IMG/VR virus record: IMGVR_UViG_3300021085_002380
DNA: 64,000 nucleotides
Origin: a virus
Reading direction: 5' to 3' (one strand)
In this document: piece by piece, positions 1 through 64,000 of the stretch
How the letters are laid out: each line of letters begins with the position of its first letter
Position numbering within the stretch: the first letter of the stretch is position 1
Position numbers and translations under genes: made by a program
The notes under the pieces: generated by a model
Seen by the model: only the letters and a program-made list of their open reading frames with translations
The model's database searches: none
Told to the model about the DNA's origin: nothing

Positions 1-102
1 CACTGTACTGAGTGCAATAATCCAAGGGTTGCTGGCTAATTGCGCCCCTGTTGCTCCAAATATAAGCAACAGAAGTCCGTTAATGTAACATGCTGGACAC
101 AT
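1..102 (-). CDS. Small membrane protein with N-terminal CPAC motif (runs off the window edge)
   Basis: Hand-translated MCPACYINGLLLLIFGATGAQLASNPWIIALSTV; ATG overlaps the pseudoazurin stop (TAATG). Confidence 0.6.
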   Translation of the reverse strand, partial: MCPACYINGLLLLIFGATGAQLASNPWIIALSTV

Positions 103-530
103 TATAGATCAGCCAGTAACTCTTTGAACTTCTTCTTTGACTTGCCTTTTACTTTGACATCTTTCAAACGATCTTTAGCTTCACCTTCTGGCTTACCTAC
201 AACCACAATGGCAATCATGCCCATTGTTTTGTGTGGCGAACACTGATATAGATATACGCCTGGTGTATCAAATGTAATCGCCACTTCTTTGTTAAGTTTT
301 GATTTCTTTGGTGCTTTCCATCCGTCTGGGCCCGCAATAAATTCTACATTGTGACCTTTTGATGTTGGTACCCATGTGATTGTATCACCTACGTCAATAC
401 GTGCGATATCTTCACTATATACCATCTTAGCGCCATCATCACGTTTGTTCAACATTTCAACAGTCATATCTTCAGCATATGCCGTTGTTGCAAAAAGCGC
501 CATAATACTAGCGGTAATTAAATTTTTCAT
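102..530 (-). CDS. paz: Pseudoazurin (type-1 blue copper protein)
   Basis: Signal peptide; GHNV and CSPHKTMGM supply the His/Cys/His/Met ligands; VEMLNK start typical of pseudoazurin. Confidence 0.9.
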   Translation of the reverse strand: MKNLITASIMALFATTAYAEDMTVEMLNKRDDGAKMVYSEDIARIDVGDTITWVPTSKGHNVEFIAGPDGWKAPKKSKLNKEVAITFDTPGVYLYQCSPHKTMGMIAIVVVGKPEGEAKDRLKDVKVKGKSKKKFKELLADL

Positions 531-544
531 ATTTTTTCCTATCT

Positions 545-634
545 TTATTTCTTTACATTCAGACTGGACGGATTATATTGTTCGCCGTTATAGGCAGGAT
601 AGGTGTCGTCCTCTACCCCAAAGTATGAAGTCAT
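545..634 (-). CDS. Small hypothetical protein (29 aa)
   Basis: ATGA overlap with the upstream ORF; fills the gap before pseudoazurin. Confidence 0.35.
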   Translation of the reverse strand: MTSYFGVEDDTYPAYNGEQYNPSSLNVKK

Positions 635-828
635 AGTGATCTCGTTCCATAATAAGAACGATAAACTTCTGCGAGTTCTTGTTGGTCAGTTGACTCTTGA
701 ACAACATAATCTTCTTTATCAACTTCTGATCCATCAGCAATTGCAATAGCATCTTCTAAACGTGATGCTATAGCAATAATTTCACCATCTTTTCTTCTGA
801 CAATATGCATTACTCTAAACCTATACAA
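631..828 (-). CDS. Hypothetical protein
   Basis: ORF in a coupled minus-strand run. Confidence 0.55.
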   Translation of the reverse strand: MYRFRVMHIVRRKDGEIIAIASRLEDAIAIADGSEVDKEDYVVQESTDQQELAEVYRSYYGTRSL

Positions 829-968
829 GGAATAAGAATAGATTGTTTACAGTTATCTGGATATGCAATAGCTGACCCAAGTATAGGTAAACCTACCATC
901 ATAATAATGATAATCAAGAATGCCCAGCCTAAGCCTTTGGTTGTGCAATATTGTGTTTGTTCACTCAT
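810..968 (-). CDS. Small membrane protein
   Basis: One hydrophobic helix flanked by Cys; likely start MSEQTQYC. Confidence 0.55.
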   Translation of the reverse strand: MSEQTQYCTTKGLGWAFLIIIIMMVGLPILGSAIAYPDNCKQSILIPCIGLE

Positions 969-1320
969 GCTCGCCACCATTTGCGCGGCCATCATATTTG
1001 CGACCAGACTTTAGCAAATTGTTTAGTGACTCAGGATTGTTTTCAGCTTGACGGAATGTCACAACTGTAATTGTAATACCACTAATAAGCAAGAGGTGAA
1101 ACGCAGCACTAATTCCAAATGCCAAATAACTTCCTACCATTAATGCAAAAATACCAGACCAAATAAAGAATAGACACTGAAAGATCATGTGTCCTACCAT
1201 AGGGTCTAAATTATGTAGTGGGGATTTTTCTACTGTCATTACGCTATCCCACATATCTTTAGGAATACTTGCAATTTCAGTCAATGTGGTTACCCATCCA
1301 ATGGGTTTTACCTTTTTCAT
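961..1320 (-). CDS. Membrane protein (2 TM)
   Basis: GGAG RBS; two hydrophobic segments. Confidence 0.7.
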   Translation of the reverse strand: MKKVKPIGWVTTLTEIASIPKDMWDSVMTVEKSPLHNLDPMVGHMIFQCLFFIWSGIFALMVGSYLAFGISAAFHLLLISGITITVVTFRQAENNPESLNNLLKSGRKYDGRANGGEHE

Positions 1321-1339
1321 ATTACTCTCCGTGTGTGTT

Positions 1340-1367
1340 AAAAGTCAAACCCAGTATAGGGTTTGAC
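1340..1367 (-). terminator. Stem-loop / intrinsic terminator-like element
   Basis: 9-bp stem GTCAAACCC/GGGTTTGAC followed by TTTT on the minus strand. Confidence 0.55.
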
Positions 1368-1380
1368 CGTTATTAGAATC

Positions 1381-1408
1381 AATATAACATAGTTTATTAA
1401 TTTGTCAA
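1381..1408 (-). promoter_or_regulatory. Sigma70-type promoter
   Basis: TTGACA-N16-TATATT. Confidence 0.55.
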
Positions 1409-1414
1409 TAGTAC

Positions 1415-1876
1415 TTACCCGTTGAGAAGTTCAGCCTTATGATTTCCGTCGTTGATAGCAATCTTTCGAGGTTTCTTTTCTTCAGGAATTACATTTTCTA
1501 ACGAAATAGTTAAAATGCCGTTTACAAAATCTGCGCCATTAACAACAATGGTATCAGCTATTGTAAAAGATCTGCGAAAAGAGCGAGCCGATAGTCCACG
1601 ATGCAAATATTGCTTTTCATCGTTATCGCCTTGGTTTCCTTCAACATATAATACGCCGTCTTTTAACGTAATGTCAATATCTTTATCTGTAAATCCAGCT
1701 AATGCTAGCTCGATGTTAAAGTTATCTTCATCTACTTTTACGATATTATATGGGGGATAATTTGATGTGTTACGTTGCGTTGTATTATTAACAGCATTCA
1801 TTCTGTCTAACATTCTGTCAAATCCAATAAACAATGGATCGTTTAGAGCCGCAGCATTAAATTTAGTTCTAGTCAT
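1415..1876 (-). CDS. hsp20: Small heat shock protein Hsp20/IbpA
   Basis: YPPYNIVK, IELALAGF, YLHRGLSARSFRRSF and NGILTI motifs. Confidence 0.95.
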   Translation of the reverse strand: MTRTKFNAAALNDPLFIGFDRMLDRMNAVNNTTQRNTSNYPPYNIVKVDEDNFNIELALAGFTDKDIDITLKDGVLYVEGNQGDNDEKQYLHRGLSARSFRRSFTIADTIVVNGADFVNGILTISLENVIPEEKKPRKIAINDGNHKAELLNG

Positions 1877-1883
1877 TTTTGTT

Positions 1884-1932
1884 CTCCTTAAATAAGCGAG
1901 TTGTTTTGTAATAGACCTCTTTTGAGCGCCTA
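1884..1932 (-). promoter_or_regulatory. ROSE-like RNA thermometer in the hsp20 5' UTR
   Basis: CUCGCUUA-UU-UAAGGAG pairs the SD with a bulged G (U(U/C)GCU motif); second hairpin at 1912-1932. Confidence 0.7.
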
Positions 1933-1994
1933 CTATCTATATATAATACTTTTTACTTCAATGTCAATAGTTATATAGTGATTTTTTTTATTTT

Positions 1995-2609
1995 TTATGA
2001 GATATAATCTTTTGCCAATTCATCTATATTTTTTATAACAAGATGCTTACTAGGATTTAATGCTCTATCCGTTGTCTTAAGCGTTTTTACATCTTCATAC
2101 CAAACTATTCTATCATTATTGCTTTTTGCCCAATAATAAAGTTTGGCATTGTGAGTGGTTATAAATTCTTTAGAGTATTCCCAAACTTTATCCGTTATAA
2201 CTATAGGATCTTTGTTTGTTGTATTTTGCCATTCTCCAGTTTGGTTTGCTAAAGCATAACTGACACACTGTTCAAACTCATTCCTACGTAAAAGTATTAC
2301 TCTTTCAAATCCTGAAATATTTGTTAAATCATCAAACGTGTATTTACCAAATTCGTCAAATTCAAGCAAACGATTAAATTGGTTTTTAATAACGCATGCT
2401 TCTTGTTTATGCAAGTAATCCATGGTGTATTCAAGGCTTGGCTTAAACTTATTTAAAATACCCCCATAATTAAATGGCTCAAATTCTAAAGAGTTTACAT
2501 TTATTTTATAAGGAGAAAGCACTTGCTGATACCAAGTACTTCCTGATCTTTGATTGGCAATAATGTGTATTTTTTTACTGGCAGGGAAGTTATGGAGATT
2601 TTTGTTCAA
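1995..2609 (-). CDS. Sulfotransferase-like protein (Stf0-like)
   Basis: N-terminal RSGST PAPS-binding loop; LRRN..EQCVS and WYED motifs. Confidence 0.65.
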   Translation of the reverse strand: MNKNLHNFPASKKIHIIANQRSGSTWYQQVLSPYKINVNSLEFEPFNYGGILNKFKPSLEYTMDYLHKQEACVIKNQFNRLLEFDEFGKYTFDDLTNISGFERVILLRRNEFEQCVSYALANQTGEWQNTTNKDPIVITDKVWEYSKEFITTHNAKLYYWAKSNNDRIVWYEDVKTLKTTDRALNPSKHLVIKNIDELAKDYIS

Positions 2610-2943
2610 TTTCGTTATTTTTCTTCGTTGTGGAATGTGTCCACGGCTCGAAGTCCCATCCTGCCATTACTAAACAAGCTGTTTGGTCTGGATATAAAGC
2701 TACTAAGCTCCATGCTCCAGTATCTTGATTAACATGAAATACTACCTCAGGGGTTTGCCTTTCACCGGTAGTATTAAATAAAGAACCGCGGCCTTTCCAA
2801 AGTCCATCTTGGCCTGTTGCTTGAAGAATGCTACCAGCTTCTTGAAATGATCCGCATGGTAAGCGTATACTGTTTGCTTGTTCTTGTGCAGTAGCAAAGC
2901 TTGCTACAAGTAGTCCTAGAGTAAGAGTAATGTATTTAATCAT
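2590..2943 (-). CDS. Exported hypothetical protein
   Basis: Likely start MIKYITLTL with signal peptide; two Cys. Confidence 0.65.
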   Translation of the reverse strand: MIKYITLTLGLLVASFATAQEQANSIRLPCGSFQEAGSILQATGQDGLWKGRGSLFNTTGERQTPEVVFHVNQDTGAWSLVALYPDQTACLVMAGWDFEPWTHSTTKKNNEIEQKSP

Positions 2944-2944
2944 T

Positions 2945-3454
2945 TTAGTCTCCTGTACTACCAAAACCTCCATCACGGTCTGTCTTAGAAACGATCGGCT
3001 CAGCAGTTTCATTGATTTCAATTTTTGTAGTCTTTTCGATGATACACTGTGCTAGCCGTTCACCGTTTTCAATCATAACAAGACTGTCTGTTAAATTAGT
3101 CATCATAATGAAAGTTTGTTCTACGTAGTCTGAATCTATAATACCAACATTATTCGCTAATGTCAATCCTTTTTTTAGCGCAACACCCGAACGCACGTAC
3201 ATTTTCATTACATGGTTTTCAGGAATGTCAAACACTAATCCTGTTGGTACTAGTACTCTTGTATCAGGCGGGAGTTGAAACGCATCTCTAACTTTGCCAA
3301 CACCTTTGACGGCAACGTGGGTTTGTTTGTTCCAATTGTTATAGGCTAAAAGTTTATCACCATTTTGAAAGCAACCTTTAATATCAAAACAAGCCGAGCC
3401 TTCTGTTGCGTATGCTGGCAACTCAGCTTTTTCATTCACTTTATATACATTCAT
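2945..3454 (-). CDS. dut: dUTPase (trimeric)
   Basis: SACFDI, RSG, GIIDSDY, RLAQ and RDGGFGSTG motifs. Confidence 0.95.
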   Translation of the reverse strand: MNVYKVNEKAELPAYATEGSACFDIKGCFQNGDKLLAYNNWNKQTHVAVKGVGKVRDAFQLPPDTRVLVPTGLVFDIPENHVMKMYVRSGVALKKGLTLANNVGIIDSDYVEQTFIMMTNLTDSLVMIENGERLAQCIIEKTTKIEINETAEPIVSKTDRDGGFGSTGD

Positions 3455-3457
3455 AAT

Positions 3458-3877
3458 TTATTTTTTTCCTATATTATACTTTGCCTCTAATATCCAATTA
3501 CCTTTCTCTTTATGAGATAGGATCTTGATTTGGTTTAATGGAGCAATTGGGTCTTGAGCGTTATCAGTATCAATAACGTTAACTAATCCCCATTCTTCAA
3601 GCAGGTTAACGATAGTGTTACGCCTTGCTTTATCTTCATCAGCAAACGTGTCTTTTTTACCATCTAAGATAAAAAGTTCTTTAAAGTGTAAAATTGAATA
3701 ACGACCTTGCTTATGTAATATATGGCAAGACTGATACAGCTTTTTCTCTTTGCGGGATGAAATACCAATGCGGGTGAGAGTTTCTTTAATTTTTAAAAAA
3801 CTATCTTGAGTTGGGAGGGAAACCTCAATACCAACACCCTTAAAAATGTTTTCTTCAGATTGCATAACCGACAGCAC
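3458..3877 (-). CDS. regA: Translational repressor RegA
   Basis: FLKIKETLTRIGI, LYQSCHILHKQGRY and HFKELF; follows gp62. Confidence 0.95.
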   Translation of the reverse strand: MLSVMQSEENIFKGVGIEVSLPTQDSFLKIKETLTRIGISSRKEKKLYQSCHILHKQGRYSILHFKELFILDGKKDTFADEDKARRNTIVNLLEEWGLVNVIDTDNAQDPIAPLNQIKILSHKEKGNWILEAKYNIGKK

Positions 3878-3927
3878 CTTTTTATTATTATTATCACTGA
3901 ACGCTCAGTTGCGTTTCTGAATATTTA

Positions 3928-4344
3928 TCATTTCTTTGATTTAGTACCAACGCCGCCTGTTTCTAGCTTCGTATGGATAGTCTTTAAATCTTCAGCTGAT
4001 AACGCCTTAAGGTAAAGCTTTGCTATGGTTCTATTGCATTGATACACTTCCTGAATGGCGTCTAAGTCTATGTTTTTATCAGCTTTTGGCCACTTTGAAA
4101 ACCGTTTGCGTTTACGTAATGCACCACGGTAATAATCAAATTGGGCACGATCAAATAAATGAGCGCGCTGATTTAATTCGTTTGCATGCAGGATAGTATC
4201 TTCAAAGTTTGCAAAGCCACGGTTTACCATATAAGGAACATACAGTCTTTCAGCTTGATCTGGGTTATCATGTTTACCGATAAGATCCTCTTTTGTAAAG
4301 GACACGGCATTCATAAAATCAAATGGTGTTATCTCTTTCGCCAA
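3928..4344 (-). CDS. gp62: Clamp loader small subunit gp62
   Basis: YVPYMVNRG, ANELN and RKRKRFSKW; synteny with gp44 and regA. Confidence 0.9.
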   Translation of the reverse strand: MAKEITPFDFMNAVSFTKEDLIGKHDNPDQAERLYVPYMVNRGFANFEDTILHANELNQRAHLFDRAQFDYYRGALRKRKRFSKWPKADKNIDLDAIQEVYQCNRTIAKLYLKALSAEDLKTIHTKLETGGVGTKSKK

Positions 4345-4525
4345 TTACTTCCTCCAATTCTTTCATCATATCATCAAAATCTTTAGCACAAACTCCACAC
4401 AATTTAAAATTCCATGGTCCTTCAAGCGTATCGAGGTTTACATCGTATATGTCTTTCTTATCAATATACTGTTTGCATTCAAAGCATTGATGCAATCCCA
4501 TTAGTTTTTTGATCCATTCACTCAT
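4319..4525 (-). CDS. Small Zn-ribbon protein
   Basis: CxxC...CxxC. Confidence 0.6.
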   Translation of the reverse strand: MSEWIKKLMGLHQCFECKQYIDKKDIYDVNLDTLEGPWNFKLCGVCAKDFDDMMKELEEVIGERDNTI

Positions 4526-5475
4526 TTGTATTCAGCTTCAATCATTACTTCGGTTAGGAATGCAACCATGTTAACTTCGAGATCTGCAACAAAGTTTGCT
4601 TTGTACATATAATCCGCAAGAGTTACAACAAATCCAGGTAACGATTTCATTAAAACTTTATCAGTTGCCATATCGTAAATACGACGGAACATTTCATTCA
4701 TATCTTGATCGCTATTCTTTGCAACCCATTTACGCATATTGGTAAAGTCTTTTGCTTTTAACAAACGAAACAATTCATCCATAGACTCTTGCTTTAGATT
4801 AACAAAGATACCTTCGTCAATCTTACCTGAAGCTGCATACGATTGTAGCTCAGTAAGTACTCTACGGAAATCAGGAAAATGTTTTTGAATAACTTTGGCA
4901 ACAACATTCTTATCGTAATCAACTGCTTCTGTGTTAAGAATTGTCTCTACACGTTTCATAAATTGCAACGCAAGTTTAGGGCGATCTGTTGTTTCAATAG
5001 TAAAATCAACTTCAGATAACCGAGACCGCAACGGTTGAATAATTCTATTCTTAAAATTACAAGTAAAGATAAAACCACAGTTGGAAGAATATTCTTCAAT
5101 AAAATTACGCAATGCTGGTTGAACATTTGCGGCATTAAGGTAATCAGCTTCGTCAAAGATTACATACTTACGACCACCTTGCAATGATACAGCCGACGCA
5201 TATGTTGATATGTCATAGCGAAGAGTATCAATATTAACGTTCAACGAGCCGTTCTTTACGATGTAATCGCAGCCTAGTTCTTCAAGCATTGCTTTTGCAA
5301 TAGTAGTCTTGCCAACACCTGGACCGCCAGTCAGCAATAAGTTTGGTACACTGTTATCCGTAACAAACTTTGTGAACATTGATTTAGTTTTTTCAGGGAG
5401 AATAGTATCCGCAATCAGTTGCGGCCGATAGCGCTCAACCCAGAGCACTTCATTTTGTTTAGCATCAATAGACAT
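4522..5475 (-). CDS. gp44: Clamp loader large subunit gp44
   Basis: LWVERYRP, Walker A GPGVGKTT, DEAD, PLRSR. Confidence 0.97.
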   Translation of the reverse strand: MSIDAKQNEVLWVERYRPQLIADTILPEKTKSMFTKFVTDNSVPNLLLTGGPGVGKTTIAKAMLEELGCDYIVKNGSLNVNIDTLRYDISTYASAVSLQGGRKYVIFDEADYLNAANVQPALRNFIEEYSSNCGFIFTCNFKNRIIQPLRSRLSEVDFTIETTDRPKLALQFMKRVETILNTEAVDYDKNVVAKVIQKHFPDFRRVLTELQSYAASGKIDEGIFVNLKQESMDELFRLLKAKDFTNMRKWVAKNSDQDMNEMFRRIYDMATDKVLMKSLPGFVVTLADYMYKANFVADLEVNMVAFLTEVMIEAEYK

Positions 5476-5542
5476 ATTGTCTCCATAATATAAAATAAAG
5501 TGCGGGTTTGTTTTACAACGATTGCCCGCGTTCGTTGAACCA

Positions 5543-5797
5543 TTAGCTTACAACTTTGTCTGCAAGCTCAGCGTCTTGCGGGACGTCGGCCATCGCCTCC
5601 ATAGGCATATTGCCTTCAGGCTGTCGCGTTTGTGCTTGCAAGAATGCTTCAATTTTATTCCGTAGCATTCCAACACCTTGAAGTTCGCGGCCTTCAAAAG
5701 CACCACGACGAGAGGCAATGTCAATAATTTGAACTACAGTTGCCATGTCTTGCAGGTTAATACCACCTGGGTTTTCTTGGGGTTGATTCTCATCCAT
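5543..5797 (-). CDS. Hypothetical protein
   Basis: ORF between gp45 and gp44 with IIDIASRRGAF motif. Confidence 0.7.
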   Translation of the reverse strand: MDENQPQENPGGINLQDMATVVQIIDIASRRGAFEGRELQGVGMLRNKIEAFLQAQTRQPEGNMPMEAMADVPQDAELADKVVS

Positions 5798-5799
5798 AA

Positions 5800-6465
5800 T
5801 TAGGATCCTTTCTTATAAGTCGACTTTGTATCAATAGCCACGAAATACGTGACGTCTTCACCTTTAAATTCAGAGATACCTTTACTTGACAGCGTAACTC
5901 TGTAATCTTGAGGTAAGAGTTTCAAATTATCAGTTTTGATAATAATCTTAAACTCATCGGCAGTATTGCCAATTTCTACACCGTAGTCATCCGCTGCCGC
6001 AGACGAACTGTCGATGGCCTTTAGGTAACACTTTCCATCCTGGCCAACAAATGCAACTTCATTAAACTGAAGTACACCCGCTGCTTTTTGGACGGATTGT
6101 AAATCATTCCAAGATACATCAACAACCACATCAGCCGAAGGCAATTCAATGGTTTTTTCAGGCGCCGCGTGTATCATGGAGACGTCGGCAAACGCGTAAC
6201 GGGTACGTTGTTTACCTTCTGTGATTACAAAGTATTTATCATGAAACTCCACGTCTGGTGCAGTGTGGAGTGACAAAATTGATAAAAATCTTGACAAATC
6301 GTAAATACATGCTTCAGACGGAAATTGATCTGGGATTGTTGCAGATGCAATCAATGTTTTTTCAGGCGTAATAGTACGAAGAGTGTTACCTTGCTTCATT
6401 AGGATTGATTTGTTGATAGTAGAGAAACTCTTAAGAATAGTAAGAGTGCGTTCAGAAAATTTCAT
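5800..6465 (-). CDS. gp45: Sliding clamp gp45
   Basis: TILKSFSTINKSI, IYDLSRFLS, LKLLPQDYRV; synteny. Confidence 0.95.
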   Translation of the reverse strand: MKFSERTLTILKSFSTINKSILMKQGNTLRTITPEKTLIASATIPDQFPSEACIYDLSRFLSILSLHTAPDVEFHDKYFVITEGKQRTRYAFADVSMIHAAPEKTIELPSADVVVDVSWNDLQSVQKAAGVLQFNEVAFVGQDGKCYLKAIDSSSAAADDYGVEIGNTADEFKIIIKTDNLKLLPQDYRVTLSSKGISEFKGEDVTYFVAIDTKSTYKKGS

Positions 6466-6487
6466 TATATAGCTCCTAGGTTAGTCA

Positions 6488-7381
6488 TCATTTGTTAATT
6501 TTACTACGTTTTTTGGATTTTGTCAATGGTTTTTTGTAATTCTTTGCATTACTTTTTTTGTTAGCCGTTGGCGACGCGCCAAGCGATCCAAGCGCTGACA
6601 TATTACCATTAAACATATACGATCCTACGTGAGTCATTCTCATCCATGGACACATCCAAACTCGCTTCTGTATTTCTCTTGCCTTTTGACAAAAGAAGTA
6701 ATCTTCAGACAAATAACGGCGAGTCTTTGGGTCAATGATACAATCAAAGAATGCTGTAATGTCGCGCTCACCATCGAAGTTTTCAGTTCTTGCGTGGTCT
6801 GGCTTATATGACAATTCAGGGTACGCAGCTCGATAATCTTCAAATACTTTACGAGGAATCAACATAAATCCTGTACCTGCTTCACCAACTTCAAGAGGTT
6901 GATCCATCTTAAAACTAGTTACTCCACCCACTGGATTGAATACAAAGTCACCAGTAAATTCGTTGAGCTCAAAAGGATTTTCATCACCTTTACCTGCCTT
7001 TGCTGCCATTTGAACTTTTTCCCACGCAATAGTCTTTTTAGGATAAGGTCCAGTCAAAATGTCATACTTATCAGGATCTGAATGATATATTGCCATAAGT
7101 GAAATAACATCTCTTGGATTGAAACCAATATCAGAATCAATAAACATTAAATGGGTTGAGTCTGAGCGTAGGAATTCATCGACAATATAATTGCGAGCTC
7201 GCTGTACTAAACTTTCGTTAAAGAGATAATAAAACTTAATTGGAATTTTATTAGCCGTGCAGAGCATAGCAAGATCGTTACAGGCTTTTGTAAATAGTCC
7301 TGCGCATTGCCCGCCGTACATTGGCGTACCAACGAAGATTTTATATTGCTGTAAGTCTTCAATAGTTACGTTTAAATTCAT
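6488..7381 (-). CDS. GT-A fold (GT2-like) glycosyltransferase
   Basis: GTPMYGG, NESLVQRARN, MFIDSDI (DxD), GTGFMLI and LSEDYFFC. Confidence 0.8.
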   Translation of the reverse strand: MNLNVTIEDLQQYKIFVGTPMYGGQCAGLFTKACNDLAMLCTANKIPIKFYYLFNESLVQRARNYIVDEFLRSDSTHLMFIDSDIGFNPRDVISLMAIYHSDPDKYDILTGPYPKKTIAWEKVQMAAKAGKGDENPFELNEFTGDFVFNPVGGVTSFKMDQPLEVGEAGTGFMLIPRKVFEDYRAAYPELSYKPDHARTENFDGERDITAFFDCIIDPKTRRYLSEDYFFCQKAREIQKRVWMCPWMRMTHVGSYMFNGNMSALGSLGASPTANKKSNAKNYKKPLTKSKKRSKINK

Positions 7382-8013
7382 GTTGTCACCTGTTCTAAAT
7401 CTTCCTCAGCCCTACGAATTGCTTGCATACGTAATACATCAGCTAAAATATCCCACGAGCTGTCGTGAGCTTTAAACATCTGTTCCCAACGTTGTTCGTC
7501 AGCAAATGGAATAAACCCATTCTTTTGCTTAAAATCAAACTTTGCATCAATATAAGTACGTGTATCGCGGACTGCCCAATACTTTAAGTACTCTTCCATA
7601 TGTAATAGTTTATCTTGTGATTGAAATAACCGACCAAGAATAATCGGATCAAACGTATTTGACCTAGACCACCATTTGCTAATCTTTGGTGAGTCAATTA
7701 AAAAGTCATGAAATTGCTTAGTGAAATCCGCCACAGTCAAATCAGTTGGAAGTGGTTTGATATTCCTACGAACTTCAGGTCCTAAGGATTCCCACCATGC
7801 AACTGTGCTTTTGTCAATTTCCCATCCGTAGTTTTTAACTTGATCTACCACGGATAGTTTAAATCGTTTTGTTTTTGAAATATCTGCAAGGGTATATGGA
7901 TCAGCTGAAACCATCTTGTCCCAACTGAATACCATTACAGAACAATCAATCACTGCGCATTTCTGAGCATCTTTACCGAATGTTTCAAAATCTATAATAA
8001 AGTCGTGTTTCAA
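7378..8013 (-). CDS. dexA: DexA-like 3'-5' exonuclease (DnaQ fold)
   Basis: IIDFET, FDPIIL, RDTRT and HDSSWD DEDDh motifs. Confidence 0.8.
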   Translation of the reverse strand: MKHDFIIDFETFGKDAQKCAVIDCSVMVFSWDKMVSADPYTLADISKTKRFKLSVVDQVKNYGWEIDKSTVAWWESLGPEVRRNIKPLPTDLTVADFTKQFHDFLIDSPKISKWWSRSNTFDPIILGRLFQSQDKLLHMEEYLKYWAVRDTRTYIDAKFDFKQKNGFIPFADEQRWEQMFKAHDSSWDILADVLRMQAIRRAEEDLEQVTT

Positions 8014-9221
8014 GCCATGAACTCCTCAAGTGTTGCTTGGTTGTTTTTACCGCCTGGATCAGACCACATGCGTTCATTGTGGTTGTCCTGACGATGGTAA
8101 TTAGTATCTGACATTGTTAACTCGCCACGAATAAACTTGCCGATTTCAGTATGAATATCTCTTGACGTTGGCACAGGAACGTTTTGAGCAATGTGGTTCA
8201 TTTTAGGTAATCCGCCAACAAGCTCAAAGTCATGAGGGAAACCCATAAGATATAAAGCTTCACGGATAGTTAAAGAACGATCGAACTTTGGATGAATTGT
8301 ATCTGCAAGGTTACGGCCGATAACTGCGTTCATACATTCTCCAAAGACGTGAGTTGAACTATCCCAAATACCTTTGCCCATCGCAAACTTTTTAACAGCA
8401 TGGTCTGATACTTTGATACCACGTTCGTTGCCAGTATCATGCATCCATTTATTACAGGCAGGTAATTTGCCACTTTTATTAATATAGTTGAATGCTGTAA
8501 TCTGTCCGCTTTCCATAATGACCTTACGAGGATCTTCGTTTGTTATTGACTTAATGTATTGATAATAAGGTTCTTCATCAAGCTTTTTGTTACACAATAT
8601 ATCCATTTGTTGAATATCATCTGTTAAGTCGTTAAGATATTCATGAAACTTTTTACGAGGTCGTTTATACCAATTCATAATAGGAGCAACTTCTGAGTTC
8701 CAACCAATAGCAAAACAACGATCTCTAGCTTGTGGGATACCATGATACTTTGTAGATGTTTTATATAGAGTTAAACTATACCCTGCTTTTGAGCAAATGT
8801 CAAACAAATTATCAGCTACTTCTTTACCCTTTTTAGTAAACAACGCCGGAGCATTTTCAACAACAATAGCTTTAGCTGAAAAGCGATTAATGCCTTCTTT
8901 AAAAACTTCGTACATCCATTCGTTCTTTTCGCATTTTGCGCCTTTGGCTGCTTCAGTCTTACCAGTGTTAAGCTGTGACAATGCTGCACAAGGTGGCGTA
9001 CCTGAAATAACACTGATATGTCGACTTGAACTTTCAGGAATCATTTTATATTGTACATCACGTCCTTTGACGTTTTGCTGATAGTTAACGTAATGACTAT
9101 CATTTCCTTCAAAGTCCGCGTATGAATATATAGCTTCAGGTGGTTTTCCAAAAGCTTTTTCTGCTCCTAGCATTTGTCCACCGATTAGTGGAATAATTGG
9201 GGCCCATGTAATTTCGCTCAT
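8010..9221 (-). CDS. DNA cytosine-C5 methyltransferase-like protein with atypical motifs I and X
   Basis: GTPPC (IV), VENAP (VI), PQARDR (VIII), LTIREA..LMGFP (IX); start MSEITW after a GAGG RBS. Confidence 0.85.
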   Translation of the reverse strand: MSEITWAPIIPLIGGQMLGAEKAFGKPPEAIYSYADFEGNDSHYVNYQQNVKGRDVQYKMIPESSSRHISVISGTPPCAALSQLNTGKTEAAKGAKCEKNEWMYEVFKEGINRFSAKAIVVENAPALFTKKGKEVADNLFDICSKAGYSLTLYKTSTKYHGIPQARDRCFAIGWNSEVAPIMNWYKRPRKKFHEYLNDLTDDIQQMDILCNKKLDEEPYYQYIKSITNEDPRKVIMESGQITAFNYINKSGKLPACNKWMHDTGNERGIKVSDHAVKKFAMGKGIWDSSTHVFGECMNAVIGRNLADTIHPKFDRSLTIREALYLMGFPHDFELVGGLPKMNHIAQNVPVPTSRDIHTEIGKFIRGELTMSDTNYHRQDNHNERMWSDPGGKNNQATLEEFMA

Positions 9222-9231
9222 TTTATATCCT

Positions 9232-10488
9232 CTATGCAAAAAAGTCTTCAAGTGTCGCAGCTTTTGTCTTTGTAAACTGTGCTGTATCAGGTCTTGTATA
9301 ATTTGGGTCTGCAGCTTTCATAATGTTATCATTAATGAAGCTACCGTCATAATATTCAGGTTTAAGAATTGCTTTACGCAGTCCTTTTAAAACCGTTTCA
9401 TATTCTGTTGGGTTGTCAATTAGTCGTTGCATATTCGTATAAAATTCTTCAGGCGTTTTTGGCCGTAAGAAATCAGGAATAGGCAAATGACCTTGGTCGT
9501 CATAAGTTGGGTGAAGGAAAGGAATAACACCAGCGTGAATCATTTCAATATATTTTGATGTGGTCCAGCCTTCTTTAATTGGAATAATAAATGTAAACTT
9601 AACGTCTTGTAATTTATCTTGGATTTCATTGATATGCAATGATCCTTTAAACCTTTCATCACTTTCAGCGCGTTCGTCAAGCCACTTACCATATATATCA
9701 ACATTATCGAATTTATCAAGTACCCAGTTCTTGAGTAAGTTATAGCGTGATGGTTTACCTTCATTAAGTACAACCATAAAGTCTGTCTTGCGATCTGTAT
9801 TTACTTCTTCAGTGTATTCATAATCGCCACAAAACGCAGTTTCCATTCCTGCATATTCAGAATGAACAACGCGGACTAGCCTTTCTTGGTTTTCATAATC
9901 AGTAATAGAAAATGTTTCATAATCGTAATCATATTGTCCAAGAGAACGGAAAGGCATATGAAATACGTCACGTGGTTGTTTAATAACATATCTTGGATCG
10001 TTAACAACTTCTATCCAACGCGGCTTACTTTCGTTTAGCCATTTAGTAATAGGAGTTGTATACCATTTAGTCATATCAAGAGTTGCTGCTGGTTTACCGT
10101 CTTGTTGGCTTTCACGTACTTTCCAAATTTTATCTGGGATTGTGACATTACTAATTTGCCCAATCATCATAACAGAAAAATCAAGCTCAATGTTTTTAAA
10201 ATAATTAATGATGTGATTATAATATGCTTCGGACATTGCCAACGGAACGCCTTGCCAACAATCAATTACATTATCATATGGAAACAAATTTAGGCGTTCA
10301 GTATCAGACAGCGCAGCAAAGTCAGAACGACCAATTAGGTAAAAAGTTTTGTCCGGATTATTGTTTGCCATAGCTCGTATGGTACAAGACGCTTCGTTAT
10401 CTCCACCAATTGGAGAGTACTTGTTAGTTTTAAATTTAATAGATTTACCAATTTTTGCGAAACCAATGTTTTTCATAATCACTTCCAT
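9232..10488 (-). CDS. GT-B fold glycosyltransferase, probably DNA-modifying (BGT-like)
   Basis: NDPR, IYGKW and TSKYIEMIHAGVIPF; genomic context; clamp-binding-like C-terminus TLEDFFA. Confidence 0.65.
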   Translation of the reverse strand: MEVIMKNIGFAKIGKSIKFKTNKYSPIGGDNEASCTIRAMANNNPDKTFYLIGRSDFAALSDTERLNLFPYDNVIDCWQGVPLAMSEAYYNHIINYFKNIELDFSVMMIGQISNVTIPDKIWKVRESQQDGKPAATLDMTKWYTTPITKWLNESKPRWIEVVNDPRYVIKQPRDVFHMPFRSLGQYDYDYETFSITDYENQERLVRVVHSEYAGMETAFCGDYEYTEEVNTDRKTDFMVVLNEGKPSRYNLLKNWVLDKFDNVDIYGKWLDERAESDERFKGSLHINEIQDKLQDVKFTFIIPIKEGWTTSKYIEMIHAGVIPFLHPTYDDQGHLPIPDFLRPKTPEEFYTNMQRLIDNPTEYETVLKGLRKAILKPEYYDGSFINDNIMKAADPNYTRPDTAQFTKTKAATLEDFFA

Positions 10489-10844
10489 TCCATCATCTTA
10501 ACAAACTCTTCAGGAGTCATTGCTTTATCATCAATATAATATACACCGTATGGTTTACCCCACACAATTTCATCATAAGGTACTTCGTACTTATCCAACC
10601 AGTCTGTGGTTATTTTTCCGACGTCATTAATAATTTTATTTATGTCACCGTCATGAGTGAGCATTCGCCGCGCGGTATGGAGTACAATGCGATATCCGTT
10701 TTTCTTTGCTTTTTGTAAACTTGCAATCATTGGGCGATTAGGATTTGCCATCCCATACTTAACTTCAGATTCAGATCTGCCGTGCAACGGCGTGCAAATC
10801 GTATCATCAATATCAACTACTAAGGTTTGCGTATTCATTAACAT
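10479..10844 (-). CDS. HAD-family phosphatase (capsule biosynthesis EcbF/BcbF-like)
   Basis: VDIDDTIC, LHTARRM, GKP and YIDDKA. Confidence 0.85.
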   Translation of the reverse strand: MLMNTQTLVVDIDDTICTPLHGRSESEVKYGMANPNRPMIASLQKAKKNGYRIVLHTARRMLTHDGDINKIINDVGKITTDWLDKYEVPYDEIVWGKPYGVYYIDDKAMTPEEFVKMMEWK

Positions 10845-12294
10845 AATCTCTCATTCTTTGTTGGCGTTCTTCACAGTCATAGTGAAGTTTAATGCATGTA
10901 GCAATTAACAGAGCGCCGCCGTCAATAATTTCATTATAATCATCAGGAAAGTACTCTTTGACTAATTCAGAAAAGCATTCCCGTACTGCTGTGGGGTATT
11001 TATGCCCTGTCACCAACTCGTTATATCCATGATATAAATCGTGCGACAACTTACACATATCGTAAAGATAATCACCACCGATACCTCTATGATCGCCATA
11101 GGATCCGCGTGGATCTAATAACGTAAAGGCATCATTATATGGATTATATAGAATATTACCAAAGTGTAAGTCACCGTGCATAGCATCAACAGGACGTGCC
11201 TTTTGTAAACAACGCTCAGCAACATTTTTATAAAACGGATCATCTGTTTCTAAACGCTGTTCAGTTTTATCAATCCACATCTTCTTTGCGTTATCAGGAA
11301 ACGACGCTGTAAATTCAAGTGTTGGTTTGCGATGAAAGTGGTTCCACATTGTAAGTATAACTCTTTCAATCAAATAGCGTATAGTGCTTTTCGATATATC
11401 TTCATGTGCAAATAAATCAGATAGCAAAATGCCTGACTCATAAGACATGGTCAGGGAATAGTCATCTTTCAATACTTTAGGAACAAGCATACTTTGGATT
11501 GGTGATAACGAAGTATACCAATTCTTTTCATCAATAATTGTTTGAGTGGCAAAACTGTTATTTGGTGTTGGTACCTTCGTAATCATATTGAGATCAGGGT
11601 GGTATTCGAACGAATTAAACTCTCTCGCTTTAAACGTCAATAGTGTAGCACAAGTTTTGTGGTATGAAGCAATATCACCAATGTCGTACCATTTTTCCGT
11701 GTTGATATTATCAAATGAAGCGTGTTCTTCATATAACTCCAAAGCATCTGATATGTCATAACCTTTTGAGTAGTGAAAAGCGTGATATGCTTCGTATCCT
11801 CTACTGAAACTGTATAGACCTACAAGAGCTGAAGCTTGGTCAATATTTTCTTTTGGTTTATTAAAGTATTTTTTACCATCCCACATGCACCAAGCAAAGT
11901 GATCTTCAACTTCTTTTGTTAATAAAAAGTCAGTGCCTAAAGGTAATTCTTCTTCAAGAATAATTGCATCTCCTAGCCATACAACTAAAGGATATGTAGG
12001 ATTTTCTAAATTTTTAATACCAACATTAATAGCATCACGAGGACCGTTAAGAGATCCTTGTTTTACACACTTAATGTTATCGTATTTAGATTTTTTAACC
12101 CAGTCACGAATATCGTCATGCTTACCGTCGACTATAACAATTTGGCTTACTTCGACACCGCTTTTATTAATTGACTCAACGATATATTCAATAGTAGGTT
12201 TACCATGTACGCGGATCATTGCCTTTGAGCAATTTGCAGTTAGTGGCTTTAGTCTTGTTGCCTCACCTGCCGCCGGTATTACTACATTTATCAT
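10813..12294 (-). CDS. Sugar nucleotidyltransferase fused to an APH/choline-kinase-like phosphotransferase
   Basis: N-term IPAAGEATRLKPLT..SKAM and WYDIG; C-term HGDLHFGNIL and LDPRG. Confidence 0.85.
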   Translation of the reverse strand: MINVVIPAAGEATRLKPLTANCSKAMIRVHGKPTIEYIVESINKSGVEVSQIVIVDGKHDDIRDWVKKSKYDNIKCVKQGSLNGPRDAINVGIKNLENPTYPLVVWLGDAIILEEELPLGTDFLLTKEVEDHFAWCMWDGKKYFNKPKENIDQASALVGLYSFSRGYEAYHAFHYSKGYDISDALELYEEHASFDNINTEKWYDIGDIASYHKTCATLLTFKAREFNSFEYHPDLNMITKVPTPNNSFATQTIIDEKNWYTSLSPIQSMLVPKVLKDDYSLTMSYESGILLSDLFAHEDISKSTIRYLIERVILTMWNHFHRKPTLEFTASFPDNAKKMWIDKTEQRLETDDPFYKNVAERCLQKARPVDAMHGDLHFGNILYNPYNDAFTLLDPRGSYGDHRGIGGDYLYDMCKLSHDLYHGYNELVTGHKYPTAVRECFSELVKEYFPDDYNEIIDGGALLIATCIKLHYDCEERQQRMRDYVNEYANLSS

Positions 12295-12925
12295 AATTTA
12301 ATCTCCACTCGTCGTATTCATCTTCAAGCAATGCCCAACGCATTTTAGTTAATCCTGGCGGATACTTTTTATTCCAAATAAACCAAGCGTATGCAATCAT
12401 GCCGCCGATCTGATCTTTCTTTTCAATTGGTTCTACGATATTAGAATCAAATCTAACTCGATCTGATAAAAATATTATATCACTAGGAGGGTTAGATGTA
12501 AATAGTTTATTTCGTTTTTTTCCTTCAAGAAATGTTAAACGAAGAAACATAGCTACATATTCATATTCGTCAATCCACTTTTCAGCTAACTTACGTGGTA
12601 AGTCTTTGTGATATGGCGGATTAGTTACTACACCTTGAGCCCATTCATTCTTAGGTAATTCCATTGCATCATAAGAAGTATTTATGCTACATAAAGAATC
12701 GGAATATTCGTTGAGATCATAACTTAAAACATTGTGACCATTCCGTGCAAGCTCGACCGAAATGTTACCACGGCCAGCGCAGGGTTCAAGTAAATTTTGT
12801 GGAGGTTTACCATACTTACATAATATGTATGTAGCAAGTGGTGGTGTTGGATAAAAGTCATTCTTTTTACGATTAGGATCGTTTTTCTTAACGCCAACAT
12901 ATATATCAGTCAGATTATTAGCCAA
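12263..12925 (-). CDS. DNA N6-adenine (amino) methyltransferase
   Basis: DFYPTP, LEPCAGRG, VTNPPY and YAWFIW. Confidence 0.85.
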   Translation of the reverse strand: MANNLTDIYVGVKKNDPNRKKNDFYPTPPLATYILCKYGKPPQNLLEPCAGRGNISVELARNGHNVLSYDLNEYSDSLCSINTSYDAMELPKNEWAQGVVTNPPYHKDLPRKLAEKWIDEYEYVAMFLRLTFLEGKKRNKLFTSNPPSDIIFLSDRVRFDSNIVEPIEKKDQIGGMIAYAWFIWNKKYPPGLTKMRWALLEDEYDEWRLNYDKCSNTGGR

Positions 12926-13427
12926 ACTGCGTTACCAATACACCTGCCTCTTTAAACATAGGCTCCGATTTTTCATTCCACAGGTTAACCCATTTTTCTG
13001 GAGTATTCATTACGAATTTGTTAATAACAATTCTACGAATGCCTGCTTGGATAATAAGCTTAGTACAGTCAGGACACACAGGTAATCCATGAACATACAT
13101 TGTTGCATTTTTTAGAGAAACGCCAGCGTAAAGAGCATTCATCAACGCATTTGTTTCAGCATGAACAATAAGCGGATATTTTTGTTCTCTATCGTTTAGT
13201 CTTTCTTGACTATCTTCAATACCCTTTGGGAAACCGTTATATCCTGTTGCCAAAATACGACGCTCATCGTTAACCGCAACTGCACCAATTTTGCTTGAAG
13301 GATCTTTACTCCAAGTTGAAATGTGGTGAGCCATAACCATAAAGCGATCATCCCATTTCAACTGGCGAATATCTTCTTCTCGGCCGCGCCGCCGCATATA
13401 TGCCTCGTAAGGCTCACGTTCTTCCAT
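12918..13427 (-). CDS. cd: dCMP deaminase
   Basis: WSKDPS, TGYNGFP, HAETNA and CPDC. Confidence 0.95.
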   Translation of the reverse strand: MEEREPYEAYMRRRGREEDIRQLKWDDRFMVMAHHISTWSKDPSSKIGAVAVNDERRILATGYNGFPKGIEDSQERLNDREQKYPLIVHAETNALMNALYAGVSLKNATMYVHGLPVCPDCTKLIIQAGIRRIVINKFVMNTPEKWVNLWNEKSEPMFKEAGVLVTQFG

Positions 13428-13445
13428 AATATAATCTTTCAGTTT

Positions 13446-13727
13446 TTAATCGGTTACTTCTACGACAGATACAACTCTTGTTACTGGTATTCCATCAACA
13501 TGCCATACATTTAATTCCAAATCCCATACGCCAATTCTGTAATCTGCACTTGCTGGAGGGTTAGGTAAACGATGGCGTTTATCCTCTGGAATCAGTTCTG
13601 GTTTTAACGTAACTTCGCACGATCTTGTAGTGCTAGGCGTATCTGCATGAGTTTTTGAACTTTTGTTCCAAGTCACAAGAAATTTACCTTCTTTAAGTTT
13701 AGCTTTTAGTCTCGGTTTTGTCCACAT
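13446..13727 (-). CDS. Small SH3/Sm-like beta-barrel protein (WYL_2-like)
   Basis: TL..ELIP...VWDLE..W pattern. Confidence 0.5.
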   Translation of the reverse strand: MWTKPRLKAKLKEGKFLVTWNKSSKTHADTPSTTRSCEVTLKPELIPEDKRHRLPNPPASADYRIGVWDLELNVWHVDGIPVTRVVSVVEVTD

Positions 13728-13950
13728 TATTGTTTCCTAACATAATAGTTTTGTCCTCCATCTGTTCTTTAAAATCAACAACCCTTTCCTTTTCAATCAT
13801 ATCAATGATTAGTGTTGTGATATCAAGATCCTTTTTGAGGAAGAACATTTTGTTTTGTATTTTTTCAAGTTGCTTCTGGTAATATTCAATTTCTTTTTCT
13901 TTACGAAGCCGCGTCTCAATAATATCAGAAATAAGAATCAGTTTACTCAT
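13699..13950 (-). CDS. Coiled-coil hypothetical protein
   Basis: ORF in operon. Confidence 0.6.
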   Translation of the reverse strand: MSKLILISDIIETRLRKEKEIEYYQKQLEKIQNKMFFLKKDLDITTLIIDMIEKERVVDFKEQMEDKTIMLGNNNVDKTETKS

Positions 13951-13955
13951 GTTAT

Positions 13956-14648
13956 TTATACAACCAAGTCAAAGTGGCGCTCATATACGTGCAAATTCAT
14001 AGCTTGCCATGTAAGCATACCTTTATCAATAGTGAAGTGTTTATTGCCAGGAAGTTTACATTGTTCATTCCATTGAGCAACAAACTTATCCATAAGATAT
14101 TGAGCCCAAGCATAGTCGTTTTTATAGCCAAAGATTGCGTCGTTAGAACGCATTTGTGACACCATCATCAGAATGCCATCGCGGATATAAAACGTTTGTG
14201 CATTAGTGCAAATAAAGTCAGACTTACCACCTTCATCAAACTCAACCCAAATAGATGGACGATTGTAAATCATTTGAGCACGACGGCTATCAGGGTTACT
14301 CCACAGTTCATCAAAAGCATTTTGGAATTGGTTATGATATTTTTTAGAGAATACTAAATGACCATAATTAGAATTAATATTACCATAATCATCAGCAGAG
14401 TATTTCCATGCCGCAGGCGGAGCTTTGATTTTGCCATGAATATCATAGATATTTGTTGATTGCGACTCATACCAAGCAAGCTCAGAGTTAATATAAGCTT
14501 GACTTGGTTCGCCAAAGATTGCAGGTTCTGTTGCAAGAAAGTTTGCGCCTATTAATTCAATAGTCCTTTGGCCTGTCTTATCAATTGTAAATGCTTCATC
14601 TTTGAGTTCACCTTTAAAGAATTCACGGATATCGTGTACACTATCCAT
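13956..14648 (-). CDS. gp42: dCMP hydroxymethylase-like thymidylate synthase homolog
   Basis: ELAWYES, INSNYG, SDFICTN, MRSNDAIFGYKNDYAW (Asp at the cytosine-specificity position), LHVYERHF; closely parallels T4 gp42. Confidence 0.9.
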   Translation of the reverse strand: MDSVHDIREFFKGELKDEAFTIDKTGQRTIELIGANFLATEPAIFGEPSQAYINSELAWYESQSTNIYDIHGKIKAPPAAWKYSADDYGNINSNYGHLVFSKKYHNQFQNAFDELWSNPDSRRAQMIYNRPSIWVEFDEGGKSDFICTNAQTFYIRDGILMMVSQMRSNDAIFGYKNDYAWAQYLMDKFVAQWNEQCKLPGNKHFTIDKGMLTWQAMNLHVYERHFDLVV

Positions 14649-14854
14649 TATGTATTCTCCTTTATAAAATTAACATTTTTAACATCTTGAATAAGTTTAA
14701 TTTCTTCTTCACGAACCCATCCTTCAACGAATTGATTAAGGAGAGATGTGCGAGAAAAGCCTTTACTATTGATTAAATCATCAAAGCGTTCTTTTAAATC
14801 AGTAGGAATATTAAAATTAATGAGTGTATAATCTTTTTTTGTTTTTGACATCAT
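14648..14854 (-). CDS. Ribbon-helix-helix (CopG-like) DNA-binding protein
   Basis: INFNIPTDLKERFD...SRTSLLNQFV. Confidence 0.65.
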   Translation of the reverse strand: MMSKTKKDYTLINFNIPTDLKERFDDLINSKGFSRTSLLNQFVEGWVREEEIKLIQDVKNVNFIKENT

Positions 14855-14896
14855 TCGTCTCCTTTATTAATAAAACGATCGTTAACAAGTCTAGGA

Positions 14897-15451
14897 TCAA
14901 TTCTCATTACGAACTCCATCTAAAAAATTTACAACGGTATCATATGTGTTACCTACTCCACCGTTCTTTGTTATATTTATGCTCAGCTTATGTTTACAAC
15001 TTGACTCGTTAAACGCCGTTGTAAACGCGTTACGACTATATAAGAAATCTTCTTTACTTTGTTCAAGACTTTCGCCATCATCACGAGACATAATACCATC
15101 AGTAGTATCAGTCAACAAAACTAATGCAGCGTTTTTGTACCCACTGAGAAACCTTCGGTCCAATTCATAAATGTCTTTGCCGTCTGCAGCACGGTACTTT
15201 TCGCCATAAACGATTGCGCCGAGATGGAAACGGTCAAAGATAATATCATAATTCATTTGATTTACGAGTCGTTTGGATGCAATGAACAAAGACTCATAAT
15301 GTTCTTTTTCCCAACCATTAGGATCTTCAAAGTCAGGAGGAGAAGATGAATGGTGAGCCATTATGTTTGGATTTTTAAAATATTTTTTACGTAGGTTTTG
15401 CACCAATGTGGATTTACCACAGCGATCCATACCTTCAATGATTAATAGCAT
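14897..15451 (-). CDS. dNMP/thymidylate kinase-like protein
   Basis: IIEGMDRCGKST P-loop; FDRFHL. Confidence 0.85.
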   Translation of the reverse strand: MLLIIEGMDRCGKSTLVQNLRKKYFKNPNIMAHHSSSPPDFEDPNGWEKEHYESLFIASKRLVNQMNYDIIFDRFHLGAIVYGEKYRAADGKDIYELDRRFLSGYKNAALVLLTDTTDGIMSRDDGESLEQSKEDFLYSRNAFTTAFNESSCKHKLSINITKNGGVGNTYDTVVNFLDGVRNEN

Positions 15452-15975
15452 TCTCTTTGGCCTCTCCCTTTAATTTCACGATTAAGTAATGGCTGATAAT
15501 TATTTATAGTTGCAGTTTCAATAAGTTCTGCCATACCTTCAATATCAAACTTATCAGTATTAATATATTTTATCACAATATCTATAGAATGTAAATCATT
15601 TTCTTGTAAAAACTCACGATATTTACGCCCTGAAGACTCGTGTCTTTCATGCGGCGTTGTAAAGCTACGCGCGTGGGAATATTGCCGTTTATGAATACTC
15701 GTTGAAGGTGCGTCTGTTTTACCAACATACATAACCTGATCTCCATGATACCACATGTATACGCCTTTGGCACTATTTGCATCAATAGATCTACCACTCC
15801 TTTTAGGAGGAACAATATGATTAACTTGATAACGATCTTCGTCGTAATATCCGCTACCTAAATCTCTAAGTTCAATAGTACCATAAGTTTCAGCCTCAGA
15901 CCAATAGGAATCAATTTTGTCAAAGACTTCAGTACGAAGTAAAGATGCGAGATTTTTGATAGCAGATTTACACAT
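15442..15975 (-). CDS. GIY-YIG nuclease (EndoII/DenA-like layout)
   Basis: GVYMWY...MYVGKT, conserved R, IE...I..YQPLLN. Confidence 0.75.
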   Translation of the reverse strand: MCKSAIKNLASLLRTEVFDKIDSYWSEAETYGTIELRDLGSGYYDEDRYQVNHIVPPKRSGRSIDANSAKGVYMWYHGDQVMYVGKTDAPSTSIHKRQYSHARSFTTPHERHESSGRKYREFLQENDLHSIDIVIKYINTDKFDIEGMAELIETATINNYQPLLNREIKGRGQRECY

Positions 15976-16133
15976 TATGCGATACCTTTATCACGTAAGT
16001 TGATTTTCTTAGCACCACGATTGTAGGCTCCTGCCTTGCCGCGGAATGTTTTGAAACGTTTCTTTGACGACTCACACTTTGTAATGGAGCCGCCTTCAGA
16101 AACAAACTTTTTCACAAGATCTTTATAATCCAT
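15975..16133 (-). CDS. Small basic protein (52 aa) with a SutA RNAP-binding-like motif
   Basis: Hand-translated MDYKDLVKKFVSEGGSITKC...; TAATG-coupled on both sides. Confidence 0.55.
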   Translation of the reverse strand: MDYKDLVKKFVSEGGSITKCESSKKRFKTFRGKAGAYNRGAKKINLRDKGIA

Positions 16134-16432
16134 TATGAATAATCCCGGATGTAAACGTCATAGTGAGTAGCGTTTTCCCAAGGTGTATCTTTAGCCCACT
16201 GAGACGGACGTGGACCACGAGGACGGATACGAAGTCCTTGTGTTTTTTGTTTACCATAAAAGCTCATCATACCTGTCTGTTTGCGAGCACGTTTAATGAA
16301 ACTGTTGCGTTCAACAAGTATTTCTTTAAGATTTGCAATCTCAGGATCGTCAAGAGATTTACAAGTAAAACGATAGTCTGATGATGAGCGATTTTTGTAA
16401 GTTACATAAGCCATGATATAGTTCCTTTTCAT
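16133..16432 (-). CDS. Hypothetical early protein
   Basis: Directly downstream of an early promoter. Confidence 0.7.
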   Translation of the reverse strand: MKRNYIMAYVTYKNRSSSDYRFTCKSLDDPEIANLKEILVERNSFIKRARKQTGMMSFYGKQKTQGLRIRPRGPRPSQWAKDTPWENATHYDVYIRDYS

Positions 16433-16443
16433 TTGATATAATC

Positions 16444-16472
16444 AATATAACTGATTCTATATGGAATGTCAA
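16444..16472 (-). promoter_or_regulatory. Early promoter with GAATCAG spacer element
   Basis: TTGACA-N17-TATATT; GAATCAG ends 1 nt before the -10. Confidence 0.85.
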
Positions 16473-16475
16473 TAG

Positions 16476-16670
16476 TTATTTCACATATTTTTGTAACCAA
16501 CGACACTTTGGTTGAATTTTAGCAAGATAAGTCCAGCACTCAAAACAGGTACCTTCATAGATTGGTTTATTAGCGTCAAGATCTATGAGGCTAAAATCCT
16601 CAGGGTTTTCCCAAGCAGGAAGTACAAGGTAGTTAGAAAGAAGTTCGGATTTTTTAGTGTATAGTGTCAT
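16476..16670 (-). CDS. Hypothetical early protein
   Basis: AAGGA RBS; promoter upstream. Confidence 0.6.
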   Translation of the reverse strand: MTLYTKKSELLSNYLVLPAWENPEDFSLIDLDANKPIYEGTCFECWTYLAKIQPKCRWLQKYVK

Positions 16671-16696
16671 AGAGTGATTCCTTTTGTTGTAAAATT

Positions 16697-16725
16697 ACTC
16701 TATACTATTTCATAACGAATGTCAA
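16697..16725 (-). promoter_or_regulatory. Early promoter (GAAATAG variant)
   Basis: TTGACA-N17-TAGAGT; spacer nearly identical to 17925-17953. Confidence 0.7.
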
Positions 16726-16973
16726 TCGTTATTTACCCATTCTTTAAAATGATGTGCAAAAGCTTTTGCGTCAAGCAGTTGCTCAAAAAAGAATGTATCT
16801 TCATATACGTCTGTATATTTTCTATGAACCCACTGTTGTCTGAACATTTGAACCTTACAGTAACTTAAAGCATTATGTCGAAGATCACTATGGATTTGAA
16901 CTGAATGCGATCCTTCTCGCATCCAACGCTGTTTGTATTCTGAAATCTCAAGAGGGTTAGTTAGCCTTGTCAT
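16722..16973 (-). CDS. Hypothetical early protein
   Basis: ORF whose stop lies inside the next TTGACA. Confidence 0.65.
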   Translation of the reverse strand: MTRLTNPLEISEYKQRWMREGSHSVQIHSDLRHNALSYCKVQMFRQQWVHRKYTDVYEDTFFFEQLLDAKAFAHHFKEWVNND

Positions 16974-17103
16974 TTATTAAGCATCCTCATACAAGTAAAC
17001 ACTGAGTTTTCGTTTAAACAATCAGACCAAATATGGATTATATACCATCCACATAACACAAGAGCAATTGCAATTGCGGTTCCGTATATTAATCTTTCAG
17101 TCA

Positions 17104-17298
17104 TTACGCAGCTGCTTCCACAGGTTTCATAGTGATCTTAGCAAATTCATTAGTATCATGCAGGCGACGAAAGTAATCCGCCGCTTGCTTATGAGCAAAA
17201 CCGGTTGCGAACTCTTGCAACTGGTATTCGCCATCTTTAAAAGAAAAAGCTTCAATTCTAAAATACTTATTAAGCATAATCATATTCCTTATATTCAA
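17104..17298 (-). CDS. Hypothetical early protein
   Basis: ORF in the early run. Confidence 0.55.
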   Translation of the reverse strand: MNIRNMIMLNKYFRIEAFSFKDGEYQLQEFATGFAHKQAADYFRRLHDTNEFAKITMKPVEAAA

Positions 17299-17671
17299 CG
17301 ATCTTCAAAAGATCTTCAACTAACTGCTTACCGTACTTGGTAAACAGAATTCCTTGTTCCCACACAAAATGCTCAACACATTGAGAATGGTAAAAGGTTT
17401 CAGAACCAGTAATCCAGCTGAGTGCTGTTTTACGGTCGTTAGCGCCAAGACCAATTACGTCTTGAACTCGAGCTTCAAACTTGGCGACGTCTTGCTCTTC
17501 CTGAGCTTTGGTTTCAGCCATTTGAATTTCAAGTGCGCGGCAATATTCATCCCACGTCTTTTGCTTTTCAGCAGGAGAACAATTGTTCCAATCATCCCAC
17601 CATGCGCCACGAGGACGGTAGCCATAAACATCTTTATGGAGATCCGAGATACAATCGTCTGAGTAAGTCAT
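17270..17671 (-). CDS. Hypothetical early protein
   Basis: Start MTYSDD after AAGGA; ISDLHKDVYGYRPRG motif. Confidence 0.7.
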   Translation of the reverse strand: MTYSDDCISDLHKDVYGYRPRGAWWDDWNNCSPAEKQKTWDEYCRALEIQMAETKAQEEQDVAKFEARVQDVIGLGANDRKTALSWITGSETFYHSQCVEHFVWEQGILFTKYGKQLVEDLLKIVEYKEYDYA

Positions 17672-17696
17672 TTTAGTTTCCTTTGTTGATGATTCT

Positions 17697-17725
17697 AATA
17701 TAACTGATTCTAAACGAAATGTCAA
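17697..17725 (-). promoter_or_regulatory. Early promoter with GAATCAG
   Basis: TTGACA-N17-TATATT. Confidence 0.85.
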
Positions 17726-17898
17726 TAGTTAATATCTCTTTGGAAGATAATTTCTTCAATTTCTTCTAGAGTCTCTCGGCATGTAGCTAAGATAGGAGAT
17801 TCTGATGCAAGGATAAGTCTCTTAGCTGCAAAGATTTGATCGTAACGGTCTAGACCTTGAGGAATTTGGTCTGCGATTATCTGAGTGAAGAGTTTCAT
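17722..17898 (-). CDS. Hypothetical early protein (58 aa)
   Basis: Hand-translated MKLFTQIIADQ...RDINY; AAGGA RBS. Confidence 0.55.
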   Translation of the reverse strand: MKLFTQIIADQIPQGLDRYDQIFAAKRLILASESPILATCRETLEEIEEIIFQRDINY

Positions 17899-17924
17899 CT
17901 GTTATCCTTTCTGTTTATAGAATC

Positions 17925-17953
17925 AGTATAAACTATTTCATAATGAATGTCAA
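17925..17953 (-). promoter_or_regulatory. Early promoter (GAAATAG variant)
   Basis: TTGACA-N17-TATACT. Confidence 0.75.
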
Positions 17954-17956
17954 TGG

Positions 17957-18562
17957 CTACTTTATTCCTTTTACAAAATATTGGCTATATTCCCTACGCC
18001 CAAGGTCATCCTCGTATAGGAAAGTCATTTTGTTTGTATCAATAACCTTTGAAAGACCAGCTTGCTCTATAAGATCATCGCACGATCTTATCAAGTTAAT
18101 ATGACCACGTTTAGTTAAATCGCATCCGCTCAATACGCATAATTTATTATTTGGTATTACCTTTTTCATATGGTAACTATGTTCACAGCTTGTATTGATA
18201 TAGACGTCTGCCTCAGGAATGTTCTTATAATCAAAAGTAACATCCATCATCATATGGCACCAAGGCCCTTCAGTGTTAGTAAGATTAGAAATTTCTTCTG
18301 TAATAGGATCCATGTCTATTAACCTGGTGTATGTTGCGCCTTTTTCTATACAAAAAGATAATGCATAGGCACCAAGGCCAGAGTTTAAAATGTTTACTTG
18401 TTTTCCAGAAACGTCAGCATTGTCTATACACCATTTCTGTATTTCATATTCTGAAACAGAAACTTGCTCGCGCATAGTATCATAAAACCACGGAAAGTCG
18501 TGCTGCCAAAGGTGAAGGTCATGCAAACGCGAAATACGTTCAGCTTCAGGTTCTTTAGTCAT
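17957..18562 (-). CDS. Class I SAM methyltransferase-like protein (INTSCEH type)
   Basis: ILNSGLG, LIDMDP and YINTSCEH; paralog of 23700-24368. Confidence 0.6.
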   Translation of the reverse strand: MTKEPEAERISRLHDLHLWQHDFPWFYDTMREQVSVSEYEIQKWCIDNADVSGKQVNILNSGLGAYALSFCIEKGATYTRLIDMDPITEEISNLTNTEGPWCHMMMDVTFDYKNIPEADVYINTSCEHSYHMKKVIPNNKLCVLSGCDLTKRGHINLIRSCDDLIEQAGLSKVIDTNKMTFLYEDDLGRREYSQYFVKGIK

Positions 18563-19292
18563 CTACGTATTGCCGTTTTTCATCGTGTGTTAAACCTTCA
18601 AGCATATTAATAATTCCTAGCTTATCGTTTTCTTTTAGTTTACGCTGAGTTGTAACTATACCTTCATCATAGTGCTGAAAATGGTTTCTTCTATTGCTAT
18701 AACTATACGGACCAAATTGATGAAACATAAAAGTGTCCATAGAAGGATAAGTAAAAAAGCACTCGTCTAAATTATTTGAAACAAAATCATATATTGGTTT
18801 ATTTTGTCCTGGCTTCCATACCATTACTGAACTGTTGAATAAAGGGCAGCGTGTGATATGGTATTGCCGTTTCCATTCTTCGCCATCATTACCTTCGTAC
18901 CAATAGTTACGAACTAAATATGGTTTTTCATTATTGAGTTCTTCAAAGAAATATGCAAGATCGCCGAGGATGTTTGTATCTAAATCTAAATACAGTAACG
19001 TATCTTCAGGATTAAACTTTTTATCAGCTTCAAACATAGTAAGTTTTCTGAAGTGTGGTATTCCGCCGAAGTCATCTCTGTGATAGCCATTTTGCGTTGT
19101 TTCAACTCTATGGGTTTGCTCCTTTGAAGCTCGGTAGTGTTTAGATTTATAATGATCCCAGGAGTCATCTAGGTTGTCAAAGCATTCAAACTCAAAATCA
19201 ACACTGCAGTTTCGTTTAGCATTCTTGTATAAAGAAGTTACATCATCTTCTGTATATAAGTTTCCCCATTTTGCGCATACGATTCTAAACAT
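18555..19292 (-). CDS. GT-A glycosyltransferase
   Basis: KWGNLY, LYLDLD (DxD) and FNSSVMVW; paralog of 24343-24960. Confidence 0.75.
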   Translation of the reverse strand: MFRIVCAKWGNLYTEDDVTSLYKNAKRNCSVDFEFECFDNLDDSWDHYKSKHYRASKEQTHRVETTQNGYHRDDFGGIPHFRKLTMFEADKKFNPEDTLLYLDLDTNILGDLAYFFEELNNEKPYLVRNYWYEGNDGEEWKRQYHITRCPLFNSSVMVWKPGQNKPIYDFVSNNLDECFFTYPSMDTFMFHQFGPYSYSNRRNHFQHYDEGIVTTQRKLKENDKLGIINMLEGLTHDEKRQYVDD

Positions 19293-19995
19293 CTATATGC
19301 TTCAACACGTATTCAAGTTTTTCAGATTTCTTTTTTCCGTATAAATGCCAAAAGCCAGCCTTTTTATCTTCATTAGTCCAAGGCCTGTCTGTAATGTCGT
19401 CTAAAATATGGTTGTAATAAAACGAAAGCCTTTCTGGTTGTATATTGTTTTCGTTTAACCAATCGCCAACAGTAAGCATATTAGGATGCATTTGAATAGG
19501 TTCATCGTGTACAATATAATTCTTAAAACGGTTAAAGAGGTATTCGCCGAGATCCATGGCGGCCGACTTTGTCATTACTTGAACGCCTCCGTATATAGCC
19601 TTAAATGTTTTTGGATCTTTGCCTCTTTTTCTTAAGTCTTCTTCTTTCCATGGAGCTCCGGCGATATATTTTGTTTCAGGAAAAGGTGCAGCATTTTGTG
19701 TAACATAAAAGTCAGAGTCAGGGAACACAAAAAAATCTATATCTTCATCTTTATGTTTAAGAGCTGCAAGGTATTGGTGATATAAATTACCATGCTCATC
19801 GCCGTATTTTTCATTGGCCATTTCTATAATTTCAAGCTGTTCCTTATAAACAACATGTTTATAGTTATGTCTTTTACAATATCTAGCATAAGATGGTATA
19901 AGAACATTATCATAAAGTTCTGTTAAACTTTCGTTAGGCTCAAGACCAAGCCAAGTACCTGTACCAATAAAAGATTGTATAACAATATATTTCAT
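19285..19995 (-). CDS. Glycosyltransferase-like protein (GT-A)
   Basis: YC.RHNY.H, FPDSDF (DxD), YGGVQV and WHLYG. Confidence 0.6.
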   Translation of the reverse strand: MKYIVIQSFIGTGTWLGLEPNESLTELYDNVLIPSYARYCKRHNYKHVVYKEQLEIIEMANEKYGDEHGNLYHQYLAALKHKDEDIDFFVFPDSDFYVTQNAAPFPETKYIAGAPWKEEDLRKRGKDPKTFKAIYGGVQVMTKSAAMDLGEYLFNRFKNYIVHDEPIQMHPNMLTVGDWLNENNIQPERLSFYYNHILDDITDRPWTNEDKKAGFWHLYGKKKSEKLEYVLKHIDV

Positions 19996-20730
19996 TTAGC
20001 CTAAACCCAATCTATTCATTTCATCGAGAGCGTCTTGTCGTATAGCTCTTAAAATTATACCTCTTCGAACTACATCAGATTTGTTTGGCATAACACTATG
20101 TAATGTGTTTCCATAAAAGCACATAAATCTTCCTAGCTCAATTGTTTCTTGTATGCAGTTATCTTCAAAAAATCTATCATAAGGACTTGGTTCACTATCA
20201 GGCCTTAACATATCTTTTGGATTGTATTTGTATTTATGAGTGCCTGGAACATATCCAGTAGATCCGTTTTCCGGAGTAAATTCTATAAGTGGTACCATAA
20301 ACGTAATACTTAGCGGACCTTCTTGTAAATAATTATCCATTCTCAATTCTGGCATTTGTGGCCAAACATAAGGAGCATCTAAATGAATTCTTACAGGACA
20401 TTCATGTTTACAATTGGATATGATATAACGATTAGTTAGCTGCCATCCCCAAGACGTTTTAAACACTTCGTTACAAACATTTTCTAATGCTGGGAATATA
20501 GTATTATTGATGTAAGTATTATCTTCAGGAATTTGAGACCAATAATAAGCCCAGTCAGGATTTACTATATCTTTTACTTTATCGTTATTGATCCAATCAA
20601 AGTTTTGAAGCATTCCAACAAAAGGAGATAGATTACCTGCAATATCATTCAAGGAAAGGATTTTGGTTTCGTCAAATACCTTTCCTGAAATGGCAAAGCC
20701 ATCATCTTTTAAATCAAATAAGTTTACCAT
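19996..20730 (-). CDS. PhyH-family 2OG-Fe(II) dioxygenase
   Basis: HLDAPY (HxD), ENGSTGYVPGTH and LHSVMPN.S..R. Confidence 0.85.
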   Translation of the reverse strand: MVNLFDLKDDGFAISGKVFDETKILSLNDIAGNLSPFVGMLQNFDWINNDKVKDIVNPDWAYYWSQIPEDNTYINNTIFPALENVCNEVFKTSWGWQLTNRYIISNCKHECPVRIHLDAPYVWPQMPELRMDNYLQEGPLSITFMVPLIEFTPENGSTGYVPGTHKYKYNPKDMLRPDSEPSPYDRFFEDNCIQETIELGRFMCFYGNTLHSVMPNKSDVVRRGIILRAIRQDALDEMNRLGLG

Positions 20731-21278
20731 TTTACTATATAATAATTTTCGTTGAGTGGTTCTATTATTGGATTGTATTCTTTGAGCTCAAACTGCAATT
20801 GTTCTTTTGTGTAGAAGTAGCAGTTTTCATCAAAGCCATCTTTATACCATTCGCCATAAAATACAAAGAATGCGTGGTTGGCATTAAACGCTTTATAATG
20901 GTCTAACAGTTTAGGCAATCCAATATAGTTAGGTGTACCAAACATACTAACTAATACATTACACTCATTGTCAATTGGTTTACTGCAATCCGCTAATTCA
21001 AATTTATAGTCTGGATACTTTTTCTTAGCGTTATTTAACATACCTTCTGATATGTCATATCCTACAAAATAACTTGGGTGAGGCATATTCAAAATAGGAA
21101 TATCTTGTCCTGATCCAACACCTAAAGAAATAATCTTGCCAGGAGATTTTCTTTTCATCCAAAATTTATGAGCATCGTATTCGTCTTTCATGTATGGATT
21201 TGTTTCCCATCCACCTTCTACATATTTTTGTTCGTACCACGCTGAAGCTTCGTCATACTTATCTTTTAAAGTTACCAT
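20724..21278 (-). CDS. Class I SAM-dependent methyltransferase
   Basis: SLGVGSG, GYDISEGML and ADC. Confidence 0.85.
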   Translation of the reverse strand: MVTLKDKYDEASAWYEQKYVEGGWETNPYMKDEYDAHKFWMKRKSPGKIISLGVGSGQDIPILNMPHPSYFVGYDISEGMLNNAKKKYPDYKFELADCSKPIDNECNVLVSMFGTPNYIGLPKLLDHYKAFNANHAFFVFYGEWYKDGFDENCYFYTKEQLQFELKEYNPIIEPLNENYYIVKW

Positions 21279-21952
21279 CCTATATCACCATATTTCATTA
21301 TTGCATCGTCTGTCATTTCGTCAAGTGTTGTGCCTTGCTCGTTATCTAATTGTTTATATCCCCATTCTAATTCTCTACATCCCATACAGTCTTCGCAAGG
21401 AGTATCAGCACTAATGTTACAAGAGATAGTATGGTTTAAAATAGAATCAAAGTTACCTCTTCTAGCTAAATCAATTATATGATATTTTTCAATATGCTCA
21501 AAAGGATTTTTAAGAAAAGAGTCGTTCGTTAACCAGGGTCTTTTAGCAATACCTCTTTGCTCAGGATTCCATCTTGGAAACCATTGAGGATGCGGTGTTA
21601 ATATATTACCACAATAAAGTTCTTCGCAATCTGTATTATCTCGTATTTCCTGAAAAGCTCTACAGAGTCTAGGATAATGAGATGTCATAGGCCAGTGCCA
21701 ACGGCTTTGACCAACTATTTCCAACTCTGTTGAAACGTTTAATTTTTTAAGAATGTTTTCTATTAGTGGTTTGTGAGGATCTTCGCTAGTTTGAACATTA
21801 AATATTCTTATCTTTGTATCCGGAAAGTTATCCGTTAATAATTTAAAAAGAGTGGTACTATCAGCGCCAGAGGACATTAGAACACCGATCTTTTTAGCTG
21901 GGGATAAATTTACAATCCTTTCATCCCACTGCGGTCCACACACAAATTTCAT
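21272..21952 (-). CDS. QueC-like PP-loop ATPase
   Basis: SSGADS PP-loop; PF....K; TISC...PCEDCMGC Zn site. Confidence 0.75.
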   Translation of the reverse strand: MKFVCGPQWDERIVNLSPAKKIGVLMSSGADSTTLFKLLTDNFPDTKIRIFNVQTSEDPHKPLIENILKKLNVSTELEIVGQSRWHWPMTSHYPRLCRAFQEIRDNTDCEELYCGNILTPHPQWFPRWNPEQRGIAKRPWLTNDSFLKNPFEHIEKYHIIDLARRGNFDSILNHTISCNISADTPCEDCMGCRELEWGYKQLDNEQGTTLDEMTDDAIMKYGDIGW

Positions 21953-21954
21953 AA

Positions 21955-23703
21955 TTATGCCTCGTCAAATACTAATTCAAAGTTTTTCGATATAAGATGA
22001 ACCATTATCACGCCTTCAACACCTATTTCTGTTTCCAATTCTCGTTTTGCCATTCCATGCTCTTTGGTACCATGCGTAAACGCTTTTAAGTTTCTATATA
22101 GATGTTTATGATGCCACCTTTTTGGTAATGGAAACAACTTAACTTTATTCTTTTTGGTTTTGTATGCCATGATAGTTTCGTTATCGTACCCAAAGGCAGA
22201 TTGGATTTGTGGGAGATACATTGAAAACTCGTCCTCTTTCAGATCCTTCATCATTTGGATTACATCGTCAATATCACTAAAGTAATCTATTTGTTCCATA
22301 ACAGCGCGGCTTGCAACCATAATACCAGTGTTAAAAATGTATTGGTCAGATTCGTAACCTTCTTCTTCAAGCATAGCATGAGCATTCCAAAATTTACTAT
22401 GCGGACTCCTAAAATCAAAGTTATACCATTTGTAATAGTCGTTACTTGCTTTGCGAACTCCTGCGTTCCGAGCTGTTTGAACTTGACAACAAAAAGTTGT
22501 ACTCGCCGGTACGTAATCAAAGATACTATGCGGTTTTGTAAAATAAACATCGAGATCAACATATAAGACCAAATCATAATCATATGTCAGTTTATCAAGT
22601 AGCCAAACTTTATATAGATTAATTACATCATATTCCGAAAGGTCAGGGAACTTACTCAAAAACTCTTCGTATTGTTCATCACGTTTAAAATGAATGTATT
22701 TTGAACCAATTTCCTTTGCATACCATTCATGGTTTTCAATTAACCTATCTTTATATTGCGCCAGACGATCTTTAGTTCTTTTGCTTTTATTTACATCGTC
22801 ATCAGGCGGGCCAACTGGGTCGTCAAGCTTATCATCAGGAATATCTATATGGATTGAATAGATAGCTGTTGTCTTATCTTTAAAAAACGCGTTGAACTTT
22901 TTATTGATAAAGTGAATTATATTTACATCTTTTATTTTAGTATCGTTAGGTCTGTGATCCACGATCCAATGCCACTTATCGTCCATAATTTGATATGGTA
23001 CTTTGTATTTTTCAAGGATATAGGAAAAGATAGACTCGTTGTTAGCATAATAGTTTATTCTTAAGTATGCTAATTGTCTATGGTCTTTATTGTCAGGATC
23101 TTCAGGTTCGTAAAGTCTAATGTCTTGTATTTTGGCATAAGCTTCTTGCATTCTTTCGACATATTTAATTTGTTTAATATGCTCGCTTTTACCAATCATA
23201 ATACCAGTGTTTATAACATGGTTATCTCCACCATCCAAAAGGTCTTTTGTAATATGATATTTTAGAGTTGGGTTGCGCATTCCAACAGAAGAATATAAAA
23301 CATCATTAACTTCTTTTGATTGGATTTCATCATCCATATCTTTAATCGCAATACCTTTTGACAAATCCAATTCGTCAAATACATTTAGGTCTGTATTAAA
23401 TACCACATCCATGTCAACATACATAACTTCATCGTATTCTTCTGCAAGCTTAGCAAACAAGTGGTGTTTATACAAGTTAACCTTTGTAAATTGCATTTCG
23501 TTTTTAACGTCAAAATCTTTTATTTCATTACGATAAAAAATCCAATCAGCACCGATCTTTTCGCAGTACTCTTTTTTGTTTTTAACTAATCTATCAAAGT
23601 ACTCTTCTACTGACTGTTCGTTTGCCATAAAAATCCAATGGCGTTCCTCGTCATTAACCATGTCGTCAATTTCATCGTAACAACTAAAAATTACTCTTTT
23701 CAT
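21955..23703 (-). CDS. Two-domain glycosyltransferase (internal duplication)
   Basis: Both halves carry NLYK, YVD(M/L)DV, NTGIM and NE(S/T)I. Confidence 0.75.
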   Translation of the reverse strand: MKRVIFSCYDEIDDMVNDEERHWIFMANEQSVEEYFDRLVKNKKEYCEKIGADWIFYRNEIKDFDVKNEMQFTKVNLYKHHLFAKLAEEYDEVMYVDMDVVFNTDLNVFDELDLSKGIAIKDMDDEIQSKEVNDVLYSSVGMRNPTLKYHITKDLLDGGDNHVINTGIMIGKSEHIKQIKYVERMQEAYAKIQDIRLYEPEDPDNKDHRQLAYLRINYYANNESIFSYILEKYKVPYQIMDDKWHWIVDHRPNDTKIKDVNIIHFINKKFNAFFKDKTTAIYSIHIDIPDDKLDDPVGPPDDDVNKSKRTKDRLAQYKDRLIENHEWYAKEIGSKYIHFKRDEQYEEFLSKFPDLSEYDVINLYKVWLLDKLTYDYDLVLYVDLDVYFTKPHSIFDYVPASTTFCCQVQTARNAGVRKASNDYYKWYNFDFRSPHSKFWNAHAMLEEEGYESDQYIFNTGIMVASRAVMEQIDYFSDIDDVIQMMKDLKEDEFSMYLPQIQSAFGYDNETIMAYKTKKNKVKLFPLPKRWHHKHLYRNLKAFTHGTKEHGMAKRELETEIGVEGVIMVHLISKNFELVFDEA

Positions 23704-24368
23704 TTTCCAATTACCATATATTGCGTATAATCTTCAGCCGGTTTCAATTCGCCTTTCCAATATACTGCGTTTAAATTTAATTCTTCTACAAACGAGTCTA
23801 AGCTATCATGAGTATTAATATGACCAGGTTCTGTGTGATAGTTATTGCTTTGAAAACATATTAAAGTGTTATAAGGTTTTTGCCTTAATACTAATTGAAT
23901 ATCATCCTTTTCCATATGCTCGCAACTTGTATTGATAATGAGCTGAAAATGATCTGTCTTTTCAAAATAGTATTCCATTGCGTCATCAGTAATAGGCCAA
24001 ATGTTTTCGTACTCGCCGTCGATTAGTTTATAACTGACCGTTTCACACAGTGGATCAGAGTCTACATTGTGTATTTTAATATCAGGACTTATATGATTTT
24101 TTAATATTATTCCTACAGTACCATACCAACTATCCATAACTAAAATGTCATTTAGTTTACCGTCAGTGTCAGGCCAAAATCTTTCTTTATTAATAAACGG
24201 AAGGAGGTTATGAACAAGCCATTCTTTGCTTTCTAGTTGCACGTCGTTAACAGCGTTCATGACATCAAAGCTTCTATAAAGATCCTCGGACGGATCATAC
24301 TTGCTTTGTTGATATATTTCTTCTATTATTTTAAGTGCATTTTTATAAAGATTTTGTCGGTAACTCAT
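23700..24368 (-). CDS. Class I SAM methyltransferase-like protein (INTSCEH type)
   Basis: SKEWL, SWYG, VDSDP, IINTSCEHM and QSNNY. Confidence 0.65.
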   Translation of the reverse strand: MSYRQNLYKNALKIIEEIYQQSKYDPSEDLYRSFDVMNAVNDVQLESKEWLVHNLLPFINKERFWPDTDGKLNDILVMDSWYGTVGIILKNHISPDIKIHNVDSDPLCETVSYKLIDGEYENIWPITDDAMEYYFEKTDHFQLIINTSCEHMEKDDIQLVLRQKPYNTLICFQSNNYHTEPGHINTHDSLDSFVEELNLNAVYWKGELKPAEDYTQYMVIGK

Positions 24369-24960
24369 ATTTCAATCCATTATACATATCAATTGGCGCA
24401 TCCCATTCCGCCGGGGTTTTAACACTACTTACAATACCGTTTGTAAATGTATTATGCGGTATTTTTTCGTGAACTAAAAATCTATCTATACCTTTATACT
24501 TACGCATAAAATAATCTTTGTTGGACATAAAGTGATCCCATACATGGTTCTGTTCACCAGCTATCCATGTAATTACAGAACTATTTATATGTACATCGTA
24601 GGCGTGTGGTGCCATGTACAAATCGTTTTTCCAATAGTCTCTGATTATCGTCAAGCCGTCCCACTTGATAAACTCAGAAGGATCTCTCTTAATATCCATA
24701 TCTAAATCAAAGAAAAGACATTTGCCTGTAACTGGAAAGTCTTCACTAAACATAGCTAGCTTGTTCCACCAATACTTTAACGATGGTTTGTTAAAACAAG
24801 GTATGAATGGAATATTTAAACCTGCAGGAAATTCTGTATAGCAATAATAATTAGCATTAGGATAAAACTCTTTCAGCTGTGTATGCAGCCTATTCACATG
24901 TTCAGTGTGATACTTATTTCCATGCTTTACAAATATAATATTCATTTTAATTTTCCACAT
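24343..24960 (-). CDS. GT-A glycosyltransferase
   Basis: KHGNKY, WWNKL, FFDLD, INSSVITW and GIDRF. Confidence 0.75.
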   Translation of the reverse strand: MWKIKMNIIFVKHGNKYHTEHVNRLHTQLKEFYPNANYYCYTEFPAGLNIPFIPCFNKPSLKYWWNKLAMFSEDFPVTGKCLFFDLDMDIKRDPSEFIKWDGLTIIRDYWKNDLYMAPHAYDVHINSSVITWIAGEQNHVWDHFMSNKDYFMRKYKGIDRFLVHEKIPHNTFTNGIVSSVKTPAEWDAPIDMYNGLKYELPTKSL

Positions 24961-26114
24961 ACCTTAACACAAGCGTGACAAGCTGTTTCAGGAGTTTCCC
25001 AATGTTCAGGTAACTTTTGTTTGAACCACGTTGATTCCATTATATCATAGATACTACTATAATGTAAATTAAAATCTTTCCAATTATCAATATATTCTTG
25101 CATTAATGGATGTTTGGGGTCAGCATACTTTCCAGTTGACGTAATCATATATTGAGTGTTTTCACCTTTTAAATATAATGCTGCTCGTTCTAACGATGTC
25201 GAAAGATAACAACATGGTGATACCATACCACTTGCTTGTACTTTAATGTTGTTTTCGCCAATAGCTAAACAATTTATTTCGTATTCTTTCTTTTTTTGTT
25301 TGACAGGCTCAGCTACCTGTGGTATAATAGGTTTATCCTCAATAGGTAATAATTTAGATTGATTTGATTTAATATTAGTAACAATATCTTTATGTCTATG
25401 ATCACGTACTCTGCGTGTCCTACGTTCCAATCCTTGTTCTCTATCTTGTCGTGTAACTTGTTCTAATGTTTCTGTTTTACCATCTTCATTTAAGAATTCA
25501 TAAACAGAACCTAACTGAAAGTTATTTCCTTCAACTTCATCAAACTTAATTGGTCTTTGAGCACGTTCGTTAACCATATTACGAATATCTTCGAGATAGT
25601 CTTGATTGTGTTTAAATAAAACAGTAAGTACTTTGATATTTGCATCAGTACCTGAGGTTACTTCTATTGCGTCCAATACTTTATTGAGATCGGATCCTCG
25701 GCGATAAAAGCTATGCATTTCTTGGTCAATACCGTCAACATCAAATATAAGTTGAAGTCTTGAACCACCCCAAGCCGCAAGGTTAAACCAAAACTCTTCA
25801 TCTCTCATAGATCCATTTGTATTTATAGAAATACGGCAAGTACCTTCTAACGCAAGATACTTAACAATATCCATTAGATCTTTACACATCCCAGGATCAC
25901 CATAAGTTCCTGAAAAATGAATACACCCAATTGACTGTATAATAGTTGGAGGAAACCACTTCATAAAATCTTTTAAACTGACAGACGTAAGCGGTAACCA
26001 CTCCATCTTATTTAAATTATTTCTATGATCTGTCCTTGAACATTGCGGACATTTAAGATTACAATGAGTAGTAAGTTCAACGTCAAATGTTAAGTTATGC
26101 CATCTCCACGTCAT
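24942..26114 (-). CDS. Radical SAM protein with C-terminal SPASM/twitch domain
   Basis: CNLKCPQC, GTYGDP and TNGS; C-term C...PCCY...CVKVC. Confidence 0.9.
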   Translation of the reverse strand: MTWRWHNLTFDVELTTHCNLKCPQCSRTDHRNNLNKMEWLPLTSVSLKDFMKWFPPTIIQSIGCIHFSGTYGDPGMCKDLMDIVKYLALEGTCRISINTNGSMRDEEFWFNLAAWGGSRLQLIFDVDGIDQEMHSFYRRGSDLNKVLDAIEVTSGTDANIKVLTVLFKHNQDYLEDIRNMVNERAQRPIKFDEVEGNNFQLGSVYEFLNEDGKTETLEQVTRQDREQGLERRTRRVRDHRHKDIVTNIKSNQSKLLPIEDKPIIPQVAEPVKQKKKEYEINCLAIGENNIKVQASGMVSPCCYLSTSLERAALYLKGENTQYMITSTGKYADPKHPLMQEYIDNWKDFNLHYSSIYDIMESTWFKQKLPEHWETPETACHACVKVCGKLK

Positions 26115-27193
26115 GTGATTTCTATATCTGTGTATTTAGTCATTCTAGATCCTTCATATGAATCCAAGCACCAATTTTCAATTTGACTAATTAAGTGCTC
26201 TGCTATGCCGTAGTTTCTTAAATTACTATGTTTAATTTTTTTTAATTCTAATTGCAAGTAATCAATTATTTCAACTAATTCTTTTGGAGGCATATGCTTT
26301 ATAGATAAATGTTTTGGATAAAGAATAGTATTAAACCAAAGATTGCATTTGTGCTTATCAGTGAACTTAACAAATTCTATCATTTCATCCCAATTATTAT
26401 TCATAGGGTTAACCATAATAGATAAGCTTCGTTTATTTGTATGGCAATAATTTTTAAATATATCAAAATATTTCATAAGTGTATTAAAGTTACCATTTAC
26501 TCTTATTTCTTCATATCGTTCTGGAATTAAACTATCAATACTAATATTTAAATGGATATTACATTTATCAAGTATTCCTTGAACTCTTTTATTATAAACA
26601 GTACCATTGGTTGCGATATTAACTTTAAGCTCTGGTTTAATTTCAGCTACAACATCAAGTAAATCTAATAATATTTTTTGAGCAAAGGGTTCACCGCCAT
26701 TTACTCTTAATTCAGTAAGGTGTGGAATAAACTCTCGCATTTGTTCTAAAAACGAATCATCAAATATTTGTGGTAATGGTGGAAGCTTATCTCTATTTTT
26801 TCTAATGCCGGAACTTAAATTGCCATCGCACATAATGCATTCAAGATTACATTGATTACTTAATTCAATTTCCATAAGAGACGGCATAGTATTTACTGGA
26901 AACTTTTCATATGCTTTCGCCAATGGCCAGACATTGTTATCAATATCTTTTTTGCATTCTACACATCTATTTAAAAACTTGTTTTGCTTTAATGCTGTGC
27001 GGTACTTTTCAAAATGTTCGCCTGTCCATATATCCATTAAAGATCTATCTTTACTCCACTGGTCGCAGGCACCAGGAAGCTTCCAGCAAGGAGAAACATT
27101 TCCTTGGAGTGTGATATACATATTATTGAATGGCGCGTTGCAGGGTATATCCTGCCCGTATAATTTTTTCACCATAACATTATCTCCGCCCAC
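26111..27193 (-). CDS. Radical SAM protein with N-terminal twitch/SPASM-like domain
   Basis: CNAPF..VSPC..CVEC, then CNLECIMC, GGEPF, TNGT and ISID. Confidence 0.9.
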   Translation of the reverse strand: MGGDNVMVKKLYGQDIPCNAPFNNMYITLQGNVSPCWKLPGACDQWSKDRSLMDIWTGEHFEKYRTALKQNKFLNRCVECKKDIDNNVWPLAKAYEKFPVNTMPSLMEIELSNQCNLECIMCDGNLSSGIRKNRDKLPPLPQIFDDSFLEQMREFIPHLTELRVNGGEPFAQKILLDLLDVVAEIKPELKVNIATNGTVYNKRVQGILDKCNIHLNISIDSLIPERYEEIRVNGNFNTLMKYFDIFKNYCHTNKRSLSIMVNPMNNNWDEMIEFVKFTDKHKCNLWFNTILYPKHLSIKHMPPKELVEIIDYLQLELKKIKHSNLRNYGIAEHLISQIENWCLDSYEGSRMTKYTDIEIT

Positions 27194-28272
27194 TCTTTAA
27201 ACGAATCATTAAAAGATTCATTTCTGATTTTATCTAATTTGATAGTTTCGTTATGAAATTGTAAAAGTGCGTTATCGCGTTCAACATTCATAAACTTTGT
27301 TATTGTTTCATATTTATTACCGAATTTTTCATTGACTTCTCTTTTAGCATCGTTAGACAAGTATTGAACTGATAAGTATTTTGGTTCATGTAATAATCCG
27401 TTAGATACAGCTATTTTGTTGTTATTACACCATTCATCTAACTCGTTTAAATAATAAATGTTGAAATTATTAACAGTTCTATAAACCAAAATACAAAACT
27501 TAGGATAGTTTTTAACCATATTAAATATATTGTCTTGTATAAGATTCCATTTAGAATTACCACGCTGGTACTCTAATCTATCTCCAATATCATCTACACT
27601 TAACGCTATAGTTACTTTCTTAAACTTCTTCATTTTATCCATCAAGGCTGGAACATAGAACATGCCGTTTGTAGTAATGTTAAGATGTATATTTTTAGCG
27701 TATTCACTAGATGAAATTAGGTCTATTAATTTTTTATTTTCAGCGCTAAAGAAAGGTTCACCACCAGTTAACTCAAGATATACCATGTTAGGAAGCCATT
27801 CTTCAAAGAATAGTCTTTCATTATCTGTATCAATTATTTTGTTTGATAACCAATACGGATTTTGCATGTTTCGTTCTTTTGCAATTGAACTTGACGCGGT
27901 TGCGCTGCACATCCTACACTTTAAATTACACACGTTTGAAAGTTTCAAGTCAAACATTCGAGGAGAAGAAGTGGTTATATCATAATTAGCGTGAGCGTCA
28001 CGCTCTGCAAACATTTGCCTAAAACTGTGTATACCGACATCTTCTTCTTTCCAACACCAAGAGCATTCTTCTGGCTCTTCGCCGTTTATAAAAGCTTGCC
28101 GCAAGGCCTGCATTTCAGCGCCGTTATACAACTCAACTAACGTGCCATCTTGCATCCAAGGCATTTTATGTTTTGTTTGTCGGTCAGGCTGTTCATATCT
28201 GCAGCACGGTCTGATAGATCCATTTACATCAGTAGACAAATTAATCCAAGGAGCTGTGCAAAATCTACCCAT
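27169..28272 (-). CDS. Radical SAM protein with N-terminal twitch domain
   Basis: CTAPW..RPCC..CSWC, then CNLKCRMC, GGEPF and TTNG. Confidence 0.9.
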   Translation of the reverse strand: MGRFCTAPWINLSTDVNGSIRPCCRYEQPDRQTKHKMPWMQDGTLVELYNGAEMQALRQAFINGEEPEECSWCWKEEDVGIHSFRQMFAERDAHANYDITTSSPRMFDLKLSNVCNLKCRMCSATASSSIAKERNMQNPYWLSNKIIDTDNERLFFEEWLPNMVYLELTGGEPFFSAENKKLIDLISSSEYAKNIHLNITTNGMFYVPALMDKMKKFKKVTIALSVDDIGDRLEYQRGNSKWNLIQDNIFNMVKNYPKFCILVYRTVNNFNIYYLNELDEWCNNNKIAVSNGLLHEPKYLSVQYLSNDAKREVNEKFGNKYETITKFMNVERDNALLQFHNETIKLDKIRNESFNDSFKEWAEIMLW

Positions 28273-28612
28273 CTAATTTTTTTGAACACTGTATCATACA
28301 CAATCTATGCGGGCGGTCACTATCCCAAGATTCTGGAAGAGTTTTTGTATACCATTTATGATTTAATATTTCTTCTATAGAATTAGTTTCTAAGTTTAAA
28401 TCTTTTTCATTCTCGTAATAAGACTTCATAAGAGGATGAACAACATCATCAACACCTTTAGCTATTAAGTCTGGATCATTGTTTTGATGCTTTACTTTAC
28501 CCTTGTAACCAGTATTACCTAGATAACAACACGGAAAAACTTGCTTATCTGGATTGATGAGAATTTTATTCATAAGCATCCATTCACACTTTATACTATT
28601 TTTATTTTGCAT
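28265..28612 (-). CDS. Stand-alone SPASM/twitch domain protein
   Basis: IKC...VFPCCYL...CMIQC aligns by eye to the C-terminus of 24942-26114; GAGGA RBS before the ATG at 28612. Confidence 0.75.
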   Translation of the reverse strand: MQNKNSIKCEWMLMNKILINPDKQVFPCCYLGNTGYKGKVKHQNNDPDLIAKGVDDVVHPLMKSYYENEKDLNLETNSIEEILNHKWYTKTLPESWDSDRPHRLCMIQCSKKLDG

Positions 28613-29405
28613 TTGCGTCCTCAGGAGTCCACAGACCACTTTTCACGTGTTTATACCCAATTTTCTTATGCCAATTATGATCTCTTAATGCTGGGAGACC
28701 GTTACCTTTATCCTCAAATAATGGGTTGTTAAAATTAGTAACCTCTTCTAATATTCCTTTGTTACCATTCTCATCAATAAACTCTTCCTTGCCGTTTTCA
28801 TGAAATCTATTAGAAGGTTGTATTAGATGGCATGTTACACCTAACTCGTTATAGCACATATCGAGTATTTTGTCAAGGTATTCTTCATTATGTTTAAACG
28901 CGATTACATGAGCAAACGCGTTGCCTCCGGCCGCAGTATAACATTGTACGTGAGATTTAAGTTTTTCAAAATCTACTTTGCGTCGATAATTAGAATGCAT
29001 TTCTTGGTTAATGCCTTCAATATCAAATATAACTTGAAGTCTACCAGTCTTCTTATTTAAAAGCCCGACATCCCACCAAAACTCGTCATCTCGCATTCCA
29101 CCGTTTGTATTGATTTGCACATTTGAGCCTGAATTATGTAAGATATATTCAATAATATTATAGATATCTTTACACATAAAGGGGTCGCCCCAAGTACCGC
29201 ATATTTCAAATCTATTAATTGAAACCATATCTTGAGGTGTGAATGCTTTTTTAAATTCTTCTAGAGACCACTGAACAAGTGGAAGCCAATCAACTTTTCC
29301 TAATCCATTTATATTTGTTCTATGACACTGTGGACATCCAGCATTACAATAAGTTGATAAGTCTACCCACACATTAAGTGCGAGGTTTTTTGTGTTATAT
29401 TTCAT
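28602..29405 (-). CDS. Radical SAM core domain protein
   Basis: CNAGCPQC, GTWGDP and TNGG; paralog of the N-terminus of 24942-26114. Confidence 0.9.
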   Translation of the reverse strand: MKYNTKNLALNVWVDLSTYCNAGCPQCHRTNINGLGKVDWLPLVQWSLEEFKKAFTPQDMVSINRFEICGTWGDPFMCKDIYNIIEYILHNSGSNVQINTNGGMRDDEFWWDVGLLNKKTGRLQVIFDIEGINQEMHSNYRRKVDFEKLKSHVQCYTAAGGNAFAHVIAFKHNEEYLDKILDMCYNELGVTCHLIQPSNRFHENGKEEFIDENGNKGILEEVTNFNNPLFEDKGNGLPALRDHNWHKKIGYKHVKSGLWTPEDANAK

Positions 29406-30112
29406 TATTCTTTAGTCTCAATTAACTCGTCTATTAATGCAATACCTTGTGTGATACGTTTTACTCTACGGATCTTTGATTTAATTTCTTTTGGAGCTGC
29501 TTTTATAAAATCTTGGTCCAATGCCCAAAGTTTGAATTTAAATAGTTCGTCACCTTGGTCGTTGTGGTTCATAAGAACTTCAAGCAACGCGTTGTCAACC
29601 TGAAATTCAGTCTTTTTAATTTTGCTTTCAGTGAATGCTAGCTCTTCTTGCTGCGCGTCAATTCGTTCTTTACTTTTTTGGATAAGAGTTCTTTTTTCTT
29701 CAAGCCAACCGTGGTGTCTTGCAATATCACCTTTAACAACGTCTCGTTGCTGTTCTAATTTTTTGATATCGTTTACACCTTGATCTTTTTCTGCTTGAAC
29801 GCGATCTCTTTCTGCCCTAAGATTATTTAAACCAATCATTTCGCGAGCAATATAATTTGCTCTTTGTTGAACAGCGTTATTAAAAGAAGCTGCGTGTTGT
29901 CTTTTAAATTCTGCGGTTGCATCTAATAATTCTTTATCACCCCAACCATCAGCTTGCAACTCTTTAAAATCCTTAGATTTAGGATCCGCTTCTATAATAT
30001 GTTTATAGAGTTTTGTATCCTCAGGATCATCGGATTTAAATAGTATTTCTATTGTATCATATTTTTCATTAATATAATGCGCATCTTCAATGCGTCCACT
30101 AAATATTGCCAT
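29405..30112 (-). CDS. Coiled-coil protein, possible fibre assembly factor
   Basis: Central heptad-rich region; follows putative structural genes. Confidence 0.55.
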   Translation of the reverse strand: MAIFSGRIEDAHYINEKYDTIEILFKSDDPEDTKLYKHIIEADPKSKDFKELQADGWGDKELLDATAEFKRQHAASFNNAVQQRANYIAREMIGLNNLRAERDRVQAEKDQGVNDIKKLEQQRDVVKGDIARHHGWLEEKRTLIQKSKERIDAQQEELAFTESKIKKTEFQVDNALLEVLMNHNDQGDELFKFKLWALDQDFIKAAPKEIKSKIRRVKRITQGIALIDELIETKE

Positions 30113-30125
30113 GTTATAATCACCT

Positions 30126-31073
30126 TTAATATGTTGTAAGTTTTAAATAATATGTGGTTAAAGCGGTAGGTTCGCCGTTTGGAAATTCCTGGGCATAGTA
30201 GTAATTTGTGTCTGGATCAACGTCGCCTTCGGTATAACCGCTGGCAGAAGCTCCATCTAAAACAGTATCAACCATGCCAGTACCTTTCGTTGTACCTGCG
30301 CCATTAATACTATAAGAAAGCCTAGATCCAGTTGTGGTTGCGGCTGCATACGAAATATAATCTTCAAACAGCGCAGAAATTTGAGCATCACTATATACTC
30401 TTAAACTACCATCTGTATCAATATACATAAGATCTACCCACCCAGTTTCTCCATATTCGCTATCGCCAGCGTCTCTTTGAAATAAGTAATATGAATTCAC
30501 TGTTTCAGGTTGGTCTAAAGTTTCGCCTGTAATACCAACATCATCGTATAAGGCTTCATCAGCACGCGTATCAACGAATATCGGAGTAGCTGAAACTCTT
30601 GTAGCGCCTGTAATACTAGATAAAGTTGAAACAAAATATTCTCCTGCACTATTATCTGCGACAATTGTATCTAATGCTGGTTTTATAAACGTATCAATAA
30701 AATCAGTTTCATCCATAGCTTGTATTTCATTGCTGCTATTATAATATACTGGAAAGGATCTAGGATCACTAGAAGCAGTAGGTTGAGTACCGCCAGTAAC
30801 CGTTTCCCTTATATTTGATGATGTTGTTTCGATAGCTTCAATATCAGGTGTTTGGCCGGCCGGAAGGTATGCGCCATCACCGACTGAAACCGCGCCTGCT
30901 TTGTATCTCGTATCAGTCATTTGGAATTTTGCGTCGCCGCCTGATGAAACAACTGTAAGTGTAACACCTGGGTTTTGGCCATACGCTCGCACAACTTGAT
31001 CCACGACTGTGTCAAGATTAGTCGCGGTTAATATTTCTCCGCCGCTGTAATATAATGGTGATCTAGCCGCCAT
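30126..31073 (-). CDS. Putative virion structural protein (paralog of 31293-32270)
   Basis: Acidic, T/S/G/A-rich; shared VSATP.F.DTRA and YYAQEFPNG.P...TYYL; late operon. Confidence 0.65.
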   Translation of the reverse strand: MAARSPLYYSGGEILTATNLDTVVDQVVRAYGQNPGVTLTVVSSGGDAKFQMTDTRYKAGAVSVGDGAYLPAGQTPDIEAIETTSSNIRETVTGGTQPTASSDPRSFPVYYNSSNEIQAMDETDFIDTFIKPALDTIVADNSAGEYFVSTLSSITGATRVSATPIFVDTRADEALYDDVGITGETLDQPETVNSYYLFQRDAGDSEYGETGWVDLMYIDTDGSLRVYSDAQISALFEDYISYAAATTTGSRLSYSINGAGTTKGTGMVDTVLDGASASGYTEGDVDPDTNYYYAQEFPNGEPTALTTYYLKLTTY

Positions 31074-31082
31074 GAGTTTTCC

Positions 31083-31268
31083 TTACGCGGCCGAGCCGCC
31101 ATAAATTGTTTTTACAGCCGTACCATTTGCATCTTTAATAACTAGCTTATTATCAACGTTTACAATTGCATCATTAATAGCGGTCCGTGTTGTATCATCT
31201 GTGCCAGTTATACCGTTGAGCGCTTTAAGGTCGGTGATAACTGTATCAGTTCCTACTTTAATTGCCAT
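31083..31268 (-). CDS. Small putative virion protein (paralog of 32283-32465)
   Basis: AGGAG RBS; I.GTD...AIN.AI.N..N.L.I..A.GT.VKT shared with the paralog. Confidence 0.7.
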   Translation of the reverse strand: MAIKVGTDTVITDLKALNGITGTDDTTRTAINDAIVNVDNKLVIKDANGTAVKTIYGGSAA

Positions 31269-31292
31269 GTCTTTTCTCCTATCAGATATTTA

Positions 31293-32270
31293 TCAATCCG
31301 CGGTTATTCTTAAATAATATGTTACTCTTGTTGCAGGTGTACCATTTGGAAATTCTTGCGCGTAATACGTAGTTGTTGCTGCGTCAAATCTAGTAGTATA
31401 ACCTTGCGCCGATGTACCAGACAAATATGTATCAGCCATACCAGTACCACAGTTGTTTCCGCCACCATTAATATTGTAGCGTATTCTATAAGGAGTAACA
31501 GAAGATGCTACATACTTTAAATGATCTCTTAACATATTTCGCCAAGCAGTTGTACTGTATTGTCTTATGTCACCAGTTGACTCGTCAATATAAATTGGAA
31601 TTTCAGCTGGTGCTAGTTGCACTTGAACAATCTGATGTAGGTAATAATCATTAATGTCAACTTGTTGGTCGTTGTTTTCTGGAATGCCCGCAGCTGTATA
31701 TGCAGTACTACTTGCACGAGTATCTGTAAATACAGGAGTAGCTGAAACTAATTGTGCTCCTGTGATGGAACTTAGGGTACTAATAATATAGGTACCAGTT
31801 CTGCTGGCATCAGCCCCAGATCCGCCAGCAGTCATTCTAGTAATTGTTGGATATATGAACGTATCATAAAAGTCTGCTTTAGTCATAGATCGTATATGAC
31901 CAGACGATGTAACGTACGCAGGAAACGCATAATTTTCATCGGTGTATGTTGGCTCGTTAGTCACATTAACCGTTTGGGAAATAGTTGCAGACGTAGTATC
32001 AATATTGCTGATGTCATCAGTAACTGCTTCTGTTGGAAACGTTTGCCCTGCGCCAGTATTAGAACCAGCGTCACCTGCTTGTTTTCTTCTATCAGTCATA
32101 TTTCCAAGATTACCGCCAGATGAAACAACAGATAATTCTACAGCTGTACTAGTGGTATAACGATATGCGGCATAATTGTATATGCTATCCATTTGAGTGG
32201 AATTAGCAGAGTATACATATGTGATAAAAGTATTGGACGTGTCTAGATACGCCGGCGCTCTAACTGTCAT
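31293..32270 (-). CDS. Putative virion structural protein
   Basis: Thr-rich paralog of 30126-31073. Confidence 0.65.
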   Translation of the reverse strand: MTVRAPAYLDTSNTFITYVYSANSTQMDSIYNYAAYRYTTSTAVELSVVSSGGNLGNMTDRRKQAGDAGSNTGAGQTFPTEAVTDDISNIDTTSATISQTVNVTNEPTYTDENYAFPAYVTSSGHIRSMTKADFYDTFIYPTITRMTAGGSGADASRTGTYIISTLSSITGAQLVSATPVFTDTRASSTAYTAAGIPENNDQQVDINDYYLHQIVQVQLAPAEIPIYIDESTGDIRQYSTTAWRNMLRDHLKYVASSVTPYRIRYNINGGGNNCGTGMADTYLSGTSAQGYTTRFDAATTTYYAQEFPNGTPATRVTYYLRITAD

Positions 32271-32282
32271 GTTAAAAACCTT

Positions 32283-32465
32283 TTAGTTTTGAGCGCAGAA
32301 TAAAGTTTTAACTTCAGTGCCTGCAGCGTTATAAATTCTTAAAACGTTGTTTTGGTTTTTAATAGCAGTATTGATTGCAGCATCAGAAACTGAGTCCGTT
32401 CCTGAAATATTTGCTAGCTCGCCAGCATTTGTAATGCGAGTTGTTCCGTCTGTTTGTAATGCCAT
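32283..32465 (-). CDS. Small putative virion protein
   Basis: GGAGGAG RBS; first gene after the late promoters. Confidence 0.7.
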   Translation of the reverse strand: MALQTDGTTRITNAGELANISGTDSVSDAAINTAIKNQNNVLRIYNAAGTEVKTLFCAQN

Positions 32466-32501
32466 TTTCATCTCCTCCTATAATTCGACTAGGCTATGTT
32501 T

Positions 32502-32509
32502 TATTTATA
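32502..32509 (-). promoter_or_regulatory. T4-type late promoter
   Basis: TATAAATA. Confidence 0.8.
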
Positions 32510-32524
32510 ACAATTATCCTTTTC

Positions 32525-32540
32525 TTTATTTATAAATAAA
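32525..32540. promoter_or_regulatory. Bidirectional late promoter
   Basis: Palindrome TTTATTTATAAATAAA gives TATAAATA on both strands. Confidence 0.75.
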
Positions 32541-32586
32541 ACGTGAGTTATTTGTCATGCAATTCAAAATTTTATAGGAGAATGAA

Positions 32587-32937
32587 ATGGCAGGTAAGAA
32601 AAAAGAAGCTGCACCATCGAAATATGACCCCAAAGCCGCAGATTATAACGGCGATGGAGTGATCACTAACGAAGAACTTGATATGCAGCGTAAAATGTTA
32701 GAAATGGAAGATGCTGATGCGCAACGTGATGCTATTCGTAAGATGGCATGGTTTGCTTTATTTGGCTTGTTGCTTTACCCAATAGGGATAATGCTAACTT
32801 CTTGGTTGGGATTAGATACTGCAGCACAGCTAATTGCAGATATTGCTCCAACATATTTTGCTTCAATTGCAGTCTTAGTTTCAGCCTTCTTTGGTGCTGA
32901 TGCATTGAAAGGCCGCGGCGGAAATAGCGACGACTAA
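32587..32937 (+). CDS. EF-hand-motif membrane protein (holin-like, 2 TM)
   Basis: DYNGDGVITNEE loop followed by two TM helices; AGGAG RBS. Confidence 0.7.
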   Translation: MAGKKKEAAPSKYDPKAADYNGDGVITNEELDMQRKMLEMEDADAQRDAIRKMAWFALFGLLLYPIGIMLTSWLGLDTAAQLIADIAPTYFASIAVLVSAFFGADALKGRGGNSDD

Positions 32938-33711
32938 TTATTTAAACTTTTTGACAGAACGAAAAACTTTACGATAGCCTCCGCGAAACATACTCTGCAA
33001 TGCAGTAACGTCGCGGTGGCGTTTTCTACTAAAATCGTCACCTGGGATCATGCTAATAATTTCATGACTCCATGCTTCTCTTTTAAATGGAAATAATTGT
33101 AAAAGTGGAGTACCTTGTGGTATTAATACGCCGTTCTTAGAAAGGTTTGTAAATATAAATGGAAAATTAATTTCTAATGTATAATTGTCTGAGTCTATAA
33201 TACCATTCATAAATTGTATTCCTAGATCTTTTAAATGATCGTTATTATGATGATTATTAACTAAGATACTATATCCAGGTGGTGTTTCAATACAAAACCA
33301 AGTAATAAGTTTTAAAGCAACTGCGTCTGGTGGTGTTTTATCAAATAATGAGTGTTTTCCTAATTGCCATGTACCGTGAAAATTAATAAAATCATGCGGT
33401 GACATACCGCTTTTAGCCCATTCACAATTGAAATGAATATCATCGTCATCTTGCCAAGCTTTAATTTTCATATCCACTGGAGATTTTACAACATATCCCC
33501 CAGTCATTGCATCAAGAACAGGCATACATGTTTTAATTGTAGAATCTTTATCTGGATGTGTACCTTCTGGAAGCTTTCCCACTGGACAAGATTTCGATGT
33601 CTTTCTAAACCATTCCGGAATACTACGATCAGCTGGGACAGGATGATATGGTTTTACGTTCATATCATCTGGTATATAAAACTTAATTACTGGATTCTTT
33701 TTCCAAAACAT
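32938..33711 (-). CDS. Hypothetical protein, possibly with a dUTPase-like beta fold
   Basis: TIKTCMPVLDAM.GY, TPPGYS, GIIDSD and GTPLLQLFPFKRE. Confidence 0.65.
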   Translation of the reverse strand: MFWKKNPVIKFYIPDDMNVKPYHPVPADRSIPEWFRKTSKSCPVGKLPEGTHPDKDSTIKTCMPVLDAMTGGYVVKSPVDMKIKAWQDDDDIHFNCEWAKSGMSPHDFINFHGTWQLGKHSLFDKTPPDAVALKLITWFCIETPPGYSILVNNHHNNDHLKDLGIQFMNGIIDSDNYTLEINFPFIFTNLSKNGVLIPQGTPLLQLFPFKREAWSHEIISMIPGDDFSRKRHRDVTALQSMFRGGYRKVFRSVKKFK

Positions 33712-33728
33712 AATATTCTATCCTTATA

Positions 33729-33908
33729 TGGTTTTCGAGGGAGAGGCTTTCTGCAGTGCCCCTCCCTTTATTTGCATTTGACGTATGCAACAACCGACTG
33801 GGTTTTGTTACGGTACCAGTGCTTTTACCGACCTATGCTAGAGGGCCACTTCCTTGCATAGGGTTTATATAATGAGTTCTTACCTCCTGGTCGGGTTTTC
33901 CTCATTAT
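33729..33908 (-). ncRNA. Putative structured RNA downstream of tRNA-Pro
   Basis: Consecutive hairpins and an H-type pseudoknot; ends in ...AACCA. Confidence 0.5.
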
Positions 33909-33912
33909 TCTT

Positions 33913-33989
33913 TGGTCTCGGAAGTAGGATTTGAACCTACGGTCTCCTGGTCCCAAACCAGGCGCTTTACCAAACTAAGCTACACCGAG
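33913..33989 (-). tRNA. tRNA-Pro(UGG)
   Basis: Cloverleaf; CCTGG-TTTGGGA-CCAGG anticodon arm; GTTCAAATC; CCA end. Confidence 0.95.
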
Positions 33990-33993
33990 TAAT

Positions 33994-34189
33994 AGAACTA
34001 CTTTCCTCATACGCCCAGCTAGTATTTCCAATTTCTCCGCACGGCCTTATTGACATTGCCGCTCTAGTTCGATTGAAACTAACATCTCCACGTTTTCACG
34101 ACACTGATATTTCACAGGCGAATTATTCTCGCGAGATTGTGCTTTCAGGTGGCCTGCCCTCTACACGGACGTATGAGAAAAATAGTCCT
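33994..34189 (-). ncRNA. Putative ~195-nt multibranched RNA
   Basis: 23-bp terminal stem whose G-U pairs work only on the minus strand; several internal hairpins. Confidence 0.7.
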
Positions 34190-34320
34190 TATACATCTAC
34201 ATACGGATTATCTTTTCCGTAGATTTCTTTAGCGCTTGCCCAACCAGAGCGGTTACCAAGAATATATCCAATAACACCGCTAAGAAAGATGATGCCGGCT
34301 AATGTGATAAACTGTTCCAT
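34189..34320 (-). CDS. Small membrane protein
   Basis: Start MEQFITL after AAGGA; one TM helix. Confidence 0.6.
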   Translation of the reverse strand: MEQFITLAGIIFLSGVIGYILGNRSGWASAKEIYGKDNPYVDV

Positions 34321-34351
34321 AACTGATTCCTTTTTTCCATTTGATATAACT

Positions 34352-34380
34352 AATATAACTGATTCTAAACAGAATGTCAA
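34352..34380 (-). promoter_or_regulatory. Early promoter with GAATCAG
   Basis: TTGACA-N17-TATATT. Confidence 0.85.
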
Positions 34381-34490
34381 TAGTTAATTTGCTTCCATAC
34401 CACTTTAATATAATGAGCATCAAGAATATCTCTGTATTCTATGGCGTCAAGAACACAATCAAAGCGTTTGCCGTTAATACAATAAATCAT
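34377..34490 (-). CDS. Small hypothetical protein (37 aa)
   Basis: ATGA-coupled; MIYCINGKRF...QINY. Confidence 0.45.
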   Translation of the reverse strand: MIYCINGKRFDCVLDAIEYRDILDAHYIKVVWKQINY

Positions 34491-34756
34491 CCCCAATCCT
34501 TAAAGTCCATGTTTACGGTTTCGTTATATTCATGTCCTGCGAAATACTCTTTAATTTGTTCTTCAGTCATAAATTCTTTTTCTATACGAAACGCTTTACC
34601 GGTACCAAGAGGCCAGTAATGCGGGTCATAAGGACGGCCATAATACGAATCAGCACTTCCGCGGTCAAAAGGACCACCGTGCCGAACTGTATCTGATTCT
34701 CCAAACGTAACATCATAAGTAACGCCTGCATATTCAAAATATTCTGGTTTAGACAT
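34487..34756 (-). CDS. Hypothetical early protein
   Basis: HGGPFDRGSADSYYGR motif; start MSKPEY. Confidence 0.7.
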   Translation of the reverse strand: MSKPEYFEYAGVTYDVTFGESDTVRHGGPFDRGSADSYYGRPYDPHYWPLGTGKAFRIEKEFMTEEQIKEYFAGHEYNETVNMDFKDWG

Positions 34757-34994
34757 CTCCGCAAACCTCCATACCAGTAAAGTTTGCTTGTAACCAACCA
34801 CGGTCAATTGCGTGAAGAACAATCATATTCTTATATGGTTCGGATGGCCACAGACCCTTTTTAAGAGCCCACTGTTTCATATCAGACTGAACCATTATTG
34901 ATTGCTCGCCTTGAGCAGTTCCAGCTTCAAGGCGATTGATTTCTTCTTCAGCCATTTCAAAGCCATTACGTGTTGATTGAATCCAAGGTTCCAT
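34749..34994 (-). CDS. Hypothetical early protein
   Basis: Coupled ORF. Confidence 0.6.
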   Translation of the reverse strand: MEPWIQSTRNGFEMAEEEINRLEAGTAQGEQSIMVQSDMKQWALKKGLWPSEPYKNMIVLHAIDRGWLQANFTGMEVCGDV

Positions 34995-35224
34995 TATACT
35001 GTCTCCATTTCAAGATCAGCCAATGCTTCAAAGCATTCGTCGATGTATGTTGAAGCGTAAATTCCAGCAAGATCCATATACATATCAGACTCAACAAAAT
35101 TCCAAAAATCTGTTGAACCAAATCCAGGGCGCAAGTTAAAATCGTTGCGGATTGCTTTTTGAAAGCTCTCGACAACATCAGCTTTAATCATTGAACCGTT
35201 TGGGAGATGTGTAATTGTTGACAT
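34994..35224 (-). CDS. Hypothetical early protein
   Basis: First ORF after the promoter; AAGGA RBS. Confidence 0.65.
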   Translation of the reverse strand: MSTITHLPNGSMIKADVVESFQKAIRNDFNLRPGFGSTDFWNFVESDMYMDLAGIYASTYIDECFEALADLEMETV

Positions 35225-35255
35225 TTGGTTGTTCCTTTGTTTACCTTATATAAAC

Positions 35256-35284
35256 AATATAACTGATTCTAAACCAAATGTCAA
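35256..35284 (-). promoter_or_regulatory. Early promoter with GAATCAG
   Basis: TTGACA-N17-TATATT. Confidence 0.85.
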
Positions 35285-35306
35285 CAACTTTTTTAGTGAA
35301 AACGAA

Positions 35307-35789
35307 TTATTTTTTCTCGTTAGCTTCCGCGATAACCATCTTGTCATAATCGTCACGGTCAACAACACCTTCGCTCAATAAACGTTGTCTGTTTACTTCG
35401 TGAGCTGCTTGGGTGTCTTCTTTTGATCCGCCAAAGTAAGGAACACAATGCCCTTCTTCAATCATGATCTCTGTAATTAAACGACCATCTGCTGCACGGA
35501 AATCTCCAAGGATCCGGCCAAACTTGCCTTTCATATCCTCGCCTGATTTATCTTCTGTGGTAATAAGTTTTGCGTCTTTTTCTAAAAGCTCGCCGAGTCT
35601 TTTACTTGATGCTTTACCAAATAGTTTTTCTACGCGGTCTGATGTTCTTGACTCAGGTGTATCAATACCCATGATACGTACCCTTTCATCTTTTAGGCAA
35701 ATACCAAAACCTAGATCAATATCTACATCTACAGTATCACCGTCAACTACTTTAATTACAGTTACGTCATATTCGTTTTGATGGCTCAT
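35307..35789 (-). CDS. Thermonuclease (SNase family)
   Basis: VVDGDTVD, VRIMGIDTPES and GKFGRILG. Confidence 0.9.
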   Translation of the reverse strand: MSHQNEYDVTVIKVVDGDTVDVDIDLGFGICLKDERVRIMGIDTPESRTSDRVEKLFGKASSKRLGELLEKDAKLITTEDKSGEDMKGKFGRILGDFRAADGRLITEIMIEEGHCVPYFGGSKEDTQAAHEVNRQRLLSEGVVDRDDYDKMVIAEANEKK

Positions 35790-35847
35790 TTTCTTTCCTC
35801 ATTTATTATAATTGTTATCGGAATGCGATTATCGCCATATATTTATT

Positions 35848-36111
35848 TTAAGTTTGAAGTCTCACAGCATAAGAATGTACATTATCAATAAATTCACCGA
35901 TGGTACCCATGTTTTGTATCCATTCTCTAACTACGTTATCAGGAATTTCTTTTCCTGGATAAAATACGTCCTCAGCTTCCATGACGATATTCATTACGTC
36001 AAGAGAATCAATATAATCACTAATTAGATGTTCTCTTGTTAAATCTTCGCTTGTTTCATTTTTTAGATATTCAAATACCCAACCTTCTAATTCGGTAATT
36101 GGTTTGCTCAT
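35848..36111 (-). CDS. Acyl carrier protein-like
   Basis: Acidic, 87 aa; IDSLDVMNIVMEAEDVF phosphopantetheine-site motif; TIGEFID. Confidence 0.75.
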   Translation of the reverse strand: MSKPITELEGWVFEYLKNETSEDLTREHLISDYIDSLDVMNIVMEAEDVFYPGKEIPDNVVREWIQNMGTIGEFIDNVHSYAVRLQT

Positions 36112-36114
36112 AGT

Positions 36115-36660
36115 TTATTCCCTTCCATTATAAAATCCACTAATTTGTAAAGTATATTTTGGCGTTAAGCCAGCATTTGCGCTAAGGTGTAAATGATCAC
36201 TATCCCAAACAAACCCGTCACCAGCTTTCCAATGAGTACTTGTTTGCCATTTTTTGTAATGATCTTGATAATTTATAAAATGGCCTGGAGCCCAATCTTC
36301 TAAGTAAATATTAGCTCGTACCTTTTTACGCTTATCATCAGGAAACGTTTTGTTTATTTTAAAAAACGTATCCCTATGCATTGTAATAGTATTCCCGGGT
36401 GGCTGCAATATTGCACTTATTGTAACCGGCTCGATCTTTAATTTATTTCCGAGTTCTTCAAAGTCTACATCAATAGGATCAAACCATAGCTGTTGGATCT
36501 TTGTGTTTTCTTCAGAATAGCTTTCTGGAAATCCACCAAATGTTTTATGAATATCTTCTTGTTCACGAACTTGGTAACTGACGCAACTACCTTTGTGTTT
36601 TTCGTAATCAGCATTTAAAAAGGTTGAAAAATCATGTCTCAATTTTATTCTATAAATCAT
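36115..36660 (-). CDS. Cupin / 2OG-Fe(II) oxygenase-like protein
   Basis: QPPG..I.MHRD (HxD), WKAGD, HLSANAG and YTLQISG. Confidence 0.7.
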   Translation of the reverse strand: MIYRIKLRHDFSTFLNADYEKHKGSCVSYQVREQEDIHKTFGGFPESYSEENTKIQQLWFDPIDVDFEELGNKLKIEPVTISAILQPPGNTITMHRDTFFKINKTFPDDKRKKVRANIYLEDWAPGHFINYQDHYKKWQTSTHWKAGDGFVWDSDHLHLSANAGLTPKYTLQISGFYNGRE

Positions 36661-37981
36661 TTAAAAACCTTTCCATATCAGATATATCGTGTTCGTTGTA
36701 TCTAAACGCCTTTATATTATGTATATTTATCTCATCACTGTCAATTAAATACTGCGACAAATCAGTATGATATAATCTTTCTACTTCATCCATTACCATG
36801 TTAAAGCGATATAATTGGTTATGCTCCGCATCAAACGAATAGTCAATCCATGGATAAAACCGATATCCTTTACTTTCTAAATAAGGTTTTAAATCAGGTG
36901 ATGCAATCCACAAAAACGGCTGTCCTAGCATTAACGGCCTATAAATTTTTTCAGTAATTGATGGCATATGTGTTCTTGATTCAATTACAACTTGAAATTG
37001 CGAGTCTATAAATTGCGGCGGAGTCCTATACCAAAATTGTCCTGTTGCAACTTTCATCCAACGTGTTTTAATATCTTCGCCATCATCATTTAAAATACGG
37101 TGTTTGAAAACGTTTTCCGGTCCTACGCGGTTTACAGTATCGTGCACAGATTGTTTTAATACTGGGTCTGGGTTTTCTAAATATTTTTTAATAGATGCTT
37201 CTGGGTCTGCAACGTTTTGTGTATGTATTACATCATCTTGCCATAATATGTTTCTTTCAATCAATTCAGCAATTAAGTCTAAACGTAACCATCTTCCGTC
37301 TATCATTCCAACTGGCACTGATAACTTATATTTATGATTTGCATATGGATCCCACTGAATATATGGAAAATGAGAAATCTTATCAAAACAATCAATGTGT
37401 GTTACGTATGGTTTATATTTTTCAGAGTGCGAAGAGTACGGTTCAGTATTTTCTTGGTTTGTATCATATGAATTTAATAACCATTGAAATTTGTTTGGCG
37501 GTATCTTTTCGCATAATTTATCAAAATCTAAAAAGAAATTGTCAAACGTGGAGTCGCTAATATAACGCTCAGGGCGTAATATTACAAACTCAAATATCCA
37601 TGCTACAACTATCTTAACGTTGTTATTATTTACAAAGTTTAATAAGTCTTGACTTTTTAATAATAACCCAGGAATTTCACATAAAGTACGAGTATCATCA
37701 CCCGGTAAGATTATAAGATTTATATCATCATCGTTAACCGTATCTTGATTTATTATTTTGTATGAAGGTTTAAATTTTTCAGAACATTCTTCGTCTCGTT
37801 CGTCTGCAAAATATTTAAAAAACTGTTCTCGTATTTTTTTATCATACCAAATGTATTTAACATCGCCAAGACTATCACCAAACTTTTTAGACTCAGGGCC
37901 GGTCCACATTGGTACATTTCGTACTGGGCAAAAAGCAGGATTCCACGTCCAAATTTTTATTTTGTCAACAAATGGTTTCAT
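36650..37981 (-). CDS. Glycosyltransferase-like protein (GT10-like C-terminus)
   Basis: VVIES...ITEKIYRPL..GQPFL...LESKGY...IDYSFD. Confidence 0.5.
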   Translation of the reverse strand: MKPFVDKIKIWTWNPAFCPVRNVPMWTGPESKKFGDSLGDVKYIWYDKKIREQFFKYFADERDEECSEKFKPSYKIINQDTVNDDDINLIILPGDDTRTLCEIPGLLLKSQDLLNFVNNNNVKIVVAWIFEFVILRPERYISDSTFDNFFLDFDKLCEKIPPNKFQWLLNSYDTNQENTEPYSSHSEKYKPYVTHIDCFDKISHFPYIQWDPYANHKYKLSVPVGMIDGRWLRLDLIAELIERNILWQDDVIHTQNVADPEASIKKYLENPDPVLKQSVHDTVNRVGPENVFKHRILNDDGEDIKTRWMKVATGQFWYRTPPQFIDSQFQVVIESRTHMPSITEKIYRPLMLGQPFLWIASPDLKPYLESKGYRFYPWIDYSFDAEHNQLYRFNMVMDEVERLYHTDLSQYLIDSDEINIHNIKAFRYNEHDISDMERFLNDL

Positions 37982-38035
37982 TTTGCAACTGTCAAATTAT
38001 ATTATGTGTCAAACTTTTGACACTCCCAAAAAACC

Positions 38036-38043
38036 TATAAATA
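38036..38043 (+). promoter_or_regulatory. T4-type late promoter
   Basis: TATAAATA ~45 nt upstream of the plus-strand operon. Confidence 0.75.
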
Positions 38044-38086
38044 TATATAATAGAGTAAAGTATGCTTTTATCATTATTAATATGGG

Positions 38087-38659
38087 ATGAACATTATGCC
38101 AAGACATTTACTCTTTCTGTTTTTATTATTTATACCTTTCATTGGTCCAACCATAGCGGAGGCAGAGCCAATAGTTACAGAGAGCACAACAGACAGTACT
38201 ATTAACAGCAATAGTACATCGGAGACTACAGTCAATTCTCCACCGCCGTCGGCGATCGCTCCTTCGATTAATTCAGCCAATTCAGATTTATGTACCGTAG
38301 GTGTATCAGGCGCGGTTCAAACACAGATATTAGGTATATCAGGTGCCAAGATGGTTCGTGATATGAACTGCGAAAAACTAAAGAACGCTAAAACATTATA
38401 TGATATGGGAATGAAGGTGGCCGCTGTTTCGGTAATGTGTCAAGATCCTCGTGTATTTAATGCTATGATGGATGCAGGAACACCTTGCCCTTATGATGGT
38501 ATGATTGGTGATGCAGCTAAGGCGGCATGGATTGCCAATCGTGATGAACAGCCTGAAGATCCGCAAAGTAATATAATAAAGGATATGAACGATGAGACCA
38601 AGTCTACTTTGTTCGGCGGTGGCCTTGTGGGCGGCCTCCTTCTCTTATTGCTACTCTGA
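38087..38659 (+). CDS. Exported Cys-containing protein with C-terminal membrane anchor
   Basis: Signal peptide; S/T linker; 4 Cys; C-term GGLLLLLLL. Confidence 0.75.
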   Translation: MNIMPRHLLFLFLLFIPFIGPTIAEAEPIVTESTTDSTINSNSTSETTVNSPPPSAIAPSINSANSDLCTVGVSGAVQTQILGISGAKMVRDMNCEKLKNAKTLYDMGMKVAAVSVMCQDPRVFNAMMDAGTPCPYDGMIGDAAKAAWIANRDEQPEDPQSNIIKDMNDETKSTLFGGGLVGGLLLLLLL

Positions 38660-39491
38660 TACAACATATAGTTCAACTAATAACGCCGCGGCGGAAGCTT
38701 TAGCGTGGGCAATGAAAAATGTTTTACCTGATTCAACTGCACCTTATATCTCAGTAGAAATAAATGGTTTAGCTTATCAATATACAATGGTGAAAGATCC
38801 TGAGGCAGACGCAACTGTTACGATTTCAAACGAAGACGCTGCAAATCCTGGGACAAATATTTTTGAAGAAACAGATGATTGGAGTGGTAATCCTGGTGGA
38901 ACTGTAAGGAAATATTTTAGATTTGATTATACAGATTCTTCTAGGTGGGGAGATGGCGAAATAAGTGTTGAAGGCGAAGGTACGGTTACAGACCCATTTG
39001 TAGTTTACAATTACAAGATGGTAGTAGATGAAAGTTTCCAATGTCTTTCACCATTGTCAAATCCAAGTTGTCCTGGATATTCCACGGCACTGGCTGAGTA
39101 TTTAGCTTCGCTTGCGCAACCGCCGTCAATTGGTGATCCGTATTATGATGAGTGGGTCCAAGCAGAATTAAACCGTGAAGCAAATAGAGATGAGGAAGAA
39201 TTAGAACAAGCAGACAACAGTAATGAAGTAGAAGATGATTTGGAAGAGCAACTGGGTGGTAATAACAATATCGACAAGTTAGTTGATGGTGCCGCCCAGC
39301 AATCAATTTTAGCAAATTTATCGTTAAATCCAAAGATTGTACCATATTATGAAGTAACGATCCCGGGCGGCCAATACGAAGATACTTTAGTATTACCTTC
39401 GACAAGTTATCCGGATAATAGAAGAGCGATGAGAAACTTAGCATCAGACGCTAATCATAGATCTATGGTACGCTCACAATACGAACGATAA
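38592..39491 (+). CDS. Exported acidic protein
   Basis: Signal-like N-terminus; C..PLSNPSCPGY motif. Confidence 0.7.
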   Translation: MRPSLLCSAVALWAASFSYCYSDTTYSSTNNAAAEALAWAMKNVLPDSTAPYISVEINGLAYQYTMVKDPEADATVTISNEDAANPGTNIFEETDDWSGNPGGTVRKYFRFDYTDSSRWGDGEISVEGEGTVTDPFVVYNYKMVVDESFQCLSPLSNPSCPGYSTALAEYLASLAQPPSIGDPYYDEWVQAELNREANRDEEELEQADNSNEVEDDLEEQLGGNNNIDKLVDGAAQQSILANLSLNPKIVPYYEVTIPGGQYEDTLVLPSTSYPDNRRAMRNLASDANHRSMVRSQYER

Positions 39492-39502
39492 GGAGAAATT
39501 GT

Positions 39503-40003
39503 ATGTTCAAACATTTAATACTTGGCGGCGCAGCCATGATGATTTGCAGTTCTGCAGGCGCGGCAGAAACTCCAATTACTGGTAACGTAGCGTCAAAATG
39601 TTCGATTTATACGGACACAGCTGGTGTTTATGGTAACCCTACACCAGACGAATTAAGTACAACACCTGCGGACGGTGGTGTTTATCCGGTTGTACGCTAT
39701 GATGTTGCCATTGCAGACTATTACACCGCTAAAATTTCCTGGCCAATTTCGTTTTCATCTGCCCCGAGTCTTACCGACTCAGTAACATGGGATGGAGAAG
39801 TTACAGTAACGAATACATCAGATACTAATATGTCAGGATACGAAGCAGCTAAAATTGAGTACGACAACCACACTGAATACGATCTTAGTGTAGCTGGATC
39901 TACTTGGTTTTCAGTTGAGTCAGAAGCAAAATACGGTGTAGGTAAATCACTACCTGGTGGTGAATACAAGGCAAACGTTATTGCAGAGTGTATTGCGGAC
40001 TAA
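39503..40003 (+). CDS. Exported pilin/fimbrial-subunit-like protein
   Basis: Signal peptide; ITGNVASKCSI N-term; PGGEYKANVIAEC C-term. Confidence 0.55.
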   Translation: MFKHLILGGAAMMICSSAGAAETPITGNVASKCSIYTDTAGVYGNPTPDELSTTPADGGVYPVVRYDVAIADYYTAKISWPISFSSAPSLTDSVTWDGEVTVTNTSDTNMSGYEAAKIEYDNHTEYDLSVAGSTWFSVESEAKYGVGKSLPGGEYKANVIAECIAD

Positions 40004-40044
40004 AAGGTGTTAATTTGGGTAAAAAGTATATTGAGGGATTAAGA

Positions 40045-40419
40045 ATGAAGTATTTGGTGAGTTTGTTTATTATGTTAACTTGTACACCGGTTTTATCACA
40101 CGAATTGACACCAACATACCCAAAAATGCGCCCTGCATATGTTGACGGTGTGTTGGTGACAACTATGGATATATGGAATAGAAGAACCGATGTAGAATAC
40201 TACGAAATTGAAGTCTTTAATAAATATTGGGAGCCACTTCCGTTTGCTTCACAAGATAAAATAATAAAGATTAACTATTTGCAAAAGAAACAGTTTAACG
40301 TCTATATCAAATCTGAGCATGGAAGTAAAGCTGTATATATATGTACTACCTCTAAATTATTGAGGGAAGATGTACTATCAACCGGAGTAAAATCGAGGAT
40401 ATGCTCCAAGATAAAGTGA
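40045..40419 (+). CDS. Exported Ig-like protein, possible pilus chaperone-like
   Basis: Signal peptide; LTPT..., N....Y.IEV; terminal Cys pair. Confidence 0.45.
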   Translation: MKYLVSLFIMLTCTPVLSHELTPTYPKMRPAYVDGVLVTTMDIWNRRTDVEYYEIEVFNKYWEPLPFASQDKIIKINYLQKKQFNVYIKSEHGSKAVYICTTSKLLREDVLSTGVKSRICSKIK

Positions 40420-40426
40420 GAACATT

Positions 40427-40837
40427 ATGCGTTACATTATTTCATTGTGTTTGTTGTTGTTTACGACCACAGCAAATGCAGACTCTGGTTCGGTAAGTTT
40501 AGCATTGCCGAGCGCCCCAGGAAATTACCAATCTGATAAATTTAAGGCTGGTGATTTAGATTGTTCTAATGCCATCGGATCGGCTACACAACTTGAGCTC
40601 GGTGTAACTGGTCTTATTGACGGCGGTTATTATGATGATGTGAATCGATATATTAACGATAGACGTGTTGATAACGTCGGTGTATATGCAAGGATTGTTA
40701 TACCACTCGGCGCAAGACCTAAAGAAAGAATTGATTGTAATAGGTTATACGAAATGGAATTACAGTTAAAATCGCTGGAATTAGAACGTTTAAGAAGAGA
40801 GCTTCAGCAATTGAAAGAATTATCTTTTGAGGAGTAA
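40427..40837 (+). CDS. Exported protein with beta hairpin and C-terminal coiled coil
   Basis: Signal peptide ANA; two Cys; VYARIVIPL; leucine-zipper tail. Confidence 0.7.
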   Translation: MRYIISLCLLLFTTTANADSGSVSLALPSAPGNYQSDKFKAGDLDCSNAIGSATQLELGVTGLIDGGYYDDVNRYINDRRVDNVGVYARIVIPLGARPKERIDCNRLYEMELQLKSLELERLRRELQQLKELSFEE

Positions 40838-40839
40838 AC

Positions 40840-41502
40840 ATGGCTGAATTTGAATTTGCAGGAACCACGTTTAGAGGTGGTAAGATGTTTGCTGTTTTAA
40901 CGGCATTATCTACTTTAGGCGGCGGCGCATGGGCGGGTTTTGAATTTTATGCGGACTACATGGACATGAAAGAAATTGTTCAAAATATTGATATTGATGA
41001 AATTGCAGCTGCCAACGTGTTGCAATTACAAAAATTAGAAGATGCTATTGGATATACGCAAGACATTAAAGGAGATTTAAAAGGTGACATTAACAGGAGT
41101 GAAGAGTTAATATCATCGTTGGAAGATCAAATAATTGCAATGGAAACTACCGTAAGAACTTTACGTAAAGATGTTTACGATAAATTAGATACGTTTGAAG
41201 AGCGATTAAGAGTAACACTCAAAAGTAATCAAGATACGATGTCTGATTTACGTGATCGTATTAGTACTAATTTAGAAAACTCTGAGGCAAGAATTAAAGC
41301 TACACAAGCAAGCATTGGCACAACTCTTGAAGGCGTAAGAACAGAAATGAACCAAGTTCAAAAAGATGTAACTGCGTCTATCCGAGAAGTTGAAGCTGGT
41401 GTTCGCCAAACAGATAAAGATATAAGAGCTGATATGAAACAGCTTGATAGAGACATATCCGTAAAATTACAAGAAGCATTAGATAATCCATTATCAGAAT
41501 AG
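40840..41502 (+). CDS. Membrane-anchored long coiled-coil protein
   Basis: N-terminal TM helix then ~170 aa of heptads. Confidence 0.7.
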   Translation: MAEFEFAGTTFRGGKMFAVLTALSTLGGGAWAGFEFYADYMDMKEIVQNIDIDEIAAANVLQLQKLEDAIGYTQDIKGDLKGDINRSEELISSLEDQIIAMETTVRTLRKDVYDKLDTFEERLRVTLKSNQDTMSDLRDRISTNLENSEARIKATQASIGTTLEGVRTEMNQVQKDVTASIREVEAGVRQTDKDIRADMKQLDRDISVKLQEALDNPLSE

Positions 41503-41511
41503 GAGATAAAC

Positions 41512-41631
41512 ATGTCAGGACCAACGAGAACGTGTACAGCATGCGGCCATGATTGCCATTGTGATAAATCTGATTGTAAAAATTGCCAAAACGATGTTTG
41601 CGTAAAATGCAAATGTGAAAAAGATGTCTGA
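41512..41631 (+). CDS. Metallothionein-like Cys-rich peptide (39 aa)
   Basis: MSGPTRTCTACGHDCHCDKSDCKNCQNDVCVKCKCEKDV; AGGAG RBS; absent from the ORF track. Confidence 0.75.
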   Translation: MSGPTRTCTACGHDCHCDKSDCKNCQNDVCVKCKCEKDV

Positions 41632-41833
41632 CGACTATTATGAAAATACTAGAGAACAAATTCGAGATATCAGAAGAAGAATTAAAGTCCTTAGAGCAGA
41701 ACTCAATAGTAATACGACACGACCCAGTCCTATTCAAGACGATGGAAAAATGGAGAAATCGCCACGGGAAACCTCCGCAGTTCAAGTCGATCCGAGGGAA
41801 GAACTCAAAAGAAAATTAATGAAAAGAGGATAA
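41624..41833 (+). CDS. Hypothetical protein
   Basis: Start MSDDYY overlaps the previous stop. Confidence 0.6.
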   Translation: MSDDYYENTREQIRDIRRRIKVLRAELNSNTTRPSPIQDDGKMEKSPRETSAVQVDPREELKRKLMKRG

Positions 41834-41843
41834 GTATAATTAA

Positions 41844-42185
41844 ATGGAAACTATTGCCATTATAGTATTTCTAGCTATGGGAAGTACAATAAACAACTTA
41901 GAAAACGAAGTCGCAACGTTAGGTTATTTTCAAGAGCAAAATACTATGGAAAGTATAAAGCAACAAGAACAGATTAATGATCTTATAATTAGTACGGAAA
42001 AATTAGAAATTCAAGTTAAAGAATTAGAAAAGACAACTGAAATGAGGCATCTTGCATTATCAGGAGCAATCGCTTCAAAATATGCAAGGCATGAAACGTT
42101 TCACGACATGCAGCAAATACAAATAGATATCATGGAAATGAGACAAGATGAAATTTTACAAAAAATGTTAACAGCAGGGGAGTAA
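41844..42185 (+). CDS. Membrane-anchored coiled-coil protein
   Basis: N-terminal hydrophobic segment. Confidence 0.6.
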   Translation: METIAIIVFLAMGSTINNLENEVATLGYFQEQNTMESIKQQEQINDLIISTEKLEIQVKELEKTTEMRHLALSGAIASKYARHETFHDMQQIQIDIMEMRQDEILQKMLTAGE

Positions 42186-42187
42186 CA

Positions 42188-42925
42188 ATGTTAGAAAATT
42201 GTGCAAAAATGGCAGAGATCGCCGAGCTTGCGTATATAGATGGGCCTGAAGCAAAACCTAAATATAAGAAACTAGGTTATACAACCCACAAGTTCATTGA
42301 AGTAAACGGTGCACAATGCCACATCATTTCAAATAAAGAAGAAATCGTAATTGCATTCCGTGGTACTGAGCCAAAAGAGTTTTCCGATATTAAGGCAGAC
42401 TTAAACGCTTGGCCAGATAAACCAAACAATGGACACGGATTGGTACATAACGGGTTTCAAGAAGAAGTAAATAAGGTGTGGCCTGATATTGAAAAGGCTC
42501 TATCTAAAATGAAAAGAATTGGAAAACATTTGTTTCTTTGCGGCCATTCTTTAGGAGCTGCAATGGCAACAATTGCAACAAGCCGACTCGGTGATAAAGT
42601 TACTGCTTTATATACATATGGGTCGCCAAGAGTAGGAACTAGAAAATTTGTTAAATCGTTTGATAATATACCTCATTTCCGCCATGTTAACAATAACGAC
42701 TTGGTCACTTGTGTTCCTTTTGCTGCAATGGGATATAGACACCATTCGCAACCGCGGTACATCAACTACTTCGGTCATATTAGAAAAATGAGCAAATGGC
42801 AAAGAACAAAAGATAAATGGCGTGGAAGATTACGTGCATTTAAAAAAGGAATGCCATTCGACGGAGCATACGATCACGGTATGAACCATTATTGTAAATA
42901 CACGAAAGAAAATGAAAATGTCTGA
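42188..42925 (+). CDS. Class 3 lipase
   Basis: IAFRGTE, VHNGF, GHSLG, YTYGSPRVG, NDLVTCVP and terminal DH. Confidence 0.92.
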   Translation: MLENCAKMAEIAELAYIDGPEAKPKYKKLGYTTHKFIEVNGAQCHIISNKEEIVIAFRGTEPKEFSDIKADLNAWPDKPNNGHGLVHNGFQEEVNKVWPDIEKALSKMKRIGKHLFLCGHSLGAAMATIATSRLGDKVTALYTYGSPRVGTRKFVKSFDNIPHFRHVNNNDLVTCVPFAAMGYRHHSQPRYINYFGHIRKMSKWQRTKDKWRGRLRAFKKGMPFDGAYDHGMNHYCKYTKENENV

Positions 42926-43160
42926 TGAAATTGAAGTACCAAAAATATTACAAAAGCCTGTGCCATTAAAAGATGAAGATACACCAGAAGGAACTTTTGA
43001 TTTAAGCTTTAGGGTAATGAATAATGAAGTAATAGGCTTTGCCATGCGGGTTGATGATTTTAAAGCAAAATGGCTTATCCTTGGTCTTATAGCTATTGCA
43101 ATACTAGGTTTTGTTGCAACAGCCTTTGGTCCAATGATAATGAGTACGTTTGGTGGCTAA
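42912..43160 (+). CDS. Small membrane protein
   Basis: C-terminal TM helix. Confidence 0.6.
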   Translation: MKMSDEIEVPKILQKPVPLKDEDTPEGTFDLSFRVMNNEVIGFAMRVDDFKAKWLILGLIAIAILGFVATAFGPMIMSTFGG

Positions 43161-43344
43161 ACTATTTGATAAATTCTTTCACAGTAAAGCAGCTCATATA
43201 ACTTATGCTATAAGTACAATACTTTTTATTTTACACCTATTATTACATGCAGTACCTTTTGGTATTGGCGGCTGGGTTATATGGGAATATTTTGGTCATG
43301 GCCATTCGCACGAAAGCGGAACTCACAGTCATAAAGATAAATAG
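43150..43344 (+). CDS. Small His-rich membrane protein
   Basis: TM segment and GHGHSHESGTHSH tail. Confidence 0.5.
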   Translation: MVAKLFDKFFHSKAAHITYAISTILFILHLLLHAVPFGIGGWVIWEYFGHGHSHESGTHSHKDK

Positions 43345-43346
43345 AC

Positions 43347-43913
43347 ATGGGACTAAAATATGATCCTAATCGCTTTAAACATTACGGAAATAGATCAGAA
43401 GATAGATTGAAAAATAATTATTTTTTGGCTATACCGGGTTTATTTAATTTTGACGACATTTATAGTAGCGAAGTAAATAGAATAAAAGATGGCGGTACTA
43501 TTGTAGAAATTGGAATATGGCAAGGTAAAAGTACTGCGTGGATGGCGGAAGCAATAAAAGACAGTAAAAAAGATATAAATTTTTACGCAATTGACCATGA
43601 TGTATCAAACTTGAATGAACACATTGCACCAGTAAAAGATTATGTTAATATATTAAACTTAGACTCTGTTAAAGCCAGCAAACAATTTGAAGATAAATCT
43701 GTAGATTTTGTTTTCATTGACGGCGATCATAGGTATAGTGCTGTGATGAAAGATATATATGCTTGGGATAAAAAAATAAAAGATGGCGGATGTATTGCAG
43801 GACATGATTATATTAAAGATCATGACACATTAAAAGTATGGGATGCTGTAAACGATTTTTACGGAAAAGCAAATGTTTTGAATATAAGATCATCTTGGTA
43901 TATTAGAAAATAG
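43347..43913 (+). CDS. Class I SAM methyltransferase (Methyltransf_24-like)
   Basis: VEIGIWQGKST, VFIDGDH and IAGHDY. Confidence 0.85.
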   Translation: MGLKYDPNRFKHYGNRSEDRLKNNYFLAIPGLFNFDDIYSSEVNRIKDGGTIVEIGIWQGKSTAWMAEAIKDSKKDINFYAIDHDVSNLNEHIAPVKDYVNILNLDSVKASKQFEDKSVDFVFIDGDHRYSAVMKDIYAWDKKIKDGGCIAGHDYIKDHDTLKVWDAVNDFYGKANVLNIRSSWYIRK

Positions 43914-43929
43914 AATAAGGGACAACAAA

Positions 43930-44238
43930 ATGGAAATGCTAACTAGAATGTTTGGCGATACGCTGTGGATATATACAGCTATTGGAGGATCCGTTTTAGG
44001 CGCTGCCTTTTTAGCTTGGTTTAGAAATACCAAAGCTGCGCTATATTTAATGGGTAAGCTTGATAATACTTTAGACTACCTAGTTGATAAGTTTGGTTGG
44101 GAATGGTTACAAGATGATCCTGAAGCGTGGCGCAAGCGCTATCCAAAGGTCACAAAGAAAATTGATGATTTAGAACTGCGGCTACGAGCGTTAGAAGCTG
44201 GATCTAAAACAAAAGTTATAAAACAAAAGAAGGATTAG
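43930..44238 (+). CDS. Membrane protein
   Basis: N-terminal TM; short coiled coil. Confidence 0.65.
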   Translation: MEMLTRMFGDTLWIYTAIGGSVLGAAFLAWFRNTKAALYLMGKLDNTLDYLVDKFGWEWLQDDPEAWRKRYPKVTKKIDDLELRLRALEAGSKTKVIKQKKD

Positions 44239-44241
44239 ATT

Positions 44242-44439
44242 ATGTTTAGTAAACAGTGTAAATTGCATTTAGAAGAAGTTGGTGAAACAGGATTGCAGCA
44301 TGCTAAACATGCAGTAAAGGCCGCCATCAGATTACAGTTACTCGTGCCTGCGTTATTAGTACATGCTGTTGCTCCTAGATGTTTTACACATACAGCTACT
44401 AACGTAATGAATGATATTTTAAAGGAGAGAAAAAAATGA
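44242..44439 (+). CDS. Small His-containing protein (DUF6356-like)
   Basis: HL.EVGET..QH...A and HAV.P..F...A pattern. Confidence 0.6.
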   Translation: MFSKQCKLHLEEVGETGLQHAKHAVKAAIRLQLLVPALLVHAVAPRCFTHTATNVMNDILKERKK

Positions 44440-44594
44440 ATTGGTTAAAATCAAAAATTTCAGAACGTTCAAGTTTTGACGGAATTTTAATGGTCGCCGC
44501 CGGTGCCGCCATTATTATATTCAGCCCGTTAACTCAAATGATTGCTTATGCAGCGATTGCTTGGGGAGCATGGACAATTTGGCGTAAAGAGTAA
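44436..44594 (+). CDS. Small 2-TM holin-like protein (52 aa)
   Basis: Hand-translated MNWLKSKISERSSFDG...WTIWRKE; AAGGAG RBS. Confidence 0.6.
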   Translation: MNWLKSKISERSSFDGILMVAAGAAIIIFSPLTQMIAYAAIAWGAWTIWRKE

Positions 44595-44597
44595 ACT

Positions 44598-45173
44598 ATG
44601 GCACATTGGACTTTTGAAGATCATAAGAAATGGTACCCTAATAACTTTGACGATGGTATGATAAGATCCTTTGTGGACAAATTTAAACCAAGTTCAGTTT
44701 TTGAATTTGGTTGCGGAATTGGGCATTATTGTAATTATATGTCCAATTCCGATATCCCAATCGTTCACGGTGTAGAACCTGCGCCGATGGATCCAAATAT
44801 GTTTCAGAACGAAGGTTGTGAAAATATTGTTTGGGATATAACTAAAGATCCTGAACCATCGCCAATATTACCAACTTATGATGCAATTGTGTCTATTGAA
44901 GTTATGGAACATATTGACAAAAAATTCCATGCTGAAATATTTGACTATCTTGTTTCTAAAAATCCACGCGTTGTTTTGTTTTCAGCTGCAAGACCTGGGC
45001 AAGGTGGCAATGGCCATATTGCTGAAAGGCATGAAAGAGAATGGATTGATGAGTGGGAAAAGCGTGGATATCGTAGAGACAAAATAAGCTCCGATATACA
45101 AAAGAAAGCGTGCAATAAGAGAAACATTAATCACGTTAGAAATTGCAATATATACTTTAGGAATGACGATTAA
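44598..45173 (+). CDS. Class I SAM methyltransferase
   Basis: FEFGCGIG, SIEVMEHI and FSAARPGQGGNGH. Confidence 0.85.
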   Translation: MAHWTFEDHKKWYPNNFDDGMIRSFVDKFKPSSVFEFGCGIGHYCNYMSNSDIPIVHGVEPAPMDPNMFQNEGCENIVWDITKDPEPSPILPTYDAIVSIEVMEHIDKKFHAEIFDYLVSKNPRVVLFSAARPGQGGNGHIAERHEREWIDEWEKRGYRRDKISSDIQKKACNKRNINHVRNCNIYFRNDD

Positions 45174-45411
45174 TCATTTCAGTTATTAAACGTAACGGTA
45201 TGTTACCTTGTAGTCTATCAACCTCTACACCATCTTTTAACAACAAGATGCACGGCAAAGTTTTAACTCCATAAGTACTAGCAAGACCGACATTACTCAT
45301 TATGTCTATTTTTTGAATATCAACTCCAAAGTCTTTATCAGCCATTTGCTTATTTAACAGCTTAGCGGAGTTTGAATAATTAGCTATGAATTGGATTATT
45401 TTTAAGGACAT
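45157..45411 (-). CDS. Thioredoxin-fold protein lacking CxxC
   Basis: F.A.YSNSAK in place of WCGPCK; YGVKTLP..LLKDG.EVDR..G. Confidence 0.65.
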   Translation of the reverse strand: MSLKIIQFIANYSNSAKLLNKQMADKDFGVDIQKIDIMSNVGLASTYGVKTLPCILLLKDGVEVDRLQGNIPLRLITEMINRHS

Positions 45412-45488
45412 ATTCTTTTAAGTCTCTTTTGCGCATTCTTTTTAGTTTAAGAGTTTCTTTCTTAAACCGCTGAAGTTTCAAAAACTGT

Positions 45489-46223
45489 TTATGATTGTGT
45501 TTGTAAATTGTTGGTTGCGACATCTTTAAACTTTTCTGTTGACCATATATTTAACCAATTATGTGGAGAGAACTTTAGCTGTCCAATATATTCATATCCC
45601 CATTCTTTAAGTATATCGCCAGCCTTATCGTAATAGTCTTCCATAATTACAATAGGTTCATCCCGCATTATTGTATTCTTTGCTCCGCGAATTGCAGACG
45701 GCTCGTGATTTTCAAGATCTAAATGCATAATTGATAATTCTTTTACAGTTAAATCATCAATTGAAATTGTGTTAACTAATTGCGTTTTCTTACTATCATC
45801 TTCTGTAATCTGCGATGCACCACCCATATGACCGTTGTCAAATGTTTGCATATATGCGTGACCACTTTCAAGACTCATAGCTGCGTTAAACAATATAACA
45901 TTAGTCAAATCGTTTTCTTGAACGCAGCGTCTTGTAAGAACATAATTTTCTAATACTGGCTCAAAGGCATATAATGTGGCGTCGCAATGAGCAGAAAAAT
46001 GTGGAACCATATCGCCAAAAAACGTACCACCATGGATCATAGACATTTTAGTTTGTTTCAATACATTGGTAACAAACTCATGAGTTCTTTCTTCGTACCG
46101 ATAACCGTTTATCATCACTTCAGCTGCGGGCCGACGTAATGCATAAGAAGGTATAAAATAAACGTTGCCGAATAAATTAACTTCTTTGTAGTTTATTTGG
46201 TAACTACCCATTTGAATCTCCAA
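45489..46223 (-). CDS. FkbM-family methyltransferase
   Basis: AFEPV..N, IDDL and HLDLENHE..AI.GA. Confidence 0.8.
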   Translation of the reverse strand: MEIQMGSYQINYKEVNLFGNVYFIPSYALRRPAAEVMINGYRYEERTHEFVTNVLKQTKMSMIHGGTFFGDMVPHFSAHCDATLYAFEPVLENYVLTRRCVQENDLTNVILFNAAMSLESGHAYMQTFDNGHMGGASQITEDDSKKTQLVNTISIDDLTVKELSIMHLDLENHEPSAIRGAKNTIMRDEPIVIMEDYYDKAGDILKEWGYEYIGQLKFSPHNWLNIWSTEKFKDVATNNLQTQS

Positions 46224-46428
46224 ACTCTTTTATTATATCGTCAACAAATACAATTGCCATATTTACTGTTTCTTGAGTAATTTCTTTTAACTCACCCATG
46301 TATATACCTTTGACGACTTCATCTTCAATCTTTTCAACATTGGCTTTACCATTTACTAAAGGCTGGTGATAGCCGTTAAGCATAATATCAATTGCAAGTT
46401 CCGTTGCTAATGTCGTTTGGTAATCCAT
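46204..46428 (-). CDS. Hypothetical protein
   Basis: AAGGAG RBS; TTGACA promoter upstream. Confidence 0.6.
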   Translation of the reverse strand: MDYQTTLATELAIDIMLNGYHQPLVNGKANVEKIEDEVVKGIYMGELKEITQETVNMAIVFVDDIIKEFGDSNG

Positions 46429-46477
46429 ATTGATTCTCCTTTAGATACATTTAATATATACCAACTTCTGTGGATTG

Positions 46478-47182
46478 TCAACTAAATGTTTTCCACTTTT
46501 CAGGAGATGATAAGGTTCTATGATAAATTCTTGTTTGAGCCTTTTTAGTAATAATCATATCGCCTGCAACGCAAAATCTGCTTTTAAGTAAATCTTCCTT
46601 AGTATTAAATGATTTTATAACTGTACTTTCCGTGTCTTTCTTTGCAAGGTTATGGCTCATATTGCTTGGAAAAATTAGCATAGAACCTTGTCCCACAGGA
46701 ATAGAAAAATTAGTACAATTCATTTCAGTCCATTCATCAACATAATGATGAAACCAACCTTGGTGTAATTCGTTTGCATGACAAGGCTTTGTATCATACA
46801 AGATAAGGTTTCTTTCTTTACCCGGTTTTATATATGGATAATAAGTAAACGATATATGGTTTTCTTCGTGGTTGTGTTTGTTGATTCCATTATCGTCAAC
46901 TACGTTAAAAAAGGTTTTGGTTACGTGAACATCAAATTTTGTTGAGTCGATACTTAATGTTTTAAAATATTCACGTACACTTGGTATTACTTTATTTTTA
47001 TAAAAACCTTCTAAGCTCGGCTCCAATTGAACCTGCTCATATCCTAAAAGATCGTGAGTTCTTCCATCATTCCCGCAATGTTTAAAATACAAATCAAACC
47101 AATTTTCTTGTTCGTCCTTAGTAACTTCGTGGATTGTATGAGTTATATTAGTTGGAAATAGTGCGAGTGGTTGGATCTTCAT
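46478..47182 (-). CDS. Putative 2OG-Fe(II) oxygenase (TIGR02466-like)
   Basis: LFPT, HNH...ISFTYY and LIFPSNMSH...R. Confidence 0.75.
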   Translation of the reverse strand: MKIQPLALFPTNITHTIHEVTKDEQENWFDLYFKHCGNDGRTHDLLGYEQVQLEPSLEGFYKNKVIPSVREYFKTLSIDSTKFDVHVTKTFFNVVDDNGINKHNHEENHISFTYYPYIKPGKERNLILYDTKPCHANELHQGWFHHYVDEWTEMNCTNFSIPVGQGSMLIFPSNMSHNLAKKDTESTVIKSFNTKEDLLKSRFCVAGDMIITKKAQTRIYHRTLSSPEKWKTFS

Positions 47183-48042
47183 GGATTGCTCATTTCTAAA
47201 TTATACTGGTCTAAACACATGTCTTCTAAAGTTTTAGTCAAATTGCATAATGTTGACGGCGTCGCCACGGCCGCTGCTTGATCACCTAATCTCCTGCCAA
47301 CGATTTCACGGTTCATACTAACACCTGTAACTTTTTCCATTGTATCAAGTACTTCATGGACTGTCCAACCGCTTTGAGAACCTAAGCATTCGTATGGAGT
47401 ATTACTAGGACCAGCTTCAACTGCTTTAACTATAGAACTGCTAAGATCACTGACGTGTATATAATCCCGAATGCAAGTACCGTCCCTAGTATCATAATCG
47501 TTACCAAAGACCTTAACATTGGGAAGCTTGCCAGCAGCCACCATAGCAGCAACACGGATAAGATGGGAAGCCACACCAAGTTGGCGGTTAACACCATCAG
47601 TACCGCTGACGTTAAAAAAGCGAAAAATAGTATACCCATCTGCTTTCTCCTTAATTACATCTTCTGCTCCTACCTTACTTCTTGCGTATGGAGAAGCCAT
47701 TTCAAACGCAGAACTTGTACTTGCGAATATAAAATTTTCTGTTCTGAGTTTTTCAACAGCGTTTTTTGTACCCATTATGTTAGTACGATAATACGCTGAT
47801 GGTTCTTTTAGTGATTGAGGAACGACGCTACGGCCTGCAAGGTGAACTACTGCGTCTCCCCAACCCATAAGCCAATGATCCATAAGATCTTGTACCCAAA
47901 ATTTATCACAGTACTTTTCCACATCATTATGTTCTTTATGAATATTTAAATCAAATCCATATACTGTGTGACCGTGTTCTTTTAACTGTTTACATACATG
48001 ACTACCAATGTATCCTGATGCGCCTGTAACCATTACCTTCAT
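47179..48042 (-). CDS. galE: UDP-glucose 4-epimerase / NAD-dependent epimerase
   Basis: TGASGYIGSH, YARSK, RFFNV and DGTCIRDYIHV. Confidence 0.9.
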   Translation of the reverse strand: MKVMVTGASGYIGSHVCKQLKEHGHTVYGFDLNIHKEHNDVEKYCDKFWVQDLMDHWLMGWGDAVVHLAGRSVVPQSLKEPSAYYRTNIMGTKNAVEKLRTENFIFASTSSAFEMASPYARSKVGAEDVIKEKADGYTIFRFFNVSGTDGVNRQLGVASHLIRVAAMVAAGKLPNVKVFGNDYDTRDGTCIRDYIHVSDLSSSIVKAVEAGPSNTPYECLGSQSGWTVHEVLDTMEKVTGVSMNREIVGRRLGDQAAAVATPSTLCNLTKTLEDMCLDQYNLEMSNP

Positions 48043-48557
48043 AGAGCTAATCGCCTAACTGCCACAACATCAGTGGCTTTAAATAATTTAATTGATACTT
48101 CATTATCTTGATTACCTCCAAGAATTCTGTAATAAACGTCTCCGCCGATTAACTTAAGGTCAATATAAAAACCAACATGACCTTCCCAAGGTTGTCCTCG
48201 TTTTAAAACGACAATGTCTCCATAATCTGGAGTATTAACTTGGTAACCTAATTCTGTAAAACTTCTTGCCATAAATGGATTTTCTGATACTGTTTCAGAA
48301 CCTGGGATACCAGACTCTCGCAACACAGCGTTAACATATGCTGCGCACCATTCAGTTTGAACAGGGTCTACTTTTAAAAACTTTCTTAACTCTGAACGCT
48401 GTTCTGTTTCCGAGTAACCTATGTATTTAGAGGCTTTCGTAATATACTCAAGGTGATCGTGGTTTGGTTCTGCATCAAGATATGAACAGCCTGCAAGACT
48501 ACCTATCAATATGCATGACTTGGGAAAACGTTTGAGGCGGTGGGCAACACCACTCAT
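48039..48557 (-). CDS. TIGR02594 / NlpC-P60-type peptidoglycan hydrolase, predicted lipoprotein
   Basis: WCAAYVN, GDIVV, GHVGF and LGGNQ; LAGC lipobox; start uncertain. Confidence 0.8.
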   Translation of the reverse strand: MSGVAHRLKRFPKSCILIGSLAGCSYLDAEPNHDHLEYITKASKYIGYSETEQRSELRKFLKVDPVQTEWCAAYVNAVLRESGIPGSETVSENPFMARSFTELGYQVNTPDYGDIVVLKRGQPWEGHVGFYIDLKLIGGDVYYRILGGNQDNEVSIKLFKATDVVAVRRLAL

Positions 48558-49311
48558 AAGTGAATAATTCATTAAGGTTACCAGTCCCTCCTTTGGTTTC
48601 CCACCACTGCTTAACATATCCATATGCGTGATTCGCCACATCTTTTAAATGTTGTGAATTTGGATCGTGAACTGTCGATGGAAATTTCGGTACGTTATGA
48701 TTAAATAGTGGGTGAATATAGAAAGTGCCTAATCCATATACGACATTTTCTATAGTAGGTTTATATTTTTTACTATCTTCACTCTTTAATATATACGGCA
48801 TCCTAAAATGTATTGTGTTATCATTTATAAAATAATAATCTATAATCTTTTTAGCATAATGGCGTTTAATTACATAGCACTGAAGACCATGATCATGACC
48901 ATTACGATGGCGTGGATACATTACAGCCCAGCCTTCGTGCATACAGCACAGCTGGAGACCATCCCACAATACGCCAAACTCCTTAACATAATCCTCATAA
49001 ACAAAGTTCCAATGTTGAATAGTGCTAAAGTCACAGTCATCTTCAAAGAATGCGGCTTGTTCATCGTCAGTATTTTCATACCACCATTTAATGGTTAGGA
49101 GATGAGAAGTAGTAGCACCTAATGGTAGTATATCCAAGGTGTCACGGTCGCCAACAATCTTTAAATTGCTGTCTTCGAGTCTTTTGTATTGTAGGACGGT
49201 TCCATCTAAACCGAGTCTATCAAACTCGGAATTCATATAGTCTCTGCGTTCAACACTTTCTTCAAGGTTGACAACATAACACTTTGGAAATCCTTTAAGC
49301 TTAGGATGCAT
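48499..49311 (-). CDS. GT25 glycosyltransferase
   Basis: YVVNL....RR, SHL and FFEDD. Confidence 0.85.
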   Translation of the reverse strand: MHPKLKGFPKCYVVNLEESVERRDYMNSEFDRLGLDGTVLQYKRLEDSNLKIVGDRDTLDILPLGATTSHLLTIKWWYENTDDEQAAFFEDDCDFSTIQHWNFVYEDYVKEFGVLWDGLQLCCMHEGWAVMYPRHRNGHDHGLQCYVIKRHYAKKIIDYYFINDNTIHFRMPYILKSEDSKKYKPTIENVVYGLGTFYIHPLFNHNVPKFPSTVHDPNSQHLKDVANHAYGYVKQWWETKGGTGNLNELFTYEWCCPPPQTFSQVMHIDR

Positions 49312-49514
49312 TAGAAATAATTAGTCAACATGTCAAGCTGATCTTCGTACTTAGCCATTTCTTCAAGCTGCTTTTCAATTTCTTCCATAACTTCTGAATG
49401 CTCGCCAACACCTACAGGGTTCCGTAAATAAATTTCAGCATTCATACGATGTTTTTCAATATGAGCTCGAGCATGATCTTTCAAAGCTGTTACCATTTGG
49501 TCACGTAATTCCAT
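49311..49514 (-). CDS. Hypothetical protein
   Basis: NPVGVGEH motif. Confidence 0.7.
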   Translation of the reverse strand: MELRDQMVTALKDHARAHIEKHRMNAEIYLRNPVGVGEHSEVMEEIEKQLEEMAKYEDQLDMLTNYF

Positions 49515-49523
49515 TTCTTTCTC

Positions 49524-49817
49524 CTATACAATCAGATTGGTTTTTGGTGGTGTTACAAGTCCACTTGTCATTTGACGATATGCGTCTTGTACTTGTTCGT
49601 TTGTTTCCATAATACACGAAATACCATAGAGAGTAACTTCTTTTGGGTTTGCATGGCCTGTCATAGAAATACCATTTGCAAATCCCATTCCTTGGTCGCT
49701 GACAGATACAAACCTAGGATCTTTGAGTTCCACCTTATCGTTATCTTGAGATACGAATTTACCAACATATTCGCCGTTGGTTGTTAGTACCGTAACAATA
49801 TCATTTAGTTTATACAT
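49524..49817 (-). CDS. Sm-like hypothetical protein
   Basis: DIVT..TTNGEYVGK...Y..MTSGLV. Confidence 0.65.
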   Translation of the reverse strand: MYKLNDIVTVLTTNGEYVGKFVSQDNDKVELKDPRFVSVSDQGMGFANGISMTGHANPKEVTLYGISCIMETNEQVQDAYRQMTSGLVTPPKTNLIV

Positions 49818-50005
49818 TATATTGATCTTTCAGTTAAATTAATACATAGAGCTTGTTGCCCTGATTTGAAGTAGCCGCCACCTTTACCTACATCATCACT
49901 AAGAGCTTCACGAGCATAAAAGCATTCTGTCATTGTGTCATGTTTTGTCACTAATTCAGCATATGGAATAGTGTCGTAAAAGTATATAAAGACAAGTGCC
50001 CACAT
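49817..50005 (-). CDS. Hypothetical protein
   Basis: AGGAG RBS. Confidence 0.6.
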   Translation of the reverse strand: MWALVFIYFYDTIPYAELVTKHDTMTECFYAREALSDDVGKGGGYFKSGQQALCINLTERSI

Positions 50006-50024
50006 TCGTGAACTCCTTTTAATT

Positions 50025-50101
50025 TGGTACTCCCCACAGGACTCGAACCTGTAACCAAAACGTTATGAGCGTTCTGCTCTAACCAATTGAGCTAGAAGAG
50101 T
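50025..50101 (-). tRNA. tRNA-CAU (Ile2 or elongator Met)
   Basis: Cloverleaf; CTCATAA loop; CCA end. Confidence 0.9.
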
Positions 50102-50107
50102 GTTATA

Positions 50108-50192
50108 TGGTACTCGCAACCGGACTCGAACCGGTACGCCCTAAGGCAAAAGATTTTAAGTCTTCATTGTCTACCAATTCCAACATGCGAGC
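50108..50192 (-). tRNA. tRNA-Leu(UAA)
   Basis: CTTAAAA loop; long variable arm; CCA end. Confidence 0.95.
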
Positions 50193-50194
50193 AA

Positions 50195-50272
50195 TGGTGA
50201 TCTCTGTAGGACTCGAACCTACGACCTAGTGCTTAGAAGGCACTTGCTCTAATCCAGCTGAGCTAAGAGACC
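50195..50272 (-). tRNA. tRNA-Arg(UCU)
   Basis: AGTGC-CTTCTAA-GCACT anticodon arm; CCA end. Confidence 0.95.
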
Positions 50273-50274
50273 TA

Positions 50275-50745
50275 TCACTTTGTTACATCAATAAATTGTA
50301 GCTCGTATGTTCTACCATTTTGCCTAAAGGTAACAACTGAATAGTCATAAACCTTTCGTGTGGTATCGCGGTATCGCGTTACTGTATCACACTTTCGTTC
50401 CAGGCGATAACCGGTGATAACGCGCTTGCTACCATTTTGCGCTTCGTTTGCGCCAATGATACCGCCCAGGACAGCGCCAGCGGCTGCACCTCCGTCATCA
50501 CCGGTTAGGCCTTTGCCAAGAATTCCTCCGAGGATCATTCCACCTAAAGCGCCAGCACCAGCGTCGCCGCCTTGCTGTCTGCCGTAAATTGGAGTCTCTA
50601 CATCGTAGCATTCTTTGGCCTTATACGGTTTAGAAATAACTTGATTAGCGTAATAGTCTTGTACACCAACCATTTTTGGTTTTGCATCTGCGGCTGCAGT
50701 AGTTGCGGCCAACAATAAGCTTGCTGTAATAATAAACTTAGACAT
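50275..50745 (-). CDS. Exported glycine-zipper 2TM protein
   Basis: Signal peptide; GALGGMILGGILG...GAVLGGIIG. Confidence 0.8.
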   Translation of the reverse strand: MSKFIITASLLLAATTAAADAKPKMVGVQDYYANQVISKPYKAKECYDVETPIYGRQQGGDAGAGALGGMILGGILGKGLTGDDGGAAAGAVLGGIIGANEAQNGSKRVITGYRLERKCDTVTRYRDTTRKVYDYSVVTFRQNGRTYELQFIDVTK

Positions 50746-50849
50746 TGTGTTATCCTTTATGGTTGTCTATTGCGTTCTGAAAGATTTTGTAGGGTAAAAA
50801 ACAAACCCAGCCGTATACACACCAAAAAACAATGTTAGGGAGAATTATT

Positions 50850-51086
50850 TCAATCAACATATTCACTACTAAAATCCCATTCATCAAACGGTTCTGACGA
50901 ACCATCACACTCAAAGCTGATATCTATATCTGAATTGTATTCAGACAGATATTTATTCATCGCGATCTGGCGAGACATGTCTTTAACCTCTTCACGCTCT
51001 TGTTCATCAAAGTTATCATAAAACCAATCAACAACTTTAAATTCTTTGAATTCTTCTAGATCTAAATCTTTACTAAATTTAAACAT
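50850..51086 (-). CDS. Acidic hypothetical early protein
   Basis: Coupled ORF. Confidence 0.55.
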   Translation of the reverse strand: MFKFSKDLDLEEFKEFKVVDWFYDNFDEQEREEVKDMSRQIAMNKYLSEYNSDIDISFECDGSSEPFDEWDFSSEYVD

Positions 51087-51310
51087 TATTTCATAACCTT
51101 TTTAGCATATTTGATAGTCATCAATTGTGCGTCGTTTAAACCTTTAGTTGATGCAGTTTCTGCAAGATGCTCTCCTACATCTGAAAACGCATTCAAGATT
51201 GCCAAAGGTACATTCATATTTTCGCCACTCTCAGAAAACCACATCATCTTACGGCCAAAGTTAGCAACCGTACGCTGTTGAGCAGTTTGTTCAAAAAATG
51301 TAATGTTCAT
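51086..51310 (-). CDS. Hypothetical early protein
   Basis: Follows the promoter and conserved leader. Confidence 0.65.
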   Translation of the reverse strand: MNITFFEQTAQQRTVANFGRKMMWFSESGENMNVPLAILNAFSDVGEHLAETASTKGLNDAQLMTIKYAKKVMK

Positions 51311-51340
51311 GGTGATTCCTTTTTTCCATTTGATATATAC

Positions 51341-51369
51341 AATCTATCTGATTCTCTCGAGAATGTCAA
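51341..51369 (-). promoter_or_regulatory. Early promoter with GAATCAG
   Basis: TTGACA-N17-TAGATT. Confidence 0.8.
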
Positions 51370-51769
51370 CAAATTTTTTCACAAAAACTAAACTTTTTTC
51401 TCTTGCTTCTTTTTCCCACCAACGATCTTCGTATATTGGCTTTTCGCTATCAAGTAGTTTACCAAGGTCTTCTTTCATATATTGTTTTATATGTACGATT
51501 TCATGAGCGATAGTGGTATATATTTCAGTAAGTGTACGATCTTTTATTGCAGCAATTACCATATAGTTTTTTTCATCAAGATCTATGCATAGGCCTGTTC
51601 TCCTGGCAGCTCCTGCCATGTCAGCTAAATATGCAGTTCCAACGACCTCAATACTATCAGGCTTTATGTCAAGCTCCGCGCAACATAGGTTAACAAAGTC
51701 TATTGTTAAAGCCTCTTCTAAATTTTCTACTTTAATATTCATCTTCCCAAACTTCATCATTTTCCTCAA
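51344..51769 (-). CDS. HExxH metallopeptidase-like protein
   Basis: TIAHEIVHIKQY...WEKEA. Confidence 0.75.
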   Translation of the reverse strand: MRKMMKFGKMNIKVENLEEALTIDFVNLCCAELDIKPDSIEVVGTAYLADMAGAARRTGLCIDLDEKNYMVIAAIKDRTLTEIYTTIAHEIVHIKQYMKEDLGKLLDSEKPIYEDRWWEKEAREKSLVFVKKFVDILERIR

Positions 51770-52214
51770 AGTTCATTTGGATTTCTTCATCGAGGGCAAA
51801 GTGCTCAACAAGATCTTTAGGAATTGAGTCCAACGATCTAATATCATTTGAGTCATATTCGTAATACTCATTTTTACCATTAGTAAACATACCAATAAAT
51901 TCCATACCTGATTCATAATATCTGAGCTCAGCAATACAATCTGGGTTAGTTTCCAAGAAGGTTTGAAACGCTTCTACAGGAGGACTCCACGCACTGTCCA
52001 CAGTACCTGAAATTACGGCAATATCTTTTTCTTCTTCTATAGATAAGTTTTCAGGATCTACATCCCATTTAGTACCCCAACTTTCGATGGCATCTTTATT
52101 CGATGGTGACATAACACACAAAAGACCACCTGCATCCATGATTTCATTATATAAGTTATTAACCTTTTCTTTAGGTCCACTAATAAGAACATCGTTCATA
52201 CACCAGTTAGGCAT
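51732..52214 (-). CDS. DUF1281/YubB ferredoxin-like protein
   Basis: MPNWC.N, WGTKWD, SAWSPP and YYESG. Confidence 0.75.
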   Translation of the reverse strand: MPNWCMNDVLISGPKEKVNNLYNEIMDAGGLLCVMSPSNKDAIESWGTKWDVDPENLSIEEEKDIAVISGTVDSAWSPPVEAFQTFLETNPDCIAELRYYESGMEFIGMFTNGKNEYYEYDSNDIRSLDSIPKDLVEHFALDEEIQMNFEENDEVWEDEY

Positions 52215-52303
52215 TTATTTCTCCTTTAAAAAAAATGTTTCGTACACAGCTGTAACAGCTACCAATGTAATAAAGAAAACACTACATCCAACAAAAGCTC
52301 CCA

Positions 52304-52510
52304 TTACGCAGCCTCCTTATAATATTCATCAAAAGTTCCATGCAGCCGTAGTTTTACGTTACGAATATGGCTACACGCTTTACGCGGTTTCTTTTTGCAC
52401 GAACAACTAAAACCTTCGTCATGCATTTTTACTATACCTTTAGCATATTGCCATTCTGTACCAACAGCCCAATGGCCTTGCGTTTTTACTAACGAAGTAG
52501 AAAATATCAT
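52304..52510 (-). CDS. SWIM-type Zn finger protein
   Basis: CSC......CSH. Confidence 0.7.
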   Translation of the reverse strand: MIFSTSLVKTQGHWAVGTEWQYAKGIVKMHDEGFSCSCKKKPRKACSHIRNVKLRLHGTFDEYYKEAA

Positions 52511-52680
52511 ACAGCTTGCGCCTCGATAATTTGAGCCATTTCAAGACGCTCAGCGCGATCTTCATAATCTTCAGCAATCATAATAATTTCTTCAAGGAGT
52601 TCCTGCCGAGATTTGCCAAAGTTATCGGCACGGCGAGATAAACTACGAAGACGTTCGGCAATTGTAATAAGTTCAATCAT
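52507..52680 (-). CDS. Hypothetical early protein (57 aa)
   Basis: Hand-translated MIELITIAERL...; AAGGA RBS. Confidence 0.6.
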   Translation of the reverse strand: MIELITIAERLRSLSRRADNFGKSRQELLEEIIMIAEDYEDRAERLEMAQIIEAQAV

Positions 52681-52706
52681 GTACAGTTCCTTCCATTTAT
52701 AGAACT

Positions 52707-52735
52707 ATACTATCTGATTCGCGATATAATGTCAA
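52707..52735 (-). promoter_or_regulatory. Early promoter with GAATCAG
   Basis: TTGACA-N17-TAGTAT. Confidence 0.8.
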
Positions 52736-52738
52736 TAG

Positions 52739-53149
52739 TTATTTAGATAATTCACTGAAAAATATGTCTGACATAACTGCTTCTAATTCGTATGCTTCTT
52801 TTTCCCACGGTAAAGAATAGTAGTCTCCGTCGTATGGTTTACCGTTCCAACGCGATCGCCTGTTACCTATCCCAGAAACAAGCTCACCGTTTATATATTG
52901 TTTTGCGTGGACAAACTCGTGAAACAGAGTCATGATTACCATTTTCTTATTAAGCTTTGGATTGACAAATAATGTTATACCATCTTCGTCATCGTAGTCG
53001 CAATAGCCGGCACAGTCGTTATCAAATTCTCCACCAAAATCTATTTCTACAGACTCGTCTATTTCAAGGAAGTCTGATGCAAACAGTACAGCCTTATCCA
53101 TAAGATCATCGGATATTTTGTTTGGCTTTCCATAACTAACATAATACAT
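52739..53149 (-). CDS. HExxH metallopeptidase-like protein
   Basis: TLFHEFVHAKQY...PWEKEAY. Confidence 0.8.
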   Translation of the reverse strand: MYYVSYGKPNKISDDLMDKAVLFASDFLEIDESVEIDFGGEFDNDCAGYCDYDDEDGITLFVNPKLNKKMVIMTLFHEFVHAKQYINGELVSGIGNRRSRWNGKPYDGDYYSLPWEKEAYELEAVMSDIFFSELSK

Positions 53150-54498
53150 TATGATTCCAACTCGTCAAGATCTGTTGTGAATTGTTTTGCTGGTGTTGTC
53201 TTAGACCAGAACTTAAGATCCTTTTCAGCCTCTTTGATTTCTTTCTCCAATGCCTTTACCATTTCCTGTGTAAGGCTTAGTATATTAATACGGAGACAAC
53301 GGTCAACATCATCGTAGTTACGCTGTGCATCCGTTTCAATGTAAATCTGCTCTGATACATCAGCTTTCTTTTTGTCTTTAAACTCAATACGATTATCAAG
53401 TACTGCTTGAATGAATTGCATTTTAACATTCAGCCAACGCATTTCCTCTTCAGCTTCTTTCTTGCGCAAATCAATACGCTGCTGAAGAACACCCATACGG
53501 AATTCGCAAAAGTCTTTAATAAGATGACGTTCGTCTTTATATTCGCGCAGCTTTCCGTCAAATCCAATTACTGTTAAGTTTTCAGTTAATGGCTTTGATA
53601 GTTTAAATTTTGAAATAACTTTTGCGTTAGTCCATGTTGATGAAGTGTTTTGTTTTAGTTTAACTTCAAATTTAAAACCGGATTTATCGCAAAGATCTTC
53701 GTAGGAAACGATATCTCCGTCTTCTTCTAGCTTGTCGAGTACTTTAACATAGCCTTCTCTGTCAAAGCCATACGGTACTTCAGTTATTTCTAATACTGTT
53801 TTACTCTTCTTTTCAAAACAACCAAGAACTGTGTATTTATCCTCAGTTTTGTCATAGTTTACGGTACCTTTGAAGTCCGGAAAGGACACTGGAAGCCTTT
53901 TCGATATATTACCATACGTCACATATTCGCGACAGGCACGAGAAAGTGCGTCAGCGCTTCGAGGTAGTATGTTTGTAGCAAAACCAGTTGCAATACCTTT
54001 AGTTCCATTGGTCAACACGAGTGGAATAACTGGAATATAAAACGCAGGTGGCTCGTGTTCAGGATCGCTGTGCTGTGGAGCTAGATCTAAATCACGGATA
54101 TACTTTTTGAAATTTTGATGTAAACGAGTGTAAACATATCGAGCTGCACCGGGCTCTTGAACTAACCGAGTACCAAACGATCCTCGACCTTCAACTAAGC
54201 AAACGTTATTGTTCCACTCTGCGGCCATAAGTTGACCTGCGCCAGCTGCGCTTGCCTCGCCGTGGTTATAACCATAATCTGATATAATACCAGCAACCGC
54301 TGATACCTTTTTGAAATCGTTTTTAGAATTTAGGATTGATGAATATAAGTAAAAGCGCTGAACTGGTTTCAATCCGTCAATCATATTTGGAATTGCTCGT
54401 GATTCAACCGTGTACATCGCAAACGATAACCATTCGTTCCTGGCAACTTTTGATATTGGATATTCATTAGCTTCAGTTGTGAAATCTAAAAGGCTCAT
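53149..54498 (-). CDS. gp52: Type II topoisomerase medium subunit gp52
   Basis: RAIP.MIDGLKPVQR, YNHGE, AARY (catalytic Tyr) and GIATGF. Confidence 0.97.
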   Translation of the reverse strand: MSLLDFTTEANEYPISKVARNEWLSFAMYTVESRAIPNMIDGLKPVQRFYLYSSILNSKNDFKKVSAVAGIISDYGYNHGEASAAGAGQLMAAEWNNNVCLVEGRGSFGTRLVQEPGAARYVYTRLHQNFKKYIRDLDLAPQHSDPEHEPPAFYIPVIPLVLTNGTKGIATGFATNILPRSADALSRACREYVTYGNISKRLPVSFPDFKGTVNYDKTEDKYTVLGCFEKKSKTVLEITEVPYGFDREGYVKVLDKLEEDGDIVSYEDLCDKSGFKFEVKLKQNTSSTWTNAKVISKFKLSKPLTENLTVIGFDGKLREYKDERHLIKDFCEFRMGVLQQRIDLRKKEAEEEMRWLNVKMQFIQAVLDNRIEFKDKKKADVSEQIYIETDAQRNYDDVDRCLRINILSLTQEMVKALEKEIKEAEKDLKFWSKTTPAKQFTTDLDELES

Positions 54499-54826
54499 TT
54501 AAAATACGTCCCGTCTGTGTAGTGTGTACCGCTGTTTTGAGTTGCCCACCATAGGCAGTTTAATCTATTATATCTAGAGTACCAAGCACCTTTATTAGTT
54601 ACTCCCATTTCAGCTCCTCTGATTCTCAATTCACGATACCACAATATTAAATTAATGATTCTATCCATTCTACAATATTAATCTCCATATGTCAACCGAT
54701 AATTGCAATACACTTTCCATCCTTCCCACAAGCTATATGATATAACTGGGCCGATGTATGGAAAGAATAAAAAATTTAGTATTAACCACGCACAAAAGAT
54801 TGCAGCTAACATATCATACCATTGTA

Positions 54827-56656
54827 TCATGCGAACATATACTCCTTACGTAATGCTGAGTCTTTACCAAACATCATTTGAAAAATACTTGCATCATCAA
54901 CTGTAACAGTATCATATTGCGGATCGTTAATAATACTATCATATTCGTTTTCAGTTAATGAACCGAGACCCTTGATGTAACGGTGTTTCCAATTTGGATT
55001 TTTTTGTTTATGATCGTTTGCACTATCGTAATCATAAAACCAAGTAACCTTATCTTTAAATGTTGAAATCATCATAGGTGTACGAGTAATCTTTACGCGT
55101 TTTTCAGTCAATAGCCGTGGCCAGAATTTGAAAAAGAATGCAATCAGCAATGGACTAATATGGCCAATACCATCATGGTCAGCATCAGTTAGAGTTGCAA
55201 TGCTTTCATATGTCATATTGTCAACACTATTAGGATTAGTAATATCAAGTCCTAAAACCGCAACGAGCTCAGAGAGTTCTTTGTTCTTCAATACATCAGC
55301 AGGTTTCATATCCCATGTATTCATAATAACACCACGAAGCGGGTATGCCCCAACCTTATTAGCATCGCGAACCTTAAGTAAGAAACCCATAGCTGAGTCA
55401 CCCTCAACAATCTTCAAAGTTGCGTTTGGTTTGTTGGCAGCAATATGTTTTGCAACCTTAACGCGGCGTAGGCCTTTCTGAGCAAGCGTAGCGGCACGTT
55501 TATCAGCTGCAATCTTTCTCGCAAGTTGCGCTTCGATGATAGGATCAATAAGCTCAGGAGTATTTAAAATTTTGCGAGCAAAGAAAACAGCTTCTTTAAT
55601 TCCTGCGGCTAATGCGTGTTCTTTAACGTTTCCAGTTGGGTTTGTTAAACGCTCTTTAGTTTGGCTGTCAAATTTTGGATTAGTAAAATTGCGAGCAAAC
55701 ATAATAAACGTAAGATTACCTTTACAATGATTACGATTGATTTCAATCTTGTGTTTACGTTTAATCATAACGCACAATTCTTCAACAATGCTATTCATTA
55801 CAAAATCAACATATGTTCCACCTTGGCGTGTATTAACACCGTTCACAAAACTGTTTGAACGAAACCCGTCTGACGAGTGAGCAATAAAGAACGACAAGTT
55901 ATCAGATTTTTCTATAATTGCTGGCTGGTCGCCTACAAACATTTTAGAATACTTTTTAAGATCGTTAACTTTAATACGTTTCTTATTGAATGAAAATGTA
56001 ATTTCAGGAAATGCCATTTGCAAACTGATAAGACGATCTTCAACTAAAGAAATCGTATCGTATTCGTTTAGGCTATTACATTCAAACAGATCAAAGTCAG
56101 GAACAAATGAAACTTCAGTTCCGTTGCCTGCTTTGTTCATTACGGATTCTTTAATTGTTTCAGCGCCGTTAGTACAAGTAACAACTTGGCATTTGCCACC
56201 GTTCCATGTTTTGCCTGTAAATTTTGAAGACAAGAAGTTAGTCGCCGCAGATCCTACGCCGTTCGTTCCGATAGTTACTCGCTCATCATCAAAGGATGTA
56301 CCTGCATTAACACGGGTCCACGCCGCGGTTGCTTGCGCTATCTTACTTCCTGTGGTTTCATCGTAAACCAATTCATGCGGTATACCGCGGCCGTTATCTG
56401 TTACGGTAATTGAGTTGTCCATTTTGATAGACACGTCAATTTTATTTGCATATTTGAAATTCGTGCGAATTGCTTCATCTATTGAATTATCTAATATTTC
56501 ATCAATCATTTTTGATAAAGCTGGAACGTATTCAACTCTATCCCATTTGCCCATCATAAAACGCTCAATAGGTTCACGGGCGCTTGATCCCATGTACATA
56601 CCAATGCGTTCACGAACGTGTTGACGAGCTGTTAAGATTTTAAATTGTTCAGACAT
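54827..56656 (-). CDS. gp39: Type II topoisomerase large subunit (gp39+gp60 fused)
   Basis: EILDNSIDE, DNGRGIP, EGDSA, PLRG, DADHDG and YIKGLGS. Confidence 0.97.
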   Translation of the reverse strand: MSEQFKILTARQHVRERIGMYMGSSAREPIERFMMGKWDRVEYVPALSKMIDEILDNSIDEAIRTNFKYANKIDVSIKMDNSITVTDNGRGIPHELVYDETTGSKIAQATAAWTRVNAGTSFDDERVTIGTNGVGSAATNFLSSKFTGKTWNGGKCQVVTCTNGAETIKESVMNKAGNGTEVSFVPDFDLFECNSLNEYDTISLVEDRLISLQMAFPEITFSFNKKRIKVNDLKKYSKMFVGDQPAIIEKSDNLSFFIAHSSDGFRSNSFVNGVNTRQGGTYVDFVMNSIVEELCVMIKRKHKIEINRNHCKGNLTFIMFARNFTNPKFDSQTKERLTNPTGNVKEHALAAGIKEAVFFARKILNTPELIDPIIEAQLARKIAADKRAATLAQKGLRRVKVAKHIAANKPNATLKIVEGDSAMGFLLKVRDANKVGAYPLRGVIMNTWDMKPADVLKNKELSELVAVLGLDITNPNSVDNMTYESIATLTDADHDGIGHISPLLIAFFFKFWPRLLTEKRVKITRTPMMISTFKDKVTWFYDYDSANDHKQKNPNWKHRYIKGLGSLTENEYDSIINDPQYDTVTVDDASIFQMMFGKDSALRKEYMFA

Positions 56657-56681
56657 ATTGTCTCCATTTTATATATGGTAC

Positions 56682-56747
56682 TCAAAACCAATGAGTACAA
56701 TCATCGCACGGATCATCCCATTTATGCGGAATGTCGTCGTTGTCCAT
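56682..56747 (-). CDS. 21-aa upstream peptide
   Basis: MDNDDIPHKWDDPCDDCTHWF with AAGGA RBS. Confidence 0.45.
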   Translation of the reverse strand: MDNDDIPHKWDDPCDDCTHWF

Positions 56748-56784
56748 ACGGATCCTTGTTTCTGTTTCCGGTTACTCTATTTAT

Positions 56785-56792
56785 TATAAATA
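56785..56792 (+). promoter_or_regulatory. T4-type late promoter
   Basis: TATAAATA upstream of gp3. Confidence 0.8.
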
Positions 56793-56795
56793 TCT

Positions 56796-56824
56796 ATACT
56801 AACTGATTCGGGACAGAATGTAAA
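56796..56824 (-). promoter_or_regulatory. Early promoter with GAATCAG driving the topoisomerase genes
   Basis: TTTACA-N17-TAGTAT. Confidence 0.7.
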
Positions 56825-56831
56825 TAGGAAA

Positions 56832-57323
56832 ATGAACATGCAGACAAATTATTTGAATCCAACATCCTTTTTGGTGTCTATTGAAAGAATACCAAATGTA
56901 GTGTTTACAACACAGCGGGCTATCTTGCCTTCAGTTTCGATGTCTGCAGTTACTACGCCTAACCCGTTGAAAAATATTTATCAAGTTCCTGACCATCTTG
57001 AGTATGCTGAACTTGACTTGAGTTTTGTCCTTAACGAAAATCTTGATAATTATATAGAAATTTTAAATTGGATGGAAGGTCTTGCAACTCCTGAAAGTTT
57101 GTCGCAATTTGATCGTTTAAAGAACACAAGGGATGGCTTAAAGTCAGATATCGTCATTATAGTAACAAACAGCCACAAGAACCCAAATATAGAGTTTAGG
57201 TTTAAAGACGCGTTCCCACTTACAATTTCTCCAATCAGTTTAGATATTACACCTGGCGATGTCGTAAATCCTGAAGTAACCGTCACATTCCGTCATAACG
57301 GTTTCACAATCACTCAATTATAA
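56832..57323 (+). CDS. gp3: Tail completion protein gp3 (tail-tube fold)
   Basis: NYLNPTSF, ENLDNY.EI.NW and F.DAFP; late promoter; gp3-uvsY-uvsW synteny. Confidence 0.8.
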   Translation: MNMQTNYLNPTSFLVSIERIPNVVFTTQRAILPSVSMSAVTTPNPLKNIYQVPDHLEYAELDLSFVLNENLDNYIEILNWMEGLATPESLSQFDRLKNTRDGLKSDIVIIVTNSHKNPNIEFRFKDAFPLTISPISLDITPGDVVNPEVTVTFRHNGFTITQL

Positions 57324-57381
57324 TTGTTGACATTCCACTGATTCTAGTGTAGAATAGCAGTATAAGCTAGAGGAGTATAGT

Positions 57382-57819
57382 ATGAGCACTGATGATATCA
57401 GCGAGCTGTGGTCAAAAGATTCTAAAATCGATGAAACAAACCTTATGGGTGAATCAAAGCGAATTCCTGAATTACATAGTAAGTATTACAATTTATATTA
57501 TAAGGAAGCGCTAAAAGTAAAAAAGCTTCGGTATGATTATAAAGAACTTGAGATGGCAAAACGTGAATGGATTGATGGATCCATGGCAGAAGAAGATTTG
57601 CACGAACGGGGTTGGCGACCTTTTCAGAAAAAAGTTATTCGCCAAGATATGGATAAATATATACAGAGCGATAAAGACATTATCAACTTAAGTCTTAAAA
57701 TAGATTATCATTCGGTACGTGCAAACTATCTCGAAGATATCGTTAAGACAATACATAGTCGCAATTTCATTATCAAAAATATAATTGATATTATGAAATT
57801 CCAAGCTGGAGAATACTAA
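57382..57819 (+). CDS. uvsY: Recombination mediator UvsY
   Basis: W.KDS.ID, IPELHSKY and R.F.IKN.ID..KF. Confidence 0.9.
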   Translation: MSTDDISELWSKDSKIDETNLMGESKRIPELHSKYYNLYYKEALKVKKLRYDYKELEMAKREWIDGSMAEEDLHERGWRPFQKKVIRQDMDKYIQSDKDIINLSLKIDYHSVRANYLEDIVKTIHSRNFIIKNIIDIMKFQAGEY

Positions 57820-58100
57820 TGAAATCAGTAGCTGAACAAGCAATTCAAGCATCGATGTATGGTCATTCTGTAACGTATCCTAACAGTGAAAACATTAAGC
57901 CGCCATTAGAAAAAGAACGTATTCGCGTCGTTGAAGCGGCAACTCGAGCTGAAATTGCTAGCTATCGAGTTAAGGAAATCGAAGAGCGGATAGAAGAGAT
58001 AAATATACTCAGACAGCAAGCTGCTGTTCGTTATGCACCAAATGGAGATAAAGTTCCTGTTGCATATACACAAGGTGAATTTGTAGATATTGAAGTATAG
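57819..58100 (+). CDS. Hypothetical protein
   Basis: TAATG-coupled ORF. Confidence 0.65.
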   Translation: MKSVAEQAIQASMYGHSVTYPNSENIKPPLEKERIRVVEAATRAEIASYRVKEIEERIEEINILRQQAAVRYAPNGDKVPVAYTQGEFVDIEV

Positions 58101-58106
58101 GATTAT

Positions 58107-59600
58107 ATGACTGACGTTGTAAATGTTGAACAGATTAATGCTGTTTATTTGAAAGTAACCGCAGATCCTGGAACTCGTCAAGAGATTCAGCAATTCTTTT
58201 CATTTAGACCAAATAATTATCAATTTACTCCTGCATACAAAAATCGTATGTGGGATGGTTGGATACGTCTGTATCAGCCAATGCGTCCAACTCTTTACGT
58301 AGGTTTAATGAAACACTTAGTTAAATTTTGCGAAGATAGAGGTTATGAAATTAATGCTGACGAAGATCTGATACACGGCGATGATATTCCTGATGATTAC
58401 GGTTATCAAATTGCAAGAGATGTAAATTGTAAGTTCGAGCCTCGAGATTATCAGAACGATTATGTTGTTAGTGCATTGAGAGACCGTAGATCATTATCAT
58501 TATCTCCAACTTCATCAGGTAAATCTTTAATCATTTATCTTATGCAACAACATTATTACGAAACATATGGTCATAGAACTTTAATTATTGTGCCTACAAT
58601 TGGTCTTGTTCATCAGATGGCTGGCGACTTCGAAGACTATGGTTGTGATCCTAGTTTGATATATAAAATCCAAGGTGGTGTTGATAAGAATACTTCGGCA
58701 CCTATTGTCATAAGTACTTGGCAATCATTGATTAAACAACCAAAAGATTGGTTCTCTCAATTCAAAGTAGCATTAGGAGATGAGGCTCATTTGTTTCAAG
58801 CTAAGTCTTTGCAGAAAATCATGGAAGGTTTAGACGAGTGCTATTACCGTCATGGATTTACAGGTACTCTAAAAACTGAGGAAAGTAAAACGCACCAACT
58901 TGTTCTTGAAGGTTGCTTTGGGCCAGTACGTCGCTTTGTTAATACTAAGGATTTAATTGAAAGCGGGACAGTTGCAGATTTCAACATCAAAGCAATTGTT
59001 CTTTCTCATAATAACGAAACTCGTAAAAAGTTTAAAGACGCTTTCAAACAAGTTAAAGAAACTCAGAAAAAATACCCAGCTGAAAGAGAGTTTATTGTTA
59101 ATAACGAAAAGAGAAACATATTCATTCGTAATTTGTTATGGTCTCTTAAAGGTCAAAATAACTTAGTGTTGTTTGATTTAGTTGAAAAACATGGTAAGAT
59201 ATTAGAGCCACTCCTTCGGAGAGACGATCGTCAACTACATTTTATATATGGCGCAACAAAAGGTGAAGAACGCGAGCGTATTCGTCATATGATTGAAAAC
59301 GATCCGATTAAACAACATGACATTCTTGCATCTTATGGTGTATTCAGTACTGGCGTTAATCTTAAGAAATTGGATAACGTAATCTTTGCGTCTGGTTCTA
59401 AATCTGAAATCAAAGTACTTCAATCAATTGGACGGACTCTTCGAAAAGGTAACGATGCTGATAAAGCTACGCTGTATGATATTACTGATGACCTGTCGGT
59501 AGGATCGTTTGAAAACTATACGCTCAAACATTTCCGCAAACGTATTGAGATTTATGGTTCTGAACAATTCCCATATAAGATATATACAGTTAACATCTAA
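58107..59600 (+). CDS. uvsW: UvsW helicase
   Basis: WDG.IRL, RDYQ, SPTSSGKS, DEAH and QSIGR.LR. Confidence 0.97.
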   Translation: MTDVVNVEQINAVYLKVTADPGTRQEIQQFFSFRPNNYQFTPAYKNRMWDGWIRLYQPMRPTLYVGLMKHLVKFCEDRGYEINADEDLIHGDDIPDDYGYQIARDVNCKFEPRDYQNDYVVSALRDRRSLSLSPTSSGKSLIIYLMQQHYYETYGHRTLIIVPTIGLVHQMAGDFEDYGCDPSLIYKIQGGVDKNTSAPIVISTWQSLIKQPKDWFSQFKVALGDEAHLFQAKSLQKIMEGLDECYYRHGFTGTLKTEESKTHQLVLEGCFGPVRRFVNTKDLIESGTVADFNIKAIVLSHNNETRKKFKDAFKQVKETQKKYPAEREFIVNNEKRNIFIRNLLWSLKGQNNLVLFDLVEKHGKILEPLLRRDDRQLHFIYGATKGEERERIRHMIENDPIKQHDILASYGVFSTGVNLKKLDNVIFASGSKSEIKVLQSIGRTLRKGNDADKATLYDITDDLSVGSFENYTLKHFRKRIEIYGSEQFPYKIYTVNI

Positions 59601-59604
59601 TTAT

Positions 59605-59653
59605 TATTTATAGAGACATAAGTCTATTATACACAGTATCCAGAGTATGTCAA
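59605..59653 (-). promoter_or_regulatory. Stacked early-type and late promoters antisense to uvsW
   Basis: TTGACA-N16-TATAAT (59626-59653) and TATAAATA (59605-59612). Confidence 0.6.
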
Positions 59654-59680
59654 CCAATATTTTCGTAAAAAGGAAAAAAA

Positions 59681-60274
59681 ATGTTTATAGACTTTGGTTG
59701 CGGTTACGATCTTAGTCAATTCCAACATAAGCAAACCCATTGGCCAGTTCCAAAAGATGTTCCGTATGTTGGGATAGATCGCCGGCCGATTAAACACAAC
59801 GCTTCAAAAGAATTTATAGGTTTACTTGAAGCAGGATATACTCAAACGGCTAAAAACATTTGGATAAAGAAACATGAGTATTCATTTCGTTTACATGATA
59901 TGTATGTGATTGATGATATCAGAAACGATATGCCTTTGATGGCAGAACAGTTCAGATGTGATTCCGTTTTAGAACATATACCCGAGGACGAAGTATTTGA
60001 TACTCTTGTTGGGATCTATAATAAGGTAGACGATGAAGGGTCTGGCGGGATACATATTGACCTTTCAGATCACAAGAAACAAATACCACCTACATTTGAC
60101 CATTACGAAGATAATACTTGGGGTGTTGAAAACCGTGAGCATTACAAAGGATTTTTTCTCAATCGCATTAAAAAAGACCAATGGATAGAATTACTTAACG
60201 AACTTTTTGTATATGAATTGCGTGATCCAGAAGAACCATCTTTTGTATCAGCACGCAATGTTAGAAAAAAGTAG
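59681..60274 (+). CDS. SAM methyltransferase-like protein
   Basis: IDFGCG, YVGID, SVLEHI and H.IDLSDH. Confidence 0.65.
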   Translation: MFIDFGCGYDLSQFQHKQTHWPVPKDVPYVGIDRRPIKHNASKEFIGLLEAGYTQTAKNIWIKKHEYSFRLHDMYVIDDIRNDMPLMAEQFRCDSVLEHIPEDEVFDTLVGIYNKVDDEGSGGIHIDLSDHKKQIPPTFDHYEDNTWGVENREHYKGFFLNRIKKDQWIELLNELFVYELRDPEEPSFVSARNVRKK

Positions 60275-60338
60275 TTGACATATTAGTCTTTTTAGAATAC
60301 TATATTAATATACCCCACAATAAAGGAGGACACCGTCC

Positions 60339-60842
60339 ATGGCGAAACCTCGCAAACGGAACTACGTCAACAACAAAGACCTGCTGGAAGCTTTAATCAA
60401 TTACAAGAAAGCTTGCCGCGAAGCAGAAGACCAAGGCGAGATAACGCCTCGAGTGCCTGACTACATAGGTAAATGCATTTATCAAATTGCTACAAGACTC
60501 GCAACAAAACCAAACTTTAGTGGGTATTCCTACAAAGAAGATATGATATCAGACGGAATTGAAAACTGTCTTCAGTATATCAATAACTTTAATCCTGAAA
60601 AATCTCAAAACCCATTTGCATACTTTACTCAAATTATTTGGTACGCGTTCCTACGACGTATTCAAAAGGAAAAGAAGCAAATGTATATCCGGTTTAAATC
60701 TTCGCAAAGTATGATTGCAACTGGCGGAACTTATGCCGGTGATGAAGTAGTTCTTAATCTCAATACTAATGCTGATTATATGAATGCATTTGTTCAAGAC
60801 TTTGAGGACAAACTAACTAGAGATAAAGAGAAAAAGAAATAA
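60339..60842 (+). CDS. gp55: Late sigma factor gp55
   Basis: NYVNNK, PNFSGYSY..DMISDGIENC and NPFAYFTQI...AFLRRI. Confidence 0.97.
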   Translation: MAKPRKRNYVNNKDLLEALINYKKACREAEDQGEITPRVPDYIGKCIYQIATRLATKPNFSGYSYKEDMISDGIENCLQYINNFNPEKSQNPFAYFTQIIWYAFLRRIQKEKKQMYIRFKSSQSMIATGGTYAGDEVVLNLNTNADYMNAFVQDFEDKLTRDKEKKK

Positions 60843-60845
60843 TAA

Positions 60846-61910
60846 ATGAAAATAGCAATTATTACAGATATGCATCTCGGCGTACGGGGTGACTCTAAAG
60901 TATTCTTGGATCATCAAGAAAAGTTTTTTAGCAAAATATTTTTCCCATATTTAGACGAACATGGTATTAAGACTGTACTTGACCTCGGCGATACTTTTGA
61001 CCGACGTAAGTATGTTAACTATGTTACACTCGCAAGAGCTAAGAAAATGTTCTTTGACGAATTGTCAAAACGTGACATTGAGTACCATGCAATTGTTGGA
61101 AACCATTCTGTATATTATACAAACACCAACGAAGTTAACTCGATGAACCTATTGCTTCAAGAGTATTCAAACTTCAACATTTACCAAGACAATCCAATTG
61201 AGTTGACATTTGGGTCAACTAGTGTTATTATGGTTCCATGGCTTACAAAAGATAATATGGAAAAAAGTCTTACGGTAATAAAAAACTCAACTGCAAACAT
61301 TTGTATGGGCCACTTTGCTATCCAAGGTTTTGAAATGTTGAAAGGTGCAATTAACGACCACGGTTTACAAAAAGACGTGTTCACTCATTTTGAGCAAGTT
61401 TACTCAGGACACTTTCACCATCCTTCAGAGTATGGCAATATTAAGTACCTTGGCGCTCCGTATGAAATGACTTGGTCCGATTACGAAGGACGTCGTGGTT
61501 TCCGTATACTTGATACTGAAACACGTGGATTGGAATGGATCTTAAATCCGTTTCAAATTTATCATAAGATAGACTACGACGATACCGATATGACTATTGA
61601 AGAAATTGCATCCTTGGATACTGATAATATCAAAGATGCATATATTAAAGTGATTGTGAAAGAACGTTCCAATCCATACATATATGACTTGTTCATTAAT
61701 AAATTAACTGATGCAGGCGCCGCTGATGTTAAAGCTATTGAGGACAGTCTTAATTTAGAGTCAGAAGGGGTTGAAGATATCCTTGATGAAACAAAGGATA
61801 CAAAAGAAATCCTACATAGTTATATTGACTCTCTTGACACAAAGGTTGATAGGAAAGATATTAAAATGCTAATTGATGATTTATATATTGAGGCACAGCA
61901 GGTTGCATGA
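60846..61910 (+). CDS. gp47: Recombination nuclease gp47 (Mre11-like)
   Basis: TDMHLG, LGDTFDRRK, GNH and SGHFH. Confidence 0.97.
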   Translation: MKIAIITDMHLGVRGDSKVFLDHQEKFFSKIFFPYLDEHGIKTVLDLGDTFDRRKYVNYVTLARAKKMFFDELSKRDIEYHAIVGNHSVYYTNTNEVNSMNLLLQEYSNFNIYQDNPIELTFGSTSVIMVPWLTKDNMEKSLTVIKNSTANICMGHFAIQGFEMLKGAINDHGLQKDVFTHFEQVYSGHFHHPSEYGNIKYLGAPYEMTWSDYEGRRGFRILDTETRGLEWILNPFQIYHKIDYDDTDMTIEEIASLDTDNIKDAYIKVIVKERSNPYIYDLFINKLTDAGAADVKAIEDSLNLESEGVEDILDETKDTKEILHSYIDSLDTKVDRKDIKMLIDDLYIEAQQVA

Positions 61911-63619
61911 AGATTGAATTTAAAACTGTTCGTTATAAAAATTTACTATCGTCTGGTAACTCTTGGACGACAATCCCGCTTAATAATAACAGAACAACTT
62001 TAATCAGCGGTACAAATGGTAGCGGTAAGTCAACATTGTTGGACGCTATCGTTTTTGGTTTATACGGTAAAGCATTTCGTAAAATTAATAAGAACCAACT
62101 TATTAACAGTATTAATGGCCGAGACACTCTTGTTGAAATAGAGTTTCAAATTGGTCAAAACAAATATATGGTTCGCCGTGGCATTAAGCCTGTAGTCTTT
62201 GAAATATGGAAAAACGGTGAAGTCATAAATCAGGACGCTGCGTCTCGAGATTACCAATCGTATCTTGAGCAAAACATTCTCAACTTAAATTATAAATCAT
62301 TTAATCAAATCGTTGTGTTAGGTAGTGCAACTTACGTTCCGTTCATGGAATTGCCTGCTCATACACGTCGTGATATCATTGAAGATCTGTTGGATATACA
62401 AGTCTTTAGTACAATGAATACTTTGCTAAAAGATCGTGTATCAATTAATAAAGATAACATTGCCGAGACCGGTTATCAAATGGATCTTACAGAGCAAAAG
62501 CTCGATTCTGCAAAGGAGCACAACGCTTCAATCCGCAAGATCCGTGAAGATGAAGTTGAAAAAGTACGTGAAAAAATGTCAGGCCATTTGGTTAAGGTTG
62601 AAGAAGAAAAAGAAGCAATAGAACAGCTTCAAACAAATATTGAAGAACTGGTTAAAACTATTACAGATAAGCAATCAGTCAAAGCAAAGATTGACAAAGC
62701 AAAGAAATTGAAACAAGAATTAGCTATTAAACTTCGTGGCCATCATGATGAGCTTTCTTTCTATAACAATCACGATAACTGTCCTACATGTAAACAAGGT
62801 ATTGAACACGATTTCAAAGAAACTATTATTACCGATAAAGGTAAAAAGATTGGCGAACTTGACGGCGGTCTTGAACAGTTATTGGAAAAGATAAAAGGCT
62901 ACGAAACTAGAGTCGAAGAAATATCAAATGTTGAGGATCAAATTTCTGAACTTAATTTGACTATTGGCGACCATCGCGCAACTATTAAGGTATCTATGAA
63001 TGCGTTGAAATCGTATAAGAATGAATTGACAAAAGCTGAAGAACAAGTTGAAGCAGTTGATACATCAAAACTTGAAGAGTTAAGTACAAAACTAAAAGAT
63101 TTTGAAACAATGCAGCAAGATCTGTTTAATCAAAAAGAAGTCATCAGTGTTGTTCAAACGATGTTAAGAGATGGTGGTATTAAAGCAAAAATCATTCGCC
63201 AATACATTCCTGTTATGAATAAACTAATCAATAAGTACCTTGGCGCGTTTGACTTGTTTGTTGACTTCCAACTTGACGAAAACTTTAACGAAGTAATTAA
63301 GTCAAGGTTCCGTGACGCGTTTTCTTACGCATCGTTCAGTGAAGGCGAAAAGCTCAGGATCACGTTGTCAATTATGTTGGCTTGGCGTTCTGTTGCGAAA
63401 CTAAGAAATTCTGTTTCTACCAATTTATTGCTACTTGACGAAACGTTGGATGGTGCCCTCGACTCAGTCGGTATTGAAAATCTTATTGACACATTACATA
63501 ATCTAAACACTGATGATAACATATTTGTTATTAGCCATCGTGGCCATCAGTTTGGAGACAAGTTTGATAGTCATATTCGTTTCCAAAAAGTTAAAAACTT
63601 TAGTGAGGTTACAGCTTGA
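61907..63619 (+). CDS. gp46: Recombination ATPase gp46 (Rad50-like)
   Basis: GTNGSGKST, CPTC hook, FSEGEK, LLDE and ISH. Confidence 0.97.
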   Translation: MKIEFKTVRYKNLLSSGNSWTTIPLNNNRTTLISGTNGSGKSTLLDAIVFGLYGKAFRKINKNQLINSINGRDTLVEIEFQIGQNKYMVRRGIKPVVFEIWKNGEVINQDAASRDYQSYLEQNILNLNYKSFNQIVVLGSATYVPFMELPAHTRRDIIEDLLDIQVFSTMNTLLKDRVSINKDNIAETGYQMDLTEQKLDSAKEHNASIRKIREDEVEKVREKMSGHLVKVEEEKEAIEQLQTNIEELVKTITDKQSVKAKIDKAKKLKQELAIKLRGHHDELSFYNNHDNCPTCKQGIEHDFKETIITDKGKKIGELDGGLEQLLEKIKGYETRVEEISNVEDQISELNLTIGDHRATIKVSMNALKSYKNELTKAEEQVEAVDTSKLEELSTKLKDFETMQQDLFNQKEVISVVQTMLRDGGIKAKIIRQYIPVMNKLINKYLGAFDLFVDFQLDENFNEVIKSRFRDAFSYASFSEGEKLRITLSIMLAWRSVAKLRNSVSTNLLLLDETLDGALDSVGIENLIDTLHNLNTDDNIFVISHRGHQFGDKFDSHIRFQKVKNFSEVTA

Positions 63620-64000
63620 CTTTGTTAAATAACTCAATGTCTACCGAAGGACTTAATGATCTTGAAACCCTCGAGACAATGTTTAAAGAATTCTTTCATA
63701 AACAAACATACGACTGGTGGGTACCTGTCAAGGCTGGCGATATTGTAGTTGATCTTGGAGCTTGCGTTGGTATGTTTACGTGTCGCGCTTTAGATTTAGG
63801 AGCTTCTAAGGTATATTCAGTAGAGCCTAGCATTGATCTGCTGTCCACAACTATGAAAAACGCGCTATCGCATTTAGTTGAACATCCTGGTTCTGTTATA
63901 CCTGAGCATGCATTCATTGGAACTAAAAAAGATCATACCTTAAACTCATTTAATGATTCTAACGCCAAGACAATGGCTTTTTCAGAATTTCTATATAAAC
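63616..64000 (+). CDS. FkbM-family methyltransferase (partial)
   Basis: Hand-translated DIVVDLGACVGMF...VYSVEP; runs off the window edge. Confidence 0.8.
   Translation, partial: MTLLNNSMSTEGLNDLETLETMFKEFFHKQTYDWWVPVKAGDIVVDLGACVGMFTCRALDLGASKVYSVEPSIDLLSTTMKNALSHLVEHPGSVIPEHAFIGTKKDHTLNSFNDSNAKTMAFSEFLYK

What the first reader, a model, noticed from the sequence alone, without database searches (positions are those of the whole stretch)
6488..15975. Complete cytosine hypermodification island with its own sugar-activation module
Seen, directly upstream of gp45: GIY-YIG nuclease, dNMP kinase, RHH regulator, gp42-like enzyme, dCMP deaminase, amino-MTase, nucleotidyltransferase-kinase fusion, HAD phosphatase, GT-B, C5-MTase-like protein, DexA and GT-A. 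Known: T4 glucosylates hmC using host UDP-glucose, while RB69-type phages encode extra NDP-sugar genes for a non-glucose sugar. Inference: this phage makes its own NDP-sugar and attaches an unusual mono- or disaccharide (two GT folds are present) to hmC or hydroxy-C. The modified base may be undescribed.
Basis: partly seen in the sequence, partly recalled or inferred. Interest (0 to 1): 0.82.

Follow-up and report, generated by a model that had tools for sequence, protein, structure and literature searches.

The report
Clamp-tethered hmC sugar-modification island
A marine T4-like phage carries genes to make hydroxymethylcytosine DNA, build its own activated sugar and attach it with enzymes that appear to ride on the replication clamp; this is a new combination of known parts, and the modified base itself is still unidentified.

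Summary
The gene list is real: eleven of the twelve named functions were confirmed by profile, motif or predicted fold. Only the RHH call stays weak.

What the evidence adds:
- **Base.** The thymidylate-synthase homolog matches T4 gp42 at all 14 active-site positions, including D169. The base is therefore 5hmC, not the 5-hydroxycytosine of RB69.
- **Sugar donor.** The nucleotidyltransferase-APH-kinase fusion and the HAD phosphatase are distant homologs of the RB69/HY126 AfhE/AfhF pair. No arabinose-5-phosphate isomerase was found in about 92 kb of this genome.
- **GT-B.** Its closest solved fold is T4 beta-glucosyltransferase (Z 21.8).
- **Clamp tails.** The GT-B and the C5-methyltransferase-like protein end in the same peptide as this genome's own DNA polymerase (TLEDFFA / TLEEFMA). 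This predicts docking on gp45.
- **Relatives.** They keep the core of the island. Some swap the donor cassette, add a second GT-B, or carry a group I intron in the methyltransferase-like gene.

"Complete" is overstated. The candidate dCTPase lies next to the polymerase, and the GIY-YIG, RHH and small ORFs are not conserved. The GT-A occurs well beyond hmC phages.

The sugar and the role of the methyltransferase-like enzyme are unknown. First readers of this scan noted look-alike islands in at least five other genomes. Verdict: a new variant of a known kind.

The parts
13956..14648 (-). T4 gp42-type dCMP hydroxymethylase (makes 5hm-dCMP)
   Evidence: PF00303. 44% identical to T4 gp42. All 14 active-site positions equal T4 gp42: D143, C146, D169, D177, W80, Y94, G173, Y209 and others. 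Lacks the D169N signature of 5-hydroxy-dCMP synthases (PMC13326640).
14897..15451 (-). TMPK-like nucleotide kinase; inferred to convert hm-dCMP to hm-dCDP
   Evidence: P-loop EGMDRCGKST. PF02223 1.5e-7, TIGR00041 2.8e-7. 51% identical homolog beside the TS gene in L008. A TMPK-like kinase sits in the same position in RB69, DLP3 and Enterococcus phage 9183 clusters.
12918..13427 (-). dCMP deaminase (T4 cd-like)
   Evidence: PF00383 2.9e-21, phrog_174 1.7e-46. Conserved next to the TS gene in L008, L012 and L013.
12263..12925 (-). Amino (N6-A or N4-C) DNA methyltransferase
   Evidence: phrog_799 8.4e-42. Motifs EPCAGRG and NPPY. Conserved in L008 and L012.
10813..12294 (-). Bifunctional sugar-1-P nucleotidyltransferase (N-terminal) and APH-like sugar kinase (C-terminal); AfhE-like
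   Evidence: PF00483 1.3e-13. PAAGEATRLKP and HGDLHFGN motifs. LicC 1jyk 1.3e-7. APH-like features. tblastn to NTase-kinase genes of Klebsiella, Proteus and Escherichia Straboviridae, about 22% identity, E to 4e-10.
10479..10844 (-). HAD phosphatase, AfhF-like (inferred to remove the distal phosphate of a sugar bisphosphate)
   Evidence: DIDDT motif. TIGR01689 capsule phosphatase 4e-23, phrog_1238 6e-23. Homologous to RB69 gp51, E 2e-7.
9232..10476 (-). BGT-like GT-B DNA glycosyltransferase with a C-terminal clamp-binding-type tail (tail codons plus stop at 9232-9258)
   Evidence: AF2 pLDDT 91.8. Foldseek top hit T4 BGT, 2.5e-8. VIA Z 21.8, rmsd 3.6, 312 aligned; next GT-B 19.1; HY126 GT 17.7. 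BFVD hit 'DNA beta-glucosyltransferase', 9e-28. Tail ATLEDFFA equals the polymerase tail. 110 of 117 homologs keep the tail.
8010..9221 (-). C5-cytosine-methyltransferase-like enzyme with a clamp-binding-type tail (8010-8036); chemistry unknown
   Evidence: PF00145 86 bits. Motifs GTPPCAA, ENAPAL, QARDR and QNVPVP conserved in 113 homologs. Motif I reads IPLIGG and no motif II acid is seen. Tail QATLEEFMA. 50% identical partner in the XG4 cluster. Split by a group I intron in relatives.
7378..8013 (-). DexA-like 3'-5' exonuclease
   Evidence: PF16473 1.6e-14, phrog_255 1.1e-31. Conserved in L008, L013 and L012.
6488..7381 (-). GT-A fold glycosyltransferase with a basic disordered tail; possibly a second DNA glycosyltransferase, not specific to this island
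   Evidence: AF2 pLDDT 85.8. STIV A197 E 3e-8, Z 16.5, rmsd 2.6. DxD at D82/D84, invariant in A4. More than 7,915 homologs. Present in DLP6, Cr30 and phiM12.
5800..6465 (-). gp45 sliding clamp, the predicted docking platform
   Evidence: PF09116 3.9e-17. 30% identical to RB69 gp45.
15442..15975 (-). GIY-YIG nuclease (EndoII/Eco29kI-like or homing endonuclease); accessory
   Evidence: GVY...YVG motif. RE_Eco29kI 1.2e-4, below cut-off. No homolog in related islands.
13446..13950 (-). Two small ORFs (93 and 83 aa) of unknown function
   Evidence: Only phrog_1086, 2e-4, for the 93-aa ORF. No homolog in relatives.
14648..14854 (-). 68-aa ORF, weakly RHH/Arc-like
   Evidence: ParG 0.0047, Arc-like phrog_582 0.0015. 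Not conserved in relatives.

Best explanation
This is the early-gene DNA-hypermodification island of an uncultured marine T4-like myovirus.

1. Shown by sequence: a folate-type, T4 gp42-like enzyme makes 5-hydroxymethyl-dCMP.
2. Inferred: a TMPK-like kinase carries it on towards the triphosphate, a dCMP deaminase balances the pools, and a MazG-like dCTPase encoded beside the polymerase removes dCTP. The polymerase therefore writes 5hmC instead of C.
3. Inferred from homology to AfhE/AfhF and from the heptose-type logic: the APH-like kinase domain phosphorylates C1 of a host sugar phosphate. The HAD phosphatase removes the distal phosphate. The N-terminal nucleotidyltransferase turns the sugar-1-phosphate into an NDP-sugar.
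4. Inferred from fold, position and tail: a BGT-like GT-B transfers that sugar onto 5hmC in duplex DNA while held on the gp45 clamp by a C-terminal peptide identical to the polymerase's own.
5. A conserved C5-methyltransferase-like enzyme has an intact covalent-catalysis core, a divergent cofactor pocket and the same kind of tail. It acts on the same nascent DNA, but its chemistry is unknown.
6. The GT-A next to gp45 may add a further sugar.

The likely purpose is escape from restriction, CRISPR and other DNA-targeting defences. Swapped donor cassettes among relatives point to diversifying selection on the glycan.
For: - **hmC.** The TS homolog is 44% identical to T4 gp42. All 14 active-site positions equal gp42 in the window and in relatives L008, L012 and L013, whereas RB69 gp48 differs at W80A, Y94N, D169N, G173V and Y209F. 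D169N is the published marker of 5hoC synthases (PMC13326640).
- **Donor module.** Intact NTase, APH-kinase and HAD motifs. There is homology to the NTase-kinase genes that lie in the arabinosylation clusters of Straboviridae (in Biddle_MM4 the hit lies about 3 kb from the TS homolog) and to RB69 gp51. The published mechanism of AfhE/AfhF was read.
- **GT-B.** Best solved match is T4 BGT (Z 21.8, against 19.1 for the next fold). The DNA glycosyltransferases of HY126 and T4 AGT also match.
- **Clamp tails.** This genome's own polymerase (L010 is 100% identical to window 51907-64000) ends NTLEDFFA. The GT-B ends ATLEDFFA and the methyltransferase-like protein ends ATLEEFMA.
- **Tail conservation.** The tail is kept in 110 of 117 GT-B homologs and across 113 methyltransferase-like homologs. 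In L013 the polymerase carries it as well, and in L012 the GT-B and the methyltransferase-like protein do.
- **Precedent.** T4 alpha-GT binds gp45 (PMC13216743).
- **Synteny.** The order TS, cd, N6-methyltransferase, donor cassette, GT-B, C5-methyltransferase-like, DexA, GT-A, gp45 is kept in L008, L012 and L013. XG4 keeps TS, HAD, NTase-kinase, GT-B and C5-methyltransferase-like.
- **dCTPase candidate.** A PRA-PH protein next to the polymerase.
Against: - No chemistry was measured, and no isolate of this phage exists.
- Profile similarity of the GT-B to T4 BGT is weak (hhalign E 0.0047, probability 7.5%), so the link rests on the predicted fold.
- The NTase-kinase is only about 22-25% identical to Straboviridae and XG4 counterparts, so its substrate cannot be read from the sequence.
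- No arabinose-5-P isomerase or other sugar-tailoring gene is in the island, in the roughly 92 kb of this genome examined, or in the related loci. The product could be ordinary UDP-glucose.
- A C5-methyltransferase in DNA expected to have every C5 already substituted is unexplained.
- The GT-A family is far wider than the hmC module.
- The genome also encodes many other sugar genes that could use the donor.
Confidence: 0.62

Rival explanations
1. Ordinary glucosyl-hmC with a self-supplied donor. The kinase, phosphatase and nucleotidyltransferase only convert host glucose-6-P to UDP-glucose, for hosts that are poor in UDP-glucose. The DNA then carries the same beta-glucosyl-5hmC as T4, so the base is not new.
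For: The best structural match of the GT-B is T4 BGT with UDP-glucose. The NTase domain hits GalU/RmlA-type glucose-1-P nucleotidyltransferase models. No isomerase, epimerase or dehydratase lies in the island or nearby.
Against: All NTase profile hits are far below their family cut-offs. A close relative (L013, GT-B 62% identical) replaces the cassette with a HAD-kinase fusion plus a HIGH-type cytidylyltransferase-like enzyme, which suggests that donors differ between relatives. The characterised homologs of the cassette make UDP-arabinofuranose, not UDP-glucose.
Confidence: 0.2
2. The sugar module and the glycosyltransferases serve a non-DNA target such as virion proteins or the host envelope. 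The DNA carries bare 5hmC, perhaps with some methylation.
For: The genome is rich in other glycosylation genes: the radical-SAM and methyltransferase operon at 17957-32270, and a sulfotransferase, GT32 and GT25 operon downstream. The GT-A family is widespread in phages that lack the GT-B (DLP6).
Against: The GT-B carries the polymerase's clamp-binding peptide, and this is conserved in 110 of 117 homologs. Its best fold matches include three DNA glycosyltransferases. The genes are embedded among replication and nucleotide-metabolism genes and keep synteny with the hmC synthase across relatives.
Confidence: 0.1
3. RB69/DLP3/HY126-type system: arabinosylated 5-hydroxycytosine made by a flavin-dependent TS homolog.
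For: The same cassette architecture is present (NTase-kinase, HAD, TMPK-like kinase, GT-B) and there is detectable homology.
Against: The TS homolog keeps D169 and the folate-site residues and is 44% identical to T4 gp42, against 28% over a partial alignment to RB69 gp48. No arabinose-5-P isomerase was found.
Confidence: 0.04

Closest known systems
T4 hmC glucosylation (gp42, gp1, gp56, alpha-GT/beta-GT)
   Same: gp42-type dCMP hydroxymethylase with an identical active-site signature. dCMP deaminase and DexA are present. The GT-B's best fold match is beta-GT. The island sits among replication genes. T4 alpha-GT is known to bind gp45 (PMC13216743).
   Different: T4 takes UDP-glucose from the host and has no donor-synthesis genes. 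Here a kinase, phosphatase and nucleotidyltransferase cassette is encoded. The GT-B is not detectably GT63 by sequence and carries an explicit polymerase-type C-terminal clamp peptide, whereas T4 beta-GT does not bind gp45. A C5-methyltransferase-like partner is conserved. The nucleotide kinase is TMPK-like, not gp1-like.
RB69 / DLP3 / HY126 arabinosyl-5-hydroxycytosine system (Afh; PMC13326640; He et al. 2026, cited there)
   Same: NTase-APH-kinase fusion (AfhE-like) with a HAD phosphatase (AfhF-like), a TMPK-like kinase, a TS homolog and GT-B transferases in one early cluster of a T4-like phage. Sequence homology is detectable for the HAD and for the NTase-kinase.
   Different: The base precursor is 5hmC (D169 kept), not 5hoC (D169N, flavin). 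No arabinose-5-P isomerase is present. Identity is only about 22-29%. Clamp tails and a C5-methyltransferase-like gene are not reported there.
Phage MT + 5mYOX/TET + GT clusters (PMC8256090; bioRxiv 10.1101/2023.12.21.572611)
   Same: A C5-methyltransferase-family gene lies next to a DNA glycosyltransferase acting on 5hmC. The relative DLP6 has a Tet/JBP oxygenase at the equivalent place.
   Different: No TET/JBP gene is in this island. Here hmC comes pre-replicatively from a TS homolog, so the methyltransferase-like enzyme is not needed to make 5mC as a TET substrate, and its SAM motifs are divergent.
NDP-heptose pathway logic (GmhA / HldE or HddA / GmhB / HddC)
   Same: The same order of reactions is inferred: kinase at C1 of a sugar omega-phosphate, HAD phosphatase removing the distal phosphate, then a nucleotidyltransferase. 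The variant cassette in L013 (HAD-kinase fusion plus a PF01467 enzyme) mirrors HldE and GmhB.
   Different: No SIS isomerase is present. The kinase is APH-like, not a ribokinase-family or GHMP kinase. The product is unknown.

Membership tests
T4 gp42-type dCMP hydroxymethylase (folate-dependent TS superfamily) | TS fold with catalytic Cys146; N177D (dCMP specificity); L143D/E (water access) | tested here: met
   PF00303. C146, D177 and D143 in alignments A2 and the MAFFT run.
T4 gp42-type dCMP hydroxymethylase (folate-dependent TS superfamily) | D169 retained (against D169N in 5-hydroxy-dCMP synthases) | tested here: met
   MRSNDA in the window against MRSQNC in RB69 gp48. Criterion from PMC13326640.
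T4 gp42-type dCMP hydroxymethylase (folate-dependent TS superfamily) | Product is 5hm-dCMP | not testable with these tools
   Needs expression and LC-MS.
Flavin-dependent 5hodCMP synthase (RB69 gp48 / DLP3 gp80) | D169N signature | tested here: not met
   Asp at position 169.
AfhE/AfhF-type NDP-sugar module | NTase N-domain fused to an APH-like kinase C-domain, with an adjacent HAD phosphatase | tested here: met
   Pfam and motifs. Homology to Straboviridae NTase-kinases and to RB69 gp51.
AfhE/AfhF-type NDP-sugar module | Partner arabinose-5-phosphate isomerase (SIS) | tested here: inconclusive
   No homolog of RB69 gp55 in the window, in 28 kb of downstream genome or in six related loci. No SIS family among the called genes. 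About 59 kb of the 151.5-kb genome was not seen.
AfhE/AfhF-type NDP-sugar module | Product is UDP-arabinofuranose | not testable with these tools
   Needs an enzyme assay.
T4 beta-glucosyltransferase (GT63) | GT-B fold closest to BGT | tested here: met
   Z 21.8, rmsd 3.6, 312 residues aligned; top four hits are all BGT.
T4 beta-glucosyltransferase (GT63) | Sequence-profile membership | tested here: inconclusive
   hhalign E 0.0047, probability 7.5%, C-domain only. No Pfam hit for the window protein. PF13524 on a few homologs.
T4 beta-glucosyltransferase (GT63) | Glycosylates 5hmC in duplex DNA | not testable with these tools
   Needs an assay on T4gt DNA.
DNA (cytosine-5) methyltransferase (PF00145) | Catalytic motifs IV (PC), VI (ENV), VIII (QxRxR) | tested here: met
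   GTPPCAA, VENAPAL and PQARDR are invariant or nearly so in 113 homologs. PF00145 86 bits against a cut-off of 22.
DNA (cytosine-5) methyltransferase (PF00145) | SAM-binding motifs I (FxGxG), II (acidic), X (GNxVP) | tested here: inconclusive
   Read as IPLIGG, no conserved acid, and QNVPVP. PDB profile hits cover only motifs IV-VIII and IX-X. TIGR00675 58.6 bits, below its cut-off of 100.65. No fold or ligand test was run.
Sliding-clamp-binding C-terminal peptide (T4/RB69 gp43 type, PIP-like) | Extreme C-terminal hxxFF-type peptide shared with the cognate polymerase | tested here: met
   Polymerase NTLEDFFA, GT-B ATLEDFFA, methyltransferase-like ATLEEFMA in one genome. Conserved family-wide.
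Sliding-clamp-binding C-terminal peptide (T4/RB69 gp43 type, PIP-like) | Physical binding to gp45 | not tested
GT-A glycosyltransferase | GT-A fold with a DxD motif | tested here: met
   STIV A197 Z 16.5, LH3 GT domain Z 15.9. D82-S-D84 invariant.

The most novel reading that the evidence does not exclude
Hypermodification is coupled to the replisome. Both the glycosyltransferase and a repurposed C5-methyltransferase-fold enzyme ride on the gp45 clamp through the polymerase's own docking peptide. The methyltransferase-like enzyme, whose covalent-catalysis core is intact but whose SAM pocket is divergent, would perform a non-methyl reaction at C5 of 5hmC, for example exchange or elaboration of the hydroxymethyl substituent. 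Together with a phage-made, non-glucose NDP-sugar, this would yield an undescribed cytosine derivative that is widespread in marine myoviruses.
Probability: 0.15. Interest if true: 0.88.

Novelty: new variant of a known kind. Interest (0 to 1): 0.66.

Why it matters
Two published paradigms exist. T4 puts host UDP-glucose on 5hmC. RB69, DLP3 and HY126 put self-made UDP-arabinose on 5-hydroxycytosine. This island recombines them: a T4-type hmC synthase with an Afh-like donor cassette.

It also adds two features I did not find in the papers searched:
- DNA-modifying enzymes that carry the polymerase's clamp-docking peptide.
- A conserved C5-methyltransferase-like partner with a divergent cofactor site.

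The family is common in marine metagenomes, with 344 GT-B and 689 methyltransferase-like cluster representatives on contigs up to 258 kb. Its relatives swap the donor cassette and the number of glycosyltransferases. It is therefore a natural set of variants for finding new hmC glycoforms and for testing how modification is coupled to replication. It may also explain sequencing or cloning biases for abundant marine phages.

A cultured relative, Pseudoalteromonas phage vB_Psh_XG4, makes the chemistry directly testable.

Tried and rejected
- **Nucleotide search.** megablast of the island against 50,697 phage records found no match.
- **PDB by sequence.** Searches for the GT-B and GT-A found nothing useful.
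- **Whole genome.** The genome search 'own' holds no genome for this window. I walked the genome with the look-up of encoding contigs instead.
- **Clamp docking.** Complex prediction (gp45 trimer plus the GT-B tail) was tried five times and was unavailable, so no verdict exists.
- **Sequencing runs.** No read-level test for modified C was possible.
- **Promoters and terminators.** The scan gave counts no different from shuffles (42 against 43). Operon structure rests on overlapping or abutting ORFs only.
- **RB69-type 5hoC reading.** Rejected on D169.
- **GIY-YIG, RHH and small ORFs as core island parts.** Rejected, because they are absent from the related islands.
- **GT-A as dedicated to this island.** Rejected on its much wider distribution. 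The DLP6 arrangement (Tet/JBP, NTase-kinase, HAD, GT-A) still keeps a DNA role plausible.
- **RB69 comparisons.** BLAST of RB69 gp45 (kinase), gp46/47 (GT), gp50 and gp55 against the window gave no hits.

Full report
**Observation**

Window 5.8-16 kb carries a run of minus-strand genes that abut or overlap and end at the gp45 sliding-clamp gene.
- A thymidylate-synthase (TS) homolog, a dCMP deaminase, an NPPY amino-methyltransferase and a DexA-like exonuclease.
- A nucleotidyltransferase fused to an APH-like kinase, and a HAD phosphatase with an intact DxDxT motif.
- A 414-aa GT-B, a C5-methyltransferase-family protein (PF00145, 86 bits), and a 297-aa GT-A.
- The GIY-YIG motif is visible, but only a sub-threshold profile hit supports it.
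- The RHH call is weak.

**Which base**

Lee et al. (PMC13326640) showed that RB69-type phages make 5-hydroxycytosine with a flavin-dependent TS homolog. They showed that D169N (E. coli ThyA numbering) marks those enzymes, while N177D and L143D/E mark dCMP use.

I aligned the window protein with E. coli ThyA, T4 gp42, RB69 gp48 and relatives. It equals T4 gp42 at all 14 positions checked: W80, Y94, D143, C146, T147, M165, R166, S167, N168, D169, G173, D177, H207 and Y209. It is 44% identical to gp42 overall. RB69 gp48 differs at W80A, Y94N, D169N, G173V and Y209F. The same signature holds in three marine relatives and in Pseudoalteromonas phage XG4.

**Donor module**

The fusion protein has the sugar-1-P nucleotidyltransferase signature (PAAGEATRLKP) and the APH/choline-kinase catalytic motif (HGDLHFGN).
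- By tblastn it matches the NTase-kinase genes of Klebsiella, Proteus and Escherichia Straboviridae at about 22% identity (E to 4e-10). In Biddle_MM4 the hit lies about 3 kb from the TS homolog.
- The HAD protein matches RB69 gp51.
- In HY126 these proteins (AfhE, AfhF) convert arabinose-5-P through the 1,5-bisphosphate to UDP-arabinofuranose.

Here the third published component, the arabinose-5-P isomerase, is missing from the window, from 28 kb of downstream genome and from all related loci. The input is therefore probably a host sugar phosphate, and the product cannot be named.

A relative with a 62%-identical GT-B (L013) has a different cassette with the same three activities: a HAD-APH-kinase fusion plus a HIGH-type PF01467 nucleotidyltransferase. 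This suggests that donors vary within the clade.

**Glycosyltransferases**

- *GT-B.* The AF2 model (pLDDT 91.8) matches T4 beta-glucosyltransferase best (Foldseek 2.5e-8; VIA Z 21.8, rmsd 3.6, 312 residues). The next GT-B scores 19.1, and the HY126 DNA arabinosyltransferase and T4 alpha-GT score 17.7. In BFVD a protein annotated as DNA beta-glucosyltransferase is the second hit. Profile similarity to BGT is weak, so I call it BGT-like, not GT63.
- *GT-A.* The 297-aa protein has a GT-A fold (pLDDT 85.8; STIV A197 Z 16.5; DxD motif) and a basic disordered tail. Its family is much wider than the GT-B family (more than 7,915 homologs against 344). It occurs in DLP6, Cr30 and phiM12.
- *DLP6.* There the GT-A sits with a HAD, an NTase-kinase and a protein annotated "SNF2", which is in fact a Tet/JBP oxygenase (PF12851, 8e-19) ending KAATLGDFFV. 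A DNA role for the GT-A is therefore plausible but not specific to hmC.

**Clamp tails**

The GT-B ends ...KAATLEDFFA and the methyltransferase-like protein ends ...NQATLEEFMA. Locus L010 is 100% identical to window 51907-64000 and continues the same genome. Its DNA polymerase ends ...EKINTLEDFFA.

In T4 and RB69 the polymerase's C-terminal peptide docks on gp45 (established knowledge). T4 alpha-GT, but not beta-GT, binds gp45 (PMC13216743).

The tail is kept in 110 of 117 GT-B homologs and throughout 113 methyltransferase-like homologs. In L013 the polymerase carries it as well. In L012 the GT-B and the methyltransferase-like protein carry it; no polymerase was seen in that locus. XG4 and Enterococcus phage 9183 lack it. 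I infer that both enzymes are tethered to the clamp on nascent DNA. The complex prediction could not be run.

**The C5-methyltransferase-like protein**

The covalent-catalysis motifs (GTPPCAA, ENAPAL, QxRDR) and the TRD-proximal motifs are invariant. Motif I reads IPLIGG, no conserved motif II acid is visible, and motif X reads QNVPVP. The protein is below the NCBIfam dcm cut-off.

It is a constant partner of the GT-B: 50% identical in XG4, and present in L008, L012 and L013. In L008 and L012 the gene is split exactly at the GTPP|C codons by a group I intron (RF00028, 91 and 87 bits). That placement is typical of conserved, expressed phage genes. Its reaction in DNA whose C5 positions are already substituted is unknown.

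**What is not part of the island**

- The GIY-YIG, RHH and two small ORFs have no counterpart in relatives.
- The candidate dCTPase (PRA-PH/MazG-like) lies after the polymerase, about 3 kb beyond the window end.

"Complete" is therefore an overstatement.

**Context and novelty**

The phage belongs to the DLP6, phiM12, Cr30 and cyanophage branch of T4-like viruses. The family is abundant in marine metagenomes.

I found no paper that describes an hmC synthase combined with an Afh-like cassette, or clamp-peptide tails on DNA-modifying enzymes. First readers of this scan noted look-alike islands in at least five other genomes.

I classify it as a new variant of a known kind. The chemistry is open, and it is testable in the cultured relative XG4.

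Noticed in passing
L008:13404-13613 and L012:11513-11730 (relatives): A group I intron (RF00028, 91 and 87 bits) interrupts the C5-methyltransferase-like gene exactly at the catalytic GTPP|C codons. In L008 a SegE-like GIY-YIG/NUMOD3 endonuclease gene (12403-13176) lies just upstream. The window's copy has no intron.
   Followed up: partly
L009:9180-10526 (Stenotrophomonas phage DLP6, KU682439.2 27179-28525): The gene annotated 'SNF2 DNA repair protein' is a Tet/JBP 2OG-Fe oxygenase (PF12851, 8e-19) ending in the clamp-type tail KAATLGDFFV. It follows an unannotated HAD ORF and an NTase-kinase and lies upstream of a GT-A homolog and gp45. This suggests a post-replicative, clamp-tethered hydroxylation and glycosylation pathway in DLP6.
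   Followed up: partly
L013:8500-9976 (relative): An alternative donor cassette sits in the same slot: a HAD (DFDDT) plus APH-kinase (HGDFGVKN) fusion of 343 aa, and a 144-aa PF01467 cytidylyltransferase-like enzyme. The same three activities are partitioned differently.
   Followed up: partly
L006 (Enterococcus phage 9183, NC_055907.1 28004-32956): A Gram-positive siphovirus has TMPK, a TS homolog (D143, D169, D177, so predicted dCMP hydroxymethylase although annotated thymidylate synthase), dUTPase, HAD, NTase-kinase and a GT-B 30% identical to the window's. It probably carries glycosylated hmC too.
   Followed up: partly
window 17957-32270, minus strand: A long co-oriented operon with four radical-SAM enzymes (three with a SPASM domain, plus a free SPASM ORF), a PhyH dioxygenase, a class I methyltransferase and a QueC-like protein. 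It is separate from the hmC island.
   Followed up: partly
L010:15184-15594 (same genome, about 3.3 kb past the window end): A PRA-PH/MazG-like pyrophosphohydrolase (PF01503, 1.8e-9) lies directly after the DNA polymerase and is conserved there in L008, L012 and L013. It is the candidate dCTPase needed for full C replacement. An FkbM-type methyltransferase lies between gp46 and the polymerase.
   Followed up: partly
L010:19479-21105 and L017:12688-15422 (same genome, downstream): Heme oxygenase plus a ferredoxin-dependent bilin reductase. Further on lies a two-sulfotransferase, GT32-like and GT25 operon. The genome is rich in auxiliary and glycan genes.
   Followed up: no
L005:4238-5344 (XG4) and L008:11248-12369: A second putative GT-B (weak GT47/Glyco_trans_1_2 hits; the two are 30% identical to each other) sits between the GT-B and the methyltransferase-like gene in some relatives but not in the window. 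This suggests glycans of different length.
   Followed up: partly

Follow-up and report, generated by a model that had tools for sequence, protein, structure and literature searches.

Genes surrounding the methylase-like gene

The window, that is, the whole 64,000-nt stretch of viral DNA that was analysed (IMG/VR record IMGVR_UViG_3300021085_002380), carries a methylase-like coding sequence of 403 aa (8010..9221, on the minus strand, as are all features given below) that we assign to a phage PLxGG/QNVP subfamily from its ORF, a PF00145 match, AF2 modelling with Foldseek, and family alignments. The ORF is genuine: it opens with an ATG at 9221 that has AGGA 7 nt upstream, alignment places the start at the same site in all homologues, and the alternative, longer start (TTG at 9251) overlaps the 3' end of the upstream gene.

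That upstream gene, separated by a 10-nt gap, encodes a predicted BGT-like GT-B DNA glycosyltransferase of 418 aa ending in ATLEDFFA (9232..10488), whose AF2 model (pLDDT 85.7) found its best Foldseek matches in T4 beta-glucosyltransferase (1nzd, 1qkj, and 1j39). Beyond it lie a HAD-type phosphatase of the sugar-activation module (10479..10844; weak PF25109 match, phrog_1238), a putative sugar-1-phosphate nucleotidyltransferase-kinase fusion resembling AfhE and DLP3 gp82 (10813..12294; PF00483 at the N-terminus and a weak kinase-like C-terminus, an architecture that we compared with PMC13326640), a dCMP deaminase (12918..13427; PF00383), a gp42-type dCMP hydroxymethylase of 230 aa located 4.7 kb upstream of the methylase-like gene (13956..14648), and a thymidylate-kinase-like nucleotide kinase (14897..15451; weak PF02223 match). 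On the downstream side, a Rv2179c/DexA-like 3'-5' exonuclease gene (7378..8013; PF16473, phrog_255) begins with a TTG that overlaps the methylase-like stop codon (TTGA), and is followed by a phrog_1574 protein (6488..7381), which is glycosyltransferase-A-like by a weak Anp1 match only, and by the gp45 sliding clamp (5800..6465; PF09116, phrog_223, 32% identity to T4 gp45).

The gp42-type ORF matched T4 gp42 (PDB 1b5e) with 195 bits and keeps Cys148, Asp179, and an Asp at both the ThyA-169 and ThyA-143 positions (D-C-D-D), which are diagnostic residues for TS homologues under the criteria of PMC13326640. Judged from these residues and this match, the gene is a true T4-type dCMP hydroxymethylase. 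Synthesis of 5-hydroxy-C, for which the RB69/DLP3 TS homologue carries the diagnostic D169N, was considered and rejected, as the Asp is kept here and the ORF shares 44% identity with T4 gp42 versus ~28% with the enzyme of phage Thanatos. The preliminary description of this DNA had taken C5 of its cytosines to be already substituted; the precursor step of that premise stands, with gp42 and its diagnostic residues present, but the degree of C replacement is something that we infer, because queries with T4 gp56 and MazG-like proteins found no dCTPase in the 64-kb window; among the relatives, complete ones carry a MazG-like pyrophosphatase and phage XG4 a gp56 homologue. This marine, T4-like phage presumably incorporates sugar-bearing hmC into its DNA.

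Fold, catalytic motifs, and cofactor pocket

Pfam matched PF00145 to residues 13-361 of the methylase-like protein with 86 bits (cut-off 22), and the AF2 model (pLDDT 79.7) had as its best Foldseek matches M.HaeIII, 3g7u, CmoX (8yf3), and M.HhaI, with a probability of 1.0 and a TM of ~0.6 on target against canonical C5-methyltransferases. On sequence and model together, we assign the protein the C5-cytosine methyltransferase fold. Its catalytic motifs PPC, ENA, and QxRxR are intact and, by alignment of 140 family representatives at ~30-72% identity, their key residues are invariant: Cys78 in motif IV (GTPPCAALS, 8976..9002), Glu122 in motif VI (ENAP, canonical ENV, 8847..8858), and Arg166 and Arg168 in motif VIII (QARDR, QxRxR, 8718..8732) were each found in 140/140. 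A motif check on the sequence bore out what had been reported before, namely intact PC, EN, and QxRxR alongside a motif I that reads IPLIGG and a motif X that reads IAQNVP.

The residues that would surround the cofactor are a different matter. Motif I (9177..9194), placed by alignment to 3g7u and comparison with canonical enzymes, has IPLIGG for the SAM-wrapping F-x-G-x-G-G that is present in the canonical Dcm, Fnu1, and Melnitz methylases; across the family the Phe position holds Ile, Val, or Gln, the first Gly has become Leu in 132 of 140 representatives, and conservation of Pro11, Leu12, Gly14, and Gly15 stands at 90-96%. At the end of strand beta-2 (motif II), HMMER alignment against 3g7u and the secondary structure of the model place Ser33-Tyr34 (9120..9125), with Ser33 at the site of the canonical ribose-binding Glu and Ser or Thr there in 128/140 representatives. 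We take the M.HhaI counterpart of this pair to be E40-W41. In CmoX the counterpart is E47-F48 (CmoX contacts, PMC12783734). Glu63 sits just after a model strand (58-60) and is Asp or Glu in 112 and Asn in 18 of the 140, its assignment to motif III, whose acid follows strand beta-3 and contacts adenine N6, being by position only. The Gln of the canonical PCQ is Ala79 here, with Ala or Ser in 133/140, and the Val of ENV is Ala124, found in 139/140. In motif X (8175..8192), where canonical enzymes have G-N-A/S-V-P, HMMER alignment against DNMT1-type chains and 8yf3 sets Gln346 (Gln in 136/140) opposite Asn304 of M.HhaI and Arg350 of CmoX, such that the carboxylate-binding Arg of CmoX is absent in the window protein; a one-residue shift of register could put Asn347 at the Asn304 position.

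The pocket changes thus exceed those listed earlier by the motif II Glu to Ser33, the PCQ Gln to Ala79, and the ENV Val to Ala124, the rarity of such substitutions being judged against three canonical sequences, PDB alignments, and the literature. Two of the altered positions have known roles: in M.HhaI the transferred group lies in a pocket to whose lining Q82 and N304 contribute, and the Q82A change slows methylation (PMC3526304), while the residue at the N304 position sets the choice of cofactor in CmoX (PMC12783734). By alignment, the cofactor pocket is remodelled in a conserved manner. SAM or another adenosine-type ligand could still be accommodated, since Gly14-Gly15 are kept, together with an aromatic residue (Tyr34) and an acid (Glu63) at the places that hold adenine in canonical enzymes.

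A virus-only family with a conserved signature

Members of the family share a signature of P-L-x-G-G, Ser/Thr in motif II, PC(A/S)GLS, ENAP, HGxPQxRxRTF, and QNVP at frequencies of 85-100%, and the window protein carries all of its elements. The departures from the canonical pattern (PLxGG, Ser/Thr for Glu, Ala/Ser for the PCQ Gln, ENA for ENV, and QN for GN) are near-invariant, with the new pocket residues conserved at 90-97% in the family representatives; at ~30-72% identity this indicates that they are selected rather than decaying. The label "degenerate" that the motifs had been given was therefore the wrong word, because they are under strong purifying selection. The target-recognition region is variable across the family, and some clusters hold two paralogues.

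The family, of which 385 representative clusters scored at an E better than 1e-30, forms a large and all but exclusively viral branch of the DNA cytosine-C5 methyltransferase fold. A pattern scan of 185,579 species genomes, which used narrower family alignments as the family-wide alignment was too diverse, recovered three MAG contigs with a family member. Cultured phages with members are Pseudoalteromonas phage vB_Psh_XG4 and cyanophages of the S-TIM5 group, and megablast of the island against cultured phages gave no match. No restriction partner was seen among the annotated loci of the family. A methylase of this kind goes unmentioned in the MetaGPA paper and in the pelagimyophage paper.

Linkage to gp42 and to DNA glycosyltransferases

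Across viral loci, the family travels with gp42. Co-occurrence with gp42, which the preliminary description had named as a test of its reading, was seen at 63 of 101 long related viral loci (a gp42-type gene ≤10 kb from the methylase-like gene) versus 0 of 33 long loci around canonical methylases; a gp42-type TS was likewise found in 0/79 loci around canonical FxGxG methylases, these control genes being mostly Dcm-like and from temperate enterobacterial phages. By subclade, a D-C-D-D gp42-type TS lay within 10 kb at 21/24, 25/59, and 17/18 long loci, and contigs of at least 70 kb that had none nearby carried one elsewhere in 7/7 cases. Phage XG4 has a gp42-type TS, as do two of the three MAG contigs with a family member, and the third (3.4 kb) has HAD, nucleotidyltransferase-kinase, and GT-B genes. 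Cyanophage S-TIM5, where a gp42 protein query gave no match, was considered as a counter-example and rejected after a Pfam search found a TS homologue of dCMP type, with an N177D change, 3 kb from the methylase-like gene.

The association extends to glycosyltransferases. In the close clade, 55 of 65 loci have the BGT-like gene immediately upstream. Of the 204 loci whose upstream sequence was long enough, 97 have as their nearest co-directional upstream ORF a match to a DNA glycosyltransferase seed, these being BGT-like, AGT (PF11440), TAGT (PF20691), or one of two untyped cluster ORFs. Where the remaining upstream ORF groups were sampled, their representatives mostly proved to be sugar-nucleotide enzymes or more glycosyltransferases, a few having no assignment. 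No donor-synthesis gene was conserved across the clusters of the family. As the family is virus-only and almost confined to hmC and glycosylation clusters, the methylase-like protein is probably a step of phage DNA modification, and we read the family as a dedicated accessory enzyme of hmC and glycosyl-hmC DNA pathways.

A clamp-type C-terminal tail

The methylase-like and BGT-like proteins both end in T-L-E-x-F-F/M-A. In the former the tail is ATLEEFMA (8013..8036), a candidate gp45 sliding-clamp-binding peptide by its likeness to gp43 tails, of which that of T4 reads ASLDFLFG. Four relatives that are at least 91% complete have a gp43 ending in (S/T)LE(D/S)FF(G/M/V), a methylase-like protein ending in TLE(E/G)FF(A/V), and a BGT-like protein ending in TL(E/A)(D/A)FF. 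The methylase-like tail thus matches the polymerase clamp-binding tail of relatives, and the protein may bind the clamp. The suggestion that the enzyme acts at the replication fork agrees with this likeness.

Comparison with known systems

Relative to canonical C5-methyltransferases (M.HhaI, M.HaeIII, and E. coli Dcm; PF00145, EC 2.1.1.37), the methylase-like protein has the same fold, the same Pro-Cys, Glu-Asn, and Gln-x-Arg-x-Arg motifs, a motif IX of R-E-x-x-x-L-M-G-x-P-x-D-F, and the same order of catalytic domain, variable recognition domain, and motif X. It differs from them in the P-L-x-G-G motif I, the Ser/Thr of motif II, PC(A/S), ENA-P, Q-N, and the clamp-type tail, and with few exceptions its family lies on viral contigs, next to genes for a dCMP hydroxymethylase and DNA glycosyltransferases. 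A phage re-use of the same fold is known from CmoX, a carboxy-SAM-dependent DNA cytosine-C5 carboxymethyltransferase of Synechococcus phage S-B43 (PDB 8yf3; PMC12783734), in which an altered residue at the M.HhaI N304 position changes the C5 group. CmoX, however, keeps the SAM contacts Phe25, Glu47, Phe48, and Asp69 and has Arg350, whereas the family shows Ile/Val, Ser, Tyr, and Gln, and CmoX travels with CmoA and CmoY rather than with gp42 and glycosyltransferases.

Other phage C5-methyltransferases, those associated with TET, methylate GpC sites to 5mC, which a TET dioxygenase oxidises once the DNA has been replicated (PMC8256090). They likewise reside in cytosine hypermodification clusters with glycosyltransferases, and hmC is the handle in both cases, but TET systems produce it after replication, whereas here gp42 does so before replication; Tet_JBP (PF12851) gave no match in a near-identical contig and the four relatives at least 91% complete, in a search run with no positive control. 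Islands of the same type near replication genes are the T4 alpha- and beta-glucosyltransferase and RB69/DLP3 arabinosylation clusters (PMC13326640), which share with ours a TS homologue, nucleotide kinase, HAD phosphatase, nucleotidyltransferase-kinase fusion, and GT-B transferases; the neighbour of the methylase-like gene here is BGT-like by fold. Neither the T4 nor the RB69/DLP3 cluster has a gene of the C5-methyltransferase fold.

For the chemistry, the closest precedent lies in vitro. According to PMC11347137, canonical C5-methyltransferases bind hmC DNA covalently and strip the hydroxymethyl group without SAM, one of several SAM-free side reactions that also include aldehyde addition and thiol coupling. 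These use the same covalent C6 chemistry on a 5-substituted cytosine, with the cofactor site empty, that the methylase-like enzyme would need, but they are test-tube side reactions of ordinary enzymes. The literature that we searched described no natural enzyme dedicated to SAM-free C5 reactions and no DNA cytosine hydroxymethyltransferase.

Proposed function and alternatives

We favour, at roughly even chances, a role for the methylase-like enzyme in C5 chemistry on new hmC DNA that uses either no SAM or an altered cofactor, in preference to ordinary methylation. A single operon would yield both the protein and the BGT-like DNA glycosyltransferase; the protein would dock on the gp45 clamp via its C-terminal T-L-E-E-F-M-A peptide, scan newly replicated phage DNA, and flip out a cytosine-type base, at which point Cys78 would attack C6 with the aid of Glu122 and Arg166/Arg168. 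Given that the SAM/C5 space is rebuilt (in motif I, Ile for Phe and Leu for Gly; elsewhere, Ser for the ribose-binding Glu, Ala for the PCQ Gln, Ala for the ENV Val, and Gln for the GN Asn), we think that ordinary SAM-dependent methylation of unmodified cytosine is not performed. In the version that we prefer, the enzyme would mop up escaped cytosines by converting them to hmC with a one-carbon donor at the formaldehyde level, and the neighbouring glycosyltransferase would trap the product; almost as likely, in our view, is that the hydroxymethyl oxygen of hmC itself is exchanged or removed. The substrate, cofactor, product, and clamp binding in this scheme are ones that we infer. The cofactor and chemistry reading put forward in the preliminary description is supported in part, in that the protein is not an ordinary stand-alone methylase, has a remodelled pocket, and travels with gp42; failure to bind SAM, a particular substrate (C, hmC, or glycosyl-hmC), and a particular reaction are proposals. 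Our reading also faces difficulties of its own: T4 copes without such an enzyme, Enterococcus phage Planchet has the same cluster without the methylase-like gene, and full C replacement is presumed, no dCTPase having been found in the window.

Further difficulties for it are at the same time what favours an ordinary SAM-dependent C5 methylase with a divergent but working SAM pocket, which we consider the less probable reading, yet one to be taken seriously. Such an enzyme would methylate residual C or a specific motif, shielding these sites from restriction by the host or from phage-encoded nucleases that attack C-containing DNA. The PF00145 match and the full set of catalytic motifs fit it, as do the retained GG of motif I, Tyr34, and Glu63, with which SAM could bind, and the variable recognition region and paralogue pairs are typical of sequence-specific methylases rather than of a universal mop-up enzyme. 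It leaves unexplained, however, why five near-universal pocket residues are replaced by others that are themselves conserved, one of them the natural equivalent of the Q82A that lowers M.HhaI methylation (PMC3526304). In hmC DNA an ordinary methylase would moreover have scant substrate and hence no reason for the tie of this clade to gp42, beside which canonical methylases were not found.

It is improbable that a group larger than methyl is moved from a modified SAM, as CmoX does with carboxy-SAM. Sequence and fold searches both place CmoX (8yf3) near the top of the matches, the N304 position is changed, and a small residue occupies the Q82 position, as it does in enzymes engineered for bulky cofactors; but the selecting residue is Gln and not the carboxylate-binding Arg, the adenine-stacking Phe and ribose-binding Glu that CmoX keeps are lost, a donor-synthesis gene is not conserved across clusters, and CmoA (TIGR00740) had no match in a near-identical contig or in the four relatives at least 91% complete, with an E. 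coli control matching. When short of SAM, canonical C5-methyltransferases convert C to U by deamination, and a SAM-free enzyme might accordingly deaminate or covalently trap unmodified C in host DNA while sparing hmC phage DNA, an activity that its link with hmC phages would make host-selective. We regard this as very improbable, since the clamp-type tail common to polymerase and glycosyltransferase and the position as last gene of the modification operon point to nascent phage DNA, and plain cytosine would not call for an enlarged C5 space. Equally hard to credit is a non-catalytic or decaying relic, or a factor for DNA binding or base flipping alone: altered cofactor motifs might suggest one, but Cys78, Glu122, Arg166, and Arg168 persist throughout the representatives, the new pocket residues are conserved as described, and the family runs to hundreds of clusters.

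Significance

Hypermodified DNA is among the chief means by which phages counter restriction and CRISPR, and the pathways behind it supply enzymes for sequencing epigenomes and labelling DNA. The present family adds an extensive and conserved branch, confined to viruses, of a textbook enzyme family; it occurs where the textbook substrate should be absent, and its cofactor-choosing residues are rewritten. Somewhat tentatively, and at less than even chances, we suggest that the family may be the first natural enzyme for atypical, SAM-independent chemistry on the C5-methyltransferase fold, tethered to the replisome, that either hydroxymethylates stray C after replication or draws on the C6 adduct to swap the hydroxyl of hmC for a different group. 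Were its members plain methylases, hmC phages would keep measurable unmodified C. Either hydroxymethylation or hydroxyl exchange, if borne out, would constitute a new class of DNA-modifying reaction; one-carbon or exchange chemistry carried out on DNA without SAM would likewise be a reaction of a new type, and might then serve as a means to write or derivatise hmC at specific sites.

A conserved C5-methyltransferase fold with a rebuilt donor site

The methylase-like gene spans window positions 8010-9221 on the minus strand, where an ORF of 403 codons opens with an ATG at 9221 after an AGGA ribosome-binding site. Its start lies 10 nt beyond the stop of the preceding gene, and its own stop codon is overlapped by the TTG start of a downstream exonuclease gene. 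Pfam assigned residues 13-361 of the protein to the C-5 cytosine DNA methylase family (PF00145; 86 bits), and the best structural matches of an AlphaFold2 model built on 15 homologues (mean pLDDT 79.7) were M.HaeIII, the CP-933R methylase 3g7u, the carboxymethyltransferase CmoX (8yf3) and M.HhaI, all at probability 1.0.

The motifs IPLIGG, GTPPCAALS, ENAP, QARDR and IAQNVP are all found where a preliminary description had placed them. That description took the SAM-binding motifs to be degenerate, a view that conservation across the family overturned. A word-based search recovered 690 relatives, every one metagenomic, and an exhaustive profile search gave 385 representative clusters with E < 1e-30. 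Among 140 aligned full-length representatives (~30-72% identity to the window protein), Cys78, Glu122, Arg166 and Arg168, which match the canonical catalytic residues, were each present in 140/140, and the altered positions were conserved as well. In motif I these include Pro11 (126/140) and Leu12, which replaces the first Gly of F-x-G-x-G-G (132/140), while the canonical Gly-Gly persists as Gly14 and Gly15 (135/140 each). Ser33 takes the place of the ribose-binding Glu of motif II (Ser/Thr in 128/140); it aligns with that Glu in 3g7u and, in the model, closes strand beta-2. Ala79 replaces the Gln of PCQ (Ala/Ser in 133/140), Ala124 the Val of ENV (139/140) and, in motif X, Gln346 the Asn of Gly-Asn (136/140), followed by Asn347 (134/140); the alignments also pair Gln346 with Arg350 of CmoX. 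Tyr34 at the canonical aromatic position (Tyr/Phe/Trp in 120/140) and Glu63 at the acid after strand beta-3 (Asp/Glu in 112/140) retain the canonical character. The three canonical enzymes aligned all carry F-x-G-x-G-G, Glu/Asp plus an aromatic residue, x-D-I and ENV, with PCQ in two of the three.

Published work gives several of these positions a role. Gln82 and Asn304 of M.HhaI surround the pocket of the transferred group, and methylation is reduced in the Q82A mutant (PMC3526304), while CmoX selects carboxy-SAM through the residue at the Asn304 position and holds the adenosine with Phe25, Phe48, Glu47 and Asp69 (PMC12783734). Together with the conserved residue pattern, these roles indicate that the family has kept the C6-attack machinery for the cytosine ring, with the donor site and the surroundings of C5 both rebuilt. 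Because Tyr34, Glu63 and Gly14-Gly15 may form a remnant adenine-type site, we regard the loss of SAM binding as only likely. Around C5, three packing residues are smaller than their canonical counterparts (Gln to Ala, Val to Ala, Phe to Leu), and where the methionine part of SAM would sit two residues are bulkier (Gly to Leu, Asn to Gln), from which we read the pocket as one suited to a 5-substituted cytosine or to a non-SAM donor. Canonical C5 enzymes form covalent complexes with hmC DNA and, without SAM, remove or exchange the hydroxymethyl group (PMC11347137).

The gene sits in a probable cytosine-modification island

The island holding the methylase-like gene adjoins replication genes. Along the direction of transcription (minus strand, high to low coordinates) it encodes a thymidylate-kinase-like kinase, a TS homologue (13956-14648, 230 aa), a dCMP deaminase, an unknown ORF, a nucleotidyltransferase-kinase fusion, a HAD phosphatase, a 418-aa protein (9232-10488), the methylase-like protein, a DexA-like exonuclease, a phrog_1574 protein, and gp45 and gp44. 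The TS homologue matches T4 gp42 with 195 bits and 44% identity. In E. coli ThyA numbering, Asp at N177 denotes a dCMP substrate, an acidic residue at L143 a hydroxymethyl product, and D169N a 5-hydroxy-C synthase (Lee et al. 2026, PMC13326640). The window homologue has Asp at all three positions and the catalytic Cys, which identifies it by its residues as a T4-type dCMP hydroxymethylase; an RB69-type 5-hydroxy-C synthase is ruled out by the Asp at the D169 position.

The 418-aa neighbour had no Pfam match, and the closest structure to its model (pLDDT 85.7) is T4 beta-glucosyltransferase (BGT). The sugar-activation genes of the window resemble the AfhE/AfhF-type module of arabinosylating phages. 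No dCTPase was found within the 64-kb window; four relatives, each at least 91% complete, encode a MazG-like pyrophosphatase, and in Pseudoalteromonas phage XG4 a homologue of T4 gp56 directly follows that phage's copy of the methylase-like gene. Between the nucleotidyltransferase-kinase and dCMP deaminase genes, a 220-aa ORF with no Pfam match (12263-12925, minus strand) is shared by most close relatives within the syntenic island. A separate run at 19996-29405 (minus strand), comprising a PhyH-like dioxygenase, a class-I methyltransferase-like ORF, a QueC-like ORF and four radical-SAM ORFs, two with SPASM domains, is not kept beside the methylase-like gene in relatives.

Linkage to gp42-type genes

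The co-occurrence with gp42 that the preliminary description had put forward as a check was borne out. We sampled up to 80 viral loci from each of three subclades (30-50% mutual identity) and asked which of the loci spanning 15 kb or more had a gp42-type TS no further than 10 kb away. Such a gene was near in 21/24 loci of the close clade A1, 25/59 of A2 and 17/18 of A3, against 0/33 for canonical FxGxG methylases, all counts being inflated by kinship. The full control set likewise gave 0/79 and is skewed to Dcm-like genes of temperate phages, and the contrast is large despite both kinship and this skew. One fragmentary match excepted, the TS homologues detected across these three subclades all carried the D-C-D-D signature, and on contigs of at least 70 kb without a near copy a TS homologue lay elsewhere in 7/7; XG4 has one too. 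Scanning 185,579 species genomes by pattern turned up just 3 relatives, all on MAG contigs. Two of these contigs carry a gp42-type gene and the other, 3.4 kb long, HAD, nucleotidyltransferase-kinase and GT-B genes; a kinase is present on two of the three.

Cyanophage S-TIM5 was considered as an exception and rejected, as a TS homologue with Asp at the N177 position lies 3 kb from its PLVGG gene. S-TIM5 F417_gp076 (locus L002, 8781-9617, minus strand), annotated 'thymidylate synthase', combines Asp at ThyA N177 (GVPLD) with Cys at L143. It probably modifies dCMP and is not a dTMP synthase, so that S-TIM5 DNA may carry modified cytosine.

Upstream neighbours vary between clusters

The co-directional ORF immediately upstream matched a DNA glycosyltransferase seed in 97 of the 204 loci with enough upstream sequence, the types being BGT-like, AGT (PF11440), TAGT (PF20691) and two untyped cluster ORFs. 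Ten of the remaining upstream groups were sampled by one representative each. The largest, with 62 loci, was an NAD-dependent epimerase/dehydratase, and others were a UDP-glucose dehydrogenase, a UDP-galactopyranose mutase, a nucleotidyltransferase-HAD fusion, a GT25 and another glycosyltransferase; one resembled the helical domain of 5-hmdU DNA kinase, one had only a weak class-I methyltransferase match, and two had no Pfam match. The sugar chemistry thus differs from cluster to cluster, with the methylase-like gene constant at or near the operon end.

Directly upstream of the methylase-like gene in locus L131 (8535-9989; also in L140, L141 and L144) is an ORF of 484 aa that weakly matches that kinase helical domain (PF18723), and the TS homologue of the L131 cluster is dCMP-specific, which hints at phosphorylation of hmC in DNA in clusters of this type. 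One metagenomic cluster (L089) holds two methylase-like paralogues (3338-4720 and 10001-11278), which flank sugar-pathway genes downstream of a gp42-type gene; their motif I reads FIPLVGP in one and LQPLIGG in the other, and both end in T-L-x-D-F-F. The Gram-positive phage Planchet (Enterococcus; L087, OX422066.1 45313-60413) has the same island without the methylase-like gene: a kinase, a TS or hydroxymethylase, a dUTPase, a HAD-type 'polynucleotide kinase', a large glycosyltransferase, a homologue of the BGT-like gene, an RNase H-like gene and another glycosyltransferase. The methylase-like gene is therefore an accessory element outside the core pathway.

Polymerase-like C-terminal tails

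The window protein ends in ATLEEFMA and its BGT-like neighbour in ATLEDFFA, while T4 gp43 ends in its gp45-binding peptide, ASLDFLFG. Across four near-complete relatives, the polymerase tails are TLEDFFG, SLESFFM, TLESFFV and TLESFFM, those of the methylase-like proteins TLEEFFA or TLEGFFV, and those of the glycosyltransferases TLEDFFA, TLEAFF or TLADFFV. Tails in other clades of the family are of a K-x-L-F type; many members outside the T4-like clade (e.g., P0148, P0153, P0155, P0162 and P0163) end in K-x-L-F or Q-L-F, like bacterial beta-clamp-binding motifs. It is possible that tail type tracks the clamp type of each phage.

A proposed role on new phage DNA

No description of the PLxGG/QNVP family was found in the literature searched. 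CmoX and the TET-linked methylases are precedents of phages re-using the C5-methyltransferase fold, and the window protein lacks the defining features of CmoX and probably those of the TET-linked methylases.

Our observations comprise the fold, intact nucleophile and proton-relay residues, conserved pocket changes, a tail like that of the polymerase, and association with gp42 and glycosylation genes. From these we infer an enzyme that would travel on the clamp behind the fork and add covalently to C6 of a cytosine-type base in freshly made DNA. In the version we favour, the enzyme would convert residual C to hmC, which the co-tethered glycosyltransferase would then fix. Exchange on hmC comes second; no donor gene for it is conserved. 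A serious, though less likely, rival is that the enzyme methylates residual C with SAM in the ordinary way. The variable recognition domain and the paralogue pairs of some clusters are left unexplained by conversion of residual C to hmC; this conversion would account for how strictly the gene is tied to gp42, for its pairing with each phage's own glycosyltransferase, and for the tail.

Follow-up and report, generated by a model that had tools for sequence, protein, structure and literature searches.

A late gene block in a marine T4-like phage that may combine fibre-tip proteins with glycan-forming enzymes

The stretch of viral DNA analyzed here (IMG/VR record IMGVR_UViG_3300021085_002380; 64,000 nucleotides, termed the window) is from a marine T4-like phage and contains a block in which two pairs of virion-like proteins precede a series of radical SAM (rSAM) enzymes, glycosyltransferases (GTs) and methyltransferase-like (MT-like) proteins. 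This arrangement raises the question of what these enzymes modify. The original prediction described a late operon of about 17 co-oriented genes whose enzymes decorate virion fibre or head proteins. Co-orientation and tight packing were confirmed, but the ORF listing of the window gave a number of 19, all on the minus strand from 32471 to 17957, with intergenic gaps of no more than 24 nt and overlaps at 13 junctions (Table 1). The two pairs of small and large proteins at the start of the block (S1-L1 and S2-L2) are paralogues, as had been proposed, with 45% identity between S1 and S2 and 40% between L1 and L2. The order given for the distal genes was inexact, the MT-like and QueC-like genes being interleaved with the GT genes. 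The last gene is followed by a gap of 58 nt, in which a sigma70-like site occupies 17953-17925. Transmembrane helices were predicted for none of the 19 proteins, among which there was no flippase, polymerase, membrane protein, lipid-carrier transferase or ligase.

Table 1. Genes and promoter-like sites of the block, in order of transcription
Feature	Coordinates	Strand	Evidence or remarks
Distal late box, TATAAATA	32527-32534	-	Within palindrome
Proximal T4-type late box, TATAAATA	32502-32509	-	30 nt 5′ of S1 ATG, Shine-Dalgarno in between
S1, 62 aa	32283-32471	-	Predicted stand-alone fibre-tail copy; tail HMM E 4.4e-5
L1, 325 aa	31293-32270	-	YAQEFPNG family; three-repeat, fibre-tip-like
S2, 61 aa	31083-31268	-	S1 paralogue, predicted fibre-tail module; tail HMM E 1.6e-6
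L2, 315 aa	30126-31073	-	Three ~105-aa repeats; confident predicted fold
Coiled-coil protein, 235 aa	29405-30112	-	Family invariantly downstream of L
rSAM core without own SPASM, 267 aa	28602-29405	-	PF04055
Free SPASM-domain protein, 124 aa	28265-28639	-	PF13186, slightly under Pfam cutoff
N-terminal-twitch rSAM, 367 aa	27169-28272	-	NF033640, 294 bits
N-terminal-twitch-like rSAM, 360 aa	26111-27193	-	NF033640, 146 bits; Pfam SPASM 18-81, rSAM 109-277
rSAM with C-terminal SPASM, 390 aa	24942-26114	-	Pfam/NCBIfam
Sigma70-like site, TTTACA-18-TATAAT with TG	25039-25068	-	Inside 390-aa rSAM gene, 108 nt before 205-aa GT gene
GT-A glycosyltransferase, 205 aa	24343-24960	-	phrog_1962, E 1.8e-11; GT8 clan by transitive homology
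Class I SAM-dependent transferase fold (MT-like), 222 aa	23700-24368	-	Motifs GGWYG, INTSCEH; spermidine-synthase-like profile
Two-domain GT8-like glycosyltransferase, 582 aa	21955-23703	-	PF01501 matches of family members
PP-loop ATPase, QueC-like zinc-binding C-terminus, 226 aa	21272-21952	-	PF06508, E 5.7e-6, residues 147-201 only
Class I methyltransferase, 184 aa	20724-21278	-	Weak matches
PhyH-type Fe/2OG dioxygenase, 244 aa	19996-20730	-	PF05721, E 1.8e-10
Possible GT-A protein, 236 aa	19285-19995	-	Lead only: atlas neighbours
GT8-like glycosyltransferase, 245 aa	18555-19292	-	Family profile vs 5gvv_A, E 2.7e-5
MT-like, second INTSCEH-family transferase, 201 aa	17957-18562	-	Aligned with family; final gene of block

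The number of late-box motifs in the whole window was at the level expected by chance (11 observed versus 10.3 expected); hence, the argument for a late promoter rests on the position and conservation of the box rather than on its count. Close relatives keep the proximal box at −38 as GATAAATA or TATAAATA, and all of the distant S-type cassettes have TATAAATA at −39 to −75. Seven independent classes of upstream sequence each have a [T/G]ATAAATA box 38 to 75 nt 5′ of S, a recurrence with a chance probability of about 2e-14. The distal box exhibited no conservation in loci L001, L087 and L088, and the plus-strand copy within its palindrome (32531-32538) points at a divergent gene at 32587. Elsewhere in the window are genes for a gp55-like late sigma factor (60339-60842; phrog_234 match, E 7.5e-61) and for the sliding clamp gp45 (5800-6465; match to phrog_223, processivity factor, E 7e-72). 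The box before S in seven classes and the presence of these two genes support the predicted late unit and are consistent with late transcription of the block from its own T4-type promoter. The sigma70-like site inside the 390-aa rSAM gene was invariant in four close relatives and absent from the distant cassettes; this putative site ahead of the GT genes could direct early expression of the enzymes.

More than 450 relatives of the L proteins (the YAQEFPNG family, ~315 aa) were detected, nearly all in marine metagenomes. The usual gene order in these relatives, seen in Pelagibacter phage Mosig and dozens of contigs, was a VrlC-like gene, a 74-aa gene, a variable fibre gene and L. The variable fibre ends in a conserved tail, L.I.NS.G..KT.YGAGA, and of 60 distinct proteins whose genes precede L, 52 have the same tail as their C-terminus. 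When an HMM built from the 52 fibre tails was run against the 482 ORFs of the window, S1 and S2 were the sole matches. By this homology, the S proteins (61 to 62 aa) are stand-alone copies of the conserved C-terminal fibre tail. Placement of the L proteins in the tail-fibre neighbourhood is supported by the gene order of the related phages, while the head proteins named as targets in the original prediction found no support, the context being that of a tail fibre. The structural roles proposed for S, L and the coiled-coil protein are drawn from context, namely, that genes of this kind lie behind fibre genes, that the tail motif is shared and that binding-type domains are inserted in some relatives; on these criteria the S-L pairs are two copies of a previously undescribed set of predicted tail-fibre-tip proteins.

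An L chain comprises, by hhalign, three ~105-aa repeats within a single polypeptide. The structure predicted for L2 had a pLDDT of 95 and a pTM of 0.89. No match to this fold was obtained with Foldseek, and the VIA comparison reached Z scores of 6.2 and 6.1 with MACPF proteins, in their C-terminal domains, and of 4.9 with an MABP beta-prism domain. The modelled L fold is, hence, a confident prediction with no clear match and a weak likeness to beta-prisms. A model of a read-through S2-L2 fusion did not exhibit confident docking of S, the S part having a pLDDT of 32 to 54. Serine and threonine made up 22 to 25% of L versus 6 to 12% of the enzymes. Some relatives of L carried inserted dockerin-like or jelly-roll-like domains or C-terminal Ig-like extensions, which fits an exposed scaffold. 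L is, we infer, exposed at the surface as a tip or adhesin module and is not a cytoplasmic enzyme.

The predicted rSAM, SPASM, PhyH and QueC-like domains were all recovered, and the GT-A assignments stood by profiles only, as no GT-A protein of the block had a direct Pfam match. Both halves of the 582-aa protein are GT8-like; PF01501 was matched by 15 of 33 members of its family (best E 3.6e-7), and the N-terminal half of the window's own protein scored 17.8 bits against a cutoff of 24.3. The 205-aa and 245-aa GT families were homologous (hhalign, 99.9%), and the profile of the latter matched the GT8 enzyme GlyE (5gvv). An invariant D..D pair was present in each GT family alignment (D97/D99, D85/D87 and D103/D105), a DxD metal-binding motif that indicates GT-A by sequence. 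For the 236-aa GT-like protein, the atlas neighbours were clusters of nucleotide-diphospho-sugar transferases and hhalign against GT profiles was negative. Two of the three MT-like proteins (222 and 201 aa) belong to one INTSCEH family, the profile of this family being nearest to spermidine synthases (E 2e-7); homologues of the 222-aa protein were present in 57 of 82 L loci. Homologues of the 226-aa ATPase were found in six of these loci and of the 184-aa methyltransferase in none, and the genes beyond 21955 were not conserved even among close relatives. Identification of the 226-aa protein as QueC (7-cyano-7-deazaguanine synthase) was rejected because the PF06508 match was partial, the TIGR00364 score was 18.5 bits (cutoff, 150) and the partner genes folE, queD and queE were not seen in the block.

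Pfam and NCBIfam bore out the prediction of four rSAM enzymes and a free SPASM domain, with four rSAM cores and four SPASM/twitch domains in total. The 267-aa core is a paralogue of the 390-aa enzyme, and the free SPASM gene overlaps the preceding rSAM gene by 38 nt; this split pair recurred in four other loci with differing frames and junctions. The 367-aa enzyme fits the N_Twi_rSAM family NF033640 over the full model (positions 3-397; cutoff, 170 bits), with a twitch domain ahead of the core and a CX3CX2C motif, while its 360-aa paralogue fell under the cutoff. To our knowledge, no reaction is known for this family. Among relatives with solved structures, SkfB (E 1.3e-5) came nearest to the N-twitch enzyme and BlsE, a cytosylglucuronate decarboxylase (E 7e-5), to the 390-aa enzyme. 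Related MT-plus-rSAM clusters were flanked by UDP-Glc/GDP-Man dehydrogenase and NAD epimerase/dehydratase genes, and in phage Mosig epimerase, aminotransferase and carbamoyltransferase genes adjoin the rSAM genes. As related clusters carry nucleotide-sugar enzymes, the rSAM enzymes most likely edit a sugar rather than a peptide, and the enzymes of the block as a whole look sugar-directed.

Co-occurrence of the YAQEFPNG family with rSAM and GT genes on marine phage contigs, proposed earlier as a check, was observed, the pairing of L with enzymes holding on about a hundred related contigs. In 98 loci the sequence extends 900 nt or more beyond L, and in every one of them a member of the coiled-coil family follows L. 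In 62 L loci the downstream sequence spans 4 kb or more; of these, 56 have homologues of the core GT (GT8 clan) or MT (spermidine-synthase fold) within 8 kb downstream and 34 have rSAM homologues, while no GT, MT or rSAM homologue was found upstream of L in any. The enzymes were on the same strand as L in half of the loci. The rSAM genes behaved as optional inserts, numbering from 0 to 5 per locus with no change in the tail motif, and cassettes L094 and L099 retained S, L, the coiled coil, GT, MT and GT genes and had no rSAM gene. A reverse search with the MT-like family detected L in all of the 14 closest loci; distant MT-plus-rSAM clusters occurred without L or GT genes, and many phages carried rSAM and MT genes beside nucleotide-sugar enzymes without S or L. 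The constant co-occurrence expected of a RiPP precursor and its rSAM/SPASM maturase fails in both directions.

In the S-type records, including the window, the L cassette was located about 50 kb from the VrlC/baseplate genes and among non-structural genes, and the fibre beside VrlC had neither the tail motif nor an L gene behind it. These relocated S-L cassettes still kept the coiled coil, GT, MT and GT genes and the late box before S. On this comparative evidence, the S-L and enzyme cassette is mobile.

A host recognition cluster has been described for pelagimyophages and cyanomyophages as a variable island after VrlC with tail fibres and many GTs, GT8 being the commonest, in which rSAM gene cassettes come and go among close relatives and the enzymes are read as modifiers of the host O-chain (Zaragoza-Solas et al. 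2020, PMC7029224). This is exactly the setting of most of the L loci, and the window has the corresponding fibre-related genes, GT8-type GTs and variable rSAM cassettes. The described position, from VrlC to the neck gene gp14 and by tail fibres, was found in the X-type relatives but not in the window, whose unit is detached from the VrlC/baseplate genes, reduced to S-L pairs and equipped with its own late promoter. The general type of cluster is thus already described; in the sections of that paper covered here, neither the L family nor the motif of the fibre tail nor the coiled-coil partner is mentioned.

Other systems resemble parts of the block. Mycobacteriophages encode GTs among their structural genes, and these enzymes glycosylate virion proteins of the same phage close to the C-terminus (Freeman et al. 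2023, PMC10527164); in the portions considered here, the targets are capsid and tail-tube subunits of actinobacteriophages and the enzymes are few and include no rSAM, whereas the window has a fibre-tip setting and a putative target. The chlorovirus PBCV-1 proteins A064R and A111/114R are soluble multi-domain GT-A enzymes, with a GT8-like domain and a GT-GT-methyltransferase fusion; working in the cytoplasm, they equip a virion protein with an atypical methylated glycan (PMC7826918). That virus is eukaryotic and its glycan is N-linked to the major capsid protein by an rSAM-free system, in contrast to the rSAM-rich block; the comparison of its enzymes with the block GTs covers their common likeness to 5gvv and LgtC.

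In the T-even pair gp37-gp38 and for Tfa proteins, the product of the gene right behind the fibre gene attaches to the C-terminal tip of the fibre as its partner. No similarity of L to gp38 or Tfa in sequence or fold turned up, L being a single chain with three repeats, and in the L system the presumed docking tail can be a separate 60-aa protein.

Because the pairing with L holds in about a hundred related contigs, the enzymes probably decorate the fibre proteins encoded beside them. Our preferred reading, which we place at a little under an even chance, is that the block is a late, self-contained cassette for a fibre tip plus a glycan, in which the enzymes decorate co-expressed fibre or tip proteins. 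Its observed basis is the gene content, fold confidence, repeats, tail homology, linkage, cassette mobility and conserved late box. In the structural half, S would be the fibre C-terminal tail cut down to 60 residues and L a single-chain pseudo-trimer, with the coiled-coil protein always behind. The tail may dock on L in the virion, an S-L contact in which, possibly, three tails of a trimeric fibre sit on the three L repeats. The enzymatic half, presumably soluble and cytoplasmic, would consist of five GT8-clan GT-A domains (the 236-aa one as a lead only), two spermidine-synthase-fold SAM-dependent transferases and a variable set of twitch/SPASM rSAM enzymes, to which this phage adds a PP-loop amidotransferase-like enzyme, a methyltransferase and a PhyH dioxygenase. 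As for sugar chemistry and acceptor, these enzymes would build a short glycan from nucleotide sugars and then edit it, with attachment to S, L, the coiled coil or the fibre late in infection, ahead of virion assembly.

Some observations weigh against this reading. The linkage would also arise if the enzymes alter a receptor recognized by L. Lipopolysaccharide is often the target of GT8 enzymes, which likewise have no membrane helices. The distant MT-plus-rSAM clusters without L or GT genes imply that some phages have the enzymes untied from L. Neither an informative match to the L fold nor confident docking in the S2-L2 model was obtained; the sigma70-like site lies before the GT genes, and the genes beyond 21955 are unconserved.

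Virion fibre proteins are, hence, the preferred acceptor and a host glycan the main rival. According to that rival, which we regard as unlikely though the strongest of the alternatives, the enzymes remodel the host envelope glycan recognized by L, blocking superinfection or keeping progeny off debris, and linkage would reflect the need for an adhesin and its receptor-masking enzymes to match. Such a reading has been published for the pelagimyophage cluster, drawn from the GT8 family and LPS-type genes in the sections considered here (PMC7029224). It agrees with our GT8-like assignments, predicts the observed linkage to a recognition protein and would suit the weak beta-prism likeness of L, a fold often used to bind glycans or membranes. 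Exclusion functions, however, are usually early, whereas the box of the cassette is late and conserved; the block includes neither a membrane protein nor a lipid-carrier transferase, a flippase or a ligase; and the enzymes share the strand of L in half of the loci, with structural and enzyme genes abutting or overlapping throughout in the window.

We consider it improbable that L and the coiled coil are fibre-assembly chaperones that leave the virion, with the enzymes making a modified sugar for another target, such as hydroxymethylcytosine DNA of the phage, and adjacency reflecting merely a shared hypervariable island. The place right behind the fibre gene is classic for assembly chaperones (T4 gp38 and lambda Tfa). 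Hypervariability of the island is, in the sections covered here, documented (PMC7029224). Against this, the linkage survives relocation by ~50 kb away from fibre and baseplate genes, and the inserted or appended binding-type domains of L relatives would be unusual for a chaperone. More improbable still is maturation of the S peptides or fibre tail by the twitch/SPASM rSAM enzymes in the style of RiPP maturases (e.g., cross-linking or epimerization, the GTs then decorating the peptide), for although most characterized SPASM enzymes modify peptides, SkfB is related to the N-twitch enzyme and S is small, duplicated and conserved in its terminal motif, L094 and L099 dispense with rSAM, rSAM and MT genes accompany nucleotide-sugar enzymes in many phages without S or L, the 390-aa enzyme is nearest to a sugar-nucleoside enzyme and the tail motif is constant while rSAM number varies.

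A bolder extension of the preferred reading, which we think unlikely, is that L is a new kind of receptor-binding tip, a pseudo-trimer capping a trimeric fibre via three tails, with an rSAM-edited glycan that helps to recognize the host or shields the tip, all carried on a mobile cassette. If this is true, tip plus glycan would be a unit that can be exchanged between phages or can run fibre-free as S-L.

The window (G+C, ~36%) comes from a marine T4-like myophage and codes for a clamp loader, topoisomerase II subunits, a UvsW-type helicase, a gp46/47-like nuclease, a gp45-like clamp, a gp55-like late sigma factor and UvsY. The block under study comprises 19 minus-strand ORFs with a largest gap of 24 nt and overlaps at 13 junctions, and a membrane helix was predicted in none of the 19 products. 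A gap of 58 nt, containing a good sigma70-like site, lies 3′ of its last gene. Two small proteins, S1 and S2 (62 and 61 aa; 45% identity), and two larger "YAQEFPNG" proteins, L1 and L2 (325 and 315 aa; 40% identity), represent an old tandem duplication. The gene block of the original prediction was borne out, including packed co-oriented ORFs, boxes ahead of them, duplicated S and L genes, a radical SAM (rSAM) set and, by use of profiles, the glycosyltransferase (GT) calls other than that for the 236-aa protein. The whole block produced no matches as a DNA query against the phage collection.

Coordinates of features in the window
Feature	Position	Strand	Remarks
Gene block	32471-17957	minus	19 ORFs
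Coiled-coil protein gene	29405-30112	minus	235 aa
Split rSAM/SPASM pair	28265-29405	minus	two overlapping genes
GT-MT-GT trio	21955-24960	minus	205-aa GT, 222-aa MT-like, 582-aa double GT
MT-like gene of the trio	23700-24368	minus	222 aa
Second MT-like gene	17957-18562	minus	201 aa
Distal late box	32527-32538		whole palindrome; box itself at 32527-32534
Divergent gene	32587-32937		116 aa
Internal sigma70-type site	25039-25068	minus	TTTACA-18-TGnTATAAT
Sigma70-like site 3′ of the block	17953-17925
Positive-control box and late gene	56785-57323		gene at 56832

Pelagibacter phage Mosig EXVC030M was the only cultured phage found with L. Its genes are arranged as baseplate genes, VrlC, a 74-aa gene, a 311-aa protein and then L, followed by an epimerase and a cluster of three "MoaA-like" rSAM genes, an aminotransferase, a carbamoyltransferase and a methyltransferase. 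In Mosig, L is the product of Mosig_00097, and its tailed fibre that of Mosig_00098. The Mosig gene order was repeated across 80 viral contigs collected with a 308-aa relative as the query. Wherever 4 kb or more of sequence followed L (62 loci), homologues of the window enzymes were sought within 8 kb of it. GT or methyltransferase (MT) homologues were detected downstream in 56 of the 62 and rSAM homologues in 34, and none of the three was detected upstream of L in any of the 62. The predicted linkage of the L family to enzyme genes is, on these GT/MT counts, real and conserved. The enzyme genes share the strand of L in 28 loci, oppose it in 22 and are mixed in 6. A homologue of the coiled-coil protein came next after L in every locus with room for it (98/98).

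The protein coded directly 5′ of L varies from 123 to 1,027 aa. Among 60 distinct proteins in this position, 52 end in a tail approximating L.I.NS.G..KT.YGAGA. When the tail profile was compared with 482 ORFs of the window, S2 (E, 1.6e-6) and S1 (E, 4.4e-5) were the only matches, and S was therefore read as a fibre cut down to its last ~50 residues. The S part of a read-through S2-L2 fusion model was of low confidence. No match to S2 was obtained by tblastn against cultured phages, and a scan of viral contigs with S2 gave only the contig of locus L001. The 74-aa gene after VrlC was rejected as an S homologue, being unrelated to S. Two minority classes of upstream protein were seen. In the first (loci L043, L044, L048, L051, L076, L077, L081 and L082), the protein ends in ...GFAPGAI and GT and MT genes are still present downstream. 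In the second (L050 and L054-L056), the protein has 123 aa and the C terminus ...DFP.KT, and enzyme homologues were not found downstream (7.5 kb covered in L056).

Close relatives of the window conserve the order S1, L1, S2, L2, coiled coil, rSAM genes, GT, MT, GT. The genes beyond 21955 (QueC-like, MT, PhyH, GT-like, GT and MT-like) are absent even from these relatives, and some turn up again in X-type loci, in which L directly follows a variable fibre next to VrlC. Searching back from the MT-like family brought up more distant cassettes (44 to 53% identity), with non-structural genes as upstream neighbours. In these, the S-L pair is present once or twice and is accompanied by the coiled coil, the same GT-MT-GT trio and 0 to 5 rSAM genes. 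In two long S-type records, those with a stand-alone S before L, L is ~50 kb from VrlC, and the VrlC-adjacent fibre lacks the tail and has neither L nor the coiled coil behind it. Complete X-type genomes have a single L copy, beside VrlC. The S-L cassette thus travels as a unit.

The L family is large, with at least 526 relatives of L2 in a word-indexed search and 455 cluster representatives for L1 in an exhaustive search; with few exceptions these are marine metagenome proteins without a name, 300 to 330 aa long. Pfam and PHROGs searches with S, L and the coiled-coil protein gave nothing useful, and the variable fibres were rejected as L homologues, being unrelated to L. Profile comparison divided L into three repeats of ~105 aa (r1-r3, E 2.5e-8; r2-r3, E 1.3e-6; r1-r2, E 1.2e-4). 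An AlphaFold model of L2 based on a 60-sequence alignment had a pLDDT of 95 and a pTM of 0.89. Foldseek detected no match for this model in PDB or BFVD at an E value of 0.001 or better. VIA-align (wide) gave its best scores against two MACPF proteins, in their C-terminal domains (Z, 6.2 and 6.1), with a further score to an MABP beta-prism domain (Z, 4.9), values that fall inside the range of common arrangements. Several relatives (P0135, P0165, P0249, P0201, P0142, P0181 and P0235) carry domains inserted in loops, among them a dockerin-like Ca-binding repeat and a jelly-roll-like module, or C-terminal extensions of 250 to 340 aa with Ig/Calx-like repeats; these additions are compatible with an exposed scaffold.

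The block's first gene has two TATAAATA boxes ahead of it. As this motif occurred 11 times across the window versus 10.3 expected, without enrichment, the box count alone is no proof of a promoter. A [T/G]ATAAATA box was located 38 to 75 nt 5′ of S in all 13 S-type loci, representing seven distinct upstream sequence classes (chance, ~2e-14), indicating that the late promoter predicted ahead of the block is real and conserved. Only the proximal of the window's two boxes is conserved. The distal box is half of a palindrome, TATTTATAAATA, with a plus-strand copy 48 nt ahead of a divergent gene, and so may serve both directions; the C-terminal half of the divergent product is hydrophobic. As a positive control, a TATAAATA box was present 40 nt 5′ of a structural late gene (163 aa, structural type, phrog_45) adjoining uvsY, the position occupied in T4 by gene 25. 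Within the 390-aa rSAM gene, 108 nt 5′ of the first GT gene, is a near-consensus sigma70-type site with an extended −10 element. The surrounding 64 nt are invariant in four close relatives with variable flanks, and the site is not conserved in the distant cassettes. This internal site would count against a purely late unit.

The presence of four rSAM cores and of SPASM/twitch domains, likewise four, was confirmed with Pfam and NCBIfam. Among the SPASM/twitch domains, two are N-terminal in their enzymes (NF033640, 294 bits in one and a sub-threshold 146 bits in the other), and one is a separate 124-aa protein. In the split pair, an rSAM core and a SPASM domain occupy two overlapping genes. The same split was present in four further loci (L018, L058, L065 and L078); since frames and junction sequences differ among the five, a frameshift or error was rejected and the split indicates a real two-subunit arrangement. 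For the 582-aa protein, homologues of either half matched PF01501 in 15 of 33 cases, in agreement with the atlas lead. The 205-aa and 245-aa GT families are homologous to each other, and the profile of the latter matched the GT8 enzyme GlyE (5gvv; PMC7826918). The GT8-like family profile had no match among PDB sequences. The 236-aa protein was negative against GT profiles, and its assignment as a GT remains a lead. The 222-aa and 201-aa MT-like proteins share GGWYG and INTSCEH motifs; their profile was nearest to spermidine synthases, so methyl transfer is not the sole possibility. The block also codes for a PhyH protein, a protein with a weak match to methyltransferases, and a PP-loop protein that is QueC-like at its C terminus only.

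Remoter MT-like relatives (31 to 35% identity), many on contigs of jumbo-phage size, were found beside the same pair of rSAM types, in loci that lack L and GT genes. A triad of INTSCEH transferase, C-SPASM rSAM and N-twitch rSAM (L103-L170) was seen in more than 500 viral contigs, several >280 kb, without L and without GT8-like genes; some copies have genes for a nucleotide-sugar dehydrogenase and an epimerase alongside, and as many as seven rSAM genes follow one another. One L-less locus is flanked by UDP-glucose/GDP-mannose dehydrogenase, NAD epimerase/dehydratase and 2OG oxygenase genes; together with the Mosig cluster, this points towards nucleotide-sugar editing, and the enzymes look sugar-directed.

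The original prediction had placed the target of the enzymes on virion fibre or head proteins. By their context, the S/L-type proteins are probably part of the fibre tip and not of the head. Decoration of fibre-tip proteins by the enzymes is our tentative preference, at somewhat less than an even chance. It is rather unlikely that the enzymes instead mask the host glycan and are linked to the adhesin for that reason, a reading close to the host O-chain modification proposed for the enzymes of a pelagimyophage "host recognition cluster" by Zaragoza-Solas et al. (PMC7029224) and, in cyanophage papers, for similar genes. Peptide maturation is improbable. The rSAM genes are optional and hence not required for S or L as such. 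The nearest solved rSAM relatives, neither a close match, are BlsE, with a sugar nucleoside as substrate, and SkfB, with a peptide. Chaperones beside unrelated metabolism would be an equally slim prospect. The joint presence of tail motif, L, coiled coil and GT-MT-GT trio in any neighbourhood argues for function over mere synteny.

The host recognition cluster described by Zaragoza-Solas et al. lies between VrlC and gp14 and contains fibres, GT8-rich glycosyltransferases and rSAM cassettes (PMC7029224). Virion glycosylation is established in mycobacteriophages (Freeman et al. 2023, as cited in other papers) and in chlorovirus capsids, with multidomain GT and methyltransferase enzymes (PMC7826918). 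The cluster type is therefore already known; what is new is the grouping of L, tail and coiled coil as a triad, S as a protein standing alone, and the late cassette in detached form. A very common, unannotated protein set has been defined, consisting of a fibre tail, the three-repeat L and a coiled coil, which appears to mark the distal end of the fibre and is nearly always tied to sugar-building enzymes. Phages of SAR11-type marine bacteria rank among the most abundant viruses and, to our knowledge, almost nothing is known of how they recognize their hosts. Being small, soluble and self-contained, the S-L cassette makes the question of decoration directly testable. If the enzymes do decorate the fibre tip, the uncharacterized N-terminal-twitch rSAM family would gain a biological role, and marine T4-like phages would join mycobacteriophages and giant algal viruses as examples of virion glycosylation.
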